DNA from: a virus
Lineage: Duplodnaviria > Caudoviricetes
Length of the DNA: 58,744 bases
Strand: one strand, 5' to 3'
IMG/VR virus record: IMGVR_UViG_3300032282_001014
Location: 1 to 58,744 of that record
Part shown: positions 1-58,744 of the stretch, piece by piece
Layout of the letters: every line of letters starts with the position of its first letter
Position numbering within the stretch: the first letter of the stretch is position 1
Notes under the pieces: generated by a model
Told to the model about the DNA's origin: nothing
What the model saw: only the letters and a program-made list of their open reading frames with translations
The model's database searches: none
Program-made: the position numbers and the translations under genes

Positions 1-207
1 ATGAAAGACAAACTACACAAGCGCAATAGCGACTTAAACCAACAGGTTGCTAAATCAACCCGTCCACAGTTGCCAAGAGACGGCAGCAGAGACGGTCAGA
101 ACAACACAGACCGGATGCCAGCAGGTTATATCTCTGTTTGGGATTTTGGCAATGGTGAGCAAACTAAACGCAGCCCAACCACAGGTGGCGGCAAAAAGGT
201 GTGCTAA
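1..207 (+). CDS. small hypothetical protein (5' branch, probably from a related phage)
   Basis: 68-aa ORF abutting the next ORF (TAAATG); lies outside the circle defined by the terminal overlap. Confidence 0.5.
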   Translation: MKDKLHKRNSDLNQQVAKSTRPQLPRDGSRDGQNNTDRMPAGYISVWDFGNGEQTKRSPTTGGGKKVC

Positions 208-549
208 ATGGCTAATAACATTCCGTTTCAACCGATGGGTAAAACCACTCGGATAAATGTCACAACGTCGGCAAACACAGTTGCTATTCTGTCTGACAGC
301 CCTGCTAATCAAGTAAGGATTCATAACGGAACTGCGGCTGAAATATTTATTCGTTTAGGCACGGCTAGTACGGATGACGCTGTTATCCCTACGGCTGGAA
401 CTCCTGCTTATGGCGTGCTATTGCACAACAATCAAACAGTTATTTTAACTGCGCCTAAACAAGCAGCAAATACAGCGGTGTTGTATGTGTCAGCCATTAT
501 TGCTACTGGCACAGGAACTATTTACGTAACTCCGGGTGAGGGCTTGTAA
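208..549 (+). CDS. putative virion structural protein, beta-rich (5' branch)
   Basis: 113 aa, T/A/V/G-rich beta-strand pattern ending YVTPGEGL; coupled to neighbours by TAAATG/TAATG junctions. Confidence 0.55.
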   Translation: MANNIPFQPMGKTTRINVTTSANTVAILSDSPANQVRIHNGTAAEIFIRLGTASTDDAVIPTAGTPAYGVLLHNNQTVILTAPKQAANTAVLYVSAIIATGTGTIYVTPGEGL

Positions 550-809
550 TGAGTTGGGCTGACGCACTAAAGGCGATTATTCCGATAGTGGTTGCCAGCC
601 TAGCTTGGCTTCTCGGCGAGGTTGGCTCATTCAATACCAGACTGACCAAGATTGAAGGCCAGATGCCAGCGTTGATTACGCCGCAAGGGGTGCCAACTGA
701 CAGTCCGTTAAGTGCAGAGGCTAGGCACAAGCTAAAAGAAGACATTTACAAAGACCTGCATGACCTTCAGGTTCGCATCAAACTAATGGAAGAAAGGGCT
801 AAGAAATGA
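549..809 (+). CDS. lysis-module membrane protein (N-terminal TM plus coiled coil); diverged copy of 58295-58555
   Basis: Hydrophobic AIIPIVVASLAWLLG; 76/86 aa identical to the ORF at 58295; ATGA overlap with the holin. Confidence 0.7.
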   Translation: MSWADALKAIIPIVVASLAWLLGEVGSFNTRLTKIEGQMPALITPQGVPTDSPLSAEARHKLKEDIYKDLHDLQVRIKLMEERAKK

Positions 810-1318
810 TTCCTATCGTCGGTGCGTTGCTTGGCACACTTGCTGAAAGTGGACTAGGTCTATTGTCTAGTGCTATTCAAGCAAAAGGCAAAGAGGTTGT
901 TGAGAACACGCTTGGCATTAAGATTCCAGACAACCCTACTCCTGCGGATGTTGAAAAACTACGTCAGCTCCAATACGACCATGAAGAACGATTACTAGAA
1001 CTTGGTATTGAAAAAGCCAAGATGGAACTAGCAGAACTACAACTATTTGCTGACGCTGCTAAGAACGAAGATAACAACGTGTCTACTCGATGGAGTGAAG
1101 ACATGGCGTCTGACTCTTGGTTATCCAAGAATATTCGACCTATGAGCTTAATTGCTATTTTCTGTGGCTACTTCTTATTTGCCATGATGTCTGCGTTTGG
1201 CTACAACGCTAACGAGTCGTATGTTAATTTGCTTGGTCAGTGGGGCATGTTAATAATGGGTGCGTATTTCGGTGGTCGCACGATTGAGAAACTTGCAGAA
1301 CTGAGAGGTAAAAAATGA
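806..1318 (+). CDS. putative holin (3-TM, GTA-holin-like)
   Basis: Hydrophobic N-terminus, coiled coil, SDSWLSKNIRP followed by two TM segments and AYFGGRTIEK; directly upstream of the endolysin. Confidence 0.7.
   Translation: MIPIVGALLGTLAESGLGLLSSAIQAKGKEVVENTLGIKIPDNPTPADVEKLRQLQYDHEERLLELGIEKAKMELAELQLFADAAKNEDNNVSTRWSEDMASDSWLSKNIRPMSLIAIFCGYFLFAMMSAFGYNANESYVNLLGQWGMLIMGAYFGGRTIEKLAELRGKK
896..998 (+). repeat. 103-bp exact repeat of the contig end (58642-58744)
   Basis: Base-by-base identity gttgttgagaacacg...gattactag at offset 57746. Confidence 0.95.
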
Positions 1319-1653
1319 GCCTCGCACAAGAACAAGCAGCTTTTCTTTTAGACGCTTGCAAGCTTATTCAGTACGCAACTGAACAAGGCTTTGTGGTTAC
1401 TGGCGGTGAGTTAGCACGTACTCCAGAGCAACAAGCAATTTACTTTAAAAACGGTCGCTCTAAAACCATGAACAGTATTCATTTAAAGCGTTGTGCAATC
1501 GACTTAAACTTCTTCAAAGACGGCAAAATTATTTGGGACAAAGCCATCCTTGCTCCGCTAGGTGCTTATTGGGAATCTTTGTATCCAAAGAACCGTTGGG
1601 GCGGCAACTTTAAAAGCCTTGTTGATTGTCCTCACTTTGAGCGCAATGTCTAA
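1315..1653 (+). CDS. endolysin, M15-family Zn peptidase (L-Ala-D-Glu type)
   Basis: RTPEQQ, SIHLKRCAIDL (SxH...D) and WGGNF...DCPHFE motifs. Confidence 0.85.
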   Translation: MSLAQEQAAFLLDACKLIQYATEQGFVVTGGELARTPEQQAIYFKNGRSKTMNSIHLKRCAIDLNFFKDGKIIWDKAILAPLGAYWESLYPKNRWGGNFKSLVDCPHFERNV

Positions 1654-1674
1654 TACAAAGAAAGGTAATTCGTA

Positions 1675-1836
1675 ATGGATTCTTTAGAAACAAAGTTTAC
1701 AACCCATGAGGCTGTTTGTGCTGAGCGATGGAGAGAAACTATTCTCCGTATTAAGCGTATAGAAGCTATACTTATTGGCTCTGCAGGAGCAATTATATTA
1801 CTGCTTATAAACATCGCTTTTATGAAACATCCTTAA
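1675..1836 (+). CDS. small membrane protein (HEAVCAERW type), not in the ORF track
   Basis: 53-aa ORF MDSLETKFTTHEAVCAERWRETILRIKRIEAILIGSAGAIILLLINIAFMKHP with a C-terminal TM segment; upstream AAGG. Confidence 0.6.
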   Translation: MDSLETKFTTHEAVCAERWRETILRIKRIEAILIGSAGAIILLLINIAFMKHP

Positions 1837-1839
1837 AAC

Positions 1840-1868
1840 TTGCCTCTAATAGCTTTCAAGGGTATAAT
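1840..1868 (+). promoter_or_regulatory. sigma70-type promoter TTGCCT-N17-TATAAT
   Basis: Exact 17-nt spacing in an intergenic gap; same architecture at 44319 and 47796. Confidence 0.75.
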
Positions 1869-1917
1869 TTTCACAGGCGCAAGCTGCACCAGCTGCTAGT
1901 ACTTACGGAGTATATAA

Positions 1918-2547
1918 ATGTACACGATGACGTACGAGAGCTTGCTGGAAGACGTTCGCCGCTACCTCGAACGAGGCTTCACTGCCGAGAGCGACGCGAT
2001 AGTCTATGATCAGCTGCCACGCTTAGTAACTCTGGGAGAGCGTAGAATCTCCCGCGAATTGAAGATAACAGGCTTCATTCGAGCAGTCACGACCCCACTC
2101 TCCCCTAGCGTTGCTGTTTACCTTAAACCTGATCGCTGGCGCGACACAGTCTCTATGACTGTTGATGGTCAGCCTATATTTGGTCGGTCTTACGAATACT
2201 TACGTTATTATTGGCCAGATGAATCTGAAACTGGAACACCTGAGTTTTACGCAGATTATGATTATCAACATTGGTTGATAGTTCCTACTCCGACTACGGC
2301 TCAGACTTTAGAAATTCTATACTACGAGCAACCTCGCTTTTTAGGCGAAGATTTTCAAACGAACTGGGTCACTGAATATGCCCCAGATGCGTTACTTTAT
2401 GCAACTCTGCTAGAAGCTGCACCGTTTCTTAAAAACGATGAGCGGATACAGACATGGCAAGCTATGTACGATCGTGCTGCACAGGCTCTCAACGGAGAAG
2501 ACCTTAAACGTATCTTAGATCGTACAGCCACTAGGAGTGAAGCGTGA
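1918..2547 (+). CDS. head-tail adaptor / tail tubular protein
   Basis: P-EFYA...IVPTP...LEILYY...NW...PDALLYATLLEAAPFLKNDERIQTW pattern of podovirus adaptor proteins; first gene of the tail operon. Confidence 0.7.
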   Translation: MYTMTYESLLEDVRRYLERGFTAESDAIVYDQLPRLVTLGERRISRELKITGFIRAVTTPLSPSVAVYLKPDRWRDTVSMTVDGQPIFGRSYEYLRYYWPDESETGTPEFYADYDYQHWLIVPTPTTAQTLEILYYEQPRFLGEDFQTNWVTEYAPDALLYATLLEAAPFLKNDERIQTWQAMYDRAAQALNGEDLKRILDRTATRSEA

Positions 2548-3740
2548 CTATTTACACAGATGTTTTTGGCGGCGCAAACATATATCCAAGCGATGTAAGT
2601 TACAGCTCATTAACTTTAACTACAGATGTTATTCTAAGCTGGCCAGAAGAAACTTCTACGTCTACTAACCTAGCTACTAGGATTATAGATGTTAACGCTA
2701 CTGTGGCTTCTAGAAGTATATTCTTACCGAACGCTTCTCAAGCAGCTAACGGCGAAACGATACTATTTAACAATACCGGCGCAAACACGTTTGTAGTTAA
2801 AAACGCTACTGGAACTCAAGTTGTTTCGTTAGATGCAGGGACAGTTTGGCAAGTATATTTAACTGATAATTCTACTGAAGCAGGTTCTTGGGTTGCTTTA
2901 CAATATGGCGCTGCTGTTTCTGCAGCCAATGCTTCTGCTTTAGCAGGAACGGGTATCATAGCTATCGGCACGCTGCTTTCGCAGTCCATGCCTATTGTGC
3001 AATTTAACACAGCTTATAACGCTGGTGCTACAGACAGAGCTAAGATGTATGTTTGGGGAGGTTCTGGTGCAGGTGGTTTAGGCTTACCAAACGCTGCCAC
3101 AGTTGGAAACAACTGGTTTATGTACCTTAACAATGCCGGTGGTGGTGATGTTACGGTTACGCCTGATGGTATTTGTAACATTGACGGTTTAGCTACAAAA
3201 ACATACCAACCAGGAAATTCTTCAGTAATCGTCAGCGACGGTACAGATTATTACACTGTAGGTTTTGGTCAATCTGCTATTTTTATTTTTGATTATACAG
3301 TGATTGATGTTTCAGGTTCTGGAGACTATACGCTTACTGGGTCTGAGCTTAATAGAATCGTTTATAAATTTACCGGAGTTTTATCGGGTGATTTAGATGT
3401 TTTAGTTCCTGATACGGTTCAGCAATACTGGGTAGATAATTCTACAACAGGGGCATACGTTTTAACTGTTCGGTCAACAACTGGTACTGGTCCTGTCGTG
3501 AATCAAGGTGCTAGAGCTATTTTATATTGCGACGGAGCTGACGTACTTGACGCAGACACTTCTACAGTAGCTTTCCCTATCAGCATCGCTCAAGGTGGTA
3601 CAGGGGCTACTTCTGCAGGTAACGCATTGATTAATTTAGGTGGAACCGCAACCGGCATACCTATATTTACGGCAGCTTCTACCGCTGCTGTTTGGTCAAG
3701 TTTAGGTCCGATCCCTGTAGTTTCAGGCGGTACATTCTAA
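2544..3740 (+). CDS. tail/fibre-associated structural protein
   Basis: 398 aa, T/G/S/V-rich with repeated beta modules and the SIAQGGTGATSA fibre motif; GTG start overlaps the upstream stop. Confidence 0.65.
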   Translation: MTIYTDVFGGANIYPSDVSYSSLTLTTDVILSWPEETSTSTNLATRIIDVNATVASRSIFLPNASQAANGETILFNNTGANTFVVKNATGTQVVSLDAGTVWQVYLTDNSTEAGSWVALQYGAAVSAANASALAGTGIIAIGTLLSQSMPIVQFNTAYNAGATDRAKMYVWGGSGAGGLGLPNAATVGNNWFMYLNNAGGGDVTVTPDGICNIDGLATKTYQPGNSSVIVSDGTDYYTVGFGQSAIFIFDYTVIDVSGSGDYTLTGSELNRIVYKFTGVLSGDLDVLVPDTVQQYWVDNSTTGAYVLTVRSTTGTGPVVNQGARAILYCDGADVLDADTSTVAFPISIAQGGTGATSAGNALINLGGTATGIPIFTAASTAAVWSSLGPIPVVSGGTF

Positions 3741-5266
3741 TGCAAGATACCACTATCGTTTTACGTTCTGAGCCAGGAATTAAACGGGACGGGACTAAAT
3801 TTGAAGGTAACTTTTACACTGACGGACAGTGGGTTAGATTTCAGCGAGGTTTACCTCGCAAAATAGGAGGCTACCGCTCAATCAGTAAATACTTGACTGA
3901 AATAAGTAGAGGTATAACTTCTTTTACGCAACAAAATTTTGTTTATTGTCATTCTGGTAGCTCTTACACGTTGGAACGATTCACTGTGGATGGTTCAGGT
4001 AACACGTCTATTATAAGCAATAGAACACCGTCCACATTAGTTAATTCTGATTTGAATCAATGGATGTTTGATTATCAATATGATTCGTCCAGTAGTTTCA
4101 ATTCTGTCGTTGCTCACGTTGCACCTAATTTAAGCTGTATATGTAATGATGTTGCTGGCCAGATATTTATTGGAGATGTTTTAGATACTACTCCTTTAGT
4201 AGAAATAACTTTACCGGCTGGCGCAAATGTTACTGGGGGTATCGTTGTTCTACATCCGTATTTGTTTTATTACGGTACTGACGGTATTATTGGTCATTCT
4301 GTTGCCGGAGAACCTACGGATCTAGTAGGAGTCGGTTCTAATATTGCTAGACCGTGGGGACAAAAAATAATTAAAGGTTTGCCTTTACGTGCTGGTGCAG
4401 GTTCTGCTCCTGCAGGATTGTTTTGGGCATACGATGCCGTTATACGTGCTACTTTTACTGGCGGTCAAACAACTTTCCAATATGACGTTATAGCTACTGA
4501 AACCTCTATAATGTCTGAAAATTCTATCGTAGACTATGATGGAGTTTTCTTTTGGGCTGGTATGGATCGTTTTTTAATGTTTAACGGTGTGGTGCGTGAA
4601 GTTCCTAACCAGATGAACCTGAATTACTTTTATGACGGTTTAAACACAAACCAACGGTCTAAAGTTTTTGCATTTAAAGTTCCTCATTTTGGTGAAATAT
4701 GGTGGTGTTATCCTAGAGGAAACGCTATTGAATGTACTCACGCTATAGTTTATAATGTTAGAGAAAATAGTTGGTACGACACAGAACTACCTAATTTAGG
4801 TCGGAGCGCAGGAGTTTATAACAACTCGTTGATGGCTCCTCTTTTAACTGGAGTTGTTCCAACTACAGAAGGTTATCACGTTTGGATTCATGAACGTGGG
4901 ACAAATGAAATTAATGGGCAGTCTGTAAACCCAATATCATCGTATTTTGAAACTGCAGATTTATCTCAACTGGTGCAGGGTAAAAATGTTTACACTAGGA
5001 TAACAGGTATAGAGCCTGACTTTATCCAATCTGGTCCGATGACGGTTCAAGTGACGGGTAGAGCAAACGCTCGTGCTCCTGAAGTTTATAGCTCTTTATT
5101 TAGTTTCCCTGAGCAGGCAGATTTACCGTATGAGCAGGTTGTTATGCTAAAAGAGCAGCGTAGAGAAATACGGGCTAGATTTAGCTCTAATGCAGTTAAT
5201 GGTGACTACCAAATGGGTCAAATTATTGGCCATGTGACTACTGGCGATGGAACGATGTTAGGATGA
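3740..5266 (+). CDS. tail nozzle / DNA-stabilisation protein (P22 gp10 / T7 gp12-like)
   Basis: ~508 aa from the ATG in the TAATG overlap; beta-propeller-like text with FGEIWWCYP...IVYNVRENSWY; position after the adaptor. Confidence 0.7.
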   Translation: MQDTTIVLRSEPGIKRDGTKFEGNFYTDGQWVRFQRGLPRKIGGYRSISKYLTEISRGITSFTQQNFVYCHSGSSYTLERFTVDGSGNTSIISNRTPSTLVNSDLNQWMFDYQYDSSSSFNSVVAHVAPNLSCICNDVAGQIFIGDVLDTTPLVEITLPAGANVTGGIVVLHPYLFYYGTDGIIGHSVAGEPTDLVGVGSNIARPWGQKIIKGLPLRAGAGSAPAGLFWAYDAVIRATFTGGQTTFQYDVIATETSIMSENSIVDYDGVFFWAGMDRFLMFNGVVREVPNQMNLNYFYDGLNTNQRSKVFAFKVPHFGEIWWCYPRGNAIECTHAIVYNVRENSWYDTELPNLGRSAGVYNNSLMAPLLTGVVPTTEGYHVWIHERGTNEINGQSVNPISSYFETADLSQLVQGKNVYTRITGIEPDFIQSGPMTVQVTGRANARAPEVYSSLFSFPEQADLPYEQVVMLKEQRREIRARFSSNAVNGDYQMGQIIGHVTTGDGTMLG

Positions 5267-5493
5267 CGACTATAACTAGACCGACGTATATGTCTTTGAA
5301 CGACTGGGCAGACCAGATCATTCTTGACCTTGATGCTTACGGTTCGTTTGGTCGTTTAGATGATGTTACGCAATGGCAAAATTGGGCTGTGCAGTTTTTA
5401 AACAATACTGATATAGGTAGAAATCCGCCAAATCCGTTTCAGTACGACAATTGGCAAGATTGGGCAGAGCGTCTCTGTCAATGTTTGACATGA
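5263..5493 (+). CDS. small Trp-rich virion-module protein
   Basis: 76 aa with WQNWA/WQDWA; ATGA overlaps at both ends. Confidence 0.6.
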   Translation: MTTITRPTYMSLNDWADQIILDLDAYGSFGRLDDVTQWQNWAVQFLNNTDIGRNPPNPFQYDNWQDWAERLCQCLT

Positions 5494-5936
5494 TGAGATT
5501 TATAGGTTTTGACCGAGAGGACGAAGCCGAAAAATGGGCTAAAGAAATGATTGGCACACCGGATGTTACAGGTTTTTGCCGAGTTATGTCTGCAGTTGAT
5601 GAAAATGATGAATTTGTATGCGCTGTCGTTTTTACAAATTTTTCATCTAGAAATGTAGACGTAAACATTGTTTTAAAGCCTAAAGGGTTCGATTCACCGA
5701 AAGAGTTTTTAGTATTGTTTAATGGTGTTTTTAGTTATATATTCGGTCAGCTAAAAGCTGTTAGAGCAACCGGATTGATTAGAGGTAAAAACATAGCCTC
5801 AAAGAATTTTGTAGAACATTTAGGTTTCAAACTAGAAGGTGTAATGCGTAAGTCTTTTGAAGATGACGATTTACACATTTACGGGTTTCTAGCAGAAGAG
5901 TATAATACACATACATGGTATAGAGGTAACTTATGA
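5490..5936 (+). CDS. GNAT-family acetyltransferase in the morphogenesis module
   Basis: NIASKNFVEHLGFKLEGVMR is the RimJ/RimL-type GNAT motif; start chosen at the ATGA overlap. Confidence 0.75.
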   Translation: MMRFIGFDREDEAEKWAKEMIGTPDVTGFCRVMSAVDENDEFVCAVVFTNFSSRNVDVNIVLKPKGFDSPKEFLVLFNGVFSYIFGQLKAVRATGLIRGKNIASKNFVEHLGFKLEGVMRKSFEDDDLHIYGFLAEEYNTHTWYRGNL

Positions 5937-7900
5937 ATGAGAACATGATGACAGGCTCTATGCCTATGGATCCTAGAATGGCTCCTCCTACGGGAGATAT
6001 GCCTATGGATCCTATGATGGGTCGTCCTGATTCACCTCCCATGCAAGGTGGTAGACCTCAGGTTCTAAATAAAGAGACTATTTTAAATATTGCAAATAAA
6101 GATGCACGGCTTCAGCAGGGTATTGACGAAATTGAACAACAAATTGCGAATATGCCTGTCTCTTCTGGGGACGTTAAAGAAATCATTAAAATGTTGGAGT
6201 TTGTTTTAAACAATCCTGACAAATATGAAGCAGTTAGAGCCGCAGCTATTAAAGACGGGGTGGTCGATGAAGATCAAGTTCCTCCCCAATTTGATAAAAT
6301 TTTCATCATATCATTGCTTGTTGTTTTATACGGGGTAGAAGAAAGACTTGACGGTCAAGGGTTTGCTCGTGGCGGTTTAGCTGTAGCTAGAAGCTTACAA
6401 GCTAAAGGACGTGGTGGCGACACAATGCTAGCCCATATTAACCCTAGGGAAGCTGAAGTGTTGCGTAGGATGGGTGGTTCAGGTACTATCAACCCAAACA
6501 CAGGACTCTATGAATTTAAAAGTCTTAAGAAACTTATAGGCGCTGCGCTACCTATTGTATTAGCTGTTGCAGTACCAGGAATTGGAACAGCCATCGGTAC
6601 AGCTTTAGGAGCTGGTACAGGTATTGGCGCAAGTATTTTAGGTGGAGCTGTTTTAAATGCTGGTAGTGCGGCGTTAACTGGAGGCGATGTTGGCCAAGCT
6701 GCTTTAATGGGTGGTTTGGGAGGCGGTTTAGGCGGTGTTGTGGGAAGTACAGTCGCTCCTGGCTCAAGCGCAGCTATGCAAAACGTCATAGGTAGCGGTT
6801 TAATTGGTGGTGCTTACGGAGCGGCTACGGGTAAAGGTTTCATGGAAGGTGCTACGTCCGGTGCTATAGGCGGGTATCTTGGAGACAAATTCGGAAGCGG
6901 CTCTAATGCTTCTATAAACGCTGGAGCTAAAAGTTTTGGAAACGCTTTAACCGCAGGGTATGACCCTAAAACAGCAGCTTTAACAGCTTTAGCTGCCGGA
7001 GGAACCCAATACGCTACAAATGCTTATAATGGCACTCAAGATGCGTCTCAAGGTTTGAAAATGAAACCGGCTGAAATGACTGTAGATGGGTTAAAAGCAC
7101 CTCCAGCTCCTGGCGATCCAGTTAGATTTAGCGGTTTGAGTCAAGCTAACACTGATTTGTATGGAAATCCAAAATTTATAGACACAGGAACTCAAAACGC
7201 AAATTACAGTTTAAGTAATACTCCTAATGCTGCAAGATCAATGTCAGGAAACTTTAGTACTGTTCCTTCAGACGGAAGCATTTCAAACAACTTGACGGTT
7301 CCTGCAGGTTATAATAACCCAATAGGTTCTTCTATAGGAGCACCGCAGGGTAATAGTGGTCTTTTAGGTGGAAACTATAGTTACGGTGACTTGGCAACGG
7401 CAGGACTTCTTGCTAGTTCTTTGTCAAGTTCTCCTCCTCCTGAAGCAGAAAAAGCTATAGACTCTATGTCTGCTGATCAAAAAGAGTATTTTAACAGACC
7501 TTCTGTTTCTTGGGATTGGAATAGAATGATGCAGGACGCTAACAGACTAAATTTAAGTTTATCTGATTATATGGCTACAAATTGGAATAAAATAACATCA
7601 GGTACTTATAATTCACCTGTTAAAATGGCTAACGGCGGTGTTTTATCTATGATTGGACGATTTGCACAAGGTGCTGGTTCTGGTCGTGAAGACACTATAG
7701 ACGCTAAACTTTCCGATGGAGAGTATGTTATGGACGCTGAAACAGTAGCGTTACTCGGAGACGGATCTAACAAAGAAGGTGCGCTTCGTTTAGACGCAAT
7801 GCGGGCACAGCTCCGCAAGCATAAAGGTAAAGAGATGTCTAAAGGTAAATTTAGCGCTAATGCAAAATCACCACTCCAATATTTTAAAGGAGCGATGTAA
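5933..7900 (+). CDS. internal virion / DNA ejection protein
   Basis: 655 aa with G/A-rich hydrophobic helices; DTMLAHINPREA...INPNTGLYEF and DTIDAKLSDGEYVMDAETV segments; FARGG and MANGG motifs. Confidence 0.65.
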   Translation: MNENMMTGSMPMDPRMAPPTGDMPMDPMMGRPDSPPMQGGRPQVLNKETILNIANKDARLQQGIDEIEQQIANMPVSSGDVKEIIKMLEFVLNNPDKYEAVRAAAIKDGVVDEDQVPPQFDKIFIISLLVVLYGVEERLDGQGFARGGLAVARSLQAKGRGGDTMLAHINPREAEVLRRMGGSGTINPNTGLYEFKSLKKLIGAALPIVLAVAVPGIGTAIGTALGAGTGIGASILGGAVLNAGSAALTGGDVGQAALMGGLGGGLGGVVGSTVAPGSSAAMQNVIGSGLIGGAYGAATGKGFMEGATSGAIGGYLGDKFGSGSNASINAGAKSFGNALTAGYDPKTAALTALAAGGTQYATNAYNGTQDASQGLKMKPAEMTVDGLKAPPAPGDPVRFSGLSQANTDLYGNPKFIDTGTQNANYSLSNTPNAARSMSGNFSTVPSDGSISNNLTVPAGYNNPIGSSIGAPQGNSGLLGGNYSYGDLATAGLLASSLSSSPPPEAEKAIDSMSADQKEYFNRPSVSWDWNRMMQDANRLNLSLSDYMATNWNKITSGTYNSPVKMANGGVLSMIGRFAQGAGSGREDTIDAKLSDGEYVMDAETVALLGDGSNKEGALRLDAMRAQLRKHKGKEMSKGKFSANAKSPLQYFKGAM

Positions 7901-9303
7901 TGGCAAGTACCACTTTATTTCAAGGTAAACCACAAACTGCTACGTCTTATGTTAAGACGTCTACAGAAACTCCAAAGTGGATGCAAGATGCTATTTATAA
8001 TCAAATACAAGTAGCTACAAACCTTGCCAATAAACCTTATGAAGAATATACTGCTCCTCGGGTAGCAACGCTTACTCCATTGCAGCAGCAAGCTTATAAA
8101 GATATTAATGCTAATCAAGGTTTTTGGAAAGACAATTTGGGTAATGCCCAAAAAGATATGTATAGTCTTTCTGGTAAAGGTACAGCTGATGATTTAACTA
8201 AAGCTCAATCAGCTTATTTAAGTCCAGATTCAATATCTGAGAATCTTGAAGCGGGTCAAGGTTATTTTGGTCAAGCTGGAAAAATAGATGCGTATGGGGC
8301 AGCTTCTCCGTATTTCAAAGATGCTTATGGTAAAGATATAACAGGTGCGGCAGACCCGTATTTCAAAGATGCTTCGGCGCTGAGTCCGTTAACTTCGGCT
8401 GGTGGATTTTTAAAGACAGCGGCAGGTACTTCTGTTGCTGATGTTGAAAATTATATGAATCCGTATGAAAGCGGAGTCATGGATGTTTTAGCTAAGCAAG
8501 GTGCTCGTAACCTTAAAGAATATACTTTACCTGCTGTTTCTGACGCATTTATTAGAGCTGGGCAATTCGGTAGCGGTAAAATGGGTGAATTTGGTGCTCG
8601 TGCTCTTAGAGACACTAATGAAGCAATTGCAAATCAGCAAGCTCAACTAGCCAACCAAGGTTACGGACAAGCTTTGTCTGCGTCACAAGCTGACCTTGCT
8701 CGACAAGCTCAACTTGCTGGAACTGCGGGTCAGTTAGCTGGTCAAGAGCAGCAAAACTTGACAAACCTTGGTCAAACTTCTGGTCAGCTTACCGCTCAAG
8801 AGCAGCAAAATTTAATTAACTTGGGTCAAAATACTGGTCAGATGAACCTGCAACAACAGCAAAATCTTGCTAATTTAGGTCAAATACAAACATCAGCTGG
8901 ACAGGCTCAACAACAGTTCGGTTTAAGTGCTGCTCAAGCGGCTCAACAGGCTCAAGCGGCTGACTACCAACGTCAGATGGGTGCGTTAGGTAGTTATGCG
9001 CAGATGCAGCAGCAAGAACAAGCTATGCGTAATACTGATGCGGCATCTTTAGAAGCGGCAGGTCAAGCTCAACAAAGAGTTAAACAAGCTGAACTCGACG
9101 CAGCTTATCAACAGTTCGCTGATAAACAGAACTACGGTAAACAGCAAGCAGATTGGCTTAGTACTCAAGTGCGAGGTATGGCTCCGATTACTCCTACTTC
9201 TCAGACGCAATCTGGTAATACTTCTGGAGCTACATATTCTCCTTCTGGTCTGCAACAATTAGCAACTGCCTTTTACACTGGTAAAGCTCTGTCGAGTATT
9301 TAA
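7900..9303 (+). CDS. internal virion / ejection (pilot) protein, Q/A-rich helical
   Basis: 467 aa; YMNPY motif, Q-rich 18-aa repeats, S/T-rich tail ending in an amphipathic helix. Confidence 0.65.
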   Translation: MASTTLFQGKPQTATSYVKTSTETPKWMQDAIYNQIQVATNLANKPYEEYTAPRVATLTPLQQQAYKDINANQGFWKDNLGNAQKDMYSLSGKGTADDLTKAQSAYLSPDSISENLEAGQGYFGQAGKIDAYGAASPYFKDAYGKDITGAADPYFKDASALSPLTSAGGFLKTAAGTSVADVENYMNPYESGVMDVLAKQGARNLKEYTLPAVSDAFIRAGQFGSGKMGEFGARALRDTNEAIANQQAQLANQGYGQALSASQADLARQAQLAGTAGQLAGQEQQNLTNLGQTSGQLTAQEQQNLINLGQNTGQMNLQQQQNLANLGQIQTSAGQAQQQFGLSAAQAAQQAQAADYQRQMGALGSYAQMQQQEQAMRNTDAASLEAAGQAQQRVKQAELDAAYQQFADKQNYGKQQADWLSTQVRGMAPITPTSQTQSGNTSGATYSPSGLQQLATAFYTGKALSSI

Positions 9304-9312
9304 GGAATAAAA

Positions 9313-11571
9313 ATGGGATACGAACTTGATCAATTGATGAAGCAGTATGGTGTAAGTACTCCTACTAAGGCTACTTATACGGGTGCTGAAGATCCTGGTG
9401 TTGCTCCGACTGCGCCTAAAGAAGTTGCTATGGCGGTAGCTCCAGAGGCATTTACTTTAACGGCTCCTGCAGTATATAAAGCTCCAACTAAACCAGTAGA
9501 ACCTGCTAAGCTAGGAGCAAAAGCTACGGCAGCTCAGAAAACAGCTTACACTACGGCTCTTGATAAATATGCTTTAGATTTAGAAGATTATAATTTAACT
9601 AACACTCCAGAAGCTATAGAAAAAGCTAGATATCAAAATGCGTTAGATATAAGCGCGTACAACCAAGCTAAAAGCACATACGACACAGATGTAATTAATT
9701 ATAATAACGCAATTAAAGCTTATCCTACAGCTTTTAAAACATACCAATCAGACAAAGCTATTTACGATAAAGCTAATACAACGTATTTAGATCTTTTAGA
9801 TAAATATAAAGTTGATAAAGGTGAGTATGACACTTACGCTGAAAATTATGGGAAAGCTTTTTCTAACCCTGTTGGCGGTTCAATGTACGGTAATCAAGAA
9901 CAATATTATACCGGAGTTGATCCATTTGTAAAGCAAGATGTTGAAAAAATAAATAATCCTGTTTACCAGTACGGAGCTGGGTCAATAGGTACTGGTCCTA
10001 ACGGAGAACCGTTAACCATGGTTGGCGGGTATCGTGGGTATTATACTGATAACCCGTCTGTACAAGCTTCTAAACTACCAGGAGGCGCATTAACTGCGCT
10101 TAAAACTTATCAGGAAGCAAATCCTAGCCAAAAATTTGTGACATTCTCTCACGGTGGTCCAGTTAAAACTCATTTTTACACAGGTGGTGGAAATGATTTA
10201 GACGGTACTCAGTTAGCGGCTGTAGATTTCATAGGTAGAGAAACTAATCCGGCTGAAATTGTAGATGGAAATGATTTTAGAATTACAACTCTTTCTCCTA
10301 CAGCTAAAGAAATACAACAGATTTATCCGGATGTAAATTTTGACAATTATCCTCGTCCTCAGATGGTGAGTAAGATAGATGATATCCCAATGCTGCCTGA
10401 CGATAGAGCTATGGAAAGACAAGCTCCTCCTAAGCAAGACATGCTTAGCGCGATGCTTGCAAAATATTCTACTGGAGACACAGACTACGCTTCAGAGATT
10501 AGAGATGCTAATAGAAGAGCATCTTCTGAAGCTGACGCTTTTCAGAAAATGTTAGGCAGTGCAATGAAAGGTGGTGACGAAGCACCTAGTAAAGCTGAGA
10601 TGTATTTTAGGCTCGCGGCAGCTTTTGGTGAACCGACTAAAACTGGACATGCTAGTGAAAGTATAGGTAAAGCTGGTAACGTGATGGCAGACCTGAAGAA
10701 AGAAGAGCGGGCAAGTAAAACTCAAAGAAGAAACTTAGGGTTGCAGTTAGGTATTGAAGGTCAGAAGTTGAAGATGCAAACTGCTAAAGATGAAGTGGCA
10801 TCTTTACGTGCGTTAGCTGGTGAACAAAGCAAAGACAAACGTGCCATAGCTATTGAGATGATGAAAGAATACATAAAATCAGGCGAGCCACAGTCTACTG
10901 CTGGAAAACAAGCTAAAGATGAAGGTTTAACTCCTGGCACTCCTGAGTTTCAGAAACGTGTAGAAAAAATTGCTGATCTTAATATTGAAAGACAGATGTC
11001 AGCTATTAACGCAGCTTTAGCTAACATGAGCGTAGGAGCAGCTAACTTAGCACTTTCACAAGGTAAATTTAGTTTAGACCAAGCGAAGTTTGAGAATGTT
11101 AAAAACCAACAGGGTAAATTGACTCCTGTAGAAGTTAAAATGAAATCTGAAACAGAAGACACTATAGCTGCGGCAGATTCAGCTATGGAAAGTTTAAAGA
11201 AAGCGTATGCTTTAAATCCGAATACGTTTGATGCTTCTTTCTTGGATAAAGCGCAGCGTAAACTTCTTGAAGAAACAGGTAATAAAGATCCAAAAGTTTT
11301 AGCTACTAGGGAGCAAGAAAACTTGTTGACCAAACAAGTTTTAGCTGGTTTGAAAGCTGCTTTCGGAGGCAACCCGACAGAGGGTGAACGTGATATACTT
11401 TTAAGCGTACAAGGTATAGGATCTAAGAGTAAAGAAGAGCGTGCTTTTATCATGAAAGATGCCTTTAAAGTTTTGAAAGCTAGTCGTGAGCGCCAAAACA
11501 AACGACTCAATGAAATTACTCAAGGTTTATACCGTGAAACTTCACCTGCTCCTGTCGGAGGGTTAGAGTAA
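9313..11571 (+). CDS. internal virion / ejection protein
   Basis: 752 aa, helical and coiled-coil; FSHGG and FYTGG motifs; lies in the ejection block. Confidence 0.55.
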   Translation: MGYELDQLMKQYGVSTPTKATYTGAEDPGVAPTAPKEVAMAVAPEAFTLTAPAVYKAPTKPVEPAKLGAKATAAQKTAYTTALDKYALDLEDYNLTNTPEAIEKARYQNALDISAYNQAKSTYDTDVINYNNAIKAYPTAFKTYQSDKAIYDKANTTYLDLLDKYKVDKGEYDTYAENYGKAFSNPVGGSMYGNQEQYYTGVDPFVKQDVEKINNPVYQYGAGSIGTGPNGEPLTMVGGYRGYYTDNPSVQASKLPGGALTALKTYQEANPSQKFVTFSHGGPVKTHFYTGGGNDLDGTQLAAVDFIGRETNPAEIVDGNDFRITTLSPTAKEIQQIYPDVNFDNYPRPQMVSKIDDIPMLPDDRAMERQAPPKQDMLSAMLAKYSTGDTDYASEIRDANRRASSEADAFQKMLGSAMKGGDEAPSKAEMYFRLAAAFGEPTKTGHASESIGKAGNVMADLKKEERASKTQRRNLGLQLGIEGQKLKMQTAKDEVASLRALAGEQSKDKRAIAIEMMKEYIKSGEPQSTAGKQAKDEGLTPGTPEFQKRVEKIADLNIERQMSAINAALANMSVGAANLALSQGKFSLDQAKFENVKNQQGKLTPVEVKMKSETEDTIAAADSAMESLKKAYALNPNTFDASFLDKAQRKLLEETGNKDPKVLATREQENLLTKQVLAGLKAAFGGNPTEGERDILLSVQGIGSKSKEERAFIMKDAFKVLKASRERQNKRLNEITQGLYRETSPAPVGGLE

Positions 11572-13568
11572 TGGCTACTAAAAACTACGGCACAAACCTT
11601 GCTCGGGCTGCTCTCGGGCAGGGTTTAGGTATGGGTTGGGGTGATGAAGCTGAAGCATGGTTACGTGCTAAATCAGGTGAGGGTGATTACGAACAAAACC
11701 TGAATAAAATACGTAAAGAATACGGTCAGTTTTCTAAAGAAAACCCATACGCTAGTGGGACTGCTGAGTTTGCTGGCGGGTTCGTTCCTGGTGTTGCTGC
11801 TATGTTTGTTCCTGGTGGACAAGCTGCCGGTGCTGCTCAAATGCAACGCTCTACGCTTAATGCGCTGGCTAGGTTAGCTGCCACTGGTGTTGCGACCGGC
11901 GCTATTTCAGGTGCTGGCTCTGCTGAAGAAGGTGATCGTGGTTCTAATGCTGTTTCAGGCGGTGTTATAGGTGGCACTTTAGGTGTGACTTTACCCGTCG
12001 GCATGAGAGCCGGTAAAGGTCTTTATAATTGGGCTAAAGAAAGAATACGTCCGACTGACGCATTAACTCAACAGCGAGCTTTAGAGAAATTTACTGAAGC
12101 TTTATCTGATTCAGGAATGTCTCCAAATGATATTAAACGTATCATGCAACGGGACAGAGCTTTAAATATACCTTCAACAATTGCTAACTCAGGAGAAGCA
12201 ATTACCGACTTAGCAGAAGCAGTTGCTCAGCGGAGCGGTAAAGCGGCTCGTAAAATTGAAAAAGGTATAACTGAACAAAAAGCAGGAATTAGAGAGCGTA
12301 CATATAAGCAAGCTGCTAAAGGTTTAAAACCAGGAGATTATTATGCCGATGAACAAAGAATGGTTAGCGACCTGCGTAAAAAAGCTGACACTCTTTATGA
12401 CAAAGCTTATGAACATGGTACGGTCGATGATCCGGTCATTAACGAAGTCTTAAAATCACCATCATTTAAAAACTTCTTTGATAAAGCTAAAGAAATTGCA
12501 GATGCGGAAGCTTTAGCTGCTAAAGTTCGAGGTGAAGATCCTTCTAAATACGAACTGCAAAATCTTTATAAAGTTATTAGGGATGACAAATTAAACCCTA
12601 TAGGTGTTGAAGTTACACAGTTACCGGACGTTCGTACTTTAGACTATATTAAACGGGGTATTGATGCTAGCATCGATGCTGGTTATAAAAGCGCTAAAGG
12701 TATGTCAACAGCAGAGGCTACTGCTTTAAAAAAGCTGCGTAAAGGGTATGTTGACCGATTAGACGCTCTTGTACCTGATTATAAAACAGCTAGAGGTTCT
12801 TATGCCGGCGACATGGAAGTCATAGACGCTATGCGTAAAGGTATGGATGATTTCGGCGGTATGGATCATGAACAAGTCGCCAGCCTCGTAAAAAATATGA
12901 GTGATGCTGAAAAGCAAGCTTTCCGTACAGGTGTTGCTCGAGATCTTTACGGTCGTATTATGAATCCTTCAAGTAATTTCAATGCAGCTCAACGTATTAT
13001 CGGTGCACCTGAGATGCAAGATAAATTACGTCCTTTGTTTGACAGCCCAAAACAATTTAGAGTATTTAAAAATGCTTTAGAGCGTGAGTCTCAATTGTTC
13101 CATCAATCTAATAATATTCTAGCTAACTCTCGTACTGCGAAACGTACAGATATGGGTAAAAAGCTCGAAGAAGGTAACGAGGTAGGTGGATTTATTGCGG
13201 ATGCAGTCACCGGCGGTTTCTGGAACTCATTGACAAAAACAGCTTTAACTGGTTTACGTAAAACGCAAATGACTGATGCTACTGCTGATAAGTTAGCAGA
13301 TATGTTGATGGCTAAAGACCCTAGACAAGTTGCGGCAGCTGTAAAAGCTTTAGAGAATCACGCTGCTCAAGCTGCTCCAAAAGCTCTCAAAACTTCAGCT
13401 TTAGAAAGAGGAACAGTGACGGGAACTTCAAGCGCAATATTCCCGTCACCGTCAGATAAAGAAACACCTAAACCTATAGAAAGCGATATTGAAACTGATA
13501 TCGCAGCGCCTAGTTCTGGTCCGAGTATAGAAGACGATATACTTAAAGAGGAATCTCAACAGAGATAA
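11571..13568 (+). CDS. large internal virion / ejection protein
   Basis: 665 aa; N-terminal GQGLGMGWGDEAEA and G/A-rich hydrophobic helices typical of podovirus DNA-transfer proteins; last gene of the late operon. Confidence 0.6.
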   Translation: MATKNYGTNLARAALGQGLGMGWGDEAEAWLRAKSGEGDYEQNLNKIRKEYGQFSKENPYASGTAEFAGGFVPGVAAMFVPGGQAAGAAQMQRSTLNALARLAATGVATGAISGAGSAEEGDRGSNAVSGGVIGGTLGVTLPVGMRAGKGLYNWAKERIRPTDALTQQRALEKFTEALSDSGMSPNDIKRIMQRDRALNIPSTIANSGEAITDLAEAVAQRSGKAARKIEKGITEQKAGIRERTYKQAAKGLKPGDYYADEQRMVSDLRKKADTLYDKAYEHGTVDDPVINEVLKSPSFKNFFDKAKEIADAEALAAKVRGEDPSKYELQNLYKVIRDDKLNPIGVEVTQLPDVRTLDYIKRGIDASIDAGYKSAKGMSTAEATALKKLRKGYVDRLDALVPDYKTARGSYAGDMEVIDAMRKGMDDFGGMDHEQVASLVKNMSDAEKQAFRTGVARDLYGRIMNPSSNFNAAQRIIGAPEMQDKLRPLFDSPKQFRVFKNALERESQLFHQSNNILANSRTAKRTDMGKKLEEGNEVGGFIADAVTGGFWNSLTKTALTGLRKTQMTDATADKLADMLMAKDPRQVAAAVKALENHAAQAAPKALKTSALERGTVTGTSSAIFPSPSDKETPKPIESDIETDIAAPSSGPSIEDDILKEESQQR

Positions 13569-13591
13569 TTTCTCCTCACGTATGTGGGTTT

Positions 13592-13618
13592 ACCCCGATT
13601 AATTTCGGGGTTCTTTTT
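13592..13618 (+). terminator. rho-independent terminator at the convergence of the late and replication operons
   Basis: ACCCCGA-N6-TCGGGGT stem followed by a T-tract. Confidence 0.6.
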
Positions 13619-13859
13619 CTTCTAACGGCATTTCCGGTTTAGGTATAGGTTTGGCAAATAACCATCTATCACCTAAAATCATAATAGATTTAACCCATTT
13701 TTCACGGTTAGCGGAGTTTTGTTCTTCAGTAGCATACTCACTGTTGAACAATTCTTCGCTGCGCGATACAAGCTCTTTTGTAGTAATATGAGGAACTTTT
13801 TTAGGTTTCTCAAATATCTTACGAGTTTCTACGTTTTTTGCAGTTTTTATGTTAAGCAT
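13599..13859 (-). CDS. hypothetical protein
   Basis: 86-aa ORF overlapping the resolvase stop; SD-like GAGGTG upstream. Confidence 0.55.
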   Translation of the reverse strand: MLNIKTAKNVETRKIFEKPKKVPHITTKELVSRSEELFNSEYATEEQNSANREKWVKSIMILGDRWLFAKPIPKPEMPLEEKEPRN

Positions 13860-14328
13860 AATTCACCTCAAATAACCAGCGTGCCATTAATAGAGCTTCC
13901 GCTCTGTCGGTATGCTTCTTTAGATGGATAGGTGCGTTAGGAAACAGCTTTACGGCTAACGCTCTCGATAAATCTTTGTCGCTTGTCAATTTAAAATGCT
14001 TTTTCCAAGTGACGGGTGTTACTACGTGCATCTCATAACTACACGCTGCTAAAGCTGATCTGGCGCAGCCGAAGCTGTCACCTAGACTAAAAACACTTGA
14101 TACTCCTTGTCCTGGCATAGCGTTTACACGTTCTAGAGCTGCGGCGCATTTATCGTCAGCTAGAACATACTCTCTAAGTAACCGAATTAACCCTGCAGGA
14201 TCAACTTCCCTTTTAACTGTACCCGTACCCTTGATTATAAATGGCATGTCTTCTACGGCTAAGAAAGCGCCATCAGAGAGGAATGCGATAGCGCCATCTA
14301 ATCCTGGGTCAATGCCAACTGTTATCAT
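13852..14328 (-). CDS. RuvC-like Holliday junction resolvase
   Basis: VGIDPG, LERV, VTPVTWKK and DRAEALL catalytic motifs. Confidence 0.85.
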   Translation of the reverse strand: MITVGIDPGLDGAIAFLSDGAFLAVEDMPFIIKGTGTVKREVDPAGLIRLLREYVLADDKCAAALERVNAMPGQGVSSVFSLGDSFGCARSALAACSYEMHVVTPVTWKKHFKLTSDKDLSRALAVKLFPNAPIHLKKHTDRAEALLMARWLFEVNYA

Positions 14329-15164
14329 AGTACCTCGTAATGTTCACATGCCGCTCTCTGCTGGTCTTGAGTTAGCACCGTTTCGTCTCTGAGACACGTC
14401 CAACTACCGTTCTGAGTAGGCGCAGAATTCACGCAAGAACGACATGTTTTTAACGGCTCTTTCTGTTTCAAGCAGACCTCTTTTTGGTCACAAAATTTAC
14501 ACCCGAAAGATGAAGCATCGTCACTTATACCGGCGGGTCTCATTTTTGCTTCTATAAGCTTTATAACTTTCGTTGAAAGTTTCTTTTGCTCAGCACGATC
14601 TTCTTTAATGCGCTCTACGTAAAACTGTTCGTTGTCTTTGCAAACAGCAACGTACATACCTCGATTTAAACCCATAAGAGCCATGCTATACTGCATTTGG
14701 GAGTAATGCGTAGGTTTGGAGTCCTGAACACCTTTTTTGTTTAACCCGTTAAAACTGTCTTTATTGTGAGTTTTTACTTCCAAAAGATGCGCAACTTCTT
14801 CGTTGTCAGGAACACCTTTCATTATACCGTCAACTTTAGTTACAAAGTGTCCGGTGTCGTCTGAACGCTCAAACTGTTTACCGTCTTCATCTCTATCCCA
14901 AACTTGAAAACCGGCACGGCGTAAATCGTTGACAATTCTATCTTCTTGAAGATGCCCTGTTTCAAACAATCTCAGTATTCTACCGTCAAATGACGAAGAA
15001 GTAAATGAACGCCAGCTGAACCAAACTTTACGTATGCAGTCTTCACCTATGAAAGACGCACCGAGACGACCTAGGTATAACTCAGAATTAGACTTTTCTT
15101 GCTTTATACTTTCGTAAATTCTATCTATTACGACCTGCTCTGGGCGAGGTGGCAAAGCTACCAT
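14325..15164 (-). CDS. Cas4-like / PD-(D/E)XK exonuclease
   Basis: LGASFIGEDC, GHLQE, VDG...LEVKT, QMQYSM (QxxxY) and C-terminal CKFC...C...CRSC cysteines. Confidence 0.8.
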   Translation of the reverse strand: MVALPPRPEQVVIDRIYESIKQEKSNSELYLGRLGASFIGEDCIRKVWFSWRSFTSSSFDGRILRLFETGHLQEDRIVNDLRRAGFQVWDRDEDGKQFERSDDTGHFVTKVDGIMKGVPDNEEVAHLLEVKTHNKDSFNGLNKKGVQDSKPTHYSQMQYSMALMGLNRGMYVAVCKDNEQFYVERIKEDRAEQKKLSTKVIKLIEAKMRPAGISDDASSFGCKFCDQKEVCLKQKEPLKTCRSCVNSAPTQNGSWTCLRDETVLTQDQQRAACEHYEVL

Positions 15165-15179
15165 AAATTCTCCTGTTAT

Positions 15180-15284
15180 GTAGGTGTGGGGTCACTAAGC
15201 GAAAGGTAAGACTGCTACTATGAAAACCTAGCCCCCACTGCCGGTGTTTTACACCACCTCCGGCTGGGTGTCGCTGCTGCCTAC
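15180..15284 (-). ncRNA. candidate structured cis-regulatory RNA between the SSB and exonuclease genes
   Basis: Minus strand: closing stem GTAGG/CCTAC, stem GCCG+GTGT/ACAC+CGGC with a bulge, stem GTGGGG/CCCCAC; ends just before the SD AGGAG. Confidence 0.45.
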
Positions 15285-15770
15285 TTAATCCCAAGGATTC
15301 CCTGTTTTAGCCGCTGCGGGAGCTGGCTTAGGCGCTGCTTTAGAGGCAGCTTTTGGAGCAGACTCTGCGGCACCAGACAGGAAGGTTTTAATACGGTTAC
15401 TATCTGAATAACCACCTGTACCTTTTTCAATTCCAACAGAAGCTAAAAAAGGTTTATCAAGCAGCTTGTCGGTGTCTTCTGCATCTGCCTTACCACAAGC
15501 TGCAGCCCAAGCAATCAACTGCTGACGCCCGATGCTCTGAGCTTTTTCACTTGGGTTATTGTGGTTGAAATTCTGCCATATCAAACGATTAGCGTAGTCA
15601 CCTTTAACTACTTCAAACTTGACCTTAATATAAGATCCGTCACCTTTACTGGTGGTTTTTTCTTCAGCTTCCACTGCTTTAAGGGTGTATTCTCCCTCAG
15701 GAATAGGATCATAAGAAACAGGAGCTGATGATATTTCCACATCAGACACATCAAAACCGAATTTAGCCAT
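15285..15770 (-). CDS. single-stranded DNA-binding protein (DUF669-like)
   Basis: YDPIPEGEY...YIKVKFEVV...LIWQNF, AP-rich linker and C-terminal NPWD; GGAG upstream of ATG 15770. Confidence 0.75.
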   Translation of the reverse strand: MAKFGFDVSDVEISSAPVSYDPIPEGEYTLKAVEAEEKTTSKGDGSYIKVKFEVVKGDYANRLIWQNFNHNNPSEKAQSIGRQQLIAWAAACGKADAEDTDKLLDKPFLASVGIEKGTGGYSDSNRIKTFLSGAAESAPKAASKAAPKPAPAAAKTGNPWD

Positions 15771-15780
15771 GGTAATCTCC

Positions 15781-16521
15781 TTAGTTGGCAATTGGAATAA
15801 GTTTAGCTACGTTTTCCATAGTCATCTCGACTTCATCTGGGCATGTGTAACGATTCTTTGCAGCATACGCCGGATTCTCTACGAAATGTAATAGTCGCTC
15901 ACCAGTTGTAACACCACGATTCTTTGTGTTGTTGAAGCCGGTGTCTGCCTTACGGATGATGACTTTAAAAGCAGCGAACGCTAAAACGTCTGCCCATTCC
16001 ATCAACAACGCATTGCAACGATTAGGTAACTTAGGTTGGTACCGATCATAAGGTTCTGTCCTTGGATCTTCAAAACGTATAACTGCTGAATGCGCAATCA
16101 ATACAACATTCATGTTACGTTTATAACGCAAGACGTCTAAACCTTGCAGAATTTCACGAAACTCTTCAGCTACTAACATTTGACCTTTGCCGTAGGCAAG
16201 ATCTTTAGCTTCATGCGAGCTTTCTACGTTCTGCATAATCAACGGTTCAACCAGCCAATCAACTGAGTCGATTACAACTGTTTTGTACTCGTGATCCTCT
16301 TTGATGAGCGTTTTAATGCTCTCAACTACGTCGGTAACTGAAACAGCTCTAGGGAAGCTAGTCACGTCCAATGAATCTAAACCGTCTTCGGTGCTAATGA
16401 AGATTGGTTTAGGGAATTGACTCGCCAACGTAGATTTACCGATACCATGTCCTCCGTAGATGCAAATACGGGGTGGTATTTCCTGCTTGCCTTTTCTGAG
16501 GCTTTTTTGCCAGTCTGACAT
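15781..16521 (-). CDS. Sak4-like AAA ATPase / ssDNA-annealing recombinase
   Basis: Walker A YGGHGIGKST, Walker B VVIDSVDW, LIAH and AKNR motifs. Confidence 0.8.
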   Translation of the reverse strand: MSDWQKSLRKGKQEIPPRICIYGGHGIGKSTLASQFPKPIFISTEDGLDSLDVTSFPRAVSVTDVVESIKTLIKEDHEYKTVVIDSVDWLVEPLIMQNVESSHEAKDLAYGKGQMLVAEEFREILQGLDVLRYKRNMNVVLIAHSAVIRFEDPRTEPYDRYQPKLPNRCNALLMEWADVLAFAAFKVIIRKADTGFNNTKNRGVTTGERLLHFVENPAYAAKNRYTCPDEVEMTMENVAKLIPIAN

Positions 16522-16549
16522 TTTGTTTCTCCTTTCTGAAGTTTGGCGG

Positions 16550-16912
16550 TTAGTCGTCCGCACTGATAAAACCTGCAAACTCATCGTTGTTGAGTATACC
16601 GAAATCCCAACGCTGAGCAGTATATTGAAATTGATTCCTATCCCAGCTTAACACATTTATTATTGCATGATATTCAGTTATCACTGACATAGCTACTGCG
16701 CAAAGCGTAGGATCACCTATTATCAAAAGATAATCTCCTTGCTGCCAATCTTTAAGTTCCCTACGAGCCTTATTCAATAACTGATTAGTATCGTAAGGCT
16801 TACGAGGATTAGCAAATATAGCACGTAGCTTCCCATATTTTTTAGCGTCTGATAAATCTTTATTATTGTCAACTTGCACCACGTATACTGTTCTTTCGTT
16901 ACCCTGTTCCAT
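16550..16912 (-). CDS. conserved hypothetical protein of the replication module
   Basis: ~120 aa (VYVVQ...AKKYG...GDYLLIIGDP) overlapping the polymerase stop. Confidence 0.6.
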   Translation of the reverse strand: MEQGNERTVYVVQVDNNKDLSDAKKYGKLRAIFANPRKPYDTNQLLNKARRELKDWQQGDYLLIIGDPTLCAVAMSVITEYHAIINVLSWDRNQFQYTAQRWDFGILNNDEFAGFISADD

Positions 16913-18740
16913 TTTTCTTCTTCCTAGGTTGTTTTGGGGGAGGAGCAACTAAAGCCAACTGCTCCGCTGTTAAATACTCCTTGCAACCTACAGCTATAGC
17001 TATCTTAATTGCTTCTTTGATATACCACGTATAGTCTAAATCTTTCGGATGTATAACTTTGTCTTTCAAAATCATGCACGCTTTCGCACCATCCGTTTTT
17101 GGAACCTTGTTTCCGTTGGAAACGTATCTAATAGGATCCACTTCACCATCGCTAGATTGGTACCAACGAACGACTTTGCCAAGGAATTTGCCAAACTGCT
17201 GCCCACCTCCGGTGACATTCCGTGCCGAGATAAAATCTTGAAACGGAGCACTGCGTATAGTCTCCTCAAATGGCGTACCGACCGCGAGCCACTGCCCGAC
17301 TGCATCTGAAGCGACCTGCGCTGTGGGGTTCTTCCGCAACGATAACGGCGCATATATACCTTTCACTTTGAGACTGCGATCCGGTTTAATTGCTATGTAG
17401 TTATTTACGTCTTTCATAGCTAACGCTCTATATGGCGTAAATTCAAACTCAAATCGCGAAGTTTCACTAAACTTAGCTACAACCCTCTGAATGGTTTCAT
17501 GCTGCGATTTAGAGTAGCGAATCGCTATGCCGTCGGTGTTAGCAGATAAAGTTATAGCACCTGCTTTCTCCAACCATTCAATCAGCATTAAAAGTGTAAA
17601 CTGGCCAGTTAGCGTTACCGCTAACATCAGATCAGGGGAATAGAGAACTGAGTATTTGCTGGCCAGTTTACCGAAAGTGCCATTTAACGAAATCTTTAGA
17701 GTTTCGTTAATTACCTTGTCGCCGGTTCGTTTTGCCTCGAGCCGTTTGTTATAAATATTTCTGTACTCATCGATAAACGGTTTCCCGAGCGACTTGGGGA
17801 TAAAACCACATTCAAGGATAATCGAGGGGTAGAATGAGGCAGCATCGATATCGCAGATGATGTCGTCACCAGCGATGTAGCAGATTGATTTGTCGTGTAC
17901 ACTATGTATTCCTCCAACTCCAAGTTGATATTCACCTACACCGAATTTTATTGTAGTTCCACCCAAAAAATCTGGCAGTATGACGTGCCCTGTGTTTTTA
18001 TTCATATCAAACACATGCACAGAGACCTTATCCAATAAACCTTGTAACTCGGGATCCATAAACTTCAGAAACTGAGGCGGTATGTATCTTACGGTATTCG
18101 GTACTTCATTATCCCTACGCTCAAGCTTCATAGACGTTACGTAAGCTTGTTCAGCCATCTGAGAATCAGACTTACTACGCATGTCAGTTTTATACTGCTT
18201 TGACATGTCTACTCGCAGCATAATCTCTTTTTCAAGATGACGTAACAACTCTTGCGTAGTGTCTACGTCGTTATGACAATACTCAAGCACCAAAGGTTCC
18301 TGCTCTGGTGTTATATACGCATCATGAGCTATCGGCATGTCTTGCAGTATAGGCATATGCATACGTGCTCCGTAAGCTTTTAAACCTACGAACGACGGAG
18401 CCACCTCAATAATGTCTATAGTGTCTATCATTACGTCCCTGAGACTGAACTTACGCATTGCCTGCCAGTATGCCACACGATTAACGATCAAGTCATCGGC
18501 TATACGCTTGATTTCCAACGAGGTGCGCCCACCACAAAACGCAGCAACCACTACGTTGTCAAACGAACGACTGTTAAAACCTACGAACGTAGCATCAGGT
18601 TGCTGTACAAATTTCAATAGTCTCTCCGCTGAGTTTTCCTCATGCTGCCAGAGATCGAACCACTCGCCCGTGTCTACGTTTTTAGCGCAGAATAACGTGC
18701 GGTTAGGTAAGGTCTCAGTATCGAACACAAATGTAGCCAT
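16899..18740 (-). CDS. DNA polymerase, family-B-like, with N-terminal 3'-5' exonuclease
   Basis: FDTE, GFNSRSFD and YCHNDV exonuclease motifs; DIDAASFYPSII (A), KISLNGTFGK (B) and SANTDGI (C). Confidence 0.9.
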   Translation of the reverse strand: MATFVFDTETLPNRTLFCAKNVDTGEWFDLWQHEENSAERLLKFVQQPDATFVGFNSRSFDNVVVAAFCGGRTSLEIKRIADDLIVNRVAYWQAMRKFSLRDVMIDTIDIIEVAPSFVGLKAYGARMHMPILQDMPIAHDAYITPEQEPLVLEYCHNDVDTTQELLRHLEKEIMLRVDMSKQYKTDMRSKSDSQMAEQAYVTSMKLERRDNEVPNTVRYIPPQFLKFMDPELQGLLDKVSVHVFDMNKNTGHVILPDFLGGTTIKFGVGEYQLGVGGIHSVHDKSICYIAGDDIICDIDAASFYPSIILECGFIPKSLGKPFIDEYRNIYNKRLEAKRTGDKVINETLKISLNGTFGKLASKYSVLYSPDLMLAVTLTGQFTLLMLIEWLEKAGAITLSANTDGIAIRYSKSQHETIQRVVAKFSETSRFEFEFTPYRALAMKDVNNYIAIKPDRSLKVKGIYAPLSLRKNPTAQVASDAVGQWLAVGTPFEETIRSAPFQDFISARNVTGGGQQFGKFLGKVVRWYQSSDGEVDPIRYVSNGNKVPKTDGAKACMILKDKVIHPKDLDYTWYIKEAIKIAIAVGCKEYLTAEQLALVAPPPKQPRKKKNGTG

Positions 18741-19003
18741 CAGTCCTGATTAACGTAATTTCTAGTAGGTTCAGAGCCATCATCGGGTAACCCTAATCCT
18801 GGCGAGCTGACTATCTCAATATACTTCTCAAGGAAATGCTGAGCTTTTAAAAGGTCAGGTAAACCGTTTTTATTTTTCCAACGGGTTACATACTTAGTGA
18901 TTTGACCTTGGAAATAATCAAGATCGTTAGCTACTACGTAGTCCCAATGTTGAATACCTGAGCGGTAATGTGAACCTGCAACCTGCTTATCATTTGCACT
19001 CAC
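18740..19003 (-). CDS. DUF3310 / SaV-like protein (T7 gp1.7-related putative nucleotide kinase)
   Basis: QVAGSHY...QHWDY...ITKYVTRWKNKNGLPDLLKAQHFLE. Confidence 0.75.
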   Translation of the reverse strand: MSANDKQVAGSHYRSGIQHWDYVVANDLDYFQGQITKYVTRWKNKNGLPDLLKAQHFLEKYIEIVSSPGLGLPDDGSEPTRNYVNQD

Positions 19004-19487
19004 TAGCCATCTCCTTAATTAAATTAAACAATTCTTTTTCACGTCCGTACAGCATCGTTTCCTCAGCGTAAGCAACATAACGATTGAATATACTTCTCAT
19101 GTTACTGTTACCTAAAGACATTTCTTTTATGCAAAACAACGCGCCTTGTGCTACGTCTGCTAACTTTAAAGTTCTTGTGTCGTCAGGGTAAAGTTGGGGC
19201 ATACCTAAACCGGCTTCTCTAAGTAACTTGTCCTCAAGCTCGCTAACCTGATCACCGATGCCGTATTTATGCTTTGCAGGAGAAGGAATGTCGCCAGTTT
19301 GATGCTCTGCTAAATCATGCAGAAGAGCAGCCAGTATCAGTCCTCGACTCGGGTTAGGATCAAGAAGCATACACAGCAAAGCAACACCATGCGAATGATG
19401 GCCAACGGTCTCAGTCATGAGCGTAGTCACCGTGTGGTATCGCTTTACAGCAGCACCGGCTAAAATGAATTCAAGGGTAGTTTTCAT
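18990..19487 (-). CDS. HD-domain deoxynucleotide phosphohydrolase (YfbR-like)
   Basis: VKRYH, ETVGHHSHGVA, ALLHDLAEHQTGDIPSP and LKLAD motifs. Confidence 0.85.
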   Translation of the reverse strand: MKTTLEFILAGAAVKRYHTVTTLMTETVGHHSHGVALLCMLLDPNPSRGLILAALLHDLAEHQTGDIPSPAKHKYGIGDQVSELEDKLLREAGLGMPQLYPDDTRTLKLADVAQGALFCIKEMSLGNSNMRSIFNRYVAYAEETMLYGREKELFNLIKEMASECK

Positions 19488-19543
19488 GCGTTCTCCAGTT
19501 ATGAGTTATGCAAAGAATTATAGGTTAAAAATAGCATTAGTTG

Positions 19544-19584
19544 ATTGTATTTTCAAATCAAGATTAAACTTTTGATTGCTTTTT
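19544..19584. promoter_or_regulatory. 41-bp composite operator-like element, copy 1
   Basis: attgtattttcaaatcaa-N10-ttgattgcttttt; near-identical to 26001-26041. Confidence 0.55.
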
Positions 19585-20562
19585 AGCTTCTCTATTGCTT
19601 ATCCATAGAAGCGTAGCATTTTTCCAATCAGACGCTTTTATCTTTGCAGCGTAACCTTTTCCGTCTGTAACTTTACCTCTACGCATTGCGCTGACTGTAG
19701 CCATAGGTACAGCCACACCTTGAAAGAACGGATGCCGGTAAACAACCTTATCATTGAACGGCTTCGTGCAAAACTCTTCTGCATCCCACAAAAAACTCTG
19801 GTAGTGCCCGTCTAACATGAGTGGTAGAGGTTTAACTAGGCAGTTAGTATAATGGTCGTATATATTATCATTCGGAGGAGTATTTATATATTTTTCAGCA
19901 TCGTACAGTTCCGTGTACAAATGTAAATTATTGCTAATTTGACGGTACACGCCAACCTGCATACCAACGGAGGTAGCTACGAACTCTTGCAGTACGCTGA
20001 AATGCACAGCATTTGCACCGTAGGCTCCCCACCAGATATCGTTAGACCTGTTAAACACTGTCATGTCTAGAAAGAAACCTCCGCGAATACTGAACACAAT
20101 CTGCGTGTTGCAAGCTTTGTCTTTAGTTTCCTTCGTTAAATCTTTATCGTCCCACATCTGAATCACAGCTTGCCGAGACCTAGGATCTTTACGTAAAAGA
20201 TTTATAACTTCGATGAGTTGATCGTGTCCGAAATGCTTACGCCAGCGATGTCCGTAGGCAGCGTTGAACACTTCTCCGTCGTCACTGTACTGTTCGATCT
20301 GACGATTGAATTGTTCCAAGAATGCAACATCATTGCGTCCTGCAAGCATCCATATCGCTTCCATGAGGTGAAAAATAGGATTGGCGTCTCGTCCGGCATG
20401 GAATAATACCCTCTCTGTAGGTTTCAAATACGTTGTAGTTACAGGCTCTGGAAACACCAACGCTGGTCCGTTGCGGGTCTCCTCAGGTTGTAAGTTGGCT
20501 ACTCTAAGCTTCCAGAATATTTCAGAGAAAGCTTGATTGACATTACGTACAGTTATTTCCAT
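19564..20562 (-). CDS. thymidylate-synthase homologue, probable dUMP hydroxymethylase
   Basis: YGHRWR, DQL, SRQAVI, catalytic ACN, RSNDIWWGAYGAN (Asn indicates dUMP specificity), NNLHLY; embedded in the hypermodification cluster. Confidence 0.85.
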   Translation of the reverse strand: MEITVRNVNQAFSEIFWKLRVANLQPEETRNGPALVFPEPVTTTYLKPTERVLFHAGRDANPIFHLMEAIWMLAGRNDVAFLEQFNRQIEQYSDDGEVFNAAYGHRWRKHFGHDQLIEVINLLRKDPRSRQAVIQMWDDKDLTKETKDKACNTQIVFSIRGGFFLDMTVFNRSNDIWWGAYGANAVHFSVLQEFVATSVGMQVGVYRQISNNLHLYTELYDAEKYINTPPNDNIYDHYTNCLVKPLPLMLDGHYQSFLWDAEEFCTKPFNDKVVYRHPFFQGVAVPMATVSAMRRGKVTDGKGYAAKIKASDWKNATLLWISNREAKKQSKV

Positions 20563-21486
20563 TTAGAACTCCATCTCTGGTTTATATAATGTTTTTGGTA
20601 CACCTTCACTTAACACAACTCGGCAGTATTTACCATACTCACACATTACGTTCTGCACATCGTGTAAAGTTAAATCAGTTATGCGTAACTCTTCTGCTAT
20701 GTCTTTATTTATGTCGTACAGTATTTGATTGAAATCATCTTGCTGCCAACCGGCAAAAGGTTTTCTATTTTGCAAATAGTTTAACCCTCGCATGCTCCCT
20801 GGTCCCATGGGTGCGAAAGTGTATAAGTCCTCCGCATCGTCAAGGTGACCTTTTGCGTATGAAAGATCGGACGCAACCTGCCCTGCCATAAACGTGCTGA
20901 TTCCATAGCATTTAGATAACGTATCGACAAAGCTTTGAACCGACTTACCTTCATTTTCCTTCCATAGTGAGAAGTATATCTCTTCAGATGCCTCGATAGC
21001 AGCGCTAATAATATGTTTCGCAAGTGAATACGATTTGCATTTACCGACATCCAACTTGGTCGGGTAAACCATATACGCTCCACCGTAAACTTTTGTCGAT
21101 TCTTTTTTGAAATTCTCAATGGTTTTAGAGAACGCTTTACCATCAAAATCCTCTGGGGAACATGGAATAATATCTTCATATAGAAGCTTCTCAAGGGTCG
21201 GTGGCCAGTTAACTAATCTTGCAATTAATAAAGAGAACCAAAGATTTTTATCTTTGAGATTCAAATTGATTATTTCTTTTATTATCCATTTTGACACCCT
21301 ATCGTGCCTACGATGTATATTAGTAAACTTGTATTTTTCAAACACAGGGTCATTAGTCCATGGTTTGTCACCACCTCGCTCTTTTACAATCCTAATGACT
21401 TCTCTTTCCCACACGAAATAAAGCAGTGACTCCATCGTGCAGACATTTTCAGCAGTCGGTCTAGGGTATGGGCAGGTCTCAACCAT
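20563..21486 (-). CDS. aGPT-Pplase clade 1 / HhH-glycosylase-fold base-hypermodification protein
   Basis: ERE.IR...KPWTNDPVFEKYKFTNIHRRHDRVSKW, GISTFMAGQVASDL, GPGSMRGL, DVQNVMCEYGKY. Confidence 0.8.
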   Translation of the reverse strand: MVETCPYPRPTAENVCTMESLLYFVWEREVIRIVKERGGDKPWTNDPVFEKYKFTNIHRRHDRVSKWIIKEIINLNLKDKNLWFSLLIARLVNWPPTLEKLLYEDIIPCSPEDFDGKAFSKTIENFKKESTKVYGGAYMVYPTKLDVGKCKSYSLAKHIISAAIEASEEIYFSLWKENEGKSVQSFVDTLSKCYGISTFMAGQVASDLSYAKGHLDDAEDLYTFAPMGPGSMRGLNYLQNRKPFAGWQQDDFNQILYDINKDIAEELRITDLTLHDVQNVMCEYGKYCRVVLSEGVPKTLYKPEMEF

Positions 21487-22060
21487 TCTCAGCCTCTTTA
21501 AAATATCCTACTACTCCAGTTATAGGGTCTTGCCAATCTAACCAGCGAACATCGTAACCACCGGCTTCAGTTAAAAGTTCTGCGCTACGGTGACATTGTT
21601 TGTACGCCATACGCATAGTCTTTTCTGGGTCAAATTCTTTATCGTTACCGGCGGCTTGGCGACGAGCTAAAACTCTCTCAAGGCACACTTCCCATGGTGT
21701 GTCTAAAAACGCAAAGATACCATTGTGATCTCTAATAATAGGTGCTGTATGTCCTTTGTCACTAGACTTAGACATCAACAAACCTTCCACAATTACGTGC
21801 CCATACGGTAAAGCTTTCACAATACGCTCTGCTATTTCTTCCTGAGTTTTTATTCCGTCAGCTCCACCGCAGGTGTTTTCATAACTACCTACTATGAATA
21901 CAGGAGCCTGAATACCCCAATTGTTTGCGTCTACCTGATACCCTACAGGTCGGTCTGGTTTACCTCCTAACGCACGTTTCGGTAGTTTCTCTAAAAACCT
22001 ACGCACAATTGTAGTTTTGCCCGAACCATTACAGCCACGAATATTGACTAATTGATGCAT
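21479..22060 (-). CDS. P-loop kinase, probable 5-hydroxymethyluracil DNA kinase
   Basis: NIRGCNGSGKTT, GSYENTCGGADGI, VIVEGL, FLDTPWEVCLERVLARR; flanked by the two transferase-fold genes. Confidence 0.8.
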   Translation of the reverse strand: MHQLVNIRGCNGSGKTTIVRRFLEKLPKRALGGKPDRPVGYQVDANNWGIQAPVFIVGSYENTCGGADGIKTQEEIAERIVKALPYGHVIVEGLLMSKSSDKGHTAPIIRDHNGIFAFLDTPWEVCLERVLARRQAAGNDKEFDPEKTMRMAYKQCHRSAELLTEAGGYDVRWLDWQDPITGVVGYFKEAENG

Positions 22061-23052
22061 AAGAAATGTTCTCCTCTATACGGGAAACCAGTCTCAGGAA
22101 ATATTGCTGCTTTCTGCTTCCAAGTCAGATTGTTAGTTTCGCATTCTTGACGCAACCAGTCTGGTAACTTAGCAGCTCGCATCTCTTTAAAAATATCACA
22201 GTTTATATTACGTGACTCTGCCCACTCAATACGCTCCCATGCCATGTCAGCATACACACCAGGATACCGACGACCGAAGAAATGGTTCTTGAACGTACAC
22301 AAGTTAGACTCAAAAGTAAACTTGCTAACACCCCAGTGAGGATATTTCTTTGTGTAAAACTTTTCTAAATACTCGTCTGCTTGAATAGTCAACCAGCTAC
22401 ATATCTTTTTGAAATCTAGGTACTCACCATCCTGCCCGTTAGGCAACCTTCTATCCCATACTAAGTCGTCTCTACCTAACAAAAAGAACATACCGTTACG
22501 ATGCGACTTGCTACCTGACTTATTTTCAAATATAAGGTCTTCACAGTCTGCACCGAATCCGTTTAAATAGACGTACTCAAGATAACTGAAAGACGACAAC
22601 CTTCCGAAAGAACGGTAATTGTTATACACCATGTCCCATAAAGCAGCGTAATTTCTACCTTGGAACATTTTAGTTTGTGAGCCAAACTGTTTAACTAATT
22701 CAGCATAAGCTTTAATTGCTAATACGGTGTCTCGTTTCTGATACCGGCGGTCTGTGTCAAACTGCAAAGTGTCCCAATTATCGTTGAACCATGCGTCAAA
22801 CTGAGTCAGCTTCGCTCCGACAGGAGGAAGCTCAGGCAGCTGCTCAAATAGACGCAACGACGTGATAGGGTTCTGCGTCATACCGTTCAAGAACGCAAAC
22901 CAGAGTATCTGCTCACCATCCCAGTTATAATGCTTAGACAACATAGGCATGTAAAGATACACGAGTCCTGGCATGACGCCGTTCTTCAAATTCATGACGT
23001 ACAGATCGTCAAAATACTCTGCCCTGTTTTCAGGTAGACGATAATCAAGCAT
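22048..23052 (-). CDS. amino acid:DNA transferase (aGPT-Pplase clade 2)
   Basis: DYRLPENR, LWFAFL, FDTDRRYQK, FGRLSSFSYLEY, GSKSHRNG, FTFESNLCTFK, RYPGVY; start moved to MLDYR, which overlaps the PLP gene stop. Confidence 0.8.
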   Translation of the reverse strand: MLDYRLPENRAEYFDDLYVMNLKNGVMPGLVYLYMPMLSKHYNWDGEQILWFAFLNGMTQNPITSLRLFEQLPELPPVGAKLTQFDAWFNDNWDTLQFDTDRRYQKRDTVLAIKAYAELVKQFGSQTKMFQGRNYAALWDMVYNNYRSFGRLSSFSYLEYVYLNGFGADCEDLIFENKSGSKSHRNGMFFLLGRDDLVWDRRLPNGQDGEYLDFKKICSWLTIQADEYLEKFYTKKYPHWGVSKFTFESNLCTFKNHFFGRRYPGVYADMAWERIEWAESRNINCDIFKEMRAAKLPDWLRQECETNNLTWKQKAAIFPETGFPYRGEHFLCIN

Positions 23053-24004
23053 CGTATTTCCTCGTATAAAATGGTTCAATGATTTTAGAGTTAGGCGCAC
23101 TGCCTACAATCCAAAAACCCACGTGTTCTTTTTCAAACAGGCTAGTCTGCTTTAGCCAGCGCCACATTTTAGCTTCATACGTCGGGTGGAACTTTATACC
23201 GTCAAACTCTTCCCCGTTAAACTTATCGCTGTACTTGCTGAAACCGGTGTCGTGCAAACTATGATGACGTATTTTGAACGGTAGTTTGTCCATGTCAACA
23301 CCCATAACTTTTAGACGCTCACGCACCCAGCTACGCTTGTCTGGTCCGATACCAATAGTGAACAAGGTTTCTAAGTTTTTACTATCCCTGCTTAAACCAA
23401 GTAAAACGCTGGTCAGGGAGTTGCAAGAACCTGCAGGCATGATTAGCGTCTCTACGTCATTAGGCATGTTAGAGACCTGATTAGCGCCCACCTCGTGGAA
23501 CTTCTGCACGTACTCTGCAGGGTAACGGTCATGCGGCACGGTGATGCCGTATTCAACCACTAACGAAGTTGGCTTAGTCAAATCTTGAACCATACGCTGC
23601 AATATAGGATTATATGGTCCGTTAGCATATTCAAACTCTGCACCGAATCCGTAAGCAATTCTTGGGTTTTCGTGTTTCAGAACTGTCTCTGGTTTGCTGT
23701 AAACAATTTGGCGAGCTTTGAGGTTGTAATGTGCTCCAACAATCGCAGACATCGACAACTGAGGCGACTGAATACTCGCTCCGGTCACTATGTGAGTACG
23801 GTTGGTCTTGAACTTGTTTACGTACCATATCAACTGCCTCATCTTAGATCCGTTCGGACCACCGTAACCGAGAGGTGCAAAGTAATCTTCACGCTTGAAC
23901 CAGATACCTTTATGGTTTTCCCATGGGGTATGAACACCTAAATGTTCTTCCCACCGGACTTGGTTTCTATCAAGAGACAGTTCAGGAAACACTGTGTCAC
24001 TCAT
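23045..24004 (-). CDS. PLP-dependent enzyme (fold type II), probable DNA-linked amino-acid decarboxylase
   Basis: WFKREDYF...GGPNGSKMRQL (PLP lysine), SIQSPQ, PAGSCNS, HPTYEAK, FWIVG. Confidence 0.8.
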   Translation of the reverse strand: MSDTVFPELSLDRNQVRWEEHLGVHTPWENHKGIWFKREDYFAPLGYGGPNGSKMRQLIWYVNKFKTNRTHIVTGASIQSPQLSMSAIVGAHYNLKARQIVYSKPETVLKHENPRIAYGFGAEFEYANGPYNPILQRMVQDLTKPTSLVVEYGITVPHDRYPAEYVQKFHEVGANQVSNMPNDVETLIMPAGSCNSLTSVLLGLSRDSKNLETLFTIGIGPDKRSWVRERLKVMGVDMDKLPFKIRHHSLHDTGFSKYSDKFNGEEFDGIKFHPTYEAKMWRWLKQTSLFEKEHVGFWIVGSAPNSKIIEPFYTRKYDA

Positions 24005-24402
24005 CCGAATATCTCCTTCAACTTATCGTATAATGCTTTAGCTTCTTTAACAGTCAACGTGTCTATGTTGACCTCTATCTGTTTGACCGGCTCAGGCACA
24101 ATGACTGTAACTTCCTGAGTCTTTTGAACAGGCGGTAACATTTCATACCTATCGCCAACAGCTCGGTAAACCTTTATACTGCGTCTACCCACGCCACGTT
24201 TTTCCAACTCGATGTAACTGGTCAACATTTTACGGGAACTCATGAAATTAACGGCTACATATACCTGAGCCTGTTGAACATTCAAAGCTAACGCTATATC
24301 CTTAGCTGACTTGTCGGGATGGTCTTTCAGGTACATCCATACTCTTTTGTTGACTGAAACGGCTAGACCTGATTTCTTCAATTGTTCTGCGATTTTCGTC
24401 AT
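24001..24402 (-). CDS. putative winged-helix DNA-binding protein
   Basis: VWMYLKDHPDKSAKDIALALNVQQAQVYVAVNFM HTH pattern. Confidence 0.55.
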   Translation of the reverse strand: MTKIAEQLKKSGLAVSVNKRVWMYLKDHPDKSAKDIALALNVQQAQVYVAVNFMSSRKMLTSYIELEKRGVGRRSIKVYRAVGDRYEMLPPVQKTQEVTVIVPEPVKQIEVNIDTLTVKEAKALYDKLKEIFG

Positions 24403-24502
24403 GTTGACTCCAAAAATAAAAAGTTATACCTACTACACCTATAAACATACCCAAGGCTGTCAAGAATCCTGCAGCCCAAACTAACATTACGAAGGTTTCC
24501 AT
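24302..24502 (-). CDS. small membrane protein
   Basis: Single hydrophobic helix; GGAG upstream. Confidence 0.4.
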   Translation of the reverse strand: METFVMLVWAAGFLTALGMFIGVVGITFYFWSQHDENRRTIEEIRSSRFSQQKSMDVPERPSRQVS

Positions 24503-24657
24503 TTCTTGTACTCCGAAAAACTAGCTCTTTGTGAACAGGGTTTGCACAACCACCGGCGATAACGATGCCTTATAATGCGCATTTCACCACCGTCCAACGG
24601 CTTAAACATATTGCAAGTAGAACAATATTTACGGTCATGCAGAGTGTGTGTTGTCAT
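24487..24657 (-). CDS. small Zn-ribbon protein, not in the ORF track
   Basis: 56 aa MTTHTLHDRKYCSTC...WLCKPCSQR with two CxxC motifs. Confidence 0.5.
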   Translation of the reverse strand: MTTHTLHDRKYCSTCNMFKPLDGGEMRIIRHRYRRWLCKPCSQRASFSEYKKWKPS

Positions 24658-24805
24658 CTTCATCTTTCTTTTCTACTTGTCGTTTACGCCAAACAGATTT
24701 CTTCTTACGGTTTTCATTTCGCATACGCTCGCGGATCTCTTCAAGACGATCTTCACGCTCGTTATACTCTTCTTCCATATTTCGAAACCAGTTAGCGTCA
24801 CGCAT
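24635..24805 (-). CDS. small charged hypothetical protein
   Basis: MRDANWF... starts in a TAATG overlap with the upstream ORF. Confidence 0.4.
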   Translation of the reverse strand: MRDANWFRNMEEEYNEREDRLEEIRERMRNENRKKKSVWRKRQVEKKDEDDNTHSA

Positions 24806-24939
24806 TATGCAAAGTTCCATCCCAAAGTAAATAACCTGTAAACGAGTTTACAGAACACACCAGTGCCGACAATCAAGCACAACCAGCTTATAATCCAAAG
24901 CACAACTTTAAGTGCTAAGGCGAGTTTTTCCAAATTCAT
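24805..24939 (-). CDS. small membrane protein, not in the ORF track
   Basis: 44 aa MNLEKLALALKVVLWIISWLCLIVGTGVFCKLVYRLFTLGWNFA; AAGGA upstream. Confidence 0.45.
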   Translation of the reverse strand: MNLEKLALALKVVLWIISWLCLIVGTGVFCKLVYRLFTLGWNFA

Positions 24940-24949
24940 TTTATATCCT

Positions 24950-25150
24950 TTATTTGAATTTTCCAAGTCTAGATACGGGGATAAGGTTCTGAACTAAAAC
25001 ATGATCTGGTCCGTCCCCGTTCGTCCACTTTACTGCAGCAATCATTCCATCCAGTCTATAAACAAAACCGCGCAGATGAGAAATATTACTGCCAAAACTA
25101 TGTCTCCCAGTATTAGGCTTAATGGCCACATGTTCACCGATCCTCATCAT
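24950..25150 (-). CDS. small SH3-like hypothetical protein
   Basis: MRIGEHVAIK...AAVKWTNG...VQNLIPV pattern; GAAGG upstream. Confidence 0.45.
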   Translation of the reverse strand: MMRIGEHVAIKPNTGRHSFGSNISHLRGFVYRLDGMIAAVKWTNGDGPDHVLVQNLIPVSRLGKFK

Positions 25151-25403
25151 AACCTTCCATTTCTTCTTTAATCTTCTCTTCAATGTAATCGTTCTCACGC
25201 TCAGTCAAAACAGACTCAACCTCATGAGCCAGCGTGCCGTCCATGTTAAGAAGCTCCCATTCCAACTCAGTATACCCGTGGTAGTCTACATCACTATCTT
25301 TGCAATAACGGTCGGGTTTTTGGTGATGATAATGCGTCACACCGGCGATGTACTTAGTGTCCTCATCGCCCAGTTCAACTATGATTTCTGCTTTATATTT
25401 CAT
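25134..25403 (-). CDS. acidic hypothetical early protein
   Basis: MKYKAEI...DSDVDYHGYTELEW; GAGGTG upstream. Confidence 0.55.
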   Translation of the reverse strand: MKYKAEIIVELGDEDTKYIAGVTHYHHQKPDRYCKDSDVDYHGYTELEWELLNMDGTLAHEVESVLTERENDYIEEKIKEEMEGYDEDR

Positions 25404-25581
25404 AGGATGGCACCTCAAGAGTGACTCTGAAGCCGAGCGCACGAATAGAATTCAAAGCGGCTCTGGTGAGAGTTTTTGTACCGGCGAGTTTAGCAAACTC
25501 TTCTGCAAGGACGCAGACAGGGTACACGGTCGCTTGACCGTAGACGTCTTTAACTTTTACGATGATTTCAGGTTGATTCAT
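25393..25581 (-). CDS. hypothetical early protein
   Basis: VKDVYG...YPVC...FAKLAGTKTLT; GGAG upstream. Confidence 0.6.
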   Translation of the reverse strand: MNQPEIIVKVKDVYGQATVYPVCVLAEEFAKLAGTKTLTRAALNSIRALGFRVTLEVPSYEI

Positions 25582-25616
25582 AATGATTCTCCAGTTATTA
25601 AGTTATTGAGTTAAAA

Positions 25617-25922
25617 TTAATACGTGTAAAAACCTTTAGCGCCACAGAAACCGAGGTAACCACCAGTGCTGCTTGAGCGTTGAATCAACTCGCTCATGTT
25701 GATACCACCTACCCAGCGACCCCACGCTTCATTGTAAAACACAACGTACTGAGCGGGACGAGCTTCAACACCTGGTGTTTTGCTGAAATAATTAGCAGCG
25801 TCTTGTGCCATCTTAGCGGTAGCTTTTTCAGCGGCAGCTTCTGAGGCATAATTCTTGCAAGGGTTTTTGTTTGTAGTGCGATATTCTTCGATGCGGGCGG
25901 TGAGCGAGGCGATGATGTTCAT
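25617..25922 (-). CDS. hypothetical early protein, first gene of the leftward operon
   Basis: 101 aa; SD AGGAG; downstream of the promoter at 25972-26000. Confidence 0.65.
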   Translation of the reverse strand: MNIIASLTARIEEYRTTNKNPCKNYASEAAAEKATAKMAQDAANYFSKTPGVEARPAQYVVFYNEAWGRWVGGINMSELIQRSSSTGGYLGFCGAKGFYTY

Positions 25923-25971
25923 AGTGAGGCTCCTAGTTATAAGTTATACAACGGGTCGTGCTATGGACTGA

Positions 25972-26000
25972 ACTATGGAGACGTTCTGGAAAAAAGGCAA
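25972..26000 (-). promoter_or_regulatory. leftward sigma70-type promoter TTGCCT-N17-CATAGT
   Basis: Reverse complement gives the same TTGCCT -35 as the late promoters, with 17-nt spacing. Confidence 0.55.
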
Positions 26001-26041
26001 ATTGTATTTTTGAATCAATTTTAGAAAGTTGATTGCTTTTT
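26001..26041. promoter_or_regulatory. 41-bp composite operator-like element, copy 2, between the divergent promoters
   Basis: attgtatttttgaatcaa-N10-ttgattgcttttt; contains the inverted repeat AATCAA-N10-TTGATT. Confidence 0.55.
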
Positions 26042-26047
26042 CCAATT

Positions 26048-26076
26048 TTGACATTTCTACATTTGTCAGGCATAAT
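26048..26076 (+). promoter_or_regulatory. rightward sigma70 promoter TTGACA-N17-CATAAT
   Basis: Consensus -35 and 5/6 -10; a TGACA/TGTCA inverted repeat overlaps it. Confidence 0.7.
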
Positions 26077-26105
26077 TGGGGATCTTTAATTTATAACTTA
26101 TAACT

Positions 26106-27653
26106 GTGAAACTTCGTCCTTATCAGCTAGATGCCTATCAACGTGCTCTACATCACCTAGAGTCCGGTGATAACCCTGTGCTGCAATTAGCTACAGGTAC
26201 GGGTAAATCTCTCATCATCGCCGCTATAGCGTCTCACTATGAGAAAAAACAGCTTAACGTCTGGATCCTGACCCACGTTCAACAGCTCGTCGGGCAGAAC
26301 GCTATAGCGTATAGAAAGTTTACCGGCGACAGTCCTGGCATAGTCTGCTCAGGAATGGGTATGGCTAACTATGAGAACCGTGTTACCTTCGCTACAGTTC
26401 AAAGCATACGTAAACCGGCTATAGATAAGCTCATAGCTGACCCAGACCTCATCATAATTGATGAAGCGCATAGGGTGCCTCACGGTAATGATCAAGCTAT
26501 AATGTATAGTGAGATCTTTTTAAAATACCCTAATGCAAAACGTCTAGGTATGACTGCTACTCCATGGCGAATGGACAACGGTCTCATATACGGAGATAAG
26601 AACCATTTTATATTCAACACTCTCGCTTATGCTTACCCTGTACTCAAAGCAGTGGAAGAAGGTTATCTTTCTCCTTTAGTCGGTGTTGAAACAGAATACC
26701 AATTAGATTTAGAAAAAGCAGACGTTAACAACGGTGACTTCTCTCAGCTAGACGTTGAAGAGCTTGCTACTGAAAAATGGCTTAGGGTTGTAGCTGATTC
26801 TATTCACAGTTTAGCCCACAACCGTAAGCATATTGCTGTGTACTGCCCAACTATAAAGTCAGCTATGAAGACTGCTGACATGATACGTGAAACTACAGGT
26901 TGGACAGTTGACGTTATGACAGGCGGTACGAGTAAGCAACATAGAGATGAAATTTTATTGGACATGTACGCAGGCAGCTTACGGGTGCTCTGCTCAGTTG
27001 ATACAATTACTACTGGCTTTGACTTTCCTCCACTAGATTGCATAGTGTGTCTAAGACCTACTCTATCCTCCTCTCTGTGGGTTCAAATACAAGGTCGGGG
27101 TACACGCCTACACAAAGACAAAAAGAACTGCCTCGTGCTGGATTACGTCGGTAACTACCAGCGTCTGGGCGGTGTTGACATGCTTGACAGTTACGTGCGT
27201 GAAGTTAATCTTGACGTAGTTGAACAAGTACCGGCTGCTGAAATTAGAAAGCCATACGTTAAAAAGACTCGCAAATTATTGCCAGGAGTCCGCAACTTAG
27301 TGCCAGTTGACCCTATGACGGGCAGGGAAGTTATTGACGGTAGCTGCCTCACGTTGACGGTTAACTCAGCTTCAGCTGTGCCGATTAAAACTAAAAGTCA
27401 TTCCAAGCAAGTGCTGCTTGTTCAATACGCTTGCACTACAGTTGACAACGTGAGGATAGATGCCTCTACGTTTGTACACACTGAGACGCCTAGAGGAGTT
27501 GACCAAACATTTTTCAAAAATAGACATTTGGCGGTATACTTACCTTCCCCTGCGGCAAAAGTAATCTGGCAGGTACGTAACAGTATATCACCTCAACAGG
27601 TTATCGCTCGTAAGTCTGGGCGGTATTGGAATGTAATCGAAGAACTTTTCTAA
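26106..27653 (+). CDS. superfamily II DNA helicase
   Basis: LRPYQ, ATGTGKS, IIDEAH, GMTATP, TTGFD and QIQGRGTR motifs. Confidence 0.9.
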   Translation: MKLRPYQLDAYQRALHHLESGDNPVLQLATGTGKSLIIAAIASHYEKKQLNVWILTHVQQLVGQNAIAYRKFTGDSPGIVCSGMGMANYENRVTFATVQSIRKPAIDKLIADPDLIIIDEAHRVPHGNDQAIMYSEIFLKYPNAKRLGMTATPWRMDNGLIYGDKNHFIFNTLAYAYPVLKAVEEGYLSPLVGVETEYQLDLEKADVNNGDFSQLDVEELATEKWLRVVADSIHSLAHNRKHIAVYCPTIKSAMKTADMIRETTGWTVDVMTGGTSKQHRDEILLDMYAGSLRVLCSVDTITTGFDFPPLDCIVCLRPTLSSSLWVQIQGRGTRLHKDKKNCLVLDYVGNYQRLGGVDMLDSYVREVNLDVVEQVPAAEIRKPYVKKTRKLLPGVRNLVPVDPMTGREVIDGSCLTLTVNSASAVPIKTKSHSKQVLLVQYACTTVDNVRIDASTFVHTETPRGVDQTFFKNRHLAVYLPSPAAKVIWQVRNSISPQQVIARKSGRYWNVIEELF

Positions 27654-27670
27654 CTCGGAGAAAAAATATA

Positions 27671-27979
27671 ATGACCGATATATTGAGAAGGAGCCGATTC
27701 AAAGAGGAACGCTCACTGTTGCCGCACCAACGGCAATACATTGAGATATACCTTGAGAAGAGTGTTCCTGAAAAACATAAATTAGCAACCCAAAGATCGC
27801 TGCTCGGTCAAGTGCCTCGCAGTGTGGCTATCCGTGTCAAATGTCTGCAGTGTTGCAGCTATGACCGAGAAGAGATAACACACTGTACTGTTCTGTCTTG
27901 TGCGTTACACGCAGTAAGACCGTATCAGAATAAGAACGCACCTGACGAGGAGACCGATGGTGGTGAAACAGACGAATAA
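27671..27979 (+). CDS. small Cys-rich (Zn-binding) protein
   Basis: AIRVKCLQCC...C...CALHAVRPY; GGAG upstream of ATG 27671. Confidence 0.6.
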   Translation: MTDILRRSRFKEERSLLPHQRQYIEIYLEKSVPEKHKLATQRSLLGQVPRSVAIRVKCLQCCSYDREEITHCTVLSCALHAVRPYQNKNAPDEETDGGETDE

Positions 27980-30068
27980 ATTCGGTCTCGTTGACAAAGC
28001 TCCAACAACTTTAGATTATGCGCTTGCGTACTCTAAGTTGGGTTGGTACGTGTTGCCTGTCTGGTCAGTTGATGACAACGGACAGTGCCGCTGTGGTTTG
28101 CCGAATGACGCTTCCGGTCACAAAGCTGGTAAGCATCCTCAAGCTAACCTCGTACCCCATGGGCATCAAGACTCAACAGTAGACGAACAAACAATACGCA
28201 ACTGGTGGGCAGAAGATCCTGACGCAGGTATAGGAATATCCCTCTCTACGTCCGGACTAATCGCCCTAGACATAGACCCACAGAACGGCGGTCGGGAGTC
28301 TCTAGCTACTTTAGAGGCAGAACACGGCGTGTTACATTCCGACTGTACTGCCATAACTCAAGGTGGCGGTGAACATCGCCTGTTTATAGCTGACCCAGAG
28401 TTATCATTCCCTGGTTCTCTCGGTGCAGGATTAGACCTGAAACACAACGGTTATATCTGTGTAGCTCCCTCACTCGGACCACACGGTGTTTATAGATGGG
28501 AAGCCGGTCGCTCTCCGCTGTCTCAATCTAAACCGGCTAGACCTTCTCCTTTACCTTCGCTCATAGCTGGCAAGGCACGCACTACAGTCGATTATAGCCT
28601 GACTGAACGTGGAGGTATACCTGTAGCGACTGCCCAGACGTTTGATGATCTACGCTCTGCGTTACGTCACGTTGACGCTGATGATTATACTACATGGGTC
28701 AACGTCGGTATGGTGCTTAAATCATACGGCGAGAACGGATACAAAGTCTGGACAGAATGGTCATCCCGCAGCTCTAAGTTTGATGCAAGTGCCCAACGTC
28801 GCAAGTGGGAAAGAGACTTAGACCAAGCCCACAGCATTACATACCGCTCAATCTTTAGAATGGCGATTGATAACGGTTGGGCAGGGAATAACAAAACTAT
28901 CGCCAATGACAATCAAGCTCACCCTCTCAGTCTCAAACGCTCAACTCACTCTGGTGCATCTTCTGTTACCGTCTTTGAATACGTTTACGATGACTTTATG
29001 TCAACTGGTGTCAACGTGGTAGCTGGTGCTCCTGGTGTAGGTAAGACAACTCTCATAGTGCCGATGGCTCTAGCTACCGCTCACTTGTGCCCAACTGACT
29101 ACGCTCTGCGTCCCTCTGTACGGCGTAACGTAATCATCATAACTGAGTCTGTAGTTCAAGTGCAGCGAGTCATTTACTCATTGTACTCATGGGGTTATAC
29201 GGGCATGGGCACTGCTGACTTTGACTCACGGGTTAGAGTTATAGCCGCACAACGCTTAGACCCTAAGATAGTCTCGCAGGTAGCAGATGAATACAAAGAG
29301 TGGACAGTTGACAACAAGAAAGCTGACGGTGAAATGTACTCTGCTTTACCGCTCGTAATATTTGACACCGCCAACGCTGTGTTTGATTTAGAAAACGAGA
29401 ACGACAACGCAGAGGTCGGTCGGGCAATGGCTTACATAAAGCAATCCTTCTCAGCTTTCCCAATCATCATCGTCAGTCACACTTCCAAAACACACGGTAT
29501 GGGTGAATCTGACCTGCTCTCACCTCGCGGTGCGTCTGCTTGGACAGGTGACGCTCAAGGTGTTTACACAGTGTTTAAAGACGGTGAAGACAACGATGCC
29601 CCACGTGTGTTAAAGGCTCTAAAGATCAGGTTTCCTGTTGCCTTCCATGAGCTGACATTCGACCTTATTCAAAACAAAGAGACGCACAAAGATGTGTTAG
29701 GTTACGACAAAGAGATCTGGTTCTCTCACTCAGTCGCCAGACCTTTAAAGACCGGCGAACGTGCGCAGCTGAAAGAAGATCGTAAGGAAGCTAAAGAGTT
29801 AGAATCATGGAACAGGCTCTGTGATGAGATAACTGACTTAGTGCGCAGGGACTCTGGTCGCTCACGTTCTCACTATGAAAGACTACCGGCTAACCAAGGA
29901 GGTATAAAAGGTTCTCAAGAGCGAAAAGAAAGAGCTATAACCAGTTTGCTGAATGACGGTAGTCTAGTCAGAGTTGAATTAGAAGTGCCCAAAGGACGCG
30001 CAAATCATTACTTGCGTGTGGATGAAGACGTAATAGCAGCAATTGAGAAAGGTAGGTATGGTATATGA
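27957..30068 (+). CDS. bifunctional primase-polymerase with PriCT-2 and RecA-like (AAA_25) helicase domains
   Basis: ALAYSKLGWYVLPV, GKHP, LIALDIDP, GGEHRLF, GYICVAPS; DDYTTWVNVGM; GAPGVGKTT; IFDT, SHTSK, RGASAW. Confidence 0.85.
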   Translation: MVVKQTNKFGLVDKAPTTLDYALAYSKLGWYVLPVWSVDDNGQCRCGLPNDASGHKAGKHPQANLVPHGHQDSTVDEQTIRNWWAEDPDAGIGISLSTSGLIALDIDPQNGGRESLATLEAEHGVLHSDCTAITQGGGEHRLFIADPELSFPGSLGAGLDLKHNGYICVAPSLGPHGVYRWEAGRSPLSQSKPARPSPLPSLIAGKARTTVDYSLTERGGIPVATAQTFDDLRSALRHVDADDYTTWVNVGMVLKSYGENGYKVWTEWSSRSSKFDASAQRRKWERDLDQAHSITYRSIFRMAIDNGWAGNNKTIANDNQAHPLSLKRSTHSGASSVTVFEYVYDDFMSTGVNVVAGAPGVGKTTLIVPMALATAHLCPTDYALRPSVRRNVIIITESVVQVQRVIYSLYSWGYTGMGTADFDSRVRVIAAQRLDPKIVSQVADEYKEWTVDNKKADGEMYSALPLVIFDTANAVFDLENENDNAEVGRAMAYIKQSFSAFPIIIVSHTSKTHGMGESDLLSPRGASAWTGDAQGVYTVFKDGEDNDAPRVLKALKIRFPVAFHELTFDLIQNKETHKDVLGYDKEIWFSHSVARPLKTGERAQLKEDRKEAKELESWNRLCDEITDLVRRDSGRSRSHYERLPANQGGIKGSQERKERAITSLLNDGSLVRVELEVPKGRANHYLRVDEDVIAAIEKGRYGI

Positions 30069-30268
30069 TGCTTGAAACAATCACCTATAAACAAGTGCTT
30101 GACTGGGTGCACGCTACATGGGCTAAATCATTAGCTGCCGTGATTGCATTTTGTTTAGGTATTTGGATTGGTCAAGTGCAGATTGAGGGTCGTGTAATTG
30201 GTGACTGCAAATACGCCGGAGCTTTCCGTGTAGGTCATGAAGCTTTTGTATGCCAGAGGAGAATATGA
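30065..30268 (+). CDS. small membrane protein
   Basis: One TM segment plus a two-Cys tail; ATGA overlaps. Confidence 0.55.
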   Translation: MMLETITYKQVLDWVHATWAKSLAAVIAFCLGIWIGQVQIEGRVIGDCKYAGAFRVGHEAFVCQRRI

Positions 30269-31047
30269 AATACATTCTACTGTTACTAATTGCCTCTACC
30301 GCTCATGCTGAATGGCATGCTACTGCAGGTAAAGAAGTTTTTGGTCCGGAGACTTCTGAGAAAGCAGCATGCAAGTCTGCACAAGACCGAGCGATTGAGA
30401 ATGCTTTAGTTAAAGTCGCTGGTGAATCAATCACCGTCTCTAAGGTTCAGATTTGCAATGATAAGAACGTCGATGCTTGCCAATACGCTCAGACTTCTAT
30501 GTCTCAAACAGACGGTATGGTGACTGGGGTTAGGAACATAAAGCAGCTCGTGTTGAACGGCTCTTGTACTGTGTCTTTAGAAGTTGACATCTTTAAAGAT
30601 AAATCACCTGTTGACAATACTTTTGACCCAGACGTTAGATTGGTTCAAAATAAACTTTACGACGGTGATCAGCTCAACATAAAGGCTAAATCAAATCAGC
30701 CGATGTATTTGAATCTGTTCTTGTACTCTCCTTACGAAGACGAGCGAGACCAGATTAAACTGCTGTACCCTAGTCGCTACCAACCTAGCCAACGCATCAC
30801 TAGGGAAGCTTACTTCCCGTCTGAGAATTACAAGATGCTCGTTAGGTTTCCAAAAAGAAACGCAGTCGTAGGTGACCTTGCAAGTGAAACGATTATAGCA
30901 GTCGCAACAAAAACAGAAATGACATTCAGGGAGAGCTTTACCCTGCATGAGTTTAACCAGAGGTTGCAGGAGATTCCAAAGAAAGACCGTAGGATAATCA
31001 AAATGCCGTATTTTGTTTGGGCAGTACCGAAGAAAGAACTTAAATAA
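30265..31047 (+). CDS. secreted protein (Sec signal; FlgT-N-like plus DUF4384-like domains)
   Basis: MKYILLLLIASTAHA|EW signal peptide; ACKSAQDRAIENAL; four Cys; LYDGDQL...SNQPMYLNLF...LLYPS. Confidence 0.6.
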   Translation: MKYILLLLIASTAHAEWHATAGKEVFGPETSEKAACKSAQDRAIENALVKVAGESITVSKVQICNDKNVDACQYAQTSMSQTDGMVTGVRNIKQLVLNGSCTVSLEVDIFKDKSPVDNTFDPDVRLVQNKLYDGDQLNIKAKSNQPMYLNLFLYSPYEDERDQIKLLYPSRYQPSQRITREAYFPSENYKMLVRFPKRNAVVGDLASETIIAVATKTEMTFRESFTLHEFNQRLQEIPKKDRRIIKMPYFVWAVPKKELK

Positions 31048-31063
31048 CTTAGAAAGATATAAC

Positions 31064-31669
31064 ATGAAAACTTTATTATTACTCTCAGTACTCGTACTAG
31101 CTGCTTGCAGCTCAGTCAAACCAGGATCCTTAGAAGCTATTAAAGCTGAGAAGGAAGAGATTAAAAAAGAGATGGCTAAGACTCTTGACAACACGCCTAA
31201 GTGGTACCTAACTCCACCCAAGGACAACACCGCAGTCTATGAGAAAGCTGTAGCACGCAGTCGTGATATGCAGATGGCAGTCAACAAGGCTCACATGCTT
31301 GCCCGTGCTCAGTTGGCGATTGCTATCCAAGGTGAGATTAACGCTACTATGCGTTTGTTCATGGACGAAGTGGGATATAACCCAGACGTCTCAAATAATG
31401 CCTCTATCGTTACGTCTCAAGATGCCCTGCTAGTTGAACTGCCAGGAGTTGAGCAGGAAGACGCAAAGCTGCTGCTTGAAGGTGATCGCTATGTAGCTTA
31501 CGTTCTAATTAAGTACCCTGTAGGTGAAATGAATAAGGTAATGGTTGACCGGATTCACCAAAACAATGCGCTGACTGCTAAACTCAGAGCCAGTAAAGCT
31601 TTTACCGAATTAGAACGTAAAGTTGAAAATGAGAAGTTTAGACAAGATAAATTGATACTGAAAGAATAA
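31064..31669 (+). CDS. lipoprotein (LPP20-like)
   Basis: MKTLLLLSVLVLAAC lipobox; TPKWYLTPP...AVARSRDMQMAVNKAHMLARAQLA. Confidence 0.7.
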   Translation: MKTLLLLSVLVLAACSSVKPGSLEAIKAEKEEIKKEMAKTLDNTPKWYLTPPKDNTAVYEKAVARSRDMQMAVNKAHMLARAQLAIAIQGEINATMRLFMDEVGYNPDVSNNASIVTSQDALLVELPGVEQEDAKLLLEGDRYVAYVLIKYPVGEMNKVMVDRIHQNNALTAKLRASKAFTELERKVENEKFRQDKLILKE

Positions 31670-31671
31670 AA

Positions 31672-31923
31672 ATGATCAACTTCAACGATAGTTATAAATC
31701 AAACAAATTGTTTGAGCATATTAAAGACGCATATGAATTAGAAACAGATCAAGACCTTGCAAAGTTTCTGCATTCCTCACCGTCAACTATAAGTCGCATT
31801 AACAACGACACGTTGGGGTTGACACCGAAGATGACTCTAGTGATATACGACCGCACAGGGTTACCTATTGAACAAATTAGATCTTGGTTTAAACAGAAAG
31901 TTAAAAGAAAGGATTTTTTATGA
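31672..31923 (+). CDS. XRE-type HTH transcriptional regulator
   Basis: TDQDLAKFLHSSPSTISRIN HTH. Confidence 0.7.
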   Translation: MINFNDSYKSNKLFEHIKDAYELETDQDLAKFLHSSPSTISRINNDTLGLTPKMTLVIYDRTGLPIEQIRSWFKQKVKRKDFL

Positions 31924-32207
31924 ATAAAGAAGACATTATCCGCATACACAGTTGCGTGTTTTCAAACCAAACGGTAAAGACGTATTCAGCAGGAGGTAGC
32001 GGCAGCACGCATCTTATTCATCTGCATGGCGGTTGGCGTTTCTTAAAGAAAGATGAACCTGTCATAGACAAGTCAATAACTAAATGTGAGTTGAAGCGTG
32101 AATGGGTTGGGCTGACGGATGAAGAAACAAACGCTTTGATACAAAAGTGGGCGGGTGAGTTGGTGTTTGAAGTAACTCAGGCTTTGAAGGAGAAGAACAA
32201 TGGATAA
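31920..32207 (+). CDS. mosaic hypothetical protein
   Basis: MNKEDIIR N-terminus and KREWVGLTDEE C-terminal motif. Confidence 0.5.
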   Translation: MNKEDIIRIHSCVFSNQTVKTYSAGGSGSTHLIHLHGGWRFLKKDEPVIDKSITKCELKREWVGLTDEETNALIQKWAGELVFEVTQALKEKNNG

Positions 32208-32346
32208 AGAATATTCAGACTACGAAACACAACGCGCAATTCTGCTTGAGTACATGCAAGTCATGATTGCTCGTAACGACTGGCACGGGGTGTCGGATGC
32301 CGCCAACGACCTGCGGGAGCTTGAAGCTGAGGAGAAGAATAAATGA
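32200..32346 (+). CDS. small hypothetical protein, not in the ORF track
   Basis: 48 aa MDKEYSDYETQRAILLEYMQVMIARNDWHGVSDAANDLRELEAEEKNK; AGGAG upstream. Confidence 0.55.
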   Translation: MDKEYSDYETQRAILLEYMQVMIARNDWHGVSDAANDLRELEAEEKNK

Positions 32347-32486
32347 AAGAAAGACCGCCACCAACAAAAGAGCTTTGCTTGCACCTTGCTGAGATTTATT
32401 ACGAGATGGGTATGCCCCAACGTAGTTGGCAATACCTGCTGTGCTGGGCAGCGTACGATGATTACTTAGATCTTTTTTGGAGATAA
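32343..32486 (+). CDS. small hypothetical protein, not in the ORF track
   Basis: 47 aa MKERPPPTKELCLHLAEIYY...; GAGGAG upstream and ATGA overlap. Confidence 0.45.
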   Translation: MKERPPPTKELCLHLAEIYYEMGMPQRSWQYLLCWAAYDDYLDLFWR

Positions 32487-32491
32487 TTAAA

Positions 32492-32785
32492 ATGAATTGT
32501 AAACCTAACGACCTTGCGATGATTGTACGGATACCTGCCTCATGGTACCAAATAGGTTCACCACAAATTATGAGAGTAGTTGAAGGACTTATCGGTAAAG
32601 TTGTCCGTGTGCTTTACATTGACAACATAGACGCTGACGGTGAACCCTGCTGGTTAGTTGAAGAGCCGGTGGTACTTATTCCGCATATGGCTGCAGTGGC
32701 TTCTGTTCAAGACTGCATATTACAGCCTCTTAACCCTGAAGGCGAATTAGAAGATATAAACACAAACGAGGAGTTAACCGTATGA
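32492..32785 (+). CDS. hypothetical protein
   Basis: MNCKPNDLAMIV...GKVVRV...DCILQPL; GGAG upstream. Confidence 0.6.
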   Translation: MNCKPNDLAMIVRIPASWYQIGSPQIMRVVEGLIGKVVRVLYIDNIDADGEPCWLVEEPVVLIPHMAAVASVQDCILQPLNPEGELEDINTNEELTV

Positions 32786-33030
32786 GCGAGATGTCTGACT
32801 TCCAAAAACAATTTATGTCCCGTGGTACAGGTGCCAAGCTGTTTACCCAAACTGAGTTTGACGAGGCTCTCACCATGGCCAGAGCTGAGATTATGGCGGT
32901 GGCCATAGAAACAACCAAGACAGCGATTATGATTGAGCGGGAAGCCTGTGCTACGTTGGCTGACAATTGTACCAATATTGAAGAACTGGGAGAGGTAATC
33001 CGTAACCGGATCCCGTCCCAGCGTAACTAA
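32782..33030 (+). CDS. hypothetical protein (EREACA motif)
   Basis: 82 aa; GAGGAG upstream. Confidence 0.6.
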   Translation: MSEMSDFQKQFMSRGTGAKLFTQTEFDEALTMARAEIMAVAIETTKTAIMIEREACATLADNCTNIEELGEVIRNRIPSQRN

Positions 33031-33037
33031 TCGTGTG

Positions 33038-33231
33038 ATCGTTCGTTCGGGTAATCGTTCGACAAAAAGAACCGACCGAACGATTGGCGTAGATCACAGT
33101 CTAAAACGACTCGACGGACGGAGGAGAGGGCAATTTAGCCTCTCTCCGTAGCTCGTCAGAGTGAGTAAAAGTAATCGTTCGTTCGGCTGTGTTCTCTATA
33201 GAACGAACGATTAAACCGAACGATTACTTTT
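33038..33231. repeat. cluster of six ATCGTTCG repeats in inverted arrangement around a hairpin (candidate origin or packaging site)
   Basis: ATCGTTCG at 33038, 33054, 33174; CGAACGAT at 33077, 33204, 33217; perfect 15-bp IR 33167-33181/33217-33231. Confidence 0.8.
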
Positions 33232-33258
33232 TTGGTGTTTTTAAGGAGATAAGCTATA

Positions 33259-33849
33259 ATGTCTGACATGATGATTAAACCAAAGAAACCCAACGGTGCT
33301 CCACGGAAGTTTGACAGGGAGCTTGTCGGTAACCACGTCTGCTCGGAGCTTATGAAAGGTCGGAGTCTGAATAATATTCTGGTCTCTGATGCCGGCATGC
33401 CTTCTCCCTCCGGTTTTCTGGACTGGGTAAATCAAGACCCCGAGGGACTTGGCAAGCACTACGCGCATGCGCGCGAAATCGGTTACAAGCTGCTCGCCGA
33501 AGAAATCGTCGCCATCTCCGACGAAAATCATACGCTCATCGAATGCGACGCACTAGACCCAGACGGCAACCCGATGCTGGACGCTACCGGCAATCGTATA
33601 CGCAAGAGCATAATGATGCCGCTGTCCTCGGACGCCATCGCTCGTAACCGGCTCCGTGTTGACACACGCAAGTGGATGCTCAGTAAGGTGTTGCCGAAGA
33701 TCTACGGTGATAAGCTGACCACGGAGCATACCGGCAAGGACGGTGGTCCGATAACGCTGGCTGCTATAGACCTCACCAACCTGTCTGACGACGAGCTGAT
33801 GCAGATGCAGAAGCTGTTAGGCAAGACCGGAGTACCTAATGACAAATGA
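33259..33849 (+). CDS. terS: terminase small subunit
   Basis: N-terminal HTH (GRSLNNIL...GMPSPSGFLDW), YAHARE...LAEEIVAISD, NRLRVDTRKWMLSKVLPKIYGDK. Confidence 0.85.
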   Translation: MSDMMIKPKKPNGAPRKFDRELVGNHVCSELMKGRSLNNILVSDAGMPSPSGFLDWVNQDPEGLGKHYAHAREIGYKLLAEEIVAISDENHTLIECDALDPDGNPMLDATGNRIRKSIMMPLSSDAIARNRLRVDTRKWMLSKVLPKIYGDKLTTEHTGKDGGPITLAAIDLTNLSDDELMQMQKLLGKTGVPNDK

Positions 33850-34084
33850 TGACTTCGCTCATGAGATCATGCTCTGCTTCTCAGCGTCGCCGGTGTCCGC
33901 TGACATCAACGCAACACGGGTGTATACCGTCATGGAGCAGATCCGCAAGGACGAGCGTGAACGCTGTGCCCAGAAAGCAGACATGCTAGCCAAGAGCTGG
34001 CGAGGTAACGAGAGCTTTAGCCGAGAGGTGCGGGAGACATCGGCAATGGCTTGTGACCTGCTAGGTGCGGTGATACGAGGATGA
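33839..34084 (+). CDS. hypothetical protein between terS and terL
   Basis: 81 aa with ERERCA; overlaps both neighbours. Confidence 0.5.
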   Translation: MTNDDFAHEIMLCFSASPVSADINATRVYTVMEQIRKDERERCAQKADMLAKSWRGNESFSREVRETSAMACDLLGAVIRG

Positions 34085-35652
34085 ACGCTCCGCTCTCACC
34101 AACGGTAATGCTAGACCTGATCAAGAAGGAACAGGACAGGCGAGCTGCTACCTCAAGCCTATACGAGTTCGTGAAGCAGTCGTGGCACGTAGTAGAGCCA
34201 GGAGTACCCTTCGTGCCCAGCTGGCACATTGAGGCTATCTGCGAGCATCTTGAGGCAGTGTCGGCAGGGGACATAACTCGACTGCTCATCAACATCCCGC
34301 CACGACACTCCAAGTCAACCATCGTGTCCGTCATGTGGCCAATGTGGGAGTGGATTGAACAGCCAGAGGAGAAGTTCCTGTGTGCCTCGTACTCCGGTGT
34401 GCTGTCAACCCGAGACAACTTGAAGGCACGACGACTGATACAGTCGCCATGGTATCAGGAACGATGGCTCAAGAACTTCACGCTGTCAGGCGACCAGAAC
34501 GCTAAGCAGAGATTCGAGAACGACAAGACCGGCTACCGCATCGCGACCTCGGTAGGCGGTACAGCGACGGGTGAGGGTGGATCCCGCCTCCTGCTCGATG
34601 ACCCACACGGCGCACAGGACGCACAGTCCGACGCAATGCGTGAGACGGCATTAGAGTGGTTCGATCAGGTATGGTCAACCCGACTCAACGATCCCAAGCG
34701 AGACGCCATGGTAACCATCATGCAGCGTCTGCACGACCGAGACATCAGCGGACACATCCTTGAGGACATCAAGGGATGGGAGCACATATGCATACCGGCA
34801 GAGTGGGATGGCAGGGAACGCAAGACAGTGCTCGGTGGCTATGACCCTCGTAAGGTCAAGGGAGAGCTGATCTGCCCAGAGCGATTCGGCGACAAGGAGA
34901 TCACTGCACTCAAGCAGTCCCTCGGCGTGTACGGCACCAGCGGACAGCTACAGCAGGATCCGGCACCGATAGAGGGTGGTATCCTGAAGACCAAGCACTT
35001 CCAGCAGTGGTCAGCAGACAAGGAGCTGCCGCAGTTTGAGTACATACTGCAGAGCTACGATTGCGCATTCACCGAGAAGACCACAGGAGACCCGACAGCC
35101 TTCACAGCCTATGCGGTGTTCTCGATGAAGGGTAAGCGACAGGTCATGCTGATAGACGCATGGGACGAGCACCTCAGCTATCCCGCACTGCGGAAGAAGG
35201 CGATAGCAGAGTGGAACACGGAGTATGGTGGTGCCACAGACGACAGCCCATACGCACGGGCGAGACGACCCAACAGGGTACTTGTAGAGGCTAAAGCAAG
35301 TGGCCAGAGCCTAATACAAGATTTGCGCTTGGCGAATGTGCCAGTTGTAGGTTATAATCCTGGTAATGCTGACAAGGTATCCCGTGCCCATCAGGCAGCT
35401 CCCGTGTTGGAGCAGGACATACTGTGGATCCCTGAGTCAAAGAAGAATCGTGGTCACTATGTAACATGGGCAAAGGGATTCCTCAAGCAGCTTGAGAAGT
35501 TCCCGATCGCTGAACATGATGACTACGTTGATACGTTCACACAGGCTATCATCTACCTACGGAATGACGGGTGGTTCCAGATGCCAGTGGCAAAGGACAT
35601 TGATGAACCAGCACAGAAGAAACGCGAGAGGATAAACCCATATGCAGCCTAA
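34081..35652 (+). CDS. terL: terminase large subunit
   Basis: INIPPRHSKST (Walker A), LLLDDPH (Walker B), IMQRLH, nuclease SYDCA...VEAKASG...HDDYVD. Confidence 0.92.
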   Translation: MNAPLSPTVMLDLIKKEQDRRAATSSLYEFVKQSWHVVEPGVPFVPSWHIEAICEHLEAVSAGDITRLLINIPPRHSKSTIVSVMWPMWEWIEQPEEKFLCASYSGVLSTRDNLKARRLIQSPWYQERWLKNFTLSGDQNAKQRFENDKTGYRIATSVGGTATGEGGSRLLLDDPHGAQDAQSDAMRETALEWFDQVWSTRLNDPKRDAMVTIMQRLHDRDISGHILEDIKGWEHICIPAEWDGRERKTVLGGYDPRKVKGELICPERFGDKEITALKQSLGVYGTSGQLQQDPAPIEGGILKTKHFQQWSADKELPQFEYILQSYDCAFTEKTTGDPTAFTAYAVFSMKGKRQVMLIDAWDEHLSYPALRKKAIAEWNTEYGGATDDSPYARARRPNRVLVEAKASGQSLIQDLRLANVPVVGYNPGNADKVSRAHQAAPVLEQDILWIPESKKNRGHYVTWAKGFLKQLEKFPIAEHDDYVDTFTQAIIYLRNDGWFQMPVAKDIDEPAQKKRERINPYAA

Positions 35653-35806
35653 GAAACCTGTTTGGGACAAGAGTCGTCCCGCCAAGCTAGGTGAATCGAA
35701 ACCTCTAACATCAAAGCAGAAGACTTCTGCAAAGGACGCAGCCAAGTCTGCCGGTCGTCCGTATCCCAACCTCGTTGACAACATGCGCGCAGCGAGGAAG
35801 AAATGA
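35642..35806 (+). CDS. small basic protein, not in the ORF track
   Basis: 54 aa MQPKKPVWDK...AGRPYPNLVDNMRAARKK; overlaps the terL stop and the next start. Confidence 0.6.
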   Translation: MQPKKPVWDKSRPAKLGESKPLTSKQKTSAKDAAKSAGRPYPNLVDNMRAARKK

Positions 35807-36054
35807 GCAAGCTACTCGACAAGAGCAAGATGGCTTGCAACAAACCCAAGAGTACACCAAGCCACCCCACCAAGTCACACGTAGTCAAGGCATGCGCCGA
35901 TGGGCAGGAGAAGATTATACGCTTCGGACAGCAGGGTGTCAAAGGCTCTCCCGACGGCAGCGCACGCAACGAATCATTCAAAGCACGACACGCAAAGAAC
36001 ATAGAGAAGGGTACTATGTCTGCGGCGTACTGGGCTAACAAAGTTAAATGGTAA
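35803..36054 (+). CDS. small basic protein
   Basis: KSHVV...KIIRFGQQG...SFKARH...SAAYWANKVKW, a recurrent viral small-protein pattern. Confidence 0.65.
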   Translation: MSKLLDKSKMACNKPKSTPSHPTKSHVVKACADGQEKIIRFGQQGVKGSPDGSARNESFKARHAKNIEKGTMSAAYWANKVKW

Positions 36055-36062
36055 GGTGAGCT

Positions 36063-39000
36063 ATGCCTGAGTTCCGTTCCCGTCCTGAGCAATATCCCGT
36101 CATAGGTGCGTTAGGTCGCTACCTAAAGAAAGCTGATGATTTCGCTCGTGCACCAGGAGGTTATGAGAACCCACCAGTGGCTATCATCTCAGACTTACTC
36201 AACATACCGCCAATATACCGCACGTTAGAGAACATCAATTACGGTACACCAGTCACACAGGGTAGAGGTGAGACCTATGGGTTCACGGCAGACACCAAGG
36301 ATGCTCTAACGGGTGCACTAGACATTGCGCCAATTGTACCGGCGGCAGCACGTATGGTCAAGCCTCTGGCCAAAGCGGCAGCGCCATATGCTGCTCGGCA
36401 CGCAGTGAACCTCGCTGAGAAGTACGGTGTGTCACCGACCATGAACGTCATCAAGCCTAAAGGTGGTAATTGGTTGAATCACACCGTTGGAGACGCCGTT
36501 GAACCATTGAAACGTCATTTGACTTTCACACCTCCTTCAGAAGTACCTAACACTGACGCAGTTAACAAATGGGTTGACAGCAAGTTAGCTAAGTATATTA
36601 CTAATGAAATGGCTACGCCGGAAGACCCTATAAGAGCCTTAGCTGAAAAAGATATATTGCATTTTCAACCTCGCTATGTGGGTCTATACTCAAATCTCAT
36701 GGACACAAGAATGCGAGGTGGTTTCCCAAGAGAAGGTATGGCTAATTCACCGTTAGCTATTGATTGGGAAAAGTTCGCAGACAGTGCTATAAATCGAAGC
36801 ACAGCTGGAGAACAGTTGAACTTTAGAGGCAACGCAGAGAATATGCCTTGGTTAACCAAAGTGCCTCCAGAGACTCCGGTTTATAGTCCTAAACATAATG
36901 TAATGGCTTCAGAAAATTTAGGCTTCCCGCATCTCATAGACGAGCTTAAAAATGCGACAAGTGCCGCGAGTGACTTGCCAGCAAACCTGCGTATTGATTT
37001 GAAAAGCTTAGACAAGCTCACTGTACCTCAGGCAGTAGAGCGTGTAGCAAAGATAAACGCATTCCGAGCTAAACAAGCTGCGGAAGCCGAGCGTGAAGGT
37101 ATGATGGCTAATCTGCAGGAGAAGCCGCGATTAGCAGATGAAGATTTAAATTTATCGTTTACTGAAAAGCCAGGAGGCACTTGGGTTGACATCCCAGAAA
37201 CAACAGATGCCAAAGGGATGAAATTATGCAGCTCTATAGGCAAAGCAGGTGGTTGGTGTACTCAGAGCGAATGGGCAGCTAAAGATTACGGTTCAGGAAT
37301 TAACCGGCTCACAGCACTTTTAGATGCTGAAGGTCGTCCACATGTGCAAGTGAAGATCACGCAAGACGTAGATGAAGTCGTTGCTATCGAAGACGCAACT
37401 ATGTATATGACGCCGGAGCAAGAAATTGCTTACGACCGTCATTTCAGCAAATTAGACAGACCTCCTGAGTTTGGTGAAAGTCTTGACTGGATGGAAGAAA
37501 ATGCTCCGGACGCTTACAAGGTGTACGAAGAAATTATAAACAGTCAACCTAAGCTGCCGCCAAGTATCACCGAACTCAAACCTCCTGGCAACTCGTTTAG
37601 CAGCGATCGCGCACAAGAGTACTCCAAGCGCGACCCATACTACGGATCAAAATTGACTCAGTCTGTTCTCAAGTTCTTAAACAGCGGAGAGTGGGGTAAA
37701 GTTAACGATCTACATCATTACGGTATCGTGGATTTAGAAAAAGACCCTGTAATGTTGACGCAGTATTTAAGAAGGATCACTAATGCAAGCGACGCTGAAG
37801 CTCAAACGATATTCAACGCTGCTGTCGACGCGAACCCAAACGCACCACGTTTCATGACCACTATTCAGCTACGCGACTTTATTGAAGGCTCTATGAAACC
37901 AGAAGGTTTCGCCCAAGGAGGTTCCGTGAATTTCGCTGCTGGTGGTTACGCAGAGTACGATGACGACCTGATACGTCAGATGGCAGCGGAGCTGGTTGAC
38001 GCACAGCAGGAGAGAGCAGAAGAGTCCAGAGACATACCTGAGCTTTCCCTGCTTGACAGCTTGAGGAACATGAGTCCCCTCGGTGGGCGTGTGTCTGCGG
38101 GACCATTTGACTTAGACGCGATGACCCACAGCGGCGGCGTAAACTTGAGAGGCAGCGTAGGTACAGACAACTTACGTGGGTATGTTGACGTAGACCCTCG
38201 GCAGAAGAAATTGTCTCAGTTGGGAGTCACTTACGAAGACATGAATCCTCGCGGCGGGTATCACTTGAACGCTAGCATGGATCCCGAGACACGTGAGAAG
38301 ACTCTCAATGCTTTGTACCGTAAACAACTGAGCGACGGATCCGAGCTTATGGTTGGCGGTACACATAGACCCGATAGCCGGCAGACCATGTTGAACCTTA
38401 TGTACCGTTACGGCTTCGCGCAGGGTGGTGAGGTACAGGCAAGGACTCGCGCAGGGACACCGGCTAAACCTACTTTTTTAGATGATCAAATCGAACGGAC
38501 TGAGGCTCGTTTAAAAGGTTTAGTAACCGATCCTGATCAAGAACTTCGTAACATTGCCCGACAGTATTTCCCTTCTGAGGATGACACCCCAGAAGAGCGT
38601 TATCGTAAGATGGAAGACTTAGCTTTAGGTTTTGCCGGAACTACTGGTAAAATTCCAAACAAAGGTGGTGCGAAGCTAAGCGTGCCTGAGATTGATTTAT
38701 CTCGTCGTAAACTATTTGGTTTAAGCACTGAACCAAAACCGGCTAACTTACCTGTTGAACAACCTAACATAATTAAAAATGTGTTAGAAACTCCTGTAAC
38801 TCGTAGGCAGGTTTTAAGGAGCGGATTAGCTAACACTTTAAAATCTTTTATGCCAGAGGGTTTATCAAATCCGTTAACTCGTTTAGCTAGCGAGGAAACT
38901 GCTAAAGAAACTGCTAAAGAAGCGGTTAAATCTACAGCTCCTAGTTTAATGTCAGAGTTAAAAGCATCGATTTACAATATGCCTAGGCGATCATTAGATC

Positions 39001-40109
39001 ATAACTGGGGTATGAACACGCTCCTTGACAGAGGTTACATCACTAAAAACTTATTAAACTACAGCGGAGAATCGCTTCTAAATAAAATGTCTTTAAAAGA
39101 AGCTTTGCGCCAGATTAAATCTGACCCAAAAGTTTATAAAAAGTTTAAAAAGACATTAAATGATTTGAACAATGAAGAACGTGTCCCATTGATTCAATAC
39201 TCAAAAAATAAAGAAGATTATTTAAAATTACTTTCTGAAGACGGATACTCTAAAAACATAATAGCTAGAGAAAGCAGGTTATGGGATCAAAACGATGGTA
39301 AGTTTAAACGAGCACGTTTACCGAGTGAAGAATCTTCTTACCCTATGTACGACCCTCATCATTCTCCATCTAATTTAGAAGAAGGTTTTGAAAAAGGCGG
39401 TAAGGTTAAACGTAAAGAGCCTTCACCGTTTGACGATTTAGAGCCGACGTTCGGTGACCGGATGGGCGCATGGGTGTCAGATAAAGTAACCGAAGGCGGT
39501 ATTAATTTATACGACAAACTGTCTAACCGTGACCGAATGTCCGCTGCGCATAAAATTTATCTTGATACGTTTGCGCGAGATAAACGAGACCCAATCACCG
39601 CTAAAGATTTCAACACCGAAGAGTTAGCAGAGTTGCAAAACTTGATCCGGCAGAAAGAAAAGATGTTAGGCGGTAAAGGTAAAGGTTACATTGAGTACAA
39701 AGATTATACCGAGCTAACGGGTGGTGACCGGCGTAAAGGAATTACGGCAAACCTGATTGGCGGTGTCATGCCTCCACGTCCTTCGCTGGCTAAGTCGCTC
39801 GGACAATTTAATTACGAATTAGACCCTACAACTAAACAGTACAAGATAATTGATGAGTATGATTTTAATCCGCAGCAGATTGAGTACCAAGGTAGGAAAG
39901 TTGACGTTCCTGTCGAACACTATGGCGATTACCTTGGAGAAGGGTCTCTTTACGCTCTTGCTCGTTTATATGGTGGTCGTAAAATGCCTCCTGGCACTGG
40001 GCGCAAAGTCGAACTCTCAGTACCGTACGCAAAGGGTGGAGCGGTAGAGTTCAATCCTGATGAAATTGATATGATGGCAGCGCAGTTAATAGAGGAACAA
40101 AATGGCTGA
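36063..40109 (+). CDS. large modular (polyvalent/polyprotein-like) protein, probably virion-packaged
   Basis: 1348 aa between terL and portal; PcfJ-like GGWCT...LLDAEGRPHVQV segment; five [FY]xxGG punctuation motifs; beta-barrel-like segment. Confidence 0.7.
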   Translation: MPEFRSRPEQYPVIGALGRYLKKADDFARAPGGYENPPVAIISDLLNIPPIYRTLENINYGTPVTQGRGETYGFTADTKDALTGALDIAPIVPAAARMVKPLAKAAAPYAARHAVNLAEKYGVSPTMNVIKPKGGNWLNHTVGDAVEPLKRHLTFTPPSEVPNTDAVNKWVDSKLAKYITNEMATPEDPIRALAEKDILHFQPRYVGLYSNLMDTRMRGGFPREGMANSPLAIDWEKFADSAINRSTAGEQLNFRGNAENMPWLTKVPPETPVYSPKHNVMASENLGFPHLIDELKNATSAASDLPANLRIDLKSLDKLTVPQAVERVAKINAFRAKQAAEAEREGMMANLQEKPRLADEDLNLSFTEKPGGTWVDIPETTDAKGMKLCSSIGKAGGWCTQSEWAAKDYGSGINRLTALLDAEGRPHVQVKITQDVDEVVAIEDATMYMTPEQEIAYDRHFSKLDRPPEFGESLDWMEENAPDAYKVYEEIINSQPKLPPSITELKPPGNSFSSDRAQEYSKRDPYYGSKLTQSVLKFLNSGEWGKVNDLHHYGIVDLEKDPVMLTQYLRRITNASDAEAQTIFNAAVDANPNAPRFMTTIQLRDFIEGSMKPEGFAQGGSVNFAAGGYAEYDDDLIRQMAAELVDAQQERAEESRDIPELSLLDSLRNMSPLGGRVSAGPFDLDAMTHSGGVNLRGSVGTDNLRGYVDVDPRQKKLSQLGVTYEDMNPRGGYHLNASMDPETREKTLNALYRKQLSDGSELMVGGTHRPDSRQTMLNLMYRYGFAQGGEVQARTRAGTPAKPTFLDDQIERTEARLKGLVTDPDQELRNIARQYFPSEDDTPEERYRKMEDLALGFAGTTGKIPNKGGAKLSVPEIDLSRRKLFGLSTEPKPANLPVEQPNIIKNVLETPVTRRQVLRSGLANTLKSFMPEGLSNPLTRLASEETAKETAKEAVKSTAPSLMSELKASIYNMPRRSLDHNWGMNTLLDRGYITKNLLNYSGESLLNKMSLKEALRQIKSDPKVYKKFKKTLNDLNNEERVPLIQYSKNKEDYLKLLSEDGYSKNIIARESRLWDQNDGKFKRARLPSEESSYPMYDPHHSPSNLEEGFEKGGKVKRKEPSPFDDLEPTFGDRMGAWVSDKVTEGGINLYDKLSNRDRMSAAHKIYLDTFARDKRDPITAKDFNTEELAELQNLIRQKEKMLGGKGKGYIEYKDYTELTGGDRRKGITANLIGGVMPPRPSLAKSLGQFNYELDPTTKQYKIIDEYDFNPQQIEYQGRKVDVPVEHYGDYLGEGSLYALARLYGGRKMPPGTGRKVELSVPYAKGGAVEFNPDEIDMMAAQLIEEQNG

Positions 40110-42597
40110 GAAGATAAAAGATGATGAAGAAGAGTTAGAAGGTGAAACCGTTCGTCTGGAAGATGTAGACAACGAAGTAGAGGACACCGAAGACGGTGGC
40201 GCAATTCTGCGCGAAAAGAACGACGTAGACCTCAAGCGTAACCTGAGCCATTTCTCAAACATTGTTGAGGAAGTTGATCAGTCCGAGTTATCCACGGCAG
40301 TTACTGACCTGCTTGAAAAGATTGACAAAGATAAGACTGCACGTGAGAAGCGTGACAAGCAATATGAGGAAGGTATCCGTCGTACCGGACTGGGTGATGA
40401 TGCTCCTGGTGGTGCGCAGTTCACCGGCGCAAACAAGGTAGTACACCCCATGCTGGTTGAGGCGTGCGTAGACTTCTCAGCACGATTCATGAAGGAAATT
40501 TTCCCTTCAAATGGTCCTGTACGTAGTAAGATCTACGGTGTAAAAGATAAAGATAAGTCAGAGAAAGCAGAACGTAAAGCTACGTTCATGAATTGGCAGA
40601 CCACCAAGCAGATGAAGGAGTTCCGCTCCGAGCTTGAGCAGTTGTCTACGCAGCTCCCTTTAGGCGGGGGGCAGTATCTTAAACTGATGTGGAATCCTCA
40701 GTTTAAACGTCCTGGTTCTGAGTTCATCGCGATTGATGATATATACCTGCCGTTCGCTGCTACTAATTTCTACTCTGCTGAGCGCAAGACACACGTACAG
40801 TACATTACAAAAATGGAGTACCAGAAACGTGTCAAGCAGGAAATGTACATTGACGTTGATTTAGGAATGCCAGGGGATCCTGAGTTCAGTAAGTCAACAA
40901 TAGCTAACGATAAAATTGAAGGTCGTCAAGCTTCGTCATATAATGAAGACGGGTTACGTACAATCTACGAAGTATATACGTACTTGGACTTCGGTGACGG
41001 TGATGAACCTTATATCATATCTATTGACAAAACGACCAGCGAAGCTCTAGCGTTGTACCGTAACTGGGAGCCAGAGGACGAGCAGCGTCAAGAGTTAGAT
41101 TGGATTGTTGAGTTCCCGTTTGTACCTTGGCGTGGTGCTTACCCAATCGGCTTGACGCATATGATTGGCGGTTTGTCTGGAGCAGCCACCGGCGCACTAC
41201 GCGCACTGATGGATTCAGCGCATATTCAGAACATCCCAACCTTGCTCAAGCTAAAAGGGGGACCGTCCGGACAGACTATCAACGTACAACCTACTGAAGT
41301 TGTTGAGATGGATGGCGGTGCGATGATTGACGACGTGCGTAAGCTAGCCATGCCTATGCCGTTTAACCAACCTAGTCCTGTTTTGTTCCAACTTCTCGGC
41401 TTCCTAGTTGACGCAGGTAAAGGTGTTGTACAGACGAGCTTTGAAAAGCTGTCAGACCAGAGTCCTAACCAGCCCGTCGGCACAACTCTAGCTCTAATTG
41501 AGCAGGGTATGGTAGTGTTCAGTAGTATTCACGCACGTCTCCATTCATCTATGGAGAGAGTGTTTGAGATTCTGCACCGAATTAACAGCGCTTACCTCAC
41601 TGAAGAAGACATTAAAGCGCAATCGGCTGGTATTGAGATAGATCCTAGTGACTTTGATGGTCCGATGGACGTAATTCCTGTGTCTGACCCTGCTATTTTC
41701 AGTGAAACACAGCGATTTGCACAGATTCAAGCGGTAATGCAGCGTGCAGCTACGGTTCCACAGCTGTATGACGCTAGAAAAGTAGAGGATATGTTCCTCC
41801 GCACGCTGAAAATCAGCGATACGGACGTGCTTCAGCCTAAACCAGCGTCAGAAGACATGGATCCGGTGTCTGAGAACGTAGCGGCTACCATGGGAAGTCC
41901 AGTTTACGTGCTCCCAGCACAAGATCACATAGCGCATTTGATGACGCACCTTGCTTTCTTAAAGTCTCCGTTGTTTGGGCAGAATCCAGCTATTATAAAG
42001 ACGTATTTATACCCGATGGCTATTCATTTACGTGACCACTTACTTAATTATTACTTAACGGAAGCTCATGAGGCTGTGGATAAAGCACAAAAAGAAAAGT
42101 TAATTGAAGAAGACTCAGAACAGCAAGTTTCTGTCATACTTGAGGTTCAAAGGTACATTGAGAATCAGTTAGCTACCTTTGCAAATGAGTTAGCGCAGAT
42201 AGATAAACAAGCTCAGCAATTTAAACCTGAGCCTCCGATGCCGCCAGACAGCAGCTTACAAGTAGCTAAGATGAGTGCTGAATTGCAAGGTCAAGCGTTG
42301 CAGCAGAAAGCTCAAGCAGATCAGGCTAGACTGCAGATAGAGCAACAGAAGCTGGTTGAGAAGCAGAAAGCTGATCAACAGAAGATGACTTCCGACCAGA
42401 TGTCAAGTCAAGCTGAACTCCAGCGTGAACAGTTACGTCAACAGTCAGAAGATCAGCGCACTATGGCTGAATTACAAGCTCGTATGGAAATGAATACCGA
42501 TGACAACGAGACAGCAATGCGTCTTGCGGCAGCGGAAATTGCCAGCGGAGATAAAGTCGCCGTTAGCACAGGAACTGGTATTAACCCAGGAGTTTAA
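40102..42597 (+). CDS. portal protein
   Basis: 831 aa; VHPMLVEACVDF, PVGTTLALIEQG...SSIHARLH, DVIPVSDP, Q-rich C-terminal barrel; upstream of the head genes. Confidence 0.85.
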   Translation: MAEKIKDDEEELEGETVRLEDVDNEVEDTEDGGAILREKNDVDLKRNLSHFSNIVEEVDQSELSTAVTDLLEKIDKDKTAREKRDKQYEEGIRRTGLGDDAPGGAQFTGANKVVHPMLVEACVDFSARFMKEIFPSNGPVRSKIYGVKDKDKSEKAERKATFMNWQTTKQMKEFRSELEQLSTQLPLGGGQYLKLMWNPQFKRPGSEFIAIDDIYLPFAATNFYSAERKTHVQYITKMEYQKRVKQEMYIDVDLGMPGDPEFSKSTIANDKIEGRQASSYNEDGLRTIYEVYTYLDFGDGDEPYIISIDKTTSEALALYRNWEPEDEQRQELDWIVEFPFVPWRGAYPIGLTHMIGGLSGAATGALRALMDSAHIQNIPTLLKLKGGPSGQTINVQPTEVVEMDGGAMIDDVRKLAMPMPFNQPSPVLFQLLGFLVDAGKGVVQTSFEKLSDQSPNQPVGTTLALIEQGMVVFSSIHARLHSSMERVFEILHRINSAYLTEEDIKAQSAGIEIDPSDFDGPMDVIPVSDPAIFSETQRFAQIQAVMQRAATVPQLYDARKVEDMFLRTLKISDTDVLQPKPASEDMDPVSENVAATMGSPVYVLPAQDHIAHLMTHLAFLKSPLFGQNPAIIKTYLYPMAIHLRDHLLNYYLTEAHEAVDKAQKEKLIEEDSEQQVSVILEVQRYIENQLATFANELAQIDKQAQQFKPEPPMPPDSSLQVAKMSAELQGQALQQKAQADQARLQIEQQKLVEKQKADQQKMTSDQMSSQAELQREQLRQQSEDQRTMAELQARMEMNTDDNETAMRLAAAEIASGDKVAVSTGTGINPGV

Positions 42598-42613
42598 CCT
42601 TTAGGAGATAAAA

Positions 42614-42751
42614 ATGTCAGACAAACCAAAAACGGGCACAGTCCCAATGAACAACGCAGCAGTTAAGCAGCATCACCGTATGGCAGCGGGTGTACCCGTC
42701 ACAGGTCAAACTCTGCCCTCAACTCCGGTTATGCCTAAAACTCCTGCATGA
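42614..42751 (+). CDS. small hypothetical protein, not in the ORF track
   Basis: 45 aa MSDKPKTGTVPM...; AGGAG upstream; ATGA overlap downstream. Confidence 0.55.
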   Translation: MSDKPKTGTVPMNNAAVKQHHRMAAGVPVTGQTLPSTPVMPKTPA

Positions 42752-42945
42752 ATGTAGAAACAAAACTTCTCAATAGGCTGAAAACGGCGCAAGGTGAGTT
42801 CGCCATGGAGTCTATGAAGAGACCACAAAATCGAGATGCTTTTGAGTACGGGTATCGAGTAGGCGTCGTGGCAGGTTACGAGGCTGCAATTAATGTACTT
42901 CTTTCAATGTTAGATGAGGAGAAAAATAGTGACAACGACCTATGA
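42748..42945 (+). CDS. hypothetical head-module protein
   Basis: 65 aa with EYGYRVGVVAGY. Confidence 0.6.
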   Translation: MNVETKLLNRLKTAQGEFAMESMKRPQNRDAFEYGYRVGVVAGYEAAINVLLSMLDEEKNSDNDL

Positions 42946-43336
42946 GAACGCGCTAGATGAGGCATTTCCAGCAGTAAATGCTGGAGTACGTCCTTATGGA
43001 AGCCGTGTTCTGGTTCAAATCCGTAGTCCGAAGAAAAAATCAGCAGGGGGTATCATAATCGATACTGGTTCTCGTGATACTGAAAAGTGGAACACGCAAA
43101 TCGCTAAAGTGGTCGCGATTGGTCCTCTGGCTTTTCACAACCGAGACACCATGCAACCATGGCCAGAAGGCGCATGGGCGAAGGTTGGGGATTATATCCG
43201 TGTAGCTAAGTACGGTGGCGATCGCTGGGAAGTACCTCTAGAAGACAACGAAGCTGCGTTGTTTGTTATGTTTAACGATTTGGATTTGTTGGGTGAGGTC
43301 ATTGGCGACCCACTAGCTATCCGAGCATTCATCTGA
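42929..43336 (+). CDS. GroES-like co-chaperonin
   Basis: VRPYGSRVLV...SAGGIII...AKVVAIGP...KVGDYI..AKYGG...NDLDLLG; GTG start after GAGGAG. Confidence 0.8.
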   Translation: MTTTYENALDEAFPAVNAGVRPYGSRVLVQIRSPKKKSAGGIIIDTGSRDTEKWNTQIAKVVAIGPLAFHNRDTMQPWPEGAWAKVGDYIRVAKYGGDRWEVPLEDNEAALFVMFNDLDLLGEVIGDPLAIRAFI

Positions 43337-43350
43337 TAAGGAGATGAGAT

Positions 43351-44310
43351 ATGGCTGACGTAATGAAAGAAGATGACGAAGACATCAAAGATAAAGATGA
43401 TGTTGTAATCATTGAAGAAGACCCTGCTAATAAAGCAGAAGATGATGACGACGATCAAGATGATGAACGATCGGCTAAAGCTGATGACGGAAATGAAGAT
43501 GAACGGGAAGCTATTCGTGAACGTCGCCGGCAAGAAAAACTAGATCGTAAAGAACGTCGTGATAAAGCTATTTCTAGAGATAAACTAGAGCTAGACTTTT
43601 TACGTAAACGTAACGAAGATTTAGAGCGCCGAGTAACGGTTCAAGAGCAACGTACGCATCAGTTAGACGTAAACGGTTTAGAAGCTCAGATTCAGAAAGC
43701 TCAAAACGATGCTCAAATGGCTGATAGAATCATAGCTAAAGCAGTTGAAGCCGGTAACGGTGAAGACGTAACCCAAGCTATGCGCTACCGTGACGAAGCT
43801 TTATCTAAAATCCAACAATTAGCTTACGCTAAGCAGAATTTTCAGCAAAGAGCTGTGTCTCCTCCTCAAGATAAAATAGATGAGGCTACTGCGTATTATG
43901 CTAAGCAGTTTATAGAAAATAACAAATGGTATGATCCTCAAGGTCGTAATGAGGATTCAGCTATTGTTATGGCAATTGACCAATCTTTAGCAAAAGACGG
44001 TTATGACCCTCGTACAGAAGATTATTGGGTTGAACTTGAGCGTCGTGCGGCACGTCGTTTACCTGAGCGGTTCGGCAAACAGTCTCGTGAACGCGATGAT
44101 GATTACGGAGATAAACAAGAGCGTAAACCTCGCGGTGGTCCGGCAGTCGGTTCAGGTAGAGAACACGCTCCAACATCTACCCGAAAAGAGATCTATCTGT
44201 CCCCAGACCGTAAGCAAGCTCTTATTGATGCTGGAGTATGGGACGACCCTGTTTTACGTATGAGATACGCTAAGAGGTATGCTGAATACGACAAAGCTAA
44301 CAAGGCTTAA
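43351..44310 (+). CDS. head scaffolding protein
   Basis: Acidic N-terminus, long coiled coil, NKWY motif, C-terminal capsid-binding-like helix. Confidence 0.7.
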   Translation: MADVMKEDDEDIKDKDDVVIIEEDPANKAEDDDDDQDDERSAKADDGNEDEREAIRERRRQEKLDRKERRDKAISRDKLELDFLRKRNEDLERRVTVQEQRTHQLDVNGLEAQIQKAQNDAQMADRIIAKAVEAGNGEDVTQAMRYRDEALSKIQQLAYAKQNFQQRAVSPPQDKIDEATAYYAKQFIENNKWYDPQGRNEDSAIVMAIDQSLAKDGYDPRTEDYWVELERRAARRLPERFGKQSRERDDDYGDKQERKPRGGPAVGSGREHAPTSTRKEIYLSPDRKQALIDAGVWDDPVLRMRYAKRYAEYDKANKA

Positions 44311-44318
44311 GTCATCAG

Positions 44319-44347
44319 TTGCCTTTTTTGAAATAACACACTATAAT
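44319..44347 (+). promoter_or_regulatory. sigma70-type promoter TTGCCT-N17-TATAAT (capsid operon)
   Basis: Exact spacing; intergenic. Confidence 0.75.
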
Positions 44348-44377
44348 TTGCACTAATCGCTGAAAGGAGCGAGTATT

Positions 44378-44908
44378 ATGACCGACGAACGATTAAAGAA
44401 ATCCGCTGGAGAGAACCGTGATAGCAGGGTGATGAAAGATCGCCCAGTTACTGAAAATCGCGAAGTAACCGAAGATGAGCGGGTTGAAATGTTCCGTCAG
44501 CAATTTTTTCAGTCCTCACTTCCGGACTTACCCAAGATTCCTGGCTGGCATACGTGCTGGCTTACCACGACTAATCCCCGTGACTCCATCCAGACGAGAA
44601 TTCGTTTGGGCTATGAACCTGTGAAGCCGGAGGATGTCCCTGGCTGGGAGTATGCCACACTCAAGACGGGTGACTGGCAAGGTTTTATCGGTGTTAATGA
44701 AATGTTGGCTTTTAAGTTGCCTATCAGTCTTTATGAGCGTTTTATGAAGGAGGCTCACCATGATGCTCCTATGCGCGAAGAAGAGAAACTGACAGACACA
44801 GCTGAGTTCTTAGAAGAACAAGCCAAGATGTCTAAGTCGAGGTTGACAGTAGGTGAAGGTAATGCGGAAATGGGACAAAAGCGGGAAGCTCTTTTTGATC
44901 TTTCCTGA
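44378..44908 (+). CDS. conserved head-module protein
   Basis: 176 aa (LPDLPKIPGWHTCW...LGYEPVKPED) between the scaffold and capsid genes. Confidence 0.65.
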   Translation: MTDERLKKSAGENRDSRVMKDRPVTENREVTEDERVEMFRQQFFQSSLPDLPKIPGWHTCWLTTTNPRDSIQTRIRLGYEPVKPEDVPGWEYATLKTGDWQGFIGVNEMLAFKLPISLYERFMKEAHHDAPMREEEKLTDTAEFLEEQAKMSKSRLTVGEGNAEMGQKREALFDLS

Positions 44909-44937
44909 CGTAACTTTTTAACCATTTAGGAGCAAGC

Positions 44938-45531
44938 ATGTCTTCGACTAGCGCACCTTTTGGTTTTCGCGCATCGTACCACAACAGTGGTCAAATGCGT
45001 CCGAAAGCCTATGTAATCGCTTCGACCTATGCGGCAAATATTTTCTCGGGCGACCCTGTAAAATTAACCGATAACGGTGTTATTCAACTTGGCACTTCAG
45101 ATGGTACTCGTTCAGGTACTGTTGATGGTGTTACTTTGCTAGGCATTTTCGCTGGTTGTCAGTACAACGATGCTACTGGTAAACCAACGATTTCGCCATT
45201 TTGGCCAACTGGCGCAACAGGTACTGAAATTACCGCTTGGGTGTATGACGATCCTGAGACACTATTTGCTGTTCAGTACAACAATCCTTCTTCTGGTACA
45301 ACTATGCAGACTGCGGTCGGCGAAGAATGTGATTGGACTGTAGCATCTCCTGGTGGTTCGACCCAAACAGGTCTTTCCAATACTTATTTGACTGCTATTG
45401 TAGCAACCTCTGGTCAGTTCCAGATTACAGGTTTCGAAGGTAACGTCAATGACTCTATAACAGACGCTTATATTGTGGCTACGGTTCGTATTAACGAACA
45501 CGCCTACAAAGCTGCTGTTAATAGTATTTAA
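44938..45531 (+). CDS. capsid-associated (decoration/cement) protein
   Basis: APFGFR...NIFSGDPVK...LGIFAGCQY...VYDDPETLF pattern directly upstream of the major capsid gene. Confidence 0.65.
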   Translation: MSSTSAPFGFRASYHNSGQMRPKAYVIASTYAANIFSGDPVKLTDNGVIQLGTSDGTRSGTVDGVTLLGIFAGCQYNDATGKPTISPFWPTGATGTEITAWVYDDPETLFAVQYNNPSSGTTMQTAVGEECDWTVASPGGSTQTGLSNTYLTAIVATSGQFQITGFEGNVNDSITDAYIVATVRINEHAYKAAVNSI

Positions 45532-45546
45532 AGGAGGGTTGATTAA

Positions 45547-46461
45547 ATGGCAACTCCAATGAGAAGTACCGACTTTCGGTCGGTAGTTGAACCTATCCTT
45601 AACGAAGTCTTCGATGGTGTTTATGACCAGCGTGCAGACGAGTGGAAGATGGTTTTCCGTGAGCAAAAAGGTATTCCCCGTAATTATCACGAGGAACCTG
45701 TTCTGTATGGTTTTGGCGCAGCTCCAGAACTCCCTGACGGTATGGCTGTTACGTATCAGTCCGGTGGTGTTCTGTTCCTGCAACGCTACCTCTACAAAGT
45801 CTATGGTTTGGCTTTCGCGCTGACCAAAGTTCTGGTAGAAGACGGCGACCACATCCGTATCGGTAAGACCTACGCTGAGCACCTCGCTCAATCGCTGGTT
45901 GAAACCAAGGAAACTCTGGGCGCTAACATTCTGAACCGTGCGTTCAATGCTGCTTATACTGGCGGCGATGGCGTGGCTCTTGTATCTACTAGCCACCCAA
46001 TCGTTAACGGTGTGTTCAGCAATCAGCTGACCACTGCTGCAGCTTTGTCGCAAACATCGCTTGAGCAGATGCTGATTCAGATCCGCAACGCTGTTGACAA
46101 CAACGGTAAGCGTATCCGTTTGACACCTAAGAAGATCGTTTCTGGTCCTTCTAACGTATTCCAAGCTGAAGTTCTGCTGAAGTCCGTCTTGCGTGCTGGC
46201 ACAGCTGACAACGACATCAACCCTGTTAAGTCGATGGGTCTGTTGGCTGAAGGTCAAGCTAACCTTTCTCGTATTACTTCAACTACCGCATGGTGGGTTC
46301 AGACTGATGCTCCACAAGGTCTGAAGCTGTTGATGCGTCGTGGTTTGGAGAAGTCAATGGAAGGTGATTTCGAGACCGACTCGATGCGTTACAAAGCCAC
46401 CGAGCGTTACATCTTCGGTTGGACTGACCCACGTGGTGTCTACGGCACTGCTGGAGTCTAA
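45547..46461 (+). CDS. major capsid protein (HK97 fold)
   Basis: 304 aa; strong SD GGAGG; GGDGVAL.STSHP, LSQTSLE, GDFETDSMRYKATERY..GWTDPRG; followed by a terminator. Confidence 0.85.
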   Translation: MATPMRSTDFRSVVEPILNEVFDGVYDQRADEWKMVFREQKGIPRNYHEEPVLYGFGAAPELPDGMAVTYQSGGVLFLQRYLYKVYGLAFALTKVLVEDGDHIRIGKTYAEHLAQSLVETKETLGANILNRAFNAAYTGGDGVALVSTSHPIVNGVFSNQLTTAAALSQTSLEQMLIQIRNAVDNNGKRIRLTPKKIVSGPSNVFQAEVLLKSVLRAGTADNDINPVKSMGLLAEGQANLSRITSTTAWWVQTDAPQGLKLLMRRGLEKSMEGDFETDSMRYKATERYIFGWTDPRGVYGTAGV

Positions 46462-46472
46462 AGCAAGAATAG

Positions 46473-46502
46473 CCCTCGCTTGGAAACAGGCGGGGGTTTT
46501 TT
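46473..46502 (+). terminator. rho-independent terminator after the major capsid gene
   Basis: CCCTCGCTTG-GAAA-CAGGCGGGGG followed by T6. Confidence 0.75.
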
Positions 46503-46514
46503 CCGGATTATTCC

Positions 46515-46570
46515 GTGTATCTGACAGTTCCGGCTGACGACATGCAGACAGATACGCACCACTCGCATGT
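46515..46570 (+). ncRNA. candidate structured leader / pseudoknot upstream of 46583
   Basis: GTGTATCTG/CAGATACGC stem, inner CAG/CTG hairpin, ACATGC(46540-46545)/GCATGT(46565-46570) next to the SD. Confidence 0.4.
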
Positions 46571-46582
46571 GAGGAAATTAAA

Positions 46583-47002
46583 ATGGCACGTACTACATTT
46601 AGCGGTCCAGTATCGTCTTTGAACGGTTTCATTCCTGGCCACCAAGTAACAACAAACAACGCTATTAACGCAACTGCTACCGCTACGGCAGCTCAAGTTG
46701 CTACCGGCTATATTACTTCTACTTCCGCAGCGGCTACTTCTATCACTATGCCTACAGGCACAGCTCTGGGTAACTTGCTTGGTGCAACTCAAGGTACAAG
46801 TTTAGACCTGTACATTGACAATACCGCTGGGGCGAGCACTGTAACTATGGTCGTCAACACAAATGCTATTTTGTCGTCAGCAGCGGCAGACACTGCGGCT
46901 AGTTTCGGCGATTTGACAATCGCAGCCGGTGTGACAGGTGTTGGTCGTTACACAATCATGTTCTCTAGCCCAACCGCATACGTATTTACTCGTACAGCGT
47001 AA
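46583..47002 (+). CDS. virion structural protein (head fibre/decoration-like)
   Basis: MARTTFSGPV start, T/A-rich, directly after the capsid gene. Confidence 0.6.
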   Translation: MARTTFSGPVSSLNGFIPGHQVTTNNAINATATATAAQVATGYITSTSAAATSITMPTGTALGNLLGATQGTSLDLYIDNTAGASTVTMVVNTNAILSSAAADTAASFGDLTIAAGVTGVGRYTIMFSSPTAYVFTRTA

Positions 47003-47005
47003 TTG

Positions 47006-47028
47006 TGAGGGGGTTCTCCCCCTCATTT
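47006..47028 (+). terminator. possible rho-independent terminator
   Basis: TGAGGGG-N5-CCCCTCA-TTTT. Confidence 0.55.
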
Positions 47029-47041
47029 TAAGGAGATATAC

Positions 47042-47452
47042 ATGGCTGATGCAGTAACCTCGCAAGTTTTGCTTGATGGCGAACGACTATACATCGCAAA
47101 ATTTACAAACATTTCAGACGGCACAGGTGAGACGGCAGTTTTGAAGATTGACGTCTCTACACTTGCGCCTAATGCTTTCAATTTAGCGTGCAACGGTGTA
47201 AAACTGAACAAAGTTTACGCTACTACCCACGGCATGGAAGTTAGAATTCTTTGGGACGCTACTACTGATGTTTTTGCATGGATGATTCCGCAAAACACAA
47301 ACTACCTTATGGATTTTTCTTCATTCGGTGGCATATCAAACAATTCCGGAGCCGGTAGTACAGGAGACGTGCTATTCACTACACTAGACAGCACTAACGG
47401 AGATATGTATAGTATCGTACTTGAATGTATTAAAACATACGCCACCTCGTAA
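47042..47452 (+). CDS. virion structural protein
   Basis: MADAVTSQ...KFTNISDGTGE...DFSSFGG...TGDVLFTT; AGGAG upstream. Confidence 0.65.
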   Translation: MADAVTSQVLLDGERLYIAKFTNISDGTGETAVLKIDVSTLAPNAFNLACNGVKLNKVYATTHGMEVRILWDATTDVFAWMIPQNTNYLMDFSSFGGISNNSGAGSTGDVLFTTLDSTNGDMYSIVLECIKTYATS

Positions 47453-47461
47453 GGACAAATC

Positions 47462-47794
47462 ATGGCAAAAGGACCACAGTACGTTAAAGATTTTGACTTC
47501 AGCGTAAAACCTTGTGAGTACAGCTACGGCGGTAAAGTAAAAGGTTACGCAAAAGGCGGCGTAATTGAGAAAGCTACCGGAGAGCGTTACCCTAGCAAAA
47601 AAGTTATGATGAAGCACGAAGCCATGGAAACTCCTCGCATGCAGCGTGAAGAAGTCATGCGACGTTCTGAAGTTAAAGGTGCTATTCCTGGTAAAGCGAT
47701 GCGTCGTTCTGTACCTGTAGCACCTCAAGTGCCGATGATCGGTATGCAAAAAGGTGGTTCGGCAATGAAAATGAGCAAAATTACAAAGAAGTAA
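47462..47794 (+). CDS. small basic head-internal protein with three xxxGG motifs
   Basis: K/M-rich; YSYGGKV, YAKGGVI, MQKGGSA. Confidence 0.6.
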   Translation: MAKGPQYVKDFDFSVKPCEYSYGGKVKGYAKGGVIEKATGERYPSKKVMMKHEAMETPRMQREEVMRRSEVKGAIPGKAMRRSVPVAPQVPMIGMQKGGSAMKMSKITKK

Positions 47795-47795
47795 T

Positions 47796-47824
47796 TTGCT
47801 ATTTTAGTGTTATTGAACTATAAT
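47796..47824 (+). promoter_or_regulatory. sigma70-type promoter TTGCTA-N17-TATAAT
   Basis: Exact spacing; intergenic. Confidence 0.7.
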
Positions 47825-47880
47825 TTCGTCATTCGGGCACGCTGGAACAGCGGCTATACTGACTACTATACGGAGTTAGC

Positions 47881-48861
47881 ATGGCGTATTCTGGCAGCAT
47901 AGGAAACACGACGTTTAACGCTCTGAAGGTGATTGATCATGCCTACAGACGTTGTCGCTTGCCTGCTCAGGCTATAACGAGCGAGATGCAGAACTATGCT
48001 TTAGATTCCCTATTCATGCTTCTTTCAGACTTAGCGAATGTGCGTACACCTAGCTGGTGTATAGAAAAGCTCATTCTACCTATGTATGAAAATCAGCCGA
48101 TTATACCTATGCCGGCAGGTACAATTGATATTTTGAATCTGAATTACCGTCAGATACAACCTGTAAGCGGCGCATACGTAGCTACTTCTACCTCGTATAC
48201 CGTAAACTTCACTACTTCTACCGTCGTAGATACAGTTGGAATTAAATGGAGCGCAGCTTCTGTGCCGCTCACATTCCAAACTAGTGTTGACGGTACAACT
48301 TGGATTACCGTAGGAAGTGCAGATGACACGTCTTCAGCTGGCGAAATAAACTGGACAGACATTTCTGGTGCCATCGCCTATCAGTACTTCCGTATTACCT
48401 CTACGGCTACGATTTCGTACTCTGCGATAACCCTCGGTAACCTTCCTCAAGAAATACCTCTGGGACTTTTGAACAGAGACGGTTATGTTAACCAGAGTAA
48501 TAAATATTTTCCTGGTAGACCTAGCAATTATTGGTACCAGAGAGATTTACCTAACCCTGTCGTAAACCTATGGCCAGCACCGTTTTTAGCTGCTGAAAAT
48601 GCGCAGCTGATTCTTTGGCGCCATAGACAGATTATGGACACCCAGAATTTACAGCAGCAAGTTGAAATACCTACTCGCTGGTATGATGCTATAGTTAACA
48701 AGTTAGCTTACAAAGTAGCTAGAGAAACACCAGCAGTAGACATGAATCTGTTTCCTCTTTTGCAACAGGATTCAAACTTGTCTGAGGAACGAGCTTGGGA
48801 AGGTGATGGCGACCGCTCACCTACTTATATCCAACCTTCTATCGGAGTGTATACAGCATGA
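47881..48861 (+). CDS. head-tail connector-like protein with an inserted beta-sandwich domain
   Basis: VIDHAYRRC...SLFMLLSDLAN, GRPSNYWY...LWPAP, EIPTRWYDAIV; central SVDGTTW...YQYFRI discoidin-like insert. Confidence 0.6.
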   Translation: MAYSGSIGNTTFNALKVIDHAYRRCRLPAQAITSEMQNYALDSLFMLLSDLANVRTPSWCIEKLILPMYENQPIIPMPAGTIDILNLNYRQIQPVSGAYVATSTSYTVNFTTSTVVDTVGIKWSAASVPLTFQTSVDGTTWITVGSADDTSSAGEINWTDISGAIAYQYFRITSTATISYSAITLGNLPQEIPLGLLNRDGYVNQSNKYFPGRPSNYWYQRDLPNPVVNLWPAPFLAAENAQLILWRHRQIMDTQNLQQQVEIPTRWYDAIVNKLAYKVARETPAVDMNLFPLLQQDSNLSEERAWEGDGDRSPTYIQPSIGVYTA

Positions 48862-49166
48862 GTAATGTTGTTTACCTTGACGTACGAGGAGAACCGACGT
48901 TCGGTATCGGTATATGTGCCCGTTGCTCGCGTAAGTTTAAACTTGCAGATTTGGCTTCTGATCCTAATTACCCTAATCTCATGGTCTGTGAACAAGATCG
49001 TGATGATTATGACCCGTATCGTCTTGCGCCACGTAAAGAAGACCAAATCATTCTTCCATTTACGCGTCCGGACACTCAGATAAACACACGTCCTGCTGGA
49101 GTTATTCAAGAGGCAGGTGATGAGTTCTTCGTCACAGAAGACGGTAACGGCTACTTGGAGTTTTAA
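48858..49166 (+). CDS. Cys-motif structural-module protein
   Basis: GICARCSRKF...LMVC...DDYDP. Confidence 0.6.
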   Translation: MSNVVYLDVRGEPTFGIGICARCSRKFKLADLASDPNYPNLMVCEQDRDDYDPYRLAPRKEDQIILPFTRPDTQINTRPAGVIQEAGDEFFVTEDGNGYLEF

Positions 49167-51059
49167 ATGTCAGACGTTCCAAGCAATTTAATACCGACCA
49201 GAATAACGCAACTTCCAGTTGCGCCTGTAGCTGACGAAAACAGCTTGATGATGATTGTCTACCAAGGTAATAATTATCAAATCCGTGTCGGAGATTTGCT
49301 AAGTGTTGCCGGAGTACCAACTACAACACAAGTCATTGCTGGCACAGGAATGACCGGCGGTGGCCAGCTTACAGGTAACGTAACTCTAAGTATTGCTACA
49401 GGTGGTGTCGGAAGCACGCAGCTTGCAAGTTCTGGTGTGACCCCAGGAGTTTACGGCACTGCTACGCAGATCCCTGTGTTTACTGTAGACACTACAGGTC
49501 GAGTCACTGCTGCAACTACAGTAGCTGCTACTATTTCAGGTTATGTTCCTGACACTCGCCAAGTTATAGCCGGAACTGGTTTAAACGGGGGTGGAGCACT
49601 AAGCGCTAACGTAACTTTAAACGCAAATCTGGGTAATTCTTTACCTCTAGCTGGTTTTCAAAGCGGCTCTGCCGGAACTTCTACTAATATTTCTAGAGAA
49701 GATCATAAACATCCTGCCGTAAACCTAGCTCTTGACGATGAAGTAGACGGTATCCTCGGTCTTTCTAACGGCGGTACAGCTAAGAGTTTAGTACCTACTG
49801 CGGGTGCTATAGTTTGGTCAGGCGCAGATGGTTTGTATATTGGTCCTCAAGGTTTAGCTGGGCAAGTTTTAATTTCAGGCGGCTCAGGTCAATATACTTG
49901 GGGTTCAGCCTTAGTTATAAGTGACCAACCTGCTAATGTTGTTTACGCTGGTCCTACGGCTGGTGCAAGCGGACCTACAAGTTTTCGTTCTTTAGTTATA
50001 GCTGACTTACCTAATTCAGGAGTTTCTGCTACTACTTACGGAAGCTCGTCTAGCGTCCCTGTAGTCACGTTTAACGCAAAAGGTCAGGCGACTTCAGTAA
50101 CTAACACGCCGATTAACGCTATAGCGTTAACCACAGGTACCATAACAACGTCGCCGACTAACGGTACTGACATTGTCAATAAAGACTATGCTGACGCGAT
50201 AGCATCGGGATTAAATTATCATCAGCCGGTTATTTATGCTTCTACAGTAGCATTACCTGCGTATACGTACAACAACGGTACAAGCGGTGTAGGCGCTACT
50301 ATAACTGCTAATGCAAACGGTGCTTTGTCGTTAGGTGGCGGTTCTCCAACAGCTACGCAGCGGGTCTTAATTAAAGATGAAACAGCTGGCAACGCTCCTT
50401 ATAACGGTGTGTATGTAGTTACGCAAGCCGGTACAGCAGGAACACCGTTTATTTTAACTAGAGCTACAGATTATGACACTAGCGGCTCAGGTACTAATGA
50501 AATAGACCAAGGTGATTATGTTTTAGTTTTATCTGGAACTCTAGCTAGTACAGCTTGGGTTCAGCAGACTGCTTTACCTATTGTAGTCGGTACTACTGCT
50601 CTTTCGTTTGTACAGTTCAATGCACCTATAACGTACAGCGCAGGAACAGGATTAAATCTTTCACCGTCTACCACGTTTAATATAACTAATACTGGGGTAA
50701 CGGCAGCAGCTTACGGTTCAGCTTCTTCCGTCAGCACTTTTAGTGTTAACGCTCAGGGTCAGTTAACTCTTGCCGCATCAACCAGTATTGCTATTTCTGC
50801 TAGCCAAATAACTTCTGGAACGCTACCTATAGGTAACGGCGGTACGGGTCAAAGTACTAAAGTTCCGGCATTCAATGCTTTATCGCCGAGCGCTACAAAG
50901 GGTGATATAATTGGGTTTGACGGAACAAATAATATAGCATTTCCAGTAGGCGCAAACGACCTTGTCCTCACAGCAGATTCAACTGCCGCTAGCGGACTGC
51001 GCTGGGGAGCAGGTGGTAGCGCAGCTCTAGGGCAGTCGTATGCTTGGTTTATATCATAA
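49167..51059 (+). CDS. tail fibre protein
   Basis: 630 aa; repeated GVTPGVYG..TVDTTGRVT-like units, IAGTG.GGG.L..NVTL, RVLIKDE..APYNGVY..LTRATD, GNGGTG. Confidence 0.8.
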   Translation: MSDVPSNLIPTRITQLPVAPVADENSLMMIVYQGNNYQIRVGDLLSVAGVPTTTQVIAGTGMTGGGQLTGNVTLSIATGGVGSTQLASSGVTPGVYGTATQIPVFTVDTTGRVTAATTVAATISGYVPDTRQVIAGTGLNGGGALSANVTLNANLGNSLPLAGFQSGSAGTSTNISREDHKHPAVNLALDDEVDGILGLSNGGTAKSLVPTAGAIVWSGADGLYIGPQGLAGQVLISGGSGQYTWGSALVISDQPANVVYAGPTAGASGPTSFRSLVIADLPNSGVSATTYGSSSSVPVVTFNAKGQATSVTNTPINAIALTTGTITTSPTNGTDIVNKDYADAIASGLNYHQPVIYASTVALPAYTYNNGTSGVGATITANANGALSLGGGSPTATQRVLIKDETAGNAPYNGVYVVTQAGTAGTPFILTRATDYDTSGSGTNEIDQGDYVLVLSGTLASTAWVQQTALPIVVGTTALSFVQFNAPITYSAGTGLNLSPSTTFNITNTGVTAAAYGSASSVSTFSVNAQGQLTLAASTSIAISASQITSGTLPIGNGGTGQSTKVPAFNALSPSATKGDIIGFDGTNNIAFPVGANDLVLTADSTAASGLRWGAGGSAALGQSYAWFIS

Positions 51060-51068
51060 GGATCAGTC

Positions 51069-51734
51069 ATGTTAGTTCTTGACAGCACTAGTAAATCGAT
51101 ACAAATAGTGATGAGCGGGGCAGCAGCCACGACTAATCCTGATTTTGTTTCAACGTATTCAGACAATAACGGCACAACTTTTGTTGAAGGCTCTTCAGAC
51201 GGAGCTTTAAACGGAACTACTGCGGTTACGGTTGTTGCTGCACCGGCGGCTTCTACTCGTCGTATTATTAAAACTATCTATGTTGAAAATAAAGATACTG
51301 CGGCTATAACGATCACCGTAACCTATTTAAATTCTGCAACATCAAGAACTATAGTTAGAGTTACCCTTCAAGTAGGCGACACTTGGACTACCGACGGAAC
51401 TTTTGACACCTACGGCGCATTAAAACAAACGGTTGGGGTAGTTAATTTAGCGAATGTTACTGGTGTTTTGCCGACTGCAAATGGCGGTACAAATCTAAGT
51501 TCATTCACGTCTGGTGGTGCTGTTTACGCGACATCTACAAGTGTTTTAACTACAGGCACATTGCCGATCGCTTCTGGTGGTACAAATGCTACTGCAACCC
51601 CAACAGCGGGTGGATCAGCATACGGAACCGGAACGGCATACGCATTTACTTCCGCAGGTACTGCAGGTCAAATACTAACAAGTAACGGAGCAAGTGCTCC
51701 GACTTGGAATGGTATTAACGGGGGTACGTTTTAA
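51069..51734 (+). CDS. tail fibre-associated protein
   Basis: LPTANGGT, LPIASGGT and GQILTSNG fibre motifs. Confidence 0.7.
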   Translation: MLVLDSTSKSIQIVMSGAAATTNPDFVSTYSDNNGTTFVEGSSDGALNGTTAVTVVAAPAASTRRIIKTIYVENKDTAAITITVTYLNSATSRTIVRVTLQVGDTWTTDGTFDTYGALKQTVGVVNLANVTGVLPTANGGTNLSSFTSGGAVYATSTSVLTTGTLPIASGGTNATATPTAGGSAYGTGTAYAFTSAGTAGQILTSNGASAPTWNGINGGTF

Positions 51735-52078
51735 TGATTGAAAAATTAATAGCTAGAGCATTTAAGATAAGAAACGTCGCCCATGTTAAACATTGGAAGA
51801 CAAATTCTTATGCTCAGCACAAAGCTTTAGGTCATTTTTATGAAGACCTAGTAGAATCTCTTGATAAATACGTTGAAGCCTATCAAGGAACATACGGTTT
51901 AATAGGAGATATGCCTGAGGACGTGCCCAATATCGTTAAAGTTTTGAGGGACGAACTGATCTGGTTAAATGAAAATCGTGAAAAAGTTGCCTGTGATATT
52001 CCAGCATTAGAGAATATAATAGACGAAATGACCGCGAATTACATGAAAACTTTGTACAAACTTGAAAATTTGAGGTAA
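51734..52078 (+). CDS. ferritin/Dps-like four-helix protein (DUF5856-like)
   Basis: HVKHWKTNSYAQHKALGHFYEDL..LDKYVEAYQG, LENIIDEM, LYKL. Confidence 0.65.
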   Translation: MIEKLIARAFKIRNVAHVKHWKTNSYAQHKALGHFYEDLVESLDKYVEAYQGTYGLIGDMPEDVPNIVKVLRDELIWLNENREKVACDIPALENIIDEMTANYMKTLYKLENLR

Positions 52079-52082
52079 AACT

Positions 52083-52400
52083 ATGGCACAAGCAGGATAT
52101 ACCCCGATTCAATTATATCGCACTACGACTGCTGCAGCAGCTCCTTCAGCTGGTAATTTAAATGCCGGAGAGCTAGGCTTCAATATTGCTGACGCAGACA
52201 TGGCGTTGTACGCTAAAAACAACACCGGCACTGTTAAACGTATTATGAACAATCCTGCCGGTTTAAAATACCCCACGGCAGACGGAACGAATGGCCAGTT
52301 TGTAACTACTGACGGAGCTGGTAATTTGTCTTTCGCAACATCTTCTGGCGGTATTACAACAGGTAAAGCCATCGCTATGGCGATGATTTTTGGATTCTAA
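52083..52400 (+). CDS. tail fibre subunit
   Basis: PSAGNLNAGELGFNIAD, PTADGTNGQFVTTDGAGNLSF, C-terminal GKAIAMAMIFG. Confidence 0.7.
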   Translation: MAQAGYTPIQLYRTTTAAAAPSAGNLNAGELGFNIADADMALYAKNNTGTVKRIMNNPAGLKYPTADGTNGQFVTTDGAGNLSFATSSGGITTGKAIAMAMIFGF

Positions 52401-52410
52401 GGAGTAACAC

Positions 52411-52830
52411 ATGGCTAGTCCTAATATTGTTGGCGTAACAGACATTCGCGGGTTTGTCGCATACGTCATACCTTCTTCTGCTGCTACGGCAACCACTTCG
52501 TGGACGTATGACGGTACAACCTCTTTAACTGGGTTGACTCCGTCTGCGGGCACAATAGTTAACCGAGTCACGTCTATTACTGCGGCAAATACAACCGCTA
52601 GTGCTGCAACTGCAACGATTGCGCTAGGTAACAACGCTACGTTCGCTTCTGCTACTGTGACTACGTATCCTGCTTATCAGATTTCAGTACCAGCAAATTC
52701 AACGCTTATTATCATTGATAAGACAAACTCGTTGTACGTCACTAATACAACATCTGTCGCTGCATTCTCTGGAACAGCAAGCGCATTGACTTTTACAGCT
52801 ACTTTTGAAGCAATTACTGGTACTGCTTAA
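52411..52830 (+). CDS. tail fibre-associated protein
   Basis: MASPNIVGVT...ISVPANSTLIIIDK, beta-rich. Confidence 0.65.
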   Translation: MASPNIVGVTDIRGFVAYVIPSSAATATTSWTYDGTTSLTGLTPSAGTIVNRVTSITAANTTASAATATIALGNNATFASATVTTYPAYQISVPANSTLIIIDKTNSLYVTNTTSVAAFSGTASALTFTATFEAITGTA

Positions 52831-52841
52831 AAGGAATTGAC

Positions 52842-54458
52842 ATGGCAATTCATGGTTATCCTGGGCAGATAATAAGCGCTATACAACCTACAGCATTTAG
52901 CTCTGCTATATGGACGCTTACTAACGCTAACAAAGCTTACAATACTGTTGTGCAGATATTTACTGCAACAGCTAATTGGGTGTGTCCCCAAGGTGTAACT
53001 TCTGTTGAGTATTTATGTGTAGCTGGTGGCGGTTCTGGAGGTTCTGTCGCCGGAGGTGGCGGCGGTGCAGGTGGGTTTAGAGCAGGTTCAGGTTTAGCGG
53101 TTGTCCCAGGAACTTCTTACACAATTACTGTCGGCGGCGGTGGAGCAACTCAAACAAGCACTGGTCCTGGCGCTGCAAACCCAGGAGTTAACTCTTCTAT
53201 AGGTTCTTTGCTAGTTTCAACTGCTGGGGGTGGGGGTAGTAATAACGGTGGCAATGCTGGTAGCGGCGGTTCTGGCGGTGGTGGTCCTAGAAATGGTGGC
53301 GTTGGTGGCACTGGTAATTCTGGAGGCTTTACTCCGTCAGAAGGAAATAGAGGCGGTGTTGGTTCAAATCCAGCAGGTACTGCAGGTGGTGGAGGTGGAG
53401 CGGGTGGTGTTGGAGGTGACGGTGCTGGTGGATCCGGTGTTTATGCTGGGGCTGGAGGTGCAGGTTTACTCTCAGCTTTGAGCGGTATTGGCGATTACTA
53501 TGCTGGCGGTGGTGGTGGCGGGGCTGATCAACCAGGAAATTACGGTGGTGTAGGTGGTAGAGGTGGTGGCGGTAACGGTGCCGCAGCAAATAATTCAGGT
53601 AGTGCCGCAGCTGTTAATTCTGGCGGCGGTGGCGGTGGGGGTGGTGGCAATGGAACTCCTTGGGACGGCGGGGCTGGTGGTTCAGGTATAGTAATCCTTA
53701 GATATATTCAATCTGGAATTTCTATAGTGTCGTTTAACACCACTACCACTTACAAAATACCTTCTGGTTTTACACAAGCTGATTACCTTGTGGTTGCAGG
53801 AGGCGGCGGTGGTGGTTCGCGTCACGGAGGCGGTGGTGGCGGTGGCGGCGTTAGAACAGGAACCGGTCTTTCTGTTTCCGGTACGTACACAATCACAGTA
53901 GGTGCTGGCGGTGCTGGAAGCACTAATACAGGCACAGGAAGTAATGGAGTTGTAGGAGGAAATTCTACTTTTTCATCTATTACTTCTACTGGTGGCGGTT
54001 ATGGTTCAGGAGGTGCTAACGGAGGTCCTGGTGGCAGTGGGGGCGGCTGTGGTCCTGGGTCATCCGGAGGTCCTGGGACTCCTGGCCAAGGAAATGATGG
54101 AGGAGCTACAGCCACTGTTGATTACCATGGCTCTGGTGGCGGTGGTGCCAGTACTGCTGGTGGAAGTGTTACCGGACAGTTCGGAGGTGTTGGTGGAGAT
54201 GGTACTATATCAACTCTTAGCGGGTCTGGCGTATATTATTATGGTTGTGGAGGCGGTGGCGGTGCACTACAAGGTATCGGTGGATCATCAGGACCAGGAG
54301 GTGCTGGCGGGTCTGGTAGTATAAACGGCGGTATAGGAGCTGGGGTAGGACAAGGAAACTCTGGTGCAGATAACACCGGAACAGGCGGCGGTGGAGGAAA
54401 CTCAAGTTTAGGTGCCTACAATGGTGGTTCAGGTTTAGTTGTTCTGAGATTATATTAA
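52842..54458 (+). CDS. glycine-rich tail fibre / receptor-binding protein 1 (two tandem Gly-rich domains)
   Basis: Two units, each running from (V/A)(E/D)YLxVAGGG to GGSG(I/L)V(I/V)LR. Confidence 0.75.
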   Translation: MAIHGYPGQIISAIQPTAFSSAIWTLTNANKAYNTVVQIFTATANWVCPQGVTSVEYLCVAGGGSGGSVAGGGGGAGGFRAGSGLAVVPGTSYTITVGGGGATQTSTGPGAANPGVNSSIGSLLVSTAGGGGSNNGGNAGSGGSGGGGPRNGGVGGTGNSGGFTPSEGNRGGVGSNPAGTAGGGGGAGGVGGDGAGGSGVYAGAGGAGLLSALSGIGDYYAGGGGGGADQPGNYGGVGGRGGGGNGAAANNSGSAAAVNSGGGGGGGGGNGTPWDGGAGGSGIVILRYIQSGISIVSFNTTTTYKIPSGFTQADYLVVAGGGGGGSRHGGGGGGGGVRTGTGLSVSGTYTITVGAGGAGSTNTGTGSNGVVGGNSTFSSITSTGGGYGSGGANGGPGGSGGGCGPGSSGGPGTPGQGNDGGATATVDYHGSGGGGASTAGGSVTGQFGGVGGDGTISTLSGSGVYYYGCGGGGGALQGIGGSSGPGGAGGSGSINGGIGAGVGQGNSGADNTGTGGGGGNSSLGAYNGGSGLVVLRLY

Positions 54459-54466
54459 GGTGAACG

Positions 54467-56116
54467 ATGAGTAATTACCCAGGACGAATCATCACGAGAA
54501 ATCCAATAACAATATCTACTACTCAAGCGTCGGGTGTGTGGACATTGCAACAGGCTTTACAATCTATAAAAAGCGGAGTATGGCCAGGAATTGGCTCGAC
54601 TATTATACAAAGTTTTACTGCTTCTGGTAGCTGGACTGCACCTTCTGGTGTTACGCAGATTGACTACTTAGTTGTAGGTGGCGGCGGTGGAGGTTCTCAA
54701 GATATTGCAGGAGGTGGCGGGGGTGGTGGCTTTAGAACAGGTACGGGTTTAACGGTTATTCCTGGCACTACGTATGCTATAACTGTGGGGGCAGGAGGTA
54801 GAGGTAGCATTGCTACTGGTAATGGAAATCTAGGAGCAAGCGGGGGTGCTTCAGTATTTAGCAGTATTATTTCTTCTGGCGGTGCTCGTTCTGGAAATTA
54901 TTTAATGATTCCCGCAGATGGCGCTTCTGGTGGGGGGGCAGGTAGTGTGGCTCCTCGTACTGGTGGTTTAGGTAATGTTCCAAGCGCACCTTCTGCGGGT
55001 GGTTACACGGCTCCTGCTGTTGCATACCAAGGGTTTAATGGTGGTAATAGCGATGGTAGCGCTGCTGGCGGAGGCGGTGGCGCTGCCGGTCTTGGTAGCA
55101 ATAATAGTGGTTTTACAGGGGGCGCTGGCGGTGCTGGTCAGATAACAACTATTTCTGGTTCCCCAGGAACTTATTATGCCGGCGGCGGTGGTGGAGGGGG
55201 CGATAGCCGTTACGGTGGTGGAAATAGTGCCGGTGGGGTTGGCGGTGGCGGGGCTGGGGCTGGCTCATCGGCATCTGGAACAAACGGTACTGCCAATACT
55301 GGCGGCGGGGGTGGGGGTGGCAGAGAAAATAGTAGTGCAGGAGGCGCTGGCGGCAGTGGTATAGTAATTATTAAATACGTAGCTCCTGTTATTAGCTCTG
55401 TTACTTTTAACTTTTCGCAGTCATATACTATACCTGCTGGCGTTGTTAGCGTAGATTATTTACTCGTTGGTGGTGGTGGCGGTGGGTCGGGTGGCGGTGG
55501 CGGTGCAGGCGGTTTCCTTTCTGGTACGGCATTTCCCGTCACTGCTGGAAGCACAACAACTGTTGAAGTCGGTGGCGGCGGTAATTATAATTCTCAAGGT
55601 ACAGGTGACGCCTCTCCTGGGACAGATTCTGTGTTTTACACGTTAAGAGCTTTTGGTGGCGGTGGCGGTGCAGGGGGTTACAGATTCTCTGTGGGTATGA
55701 GTGGAGGTTCTGGCGGCGGTGGTAGCATGGGATCTGGCTCAGTAGGTAACGCTCAAGGTGGCGGCGCAGTGGCTGGGCAAGGTAACAACGGCGGCGCAGC
55801 AACTGGAAGCAGTAATCCTGGGTGGATATCTGGCGGCGGTGGTGGGGCGGGTGGCGTTGGGGGTTCTGCTTTAAGCTGGAACACGGGTAATGAGTCTCCG
55901 TTTGGTCCACTAGGGGGTCCTGGTTTATCTTCAGCAATTACTGGTCAATCTGTGGTGTACGCTGCAGGCGGTCAAGCGTATTATTCAAACACAGTAAGTG
56001 CCAACGCTGCTGATAATTCAGGTAACGGTGGTGGCGGTTCTAGAGGTCAAAACTCTATAACTAACGGATGGGTCGGCGGCTCGGGTAGAGTTATTATCAA
56101 ACTAAATTACAGTTAA
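54467..56116 (+). CDS. glycine-rich tail fibre / receptor-binding protein 2 (two tandem Gly-rich domains)
   Basis: SGVWTLQQA N-terminus; two DYLxVGGGG...GGSGxVIIK units. Confidence 0.75.
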   Translation: MSNYPGRIITRNPITISTTQASGVWTLQQALQSIKSGVWPGIGSTIIQSFTASGSWTAPSGVTQIDYLVVGGGGGGSQDIAGGGGGGGFRTGTGLTVIPGTTYAITVGAGGRGSIATGNGNLGASGGASVFSSIISSGGARSGNYLMIPADGASGGGAGSVAPRTGGLGNVPSAPSAGGYTAPAVAYQGFNGGNSDGSAAGGGGGAAGLGSNNSGFTGGAGGAGQITTISGSPGTYYAGGGGGGGDSRYGGGNSAGGVGGGGAGAGSSASGTNGTANTGGGGGGGRENSSAGGAGGSGIVIIKYVAPVISSVTFNFSQSYTIPAGVVSVDYLLVGGGGGGSGGGGGAGGFLSGTAFPVTAGSTTTVEVGGGGNYNSQGTGDASPGTDSVFYTLRAFGGGGGAGGYRFSVGMSGGSGGGGSMGSGSVGNAQGGGAVAGQGNNGGAATGSSNPGWISGGGGGAGGVGGSALSWNTGNESPFGPLGGPGLSSAITGQSVVYAAGGQAYYSNTVSANAADNSGNGGGGSRGQNSITNGWVGGSGRVIIKLNYS

Positions 56117-56119
56117 TTT

Positions 56120-56377
56120 ATGGATACTAAAATTTATCAATTCTACGGTATTGACACAGCTATGGCTTTATTGCGTCCTAACGCTAAGTGGGAGATTAGT
56201 AACACCACGTTTACACGTTGGGAAGATCCACGTCCATGTCCTAGCATGGAAGAAGTATTAGAGACGATGGAGAAGATAAAAGCTTTTGAGGACAGTATCA
56301 ATACGATCTGGACTGAAGAGCAGTTAGAAAAAATGCTTGGGCAGCAGAAAATATATGACAAAGCGGTGAACGGATGA
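56120..56377 (+). CDS. fibre-associated small protein (chaperone-like)
   Basis: AMALLRPNAKW...WEDPRPCPSMEEV; follows the fibre genes. Confidence 0.55.
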   Translation: MDTKIYQFYGIDTAMALLRPNAKWEISNTTFTRWEDPRPCPSMEEVLETMEKIKAFEDSINTIWTEEQLEKMLGQQKIYDKAVNG

Positions 56378-56982
56378 ATATAAACAGTTTATTTCCGACA
56401 GCTGTTGGCTTTTCTAAGTTAGATCGTGAGTTAACTGGAGAAGAATTAAAATTTATCAAAGAGCAAGCTCGTCATGCTAACGAAGGTAATACTACTAGCG
56501 ATAACAGAATTATTTTGAAATCTGCTGAGATGACAGAGATTCGTGAGTTTATTGAAGACGCAATGCTTAATTATTTTAAGTCGGTATATGCGCCTAAGTT
56601 TGACGTAACTCCTTATATTACTCAGAGCTGGGCTAATTTTACTGATCCTGGTCAGTTTCATCACAGACATGCTCATCCGAATAGTTTTATTTCTGGTGTG
56701 TTCTACCCGCAAGCCGATAGAGAAATAGATAAAATTTATTTTTACAAAGACGGTTACGAAAGAATTAAATTTCCTGCTGCTGAGTACAATCAACATAATT
56801 CAGAAAGCTGGTGGTATGAGACAGGTACTGGTGATTTGATTATTTTTCCGTCTAACCTGACGCATATGGTGCAGACAAAGCAGGGTGATGAAACACGTAT
56901 TAGTATTTCATTCAATACGTTTTTAAAAGGTTATATTGGTTCAGACGAAAGTTTGACAGGTTTACATTTAGGAGAAGAGTAA
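56374..56982 (+). CDS. 2OG-Fe(II) oxygenase-like protein (TIGR02466 type)
   Basis: SLFPT, ITQSWAN, HRHAHPNSFISGVFY, LIIFPSNLTHMV, RISISFN. Confidence 0.8.
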   Translation: MNINSLFPTAVGFSKLDRELTGEELKFIKEQARHANEGNTTSDNRIILKSAEMTEIREFIEDAMLNYFKSVYAPKFDVTPYITQSWANFTDPGQFHHRHAHPNSFISGVFYPQADREIDKIYFYKDGYERIKFPAAEYNQHNSESWWYETGTGDLIIFPSNLTHMVQTKQGDETRISISFNTFLKGYIGSDESLTGLHLGEE

Positions 56983-57338
56983 TGGCACATTTTGCTGAAC
57001 TGGATAGCAATAACATCGTATTGCGTGTAATCGTAGTGGACAACAAAGACACCGCAGACGCTAACGGTGTTGAAAAAGAATATATCGGTGCTGCGTTCTG
57101 CGAACGCTTACTTGGTGGCACATGGAAACAGACCAGCTACAACGGAAACAAGCGTAAGAACTACGCCGGTGTTGGCTATACTTATCGTTCAGATATAGAT
57201 GCTTTTATTCCTCCACAGCCATACCCAAGCTGGGCGCTAGATTCTGATGCGCAATGGCAACCGCCAGTGGCTATGCCTACAGATAGTATGTATAAATGGG
57301 ATGAAACCACAACATCGTGGATCCGCTTACCCTCTTAG
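56982..57338 (+). CDS. conserved fibre-associated protein
   Basis: MAHFAELD...WKQTSYN...RKNYAGVGYTY..DAFIPPQPYPSW. Confidence 0.7.
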   Translation: MAHFAELDSNNIVLRVIVVDNKDTADANGVEKEYIGAAFCERLLGGTWKQTSYNGNKRKNYAGVGYTYRSDIDAFIPPQPYPSWALDSDAQWQPPVAMPTDSMYKWDETTTSWIRLPS

Positions 57339-58027
57339 CCGCTGCTAATGCCGCTGTTGTTGCGGTAAAGAAGGGATGCCAGTTATACAAAGACATTAAA
57401 AGCGCAAGCGGAGATGTTAGTGTAATACTAAAAGATTTACAAGAACAGTATCACAAACTAGTAGACCCAACACCCCAGCAGAAGATGCAGTATAACGCTG
57501 AGGTTCAAAGGGTGCAGGAAATTGCCAAGACAGACCCCAACGACGTTTATACAGAAATCGGTAATCAGTTGGGTTTGTTGATGGATGCTTACGATGTGCT
57601 GAGTAAAGCATTATTGCAGGAAGAGCTTTCAGGTAAGAAAGTTTATAAAGGTGAAGAAAGTGTAGGTCGTCGTGCTTTGCGTAGAATCCTTATCACAGCT
57701 AGACTAGATGCGATGCTGGCTGAAATACGCGAAACAATGGTCTACCAAGCGCCCAAAGAACTAGGTGCGTTGTGGGGTAAGTTTGAGACGATGTGGAAGC
57801 GTATTGTAGCCGAGCAAGAAGCAGCACATGTCGAAGAACTTAAGCAGAATCAGGTTGCAAAATGGCGACGGGCAAATATAAGAAAAAAGCTCAAGGAACA
57901 ACTAACGTCAGTAATCGCGGTGCTGTTCATAATGTTATGGTTCGTATGGGTAATGATACTGATAAGGACGAGCCACACGTACCATGGACTTTACTCGTCA
58001 CCGTCTTGGTACTGTGTCTTGTGTTAG
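57317..58027 (+). CDS. coiled-coil membrane protein upstream of the lysis genes
   Basis: GTG start MDPLTLLAAA; long helices; C-terminal TM segment. Confidence 0.6.
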   Translation: MDPLTLLAAANAAVVAVKKGCQLYKDIKSASGDVSVILKDLQEQYHKLVDPTPQQKMQYNAEVQRVQEIAKTDPNDVYTEIGNQLGLLMDAYDVLSKALLQEELSGKKVYKGEESVGRRALRRILITARLDAMLAEIRETMVYQAPKELGALWGKFETMWKRIVAEQEAAHVEELKQNQVAKWRRANIRKKLKEQLTSVIAVLFIMLWFVWVMILIRTSHTYHGLYSSPSWYCVLC

Positions 58028-58161
58028 TGATAGCGTTACCTATTATGGGTATCATGTATATGGACATGAACAACGCTACGATTGCAGCGATGCAGGAAGT
58101 AAAGAAAATGCGTGAGTTACGTGCAAAAATACTTTTAGAAATACAGGAAAAGCAGAAATGA
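57862..58161 (+). CDS. single-TM protein (start uncertain)
   Basis: TM WTLLVTVLVLCLVLVIALPIMGIMY followed by a coiled coil. Confidence 0.5.
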   Translation: MATGKYKKKAQGTTNVSNRGAVHNVMVRMGNDTDKDEPHVPWTLLVTVLVLCLVLVIALPIMGIMYMDMNNATIAAMQEVKKMRELRAKILLEIQEKQK

Positions 58162-58298
58162 TTCCTATCATCGATACGTTGTTTGGCACACTTGCTATTG
58201 CGCTACCAATTATGTGTGTCATGTATATAGACGAAGTGATAAAGAAGATGCGTGAGTTACGCGCTAAGATAATGTTACAAATGCAGGGGGAACAATGA
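58158..58298 (+). CDS. 46-aa chimeric mini-ORF (holin-like start plus the end of the 57862 gene)
   Basis: MIPIIDTLFGTLAIALPIMCVMYIDEVIKKMRELRAKIMLQMQGEQ; ATGA overlaps on both sides. Confidence 0.45.
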   Translation: MIPIIDTLFGTLAIALPIMCVMYIDEVIKKMRELRAKIMLQMQGEQ

Positions 58299-58555
58299 AC
58301 TGGTCAGACGCACTTAAAGCAATTGTGCCTATTGTGGTTGCAAGCCTAGCTTGGCTGCTTGGCGAGGTCGGTTCGTTCAATACCCGTCTGACTAAAATTG
58401 AAGGCTCTATGCCAGCGTTGATTACTCCACAGGGTGTGCCTACTGACAGCCCTATATCCGCAGAACGTCGGCATGCAATGAAGGAAGAAATATACAAAGA
58501 TCTGCATGACCTTCAGGTTCGTATTAAGTTGATGGAAGAAAGGGTTAAGAAATGA
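58295..58555 (+). CDS. lysis-module membrane protein (homologue of 549-809)
   Basis: 76/86 aa identical to 549-809. Confidence 0.7.
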   Translation: MNWSDALKAIVPIVVASLAWLLGEVGSFNTRLTKIEGSMPALITPQGVPTDSPISAERRHAMKEEIYKDLHDLQVRIKLMEERVKK

Positions 58556-58744
58556 TTCCTATTATCGGTGCGCTGCTTGGCACACTTGCTGAAAGTGGAC
58601 TAGGTTTATTGTCTAGTGCTATTCAAGCAAAAGGCAAAGAAGTTGTTGAGAACACGCTTGGCATTAAGATTCCAGACAACCCTACTCCTGCGGATGTTGA
58701 AAAACTACGTCAGCTCCAATACGACCATGAAGAACGATTACTAG
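58552..58744 (+). CDS. 5' part of the putative holin; continues at 999 if the contig is circularised
   Basis: MIPIIGALLGTLAESG...; the last 103 bp equal 896-998. Confidence 0.75.
   Translation, partial: MIPIIGALLGTLAESGLGLLSSAIQAKGKEVVENTLGIKIPDNPTPADVEKLRQLQYDHEERLL

Follow-up and report, generated by a model that had tools for sequence, protein, structure and literature searches.

A minus-strand run of overlapping genes in an uncultured water phage raises the question of which base this phage would carry instead of thymine, and by which steps it would be made. The run lies in a complete virus record of 58.7 kb, whose whole length (58,744 bases; hereafter the window) was analyzed. An earlier note on this DNA had proposed that 5-hmdU in the DNA is phosphorylated, receives an amino acid and is decarboxylated by a PLP enzyme, giving 5-NeOmdU or another base, and its summary of the chemistry in phages M6, ViI and PaMx11 agrees with what Lee et al. 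give in their Table 1 and main text (PMC8989533). Sequence, folds and synteny support this core proposal, and we consider it likely that these genes make up a complete and co-transcribed operon for thymidine hypermodification, in which hmdU-DNA would be acted on by a kinase, joined to an amino acid through its side chain and then decarboxylated.

Gene order and genomic setting

Pfam and PHROG profile searches, blastp and fold comparisons upheld the gene identities claimed for the run at 18740-24004 (Table 1). The order is PLP enzyme, clade-2 amino-acid:DNA transferase (ADDT), P-loop kinase, clade-1 aGPT-Pplase and thymidylate synthase (TS) homologue, followed by the HD hydrolase, a DUF3310 protein and the polymerase. 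ORF coordinates confirmed the compact arrangement, with overlaps of 8 nt (PLP/ADDT), 13 nt (ADDT/kinase) and 8 nt (kinase/clade 1), and no gap between the clade-1 and TS homologue genes. The HD gene follows after 76 nt and overlaps the DUF3310 gene by 14 nt, which in turn overlaps the polymerase gene by 1 nt. Among the 65 related IMG/VR loci with enough flanking DNA, 62 retain the order from the PLP enzyme to the TS homologue, which argues for selection acting on the operon as a whole.

Table 1. Genes of the putative operon and its neighbors in the window
Feature	Coordinates	Strand	Evidence
133-aa ORF	24001..24402	-	phrog_1324, E 0.0063
PLP enzyme (fold type II; ViI gp226 homologue)	23045..24004	-	blastp, AF2/Foldseek, phrog_3650
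ADDT (amino-acid:DNA transferase, aGPT-Pplase clade 2)	22048..23052	-	PF18724; longest ORF 22048-23100
P-loop kinase, probable 5-hmdU DNA kinase	21479..22060	-	blastp to PaMx11, SP10 and M6 kinases
Clade-1 aGPT-Pplase	20563..21486	-	PF18723 HMUDK_hel
TS homologue, probable dUMP hydroxymethylase	19564..20562	-	Thymidylat_synt, phrog_5131
HD-domain YfbR-like nucleotide hydrolase	18990..19487	-	PF12917
DUF3310 protein	18740..19003	-	PF11753, phrog_5839
DNA polymerase	16899..18740	-	phrog_1252

Upstream of the PLP gene, and overlapping its start by 4 nt, lies a 133-aa ORF that is kept in this place in related loci L002-L005 (67-98% identity). Its sole family match, to a 'transcriptional activator' family, is weak, and it is possibly a small DNA-binding regulator. 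At the other end, the DUF3310 protein matched its Pfam model with 27.6 bits (cut-off 24) and its PHROG at 1.3e-25. The polymerase matched phrog_1252 at 9.6e-165 and is 37-40% identical to those of Vibrio, Pseudoalteromonas, Rhodobacter and JenP1-like phages. The replication module has YuA-like genes (YuA_Gp49, Sak4 and a Cas4-type exonuclease).

The structural genes look podovirus-like, as had been said of the head-tail module, although the support is indirect. For the portal (40102-42597), identity is 52% with its counterpart in Caulobacter phage RW and 30-32% with those in pelagiphages HTVC023P and HTVC027P, which are said to resemble podoviruses in morphology (preprint 10.1101/2019.12.14.876532). 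A weak match to the tape-measure family phrog_6090 (5.5e-05) in 5933-7900 points away from a podovirus.

Nucleotide pool, kinase and clade-1 protein

The TS homologue matched Thymidylat_synt with 76.6 bits (cut-off 24.3) and phrog_5131 at 6.6e-107. The dUMP-type Asn that the earlier note had read is there: the motif NRSNDIWWGAYGAN is present and its Asn, N184, occupies the base-specificity position; the nucleophile is C151. The best PDB match is the CMP 5-hydroxymethylase MilA (6.5e-24), ahead of the best true TS (5.5e-13). Since MilA acts on a cytosine nucleotide, this match could speak for a dCMP hydroxymethylase; with such an enzyme, or with an ordinary thymidylate synthase, the cluster would leave thymidine unmodified. 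We find either reading scarcely credible, because N184 aligns with an Asp in MilA, TS homologues from M6 (54% identity), PaMx11 (43%) and SP10 (42%) are the nearest relatives, and the adjoining kinase and transferases are specific to hmdU pathways. The protein is probably a dUMP hydroxymethylase, with hydroxymethylase preferred over methylase solely from its relatives.

The HD hydrolase belongs to the YfbR-like family PF12917 (40.2 bits, cut-off 25.9) and is 39% identical to the HD gene located after the TS homologue in PaMx11; it is a candidate for the depletion of dTMP or dTTP. Searches for dCMP deaminase (PF00383) and trimeric dUTPase (PF00692) found neither, so pool remodelling appears only partly phage-encoded.

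The P-loop kinase carries the Walker A motif GCNGSGKT at residues 9-16. By blastp it is 32% identical to PaMx11 gp49 (1.8e-22), 30% to SP10 gp186 in its N-terminal part (9.7e-12) and 35% to M6 gp54 (4.9e-11), all three of them experimentally proven kinases (PMC8989533). Among the profiles that the earlier note had named as a check, PF18724 for the ADDT, PF18723 for the clade-1 protein and Thymidylat_synt all scored above cut-off; HMUDK_HMUD1 did match the kinase, but with 24.3 bits, below its cut-off of 27. The best PHROG is phrog_800, labelled 'terminase small subunit'. The blastp relatives make the protein a probable 5-hmdU DNA kinase.

The clade-1 protein (PF18723 HMUDK_hel, 140.7 bits, cut-off 25) has a Cys-Glu pair, C282/E283, that is invariant in 30/30 relatives and kept in all six sequences of an alignment that joins the window protein to those of M6, PaMx11, PhiW-14, SP10 and ViI. 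As this pair stands at the ADDT nucleophile position, clade 1 probably has a catalytic role beyond that of a helical appendage, and it could on this ground install a second, separate hypermodification, as had been suggested earlier. However, a PF18723 gene is found in all five characterised phages (M6, ViI, PaMx11, PhiW-14 and SP10), for each of which Lee et al. describe one hypermodified base (PMC8989533), so its presence does not signal a second modification. In addition, amino-acid transfer in vitro did not require M6 gp55, a clade-1 protein (PMC8989533), and in SP10 gp186 the clade-1 domain is fused behind the kinase. A second modification is therefore very unlikely, and a role common to all these phages fits better; clade 1 might help the kinase step or might turn leftover 5-PmdU into thymidine.

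Proposed amino-acid transfer and the PLP enzyme

The ADDT matched PF18724 with 60.9 bits (cut-off 26.2). Its longest ORF begins at GTG 23100, but the true start is likely ATG 23052 (residue 17), where metagenomic homologues also start. The catalytic residues are E264 and C268 in the longest ORF, or E248 and C252 counted from the ATG. This E-x3-C motif is invariant in 46/46 sequences and aligns with the Glu and Cys that are essential in the characterised transferases M6 gp51, PaMx11 gp46 and ViI gp247 (PMC8989533; PMC11472151). The AF2 model (pLDDT 93.2) superimposed on PaMx11 gp46 (8z2m) in VIA-align with Z 17.2 and an rmsd of 3.5 over 249 residues, whereas the next fold scored Z 8.9.

By blastp the ADDT matches, among four characterised transferases, ViI gp247 only (26% identity); the glycine-specific enzymes of M6 and PaMx11 were not detectable. 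In the phylogeny that had been proposed for this protein, run as a quick LG+G4 search with SH-aLRT support only, the window protein falls in its own clade of eight rows (support 100), sister to one of 46, while ViI gp247 sits in a separate clade of six and the M6 and PaMx11 enzymes form the outgroup.

By blastp the PLP enzyme is 33% identical to the ViI gp226 ORF (E 1.8e-60) and has no match in M6, PaMx11, PhiW-14 or SP10 at E<=1. Its candidate Schiff-base lysine, K54 in NGSKMR, is invariant in 43/43 homologues and aligns with gp226 K92, the lysine named for this O-serinyl-thymidine decarboxylase (PMC8989533). The ADDT and PLP genes co-occur in the phage database with near-identical counts per organism name (ADDT/PLP: Salmonella 164/160, Vibrio 62/61, Klebsiella 44/44, Escherichia 29/29 and Dickeya 19/19). 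The AF2 model (pLDDT 88.6) has fold type II, with D-cysteine desulfhydrase 4d8t and the ACC-deaminase homologue 1j0a as best Foldseek PDB matches. A Pfam profile search gave no match; the protein matched phrog_3650 at 5.8e-76 and, weakly, the threonine dehydratase family phrog_7093. Fold-type-II PLP enzymes usually catalyze eliminations. From the 33% identity to gp226 we infer a decarboxylase.

The ACC deaminase and D-cysteine desulfhydrase fold, together with the missing Pfam match, would also suit an enzyme that makes or alters the free donor before transfer, or that acts on the adduct in some way other than by decarboxylation, and diamines are transferred directly in PhiW-14 (PMC8989533, Table 1) and SH-Ab 15599 (PMC13458397). 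We consider this unlikely, as the homologue gp226 acts on O-SerT in DNA (PMC8989533) and ADDT-PLP fusion proteins fit consecutive action on one DNA-bound substrate. Of the 19 long ADDT representatives examined in the sister clade, four (P0257, P0258, P0269 and P0278) carry such a fused gp226-type PLP domain.

The earlier note had seen no radical-SAM, flavin or GNAT gene in the cluster, and this absence extends to the whole record: Radical_SAM (PF04055), DAO (PF01266) and Acetyltransf_1 (PF00583) gave no match at E<=1, each search being positive in 14/14 control genomes, and CxxxCxxC is absent from every six-frame ORF of at least 60 aa. These three models could miss a flavoprotein or acetyltransferase of another family. 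A PLP decarboxylase requires a free alpha-amine, and this requirement and the lack of a radical-SAM gene argue for linkage through the side chain. For M6 gp52, activity on N-linked glycinyl-T is reported to depend on prior action of the radical-SAM isomerase (PMC8989533).

The data show synteny, conservation, folds, catalytic residues and gene identities; from these we infer every enzymatic step, and the product, as follows. The TS homologue would make 5-hmdUMP from dUMP before replication, the HD hydrolase would probably help to exclude dT nucleotides from the pool, and the phage polymerase would build hmdU-DNA. After replication, the P-loop kinase would phosphorylate hmdU in DNA to 5-PmdU; Cys268 of the ADDT would attack C6, the phosphate would be expelled and a free alpha-amino acid would be joined via its side-chain nucleophile. 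The gp226-type PLP enzyme would then bind the still-free alpha-amine as a Schiff base and remove CO2, leaving a base with a primary-amine side chain.

Which base results depends on the donor. Transfer of serine to give O-serinyl-T, followed by decarboxylation, would yield 5-NeOmdU, tentatively the single likeliest product: only ViI gp247 and gp226, among characterised enzymes, are detectably similar to the window ADDT and PLP enzyme, the genome has no radical-SAM gene, and the same enzyme set is sufficient in ViI, for which an intermediate of 345 u and a product of 301 u are reported (PMC8989533). However, the low identity to gp247 and the position outside its clade weaken this assignment, as does the residue after the catalytic Cys, which is Trp in the ViI clade (5/5 rows and ViI itself) but Thr in the window protein (Thr in 6/8 and Gln in 2/8 rows of its clade). 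By our reading of the alignment the counterpart of this residue in YuA is K248, to which the glycine carboxylate binds; an ADDT changes its donor upon two substitutions in the pocket, and ADDTs about 35% identical to one another use different donors (PMC13458397). Because donor choice is so plastic and the residue differs, a serine donor cannot be assumed; with the ADDT outside the ViI clade and different at a known donor-determining position, sequence does not reveal the donor. About as likely, in our view, is another side-chain-linked donor (e.g., Thr, Cys, Lys, Orn, diaminobutyrate or homoserine), whose decarboxylation would give an undescribed thymidine hypermodification. The distinct clade and pocket residue of the ADDT, the plasticity of the family (PMC13458397) and a PLP enzyme of limited identity to gp226, without its insert of about 48 residues, are in keeping with such a donor, but no sequence feature favors any particular one, and serine would suit the conserved pairing with a gp226-type enzyme just as well.

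Relation to known thymidine hypermodification systems

The 5-NeOmdU pathway of Salmonella phage ViI comprises two kinases (gp67 and gp243), the serine:DNA transferase gp247, the PLP decarboxylase gp226 and the clade-1 protein gp160. The window encodes the same enzyme classes, likewise without a radical-SAM step, and shares the PLP lysine and the ADDT Glu and Cys. It differs in having one kinase instead of two, an ADDT of another clade, and one overlapping operon in a 58.7-kb genome, whereas the genes of ViI (Ackermannviridae) are scattered over 157 kb.

In TS homologue, kinase and clade-1 protein the window is nearer to the Pseudomonas phages M6 (5-NedU) and PaMx11 (5-AcNmdU), both Mesyanzhinovviridae (TS 54%/43%, kinase 32-35% and clade 1 27-29% identity), than to ViI. 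The order kinase, clade 1, TS is common to M6, PaMx11 and the window, and the HD gene after the TS homologue to PaMx11 and the window. In contrast, the radical SAM and M6-type PLP enzymes of M6 and the FAD lyase and acetyltransferase of PaMx11 are absent from the window.

Among cultured phages, Glutamicibacter phage Montesquieu (OV696619) has genes for a clade-1 protein and for a TS or hydroxymethylase, along with a clade-2 ADDT, a PLP enzyme and P-loop proteins. Immediately after its ADDT (36% identical to that of the window) comes the PLP enzyme, which is ACC-deaminase-like (30% identical), and P-loop proteins come next; this phage differs in placing the ADDT before the PLP gene, in its actinobacterial host and in a less compact cluster. 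The closest ADDTs among cultured phages, those of Mycobacterium phages such as Prince, Bane1 and Zemanar (34-35% identical), belong to a kit of ParB-like protein, thymidine hydroxylase, ADDT and kinase. In Prince, the one locus inspected, hmdU would arise in DNA via a TET/JBP-type dioxygenase and not from the nucleotide pool. In the PLP-enzyme search no Mycobacterium phage stood among the ten commonest organism names (best 10 of 16).

With a similar kit in the cultured phage Montesquieu, ADDT-PLP fusions in existence and metavirome contigs with such gene permutations already described by Lee et al. (PMC8989533), the novelty first claimed for this cluster was overstated. The operon appears to be of mixed ancestry, with a kinase, clade-1 protein, TS homologue and HD hydrolase like those of M6 and PaMx11 and an ADDT and PLP enzyme like ViI gp247 and gp226. 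The phage would thus add a new member to a known thymidine hypermodification system, in which thymine is swapped for an amino-acid-derived base.

Operon layout, putative hydroxymethylase and kinase

The window, 58,744 bases long, is an entire IMG/VR virus record, whose completeness CheckV estimates at 100% and in which no tRNA genes were found. The five core genes lie on its minus strand within the replication module. Neighbouring genes abut or share 8-13 nt, an arrangement typical of a single translationally coupled operon, and after a 76-nt gap past the thymidylate-synthase-like (TS) homologue come the genes for an HD hydrolase, a DUF3310 protein and a DNA polymerase. The earlier note had read this run as PLP enzyme, amino-acid:DNA transferase (ADDT, aGPT-Pplase clade 2), kinase, clade-1 aGPT-Pplase and TS homologue, followed by the HD, DUF3310 and polymerase genes, and both the ORF list and the family scans bore it out. 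A megablast search of the cluster against the phage collection returned no matches. The polymerase (16899-18740) shares 37% identity with those of JenP1/JenK1-type coliphages and Salmonella phage SE1 (Nonagvirus).

The same note had seen no radical-SAM, flavin or GNAT gene in the cluster, and for the three families scanned this holds genome-wide. A search for other tailoring genes with three profile models (Radical_SAM, DAO and Acetyltransf_1), each of which matched in 14 of 14 control genomes, gave no match at E ≤ 1 in the whole genome, and the CxxxCxxC motif is absent from every ORF of at least 60 aa in the window.

Coordinates of the five core genes in the window and of ORFs and inserts at the PLP-ADDT junction of related IMG/VR loci (L-handles)
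Feature	Sequence	Coordinates	Strand	Source or remark
PLP-type enzyme	window	23045-24004	minus	ORF list and family scans
ADDT (clade 2)	window	22048-23052	minus	longest ORF from GTG 23100; metagenomic homologues begin at ATG = residue 17
P-loop kinase	window	21479-22060	minus	ORF list and family scans
Clade-1 aGPT-Pplase	window	20563-21486	minus	ORF list and family scans
TS homologue	window	19564-20562	minus	ORF list and family scans
248-256 aa junction ORF	L081	1670-2416		
248-256 aa junction ORF	L086	2916-3662		
248-256 aa junction ORF	L087	1885-2631		
248-256 aa junction ORF	L088	7951-8697		
248-256 aa junction ORF	L091	2315-3061		
248-256 aa junction ORF	L095	7957-8727		
248-256 aa junction ORF	L096	7199-7966		
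248-256 aa junction ORF	L098	3726-4493		
248-256 aa junction ORF	L100	3461-4219		
248-256 aa junction ORF	L102	7948-8715		
Junction insert (example)	L050	7951-8772		
Junction insert (example)	L096	6897-7199		
Junction insert (example)	L094	8367-9146		

The known pathway starts with a dUMP hydroxymethylase that provides 5-hmdUTP, and a kinase then forms phosphorylated 5-hmdU (5-PmdU) in DNA (Lee et al.; PMC8989533). The TS homologue scored 76.6 bits with Thymidylat_synt (PF00303; cut-off 24.3), and blastp gave 54% identity over 220 residues to the M6 protein, 43% to that of PaMx11 and 42% to that of SP10; its nearest phage relatives belong to hmdU phages. Among solved structures it comes closest to the CMP hydroxymethylase MilA (6.5e-24), with true thymidylate synthases at 5.5e-13. 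C151 lines up with the Cys of MilA, and N184 takes the place of an Asp of MilA, a replacement that suits a uracil substrate better than a cytosine one. By its relatives the protein is a candidate hydroxymethylase, as opposed to a reductive methylase.

The kinase has the Walker A motif GCNGSGKT and matched HMUDK_HMUD1 (PF18748) with 24.3 bits, under the cut-off of 27 (E 2.5e-05; profile positions 19-172 of 196). By blastp it is related to PaMx11 gp49 (32% identity, 1.8e-22), the N-terminal half of SP10 gp186 (9.7e-12) and M6 gp54 (4.9e-11), all of which phosphorylate 5-hmdU in DNA (PMC8989533). A PHROG label (phrog_800) would make this protein a terminase small subunit; we dropped it for the homology to proven kinases, and a distinct terminase small subunit was located at 33259-33849. 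A hydroxymethyl-cytosine pathway was set aside because Asn184 and the hmdU-type kinase speak against it.

Proposed amino-acid transfer and decarboxylation

ADDT matched PF18724 with 60.9 bits (curated cut-off 26.2), and with 60.4 bits in a six-frame search of the genome. In a MAFFT alignment, E264 and C268 of its FESNLC motif (numbered from GTG 23100) match the Glu and Cys of M6 gp51, PaMx11 gp46, PhiW-14 gp109 and ViI gp247; a profile search of the PDB gave the same alignment, and neither residue varies in any of 46 diverse sequences. Mutation of the equivalent Glu or Cys abolished the activity of M6 gp51 and ViI gp247 (PMC8989533), and in the structure of PaMx11 gp46 Glu243 is a metal ligand and Cys247 the nucleophile (PMC11472151). 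The AlphaFold2 model (pLDDT 93.2) superposed on PaMx11 gp46 (8z2m) with a VIA-align Z of 17.2 and an rmsd of 3.5 over 249 residues, against a Z of 8.9 for the best unrelated HhH glycosylases; Foldseek also ranked 8z2m first, yet with an E of 0.044. As modelled, ADDT has the HhH glycosylase-like fold of the solved PaMx11 enzyme. None of the PLP, ADDT and clade-1 sequences found a meaningful match when searched against the PDB; the 46-sequence ADDT profile alone gave matches there, to 25qc_A (E 7e-4) and 8z2m (E 0.47).

Compared with its four closest relatives (loci L002-L005), ADDT (22048-23100) is 86-89% identical, and the neighbouring genes are 92-99% identical. Diversifying selection was considered as a cause. 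The differences concentrate at residues ~120-240, where the four share residues that the window lacks, a pattern that suggests a recombined or fast-evolving central segment.

The PLP enzyme aligns with the ORF of the ViI PLP decarboxylase gp226 over its whole length (residues 4-312, 33% identity, E 1.8e-60). Its K54, invariant in 43 of 43 homologues, pairs with gp226 Lys92, the proposed Schiff-base lysine (PMC8989533). Foldseek matched the model (pLDDT 88.6) to D-cysteine desulfhydrase 4d8t (2.4e-10) and to the ACC-deaminase homologue 1j0a (1.6e-09), the latter being the template used for gp226 by Lee et al. (PMC8989533); the model places the enzyme in fold type II (tryptophan-synthase-beta-like). 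The protein has no Pfam match, PALP included, and PF00291 was present in one of the 120 best homologues from 564 clusters. No relative was found in M6, PaMx11, PhiW-14 or SP10 at E ≤ 1. Of the 19 ADDT representatives of at least 430 aa that were examined, four (P0257, P0258, P0269 and P0278) carry a fused gp226-like PLP domain, the two parts occurring in either order, and these fusions support, as Rosetta-stone evidence, a coupling of ADDT and PLP enzyme. P0379, another of the 19, is an ADDT fused to an SP10-type kinase.

In the known transfer reaction the ADDT Cys adds to C6, the phosphate departs and the donor nucleophile joins the exocyclic methylene, with tailoring afterwards (PMC8989533). 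The key constraint is that a PLP enzyme requires a free primary alpha-amine on its substrate. M6 gp52 is inert on N-alpha-glycinyl-T until a radical-SAM isomerase rearranges the adduct, and ViI gp226 works directly on O-serinyl-T (PMC8989533). From the gp226-type PLP enzyme and the absence of a radical-SAM gene in the window, we infer that the donor is most likely an alpha-amino acid linked via its side chain and afterwards decarboxylated. The predicted order of events would be side-chain attachment of the donor followed by decarboxylation by the gp226-type enzyme. The core of the earlier interpretation, hmdU with a decarboxylated amino-acid adduct, stands, whereas that note had overstated how novel the cluster is and what its clade-1 gene means.

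A maximum-likelihood tree (quick LG+G4 search, SH-aLRT support only) covered 96 rows. From 150 representatives it took in the 88 that had 240 or more matched positions; the other eight rows were the window, the related locus L006, two transferases of cultured phages and four that have been characterised. Glycine and putrescine transferases came out as the outgroup (support 99). The window ADDT falls in a clade of eight rows (support 100), whose sister (support 96) is a 46-row clade that includes Prince, Montesquieu and the PLP fusions; the serine:DNA transferase ViI gp247 lies in another clade, of six rows (support 100). Directly behind the catalytic Cys stands a residue that by our reading of the alignment is the equivalent of YuA Lys248; it is Trp in the ViI clade (5/5 rows and ViI itself), Thr in six and Gln in two of the eight rows of the window clade (Thr in the window), and mainly Cys or Thr in the sister clade. 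YuA Lys248 binds the glycine carboxylate, a change here and at a second pocket residue makes the enzyme take glycine in place of diaminopropane, and ADDT-family enzymes about 35% identical use different donors (PMC13458397). Given the tree position, the Cys-adjacent residue and this plasticity, serine as the donor, with 5-NeOmdU as the single likeliest product, has less than even odds, and another amino acid is about as likely. In that second reading, this abundant aquatic phage group would make an undescribed thymidine hypermodification: the ADDT, with its own clade and a residue unlike that of ViI gp247 at a pocket position known to determine the donor, would load a non-serine amino acid via its side chain, and the gp226-like PLP enzyme would decarboxylate it to a new amine-bearing base.

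The clade-1 protein

The clade-1 protein matched PF18723 with 140.7 bits (cut-off 25) over profile positions 4-277 of 281. The earlier note had proposed that this gene could add a second hypermodification. This was not borne out, as a PF18723 gene is found in all five characterised phages (M6, ViI, PaMx11, PhiW-14 and SP10); in SP10 gp186 the clade-1 domain is fused behind the kinase, a fusion that also appears in Table 3 of PMC5889632. A search of Caulobacter phage RW gave no PF18723 match, a weak result since the model matched none of the controls in that search. M6 gp55 is dispensable for making glycinyl-T (PMC8989533), and we found no function assigned to clade-1 proteins in the portions searched of PMC8989533, PMC5889632, PMC11472151 and PMC13458397.

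A Cys-Glu pair (C282 and E283, motif CE..KY) is invariant in 30 of 30 relatives in the clade-1 alignment and is kept in all six of the window, M6, PaMx11, PhiW-14, SP10 and ViI proteins. Because of this invariance the clade-1 protein is probably an enzyme with the same C6-attack chemistry, beyond a helical appendage. In these phages hmdU becomes either the hypermodified base or the canonical base thymine before the DNA is packaged, and borohydride converts the gp51 intermediate to thymidine (PMC8989533). By analogy with this fate and this product, the clade-1 enzyme may clear leftover 5-PmdU to thymidine. A predicted complex of kinase and clade-1 protein scored 0.00 against a mark of 0.32, in a prediction without controls that is uninformative on binding.

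Distribution, virion type and ancestry of the operon

Five IMG/VR loci found via ADDT have the gene order of the window as far as their contigs extend. A scan with the PLP alignment yielded 80 loci with 63-97% identity in the PLP protein, five of them on the same contigs as the first five. Gene order was counted in the 65 loci whose contigs extend 4.3 kb or more downstream of the PLP gene, and 62 of them run PLP, ADDT, kinase, clade-1, TS; the exceptions are L049 (PLP only), L100 (PLP and ADDT only) and L084 (clade-1 match missing). In large protein collections we found 898 ADDT and 564 PLP clusters (90% identity, E ≤ 1e-5). The best 120 ADDT clusters are each at least 63% identical and the best 120 PLP clusters at least 71%, and many of these relatives lie on contigs of 56-60 kb. 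Positions 16000-25999 of the window were compared with four runs from four studies, and fragments 90-99% alike covered 30 (sediment), 30 (freshwater), 26 (lake-water) and 24 (marine metagenome) of 30 bins, the uncovered bins being uninformative; close relatives of the window occur in these four runs. An ADDT homologue (P0091) and a PLP homologue (P0181) have consecutive locus tags in an NCBI entry named 'MAG: Micrococcales bacterium', on contigs of ~40 kb. These are most likely phage contigs binned with a bacterial genome, and the host lead is weak.

The boundary between the PLP and ADDT genes is a hot spot of insertion, with a gap of more than 250 nt in 22 of the 74 loci holding both genes, in the range L026-L104. 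Among the inserts are weak matches, below Pfam cut-offs, to DHH/DHHA1-like, MazG-like pyrophosphohydrolase and GIY-YIG proteins; one insert resembles an HNH endonuclease, judged by eye from its ORF, and some are 3-4 kb long with many small ORFs. Ten of the 80 related loci carry at this junction a conserved ORF of 248-256 aa that is missing from the window. It has the motifs EPFGGCG and DFPFF and no Pfam or PHROG match, and in a protein-atlas feature search its neighbours are class I SAM-dependent methyltransferases (scores 0.94-0.95, leads only). It could provide an extra tailoring step, e.g. N-methylation of the side-chain amine, or be an ordinary DNA methyltransferase.

Among cultured phages the closest portal relative is that of Caulobacter phage RW, at 52% identity; the portals of the pelagiphages HTVC023P and HTVC027P, phages described as combining podovirus-like morphology with Yuavirus-like replication genes (10.1101/2019.12.14.876532), are 30-32% identical. 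The window has the same pairing of portal type and replication genes, and because of this pairing a podovirus-like virion is plausible. A DNA-ejection-protein family is matched (phrog_4287, 1.2e-09), and a scan of 30 proteins from the structural region, many of them without any match, showed no tail tube or sheath family; one protein gave a weak tape-measure match (phrog_6090, 5.5e-05). A 1348-aa ORF between large terminase and portal (36063-40109) has no Pfam or PHROG match. Two adjacent paralogues, 52842-54458 (538 aa) and 54467-56116 (549 aa), both match phrog_2295, a family of unknown function (1e-69 and 1e-67), and the second has further weak matches to tail-fibre families; they are probably paired receptor-binding proteins.

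A complete predicted thymidine hypermodification pathway is now placed in a lineage unlike the characterised carriers, with a portal akin to those of HTVC023P-type pelagiphages and Riverwalkvirus and, by its ADDT and PLP cluster counts, very common in metagenomes. Should these phages have hypermodified DNA, this would bear on their recovery by enzyme-based library preparation and on their resistance to host restriction. The compact, modular set of five genes should also be useful for questions of donor specificity and of the clade-1 enzyme.

The pathway itself is known, and the window is a further carrier of it. A tblastn search of 50,697 phage records matched ADDT in 376 and the PLP enzyme in 348, by organism name mainly Salmonella (164 for ADDT/160 for PLP), Vibrio (62/61), Klebsiella (44/44), Escherichia (29/29) and Dickeya (19/19). 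The nearest cultured ADDTs, at 34-36% identity, are those of Mycobacterium phages and Glutamicibacter phage Montesquieu. In the one Mycobacterium phage locus inspected, ADDT is flanked by a ParB-like protein, a thymidine hydroxylase and a kinase; in Montesquieu it is followed directly by an ACC-deaminase-like PLP enzyme (30% identity), with a clade-1 gene and a TS homologue nearby. With so similar a kit in Montesquieu, and with ADDT-PLP fusions elsewhere, the novelty first claimed for the cluster was too great. Judged by its sequence affinities, the operon is a mosaic of module ancestries. It shares with M6 and PaMx11 the order kinase, clade-1, TS (and HD), and has the YuA-like families YuA_Gp49, Sak4 and Cas4-type exonuclease among the replication genes nearby, while its ADDT and PLP enzyme are of ViI type. 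This joining of an M6/PaMx11-type kinase/clade-1/TS backbone to a ViI-type transferase and decarboxylase illustrates the module recombination proposed by Lee et al.

Follow-up and report, generated by a model that had tools for sequence, protein, structure and literature searches.

The open reading frame at positions 36063..40109 (+) of the window, by which we mean the whole 58,744-nucleotide stretch of viral DNA that was analysed (IMGVR_UViG_3300032282_001014), encodes an accessory, multi-module "polyvalent" putative virion cargo protein (P0001, 1348 aa) of an HTVC023P/Caulobacter-RW-like podovirus. Cassettes are gained and lost in this protein at copies of a short peptide motif, one of which lies in a flexible linker at every junction and at the C-terminal end. 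In our leading, though tentative, reading, a trans-acting factor would recognise the motif, which would most likely be where proteolytic processing takes place, and a C-terminal helix would serve as an anchor.

The gene is flanked by those encoding the large terminase (34081..35652, +; phrog_38, E 1.1e-88; PF17289) and the portal protein (40102..42597, +; phrog_1216, E 4e-15), the latter sharing 52% identity with its counterpart in Caulobacter phage RW. A late/structural gene context is likewise typical of polyvalent proteins, and among 80 related loci, 52 have the family gene placed between terL and portal, most of the remaining loci being interrupted by contig ends. Phage RW itself has the order terL–tRNA–portal and lacks the polyvalent gene. 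The family comprises at least 1512 representative clusters at E ≤ 1e-3, and 112 word-indexed homologues were available for comparison; no cultured member was found, and matches in INPHARED were confined to three records, each over the first 100 aa. P0001 matched no family in Pfam (E ≤ 0.01) or PHROG. MuF-domain phage toxins are also encoded beside the portal gene, and a MuF match for P0001 was excluded at E ≤ 0.01, where no Pfam family was returned. The protein was classed as polyvalent because its homologues combine the core with ART-PolyVal (5 homologues), DUF6973 (11), DUF4214 (2) or the lytic transglycosylase domain SLT (1). As described by Iyer et al. 2017 (PMC5512222), polyvalent proteins are large, late-gene, multi-domain products with shuffled effector-type domains that are thought to accompany the DNA, a description with which the earlier idea of a chained, packaged set of effectors agrees. 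The words linker, glycine and PcfJ do not occur in the main text of that paper. Polyvalent phage proteins are already known; the present locus adds an eight-residue element, conserved at their junctions, and clean natural cases in which a cassette was gained.

P0001 is laid out as an N-terminal helical adaptor, a PcfJ/GNAT-like core and three swappable cassettes. The adaptor (aa1–89; 36063..36329, +), modelled by AF2 as helices with pLDDT of 52–84, was detected in 81 of the 247 proteins of the family, 58 of which have its start no more than 40 aa from the N-terminus. In one INPHARED record, it forms the beginning of a 304-aa protein that is otherwise unrelated and is encoded near the terminase. 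This conserved domain is a better candidate than the motif for the anchor that mediates head incorporation. The core (aa130–611; 36450..37895, +; pLDDT mostly >90) occupies N-terminal, middle or C-terminal positions among homologues; its invariant residues include H290, D293 and C399, and H427 is near-invariant. The PcfJ-like family PF14284 (cut-off of 25 bits) matched two homologues, P0003 (30.4 bits) and P0091 (34.2 bits), over ~45 residues that align to P0001 near aa400–445; P0001 itself gave no match at E ≤ 0.01. A structural comparison of aa342–575 with VIA-align returned the acetyltransferase-fold (GNAT) protein Hat1 (1bob_A; Z 8.1, rmsd 3.7, 145 aligned) and dozens of other GNATs at Z 5.6–7. 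Foldseek on the core model gave a best E-value of 0.38, and an ESM Atlas search gave PcfJ-type leads only, at 0.80.

The core is followed by an internal copy of the tail helix (DDDLIRQMAAELVDAQ; aa633–648; 37959..38006, +), which AF2 models as a helix at aa634–649 and which has the same pattern as the C-terminal tail. Next come a GC-rich, mostly low-confidence module (aa651–784; 38013..38414, +) that is common to P0002, P0113 and P0114, and an AT-rich inserted cassette (aa792–1108; 38436..39386, +), in which AF2 places a helical unit at aa999–1082 and is weak elsewhere. The protein ends with a C-terminal folded module (aa1116–1321; 39408..40025, +; pLDDT 80–91 over aa1119–1323) and a tail (40026..40106, +) composed of the fifth motif copy, YAKGGAV at aa1322, and an amphipathic helix predicted by AF2 at aa1332–1346. 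This ending recurs in the family: the motif lies within 60 aa of the C-terminus in 201 of 244 proteins, and exactly 27 aa from the end in 45. Searches of Pfam and PHROG and by fold and profile matched no named family to P0001's own cassettes. Foldseek yielded no match at E ≤ 0.001 with either AF2 model, profiles A1 and A2 returned nothing meaningful among PDB sequences (best E-values 0.022 and 1.8), and the model of aa600–1348 reached a maximum Z of 4.0 in VIA-align. The C-terminal folded module gave a weak colicin-M-like lead, with four colicin-M-family chains at Z 3.1 and 112–134 residues aligned.

All five [FY]xxGG copies that a preliminary description of this DNA had listed are present at the positions it gave. 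Copies 1 and 2 (FAQGGSV, aa616, from 37908; FAAGGYA, aa624, from 37932; together 37908..37952, +) follow the core, with pLDDT <50 over aa616–633. Copy 3 (FAQGGEV, aa785–791; 38415..38435, +) forms the left border of the cassette insertion, and copy 4 (FEKGGKV, aa1109–1115; 39387..39407, +) adjoins a region, aa1100–1109, in which 24 homologue HSPs begin; copy 5 starts at 40026. Every copy lies in a low-confidence linker (pLDDT <50) beside a folded unit. BLASTP of P0001 against itself returned no internal repeats. The motif is commoner than chance predicts: [FYM]xxGG is observed 5 times versus 0.73 expected (3 of 3000 residue shuffles reach 5), and [FYM]AxGG 4 times versus 0.06 expected (0 of 3000 shuffles reach 4). 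The signal is weaker when conditioned on the 20 GG dipeptides of P0001 (5/20, binomial P 0.04), and the homologues lend it strong support. The motif is present in 112 of 112 word-indexed homologues, and the consensus derived from 244 relatives is G-[YF]-A-x-G-G-x-V, which they contain 778 times versus 172 expected; chance as its origin was rejected on this excess and on the shuffle tests. Positions outside the search pattern are conserved too, with Ala in 64% at +1, Val in 68% at +6 and Gly in 38% at −1 of 707 unique instances. The 20 papers listed when the literature was queried with the motif strings were all unrelated.

The motif marks the borders of interchangeable modules, as had been proposed. 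At aa615, P0001 is covered by 164 homologues, but by aa655 only 12 are left, and of 311 homologue HSPs, 141 terminate within aa620–649. Of 15 proteins that share the C-terminal module, 11 have it starting 0–3 aa behind a motif. Across the family, 12.9% of 101,216 internal HSP ends, from pairs that are non-independent, fall within 5 aa of a motif, versus 3.5% for random positions. A natural instance comes from L001, a relative with 90–96% nucleotide identity to the window that lacks the AT-rich stretch (BLASTN gap 38435–39389); because so close a relative lacks it, this stretch can be identified as a cassette lying exactly between adjacent motif copies. At the site where the window carries 317 additional residues, L001 has YGFAQGGAV-H-MEKGGKAK, and copies 3 and 4 also stand side by side in P0002 and P0003, which lack the cassette as well. 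The AT-richer composition reported earlier for about 38440–39420 is real, the cassette having a GC content of 0.381 (GC3 0.278) versus 0.530 (GC3 0.590) in the preceding module. It is strongly supported that the cassette (38436..39386) was acquired recently, between neighbouring copies of the motif. Its sub-modules recur behind a motif in P0220, P0251 and P0252, and only four matches to it were found among shorter proteins.

Within this phage group, further virion proteins of cargo type also have the motif, and the suggestion that it is confined to virion-module proteins was borne out. In the window, the late block (42 ORFs, 12,292 aa) contains 25 loose and 10 strict motifs, and the early/replication block (35 ORFs, 6,702 aa) contains 1 loose and 0 strict. 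Across the 80 related loci, 139 strict motifs occur in 80 P0001 homologues (72,873 aa) and 8 in 10 homologues of a small basic protein (1,466 aa), and none in 63 terminases, 71 portals or 39 scaffold-like proteins. A few neighbouring small or split-off ORFs also have the strict motif; replication proteins never do. The small protein in the window (P0246, 110 aa; 47462..47794, +) carries three copies (47519, 47546 and 47744), and its larger Lys/Gly-rich versions carry 8–10. Copies are likewise present, as described, in a 655-aa ejection-type protein (P0253; 5933..7900, +; FARGG at 6362, MANGG at 7625) and in ORF 9313 (10144 and 10174), although the two in ORF 9313 fit the consensus poorly because Ala at +1 is missing. 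Residues 561–627 of P0253 match the tape-measure family phrog_6090 (E 5.5e-5) across the motif. Elsewhere in the family, tandem copies recur every 8 residues in P0022 (aa691–715), N-terminal arrays are found in P0060 and P0073, and split-off cargo genes (473 aa in L063, 309 aa in L048) have the motif at both ends, lacking the adaptor and keeping the tail. An element common to all ejected proteins was rejected, because 17 late proteins of T7 have no strict motif and nor does the HK97 tape measure, which has FAKGAG instead; HK97 gpI and gpJ carry the motif.

Both ends of the indel between L001 and the window lie inside motif-coding sequence, as they would if the motif were a recombination site at the DNA level that drives cassette exchange, with the peptide as a by-product. 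However, there is free variation at the third position of the codons, every synonymous codon for Ala, Gly and Val occurs among 113 distinct motif instances, and the junctions lack extended nucleotide identity. The motif is therefore conserved at the protein, not the DNA, level, and this explanation, rejected on codon usage, is very improbable. A passive hinge, in which a preferred flexible linker, made up of an aromatic and a small residue, a Gly-Gly turn and Val, prevents the modules from interfering with one another, would account for the position of every copy in a low-confidence linker and for the breakpoints, since insertions are tolerated in linkers only, although the latter is expected under any model. 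We consider it unlikely, because eight positions, including Ala +1 and Val +6, are conserved over >700 instances, more than in generic linkers, and because the motif also stands at the ends of proteins and in small ones without domains that a hinge could keep apart. Even as a hinge only, it would be a useful module-boundary marker for annotating very large unannotated proteins. As remote as the recombination site is a chaperonin handle, in which GG-x-V would mimic the mobile loop of GroES, so that host GroEL would be recruited for module folding. A GroES homologue with the loop KKKSAGGIII is among the products of this phage, and HTVC023P-type phages have GroES in their core genome (PMC9599517). 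The register differs, however (A-x-G-G versus A-G-G). Moreover, a single hydrophobic residue follows GG in place of the Ile-Val-Leu triplet of the E. coli GroES mobile loop.

The close rival to processing is a loading or retention tag that is not cleaved, which we regard as possible but somewhat less probable. The motif, alone or with the following helix, would then be a docking peptide for the capsid interior, scaffold, portal or channel, and fusion of tagged proteins would leave tags at the junctions. The tandem and N-terminal arrays would be multivalent; the Lys/Gly-rich proteins with 3–10 copies, the split-off genes that keep motif and tail without the adaptor, the motif and short tail that end 201 of 244 family proteins, its absence from non-virion proteins, and phage RW, which has neither the polyvalent gene nor a small protein with several motifs, all fit such a tag, as does the absence of an encoded protease among the eight peptidase families searched. 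On the other hand, no binding partner was found, the N-terminal domain is a more obvious anchor, and the lambda and T5 proteins with a related element reside in the tail lumen rather than the head and are cleaved. Under the processing reading, by contrast, the modules would be freed by cleavage after packaging or delivery, which would also remove the short C-terminal amphipathic helix, a possible anchor or targeting peptide, in a "tag-and-cut" arrangement like that of the T4 capsid-targeting sequence. Several observations count against cleavage: the eight peptidase families searched yielded no protease; the modelled core appears to resemble GNATs, not peptidases; tandem and N-terminal arrays suit multivalent binding better; split-off cargo proteins with a motif at both ends have nothing to separate from; in T5, the residue preceding Ala at the cut is Arg rather than an aromatic one; and the strict motif is missing from the HK97 tape measure and from all 17 T7 late proteins, so that it is not universal.

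The protease would have to be the host's or of an unrecognised kind. As the preliminary description had noted, no prohead protease is recognisable: the complete 58,744-nucleotide genome contains no match to the prohead protease families S77 (PF03420) and S78 (PF04586), nor to S49, ClpP, C48, MPTase-PolyVal, Prok-JAB or NlpC/P60, and a scaffold-like protein (43351–44310) is present instead. In T4, a prohead protease removes the targeting peptide, whereas no S77/S78 protease is encoded here. Adenain/Ulp1-type proteases cut GG sites in packaged precursor proteins; the hydrophobic residue of our motif is one position further from GG than in their (M/I/L)xGG consensus, and the clan CE family Peptidase_C48 is absent from the complete genome. 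For polyvalent proteins, PMC5512222 proposes processing by a zincin-like MPTase domain that is frequent but not obligatory in the class; by contrast, this genome has none, PF18818 giving no match at E ≤ 1. The earlier proposal stands in part: the module boundaries, the restriction to virion proteins and the match to the polyvalent class are supported, and the motif is a candidate cleavage and/or head-loading signal for which neither a protease, among the eight families searched, nor a binding partner was found.

Support for cleavage comes from tape-measure proteins. According to PMC10038345, T5 pb2 is cut "after R1127", that is, directly before AEGG, and A1128-E-G-G is one of only two A.GG sites in its 1219 aa. 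Lambda gpH, which bears FATGG (aa733) and YATGG (aa778) in keeping with the earlier claim, is cleaved within a Gly-rich region (PMC12617516), and this region holds FATGG. In both proteins, the element lies in a disordered Gly-rich stretch near the C-terminus, ahead of a terminal helix docking in the tail tip, and the cut falls at the element or very near it. The P0253 match, by sequence, appears to connect the motif with tape-measure C-termini and was counted in favour of cleavage. P0001 differs in not being a tape measure: it has no PHROG match, the tape-measure family match among window proteins belongs to its neighbour P0253, and the phage lacks a long tail.

Short terminal peptides also send cargo into the head in T4 internal proteins and P1 DarB, and that of T4 is subsequently removed by the prohead protease (PMC9024508). 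Each of those proteins has a single, N-terminal signal, whereas ours are C-terminal and internal and are repeated. Short conserved peptides mark the exchange point of variable C-terminal cassettes in the polymorphic toxins CdiA (VENN) and Rhs (PxxxxDPxGL); those motifs differ from ours, and a protein of the present kind has multiple junctions instead of a single one. Encapsulin cargo-loading peptides are short, contain Gly, lie in flexible tails and bind an HK97-fold shell. It is conceivable, though we give it less weight than either processing or loading alone, that aromatic-A-x-G-G(-x-V) is a general handling signal for phage-carried, ejected proteins that also marks the tape-measure maturation cut. 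Such a signal may be a loading or processing peptide for HK97-fold capsids, comparable to the T4 targeting sequence or to the peptides that load encapsulins. If the element does serve in processing or loading, it would account for the handling of chained cargo by a phage that has no prohead protease, would offer a portable tag for placing foreign proteins in phage particles, and would make the site and mechanism of lambda gpH cleavage directly testable. Together with the alignment to T5 R1127|AEGG, the handling-signal reading predicts a cut in lambda gpH at F733|A734, which would release a 120-aa fragment of 12.5 kDa, versus the reported ~14 kDa.

The 1,348-residue product of the ORF at 36063–40109 (+), a polyvalent-type virion cargo protein termed P0001 here, had been described as punctuated by [FY]xxGG motifs, and five copies were confirmed at residues 616, 624, 785, 1109 and 1322; the copies named in the ORFs starting at 5933, 9313 and 47462 were likewise present. 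The motif is enriched over a shuffled-residue background: [FYM]xxGG is observed five times against 0.73 expected (at least five in 3 of 3,000 shuffles) and [FYM]AxGG four times against 0.06 expected, a count reached in none of 3,000 shuffles. When only the 20 GG dipeptides of P0001 are considered, the excess is modest (5 of 20, P = 0.04), and the window by itself is therefore insufficient to decide whether the motif is real.

Within the family, the motif takes the form G-[YF]-A-x-G-G-x-V. It is present in all 112 homologues returned by a word-indexed search; an exhaustive search with residues 149–1348 as the query recovered 1,512 representative clusters at E ≤ 1e-3. From 244 proteins, 707 unique instances were gathered after duplicates had been merged and those within 10 residues of the N terminus or 17 residues of the C terminus omitted. 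Positions left free by the search pattern are conserved, with Gly in 38% at −1, Ala in 64% at +1 and Val in 68% at +6, and the motif total in these proteins is 778 observed versus 172 expected. Third codon positions are unconstrained across 113 distinct instances, with each of the four Ala, Gly and Val codons in use, which indicates selection on the peptide. The motif is almost certainly a real, protein-level junction element of the polyvalent cargo protein.

Across 80 loci, the strict form ([FYM]A.GG.[VIL]) occurs 139 times in 80 P0001 homologues (72,873 residues) and not once in 63 terminases or 71 portals. It was also absent from 39 scaffold-like proteins, primases and helicases of these loci, and was found eight times in 10 homologues of the 110-residue basic protein (47462–47794, +). 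The 566 unassigned ORFs contain 16 further copies, mostly in Lys/Gly-rich proteins with 8–10 copies, small post-portal ORFs and extra genes adjoining the polyvalent gene. Gene calls in these loci were crude longest-ORF predictions, and the capsid gene was misassigned to an antisense ORF. In the window, the ORF that misled such calls (45262–46257, minus strand, 331 residues), which overlaps the capsid gene at 45547–46461 in antisense, is probably spurious.

The conserved unit of the family corresponds to residues 130–611 and in most cases follows an N-terminal helical domain. In relatives it stands at the start, in the middle or at the end of the protein, and the variable parts of homologues include ART-PolyVal (5 homologues), DUF6973 (11), DUF4214 (2) and SLT (1) domains, the architecture described for the already known class of polyvalent proteins (PMC5512222). 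The motif had been proposed to mark module boundaries, and homologue alignments do end and start there. Among 243 relatives, coverage of P0001 drops from 164 at residue 615 to 12 at residue 655, 141 of 311 HSPs end within residues 620–649 and 24 start within residues 1100–1109. Of the 15 proteins that share the C-terminal module, 11 have its start 0–3 residues from a motif and four (P0133, P0168, P0176 and P0202) have it farther away. Once HSPs with more than 95% identity and ends no more than 15 residues from a terminus had been excluded, 12.9% of 101,216 internal HSP ends, drawn from non-independent pairs, lay within five residues of a motif, versus 3.5% of random positions.

The reported shift in composition also held: residues 792–1108 have a GC content of 0.381 and a GC3 of 0.278, against 0.530 and 0.590 in the preceding module and a GC content of 0.447 for the whole window. 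In the clearest instance of a module boundary, a close relative, L001, with 90–96% DNA identity, lacks window positions 38435–39389 and reads YGFAQGGAV-H-MEKGGKAK at the junction, where the window reads YGFAQGGEV-[317 residues]-FEKGGKVK. The same short form is found in the family proteins P0002 and P0003. The AT-rich stretch (38436–39386) can thus be identified as a cassette lying between neighbouring copies of the motif. It holds the twin-arginine-like strings LSRRKLFGLS (38697–38726) and VTRRQVLRSGLA (38796–38831), far from any N terminus. Neither the junction motif, nor its occurrence in further virion proteins, nor the cassette inserted between neighbouring copies turned up in the texts searched: 'linker', 'glycine' and 'PcfJ' do not occur in the main text of PMC5512222, nor 'portal', 'polyvalent' or 'internal virion protein' in PMC9599517, and none of the matches listed by a literature search on the motif strings was relevant.

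In an AF2 model of residues 1–650 (46 sequences, mean pLDDT 82.9), the core at 130–611 is folded, residues 90–128 and 616–633 are of low confidence and residues 634–649 form a helix. The model of residues 600–1348 (29 sequences, mean pLDDT 56.3) is poor as a whole, with a well-folded unit at 1119–1323, a helical unit at 999–1082 and a terminal helix at 1332–1346. All motif copies lie in stretches with pLDDT below 50. The core carries invariant or near-invariant H290, D293, C399 and H427 (LGFPHLIDEL, 36918–36947, and GKAGGWCTQ, 37239–37265), on a fold that is possibly GNAT-like in the model; fold searches gave a borderline GNAT-like match over residues 342–575 (Z 8.1) and no usable match elsewhere in P0001. 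The C-terminal module, which contains IIDEYDFNPQQ (39846–39878), gave four weak structural matches to the colicin M family (Z 3.1, 112–134 aligned residues), and lacks the His-Arg pair of the colicin M motif. In 201 of 244 family proteins, no more than 60 residues separate the last motif from the end; in 45 the distance is exactly 27 residues. What usually comes after this motif is x-YDPxEIDxIVxxLxEEFHG, and further types of short tail are found behind the same motif in several forms; P0001 carries the tail at its end and an internal copy at residues 616–650.

What the motif does can be read in several ways. Tentatively, it would be a processing site working with an anchor helix: each copy is set in a flexible linker joining units that fold on their own, roughly eight positions of the motif are conserved, and polyvalent proteins are expected to require separation into parts (PMC5512222). 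A passive hinge seems improbable. The genome yielded no member of the eight peptidase families searched (S78, S77, S49, ClpP, C48, MPTase-PolyVal, Prok-JAB and NlpC/P60), which counts against processing. Copies that recur in tandem every eight residues, N-terminal arrays in some proteins, and separately encoded cargo genes with the motif at both ends and no N-terminal adaptor also argue against cleavage and suit a docking tag that loads cargo uncleaved. Such a tag is conceivable, though somewhat less likely than processing. This reading is complicated by the N-terminal domain of P0001, which also heads an unrelated protein of another phage, occurs in 81 of 247 family proteins and would thus offer an alternative anchor.

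Proteins of other kinds also bear on the putative processing site. In its favour, the 655-residue ejection-type protein P0253 (5933–7900, +) resembles a tape-measure family over a stretch that includes its MANGG element, and gpH of lambda contains two copies of the strict motif, as the sole carrier among 23 lambda morphogenesis proteins. Likewise in favour, lambda gpH is cut within this Gly-rich, structurally unresolved region, the site and enzyme being not known according to PMC12617516, and T5 pb2 is cleaved after R1127 (PMC10038345), immediately ahead of AEGG; its 1,219 residues contain a single other A.GG site. The predicted cut in gpH falls at F733|A734, or alternatively at G737|F738. The strict motif is absent from 17 T7 late proteins and from the HK97 tape measure, which counts against. 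Lambda gpK (14276–14875 of the lambda genome), annotated as a C40 peptidase, is a candidate worth testing as the enzyme that cleaves gpH. HK97 gpI and gpJ have the strict motif; gpI (13834–14442 of the HK97 genome) contains FAAGG and YAFGG; in place of the motif, the HK97 tape measure shows FAKGAG. P0253 itself has a GDTMLAHINPREAEVLRRMGGSGTINPNTGLYEF segment, a long Gly/Ala-rich hydrophobic stretch at about residues 200–330 and a tape-measure-like C terminus (MANGG...DGEYVMDAETV).

The record of 58,744 nucleotides is rated 100% complete by CheckV. The P0001 ORF is flanked by terL (34081–35652) and portal (40102–42597), which is followed by a GroES homologue (42914–43336; PF00166, E 4.6e-9) with a mobile-loop-like KKKSAGGIII, an acidic/basic coiled-coil scaffold-like protein and a 304-residue HK97-type capsid protein. 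PMC9599517 reports GroES among the core genes of HTVC023P-type phages. By portal, the closest cultured relatives are Caulobacter phages RW, KcrB, RLK and GB2A (52% identity), with Roseobacter CRP-901/902 and Pelagibacter HTVC023P/027P next. The polyvalent gene occupies the interval from terL to portal in 52 of 80 IMG/VR loci, the exceptions being mostly contig ends. Phage RW has terL-tRNA-portal with nothing else between, which makes the P0001 gene an accessory insertion at this position; a tRNA-Val occupies its slot. The RW large terminase (2445–5247) is annotated as two CDS with a SAM-dependent methyltransferase gene between them. Elsewhere in the window, neighbouring Gly-rich ORFs at 52842–54458 and 54467–56116 encode 538 and 549 residues with 93 and 82 GG dipeptides, and the former matches phrog_2295, a family without known function, at E 1.3e-69.
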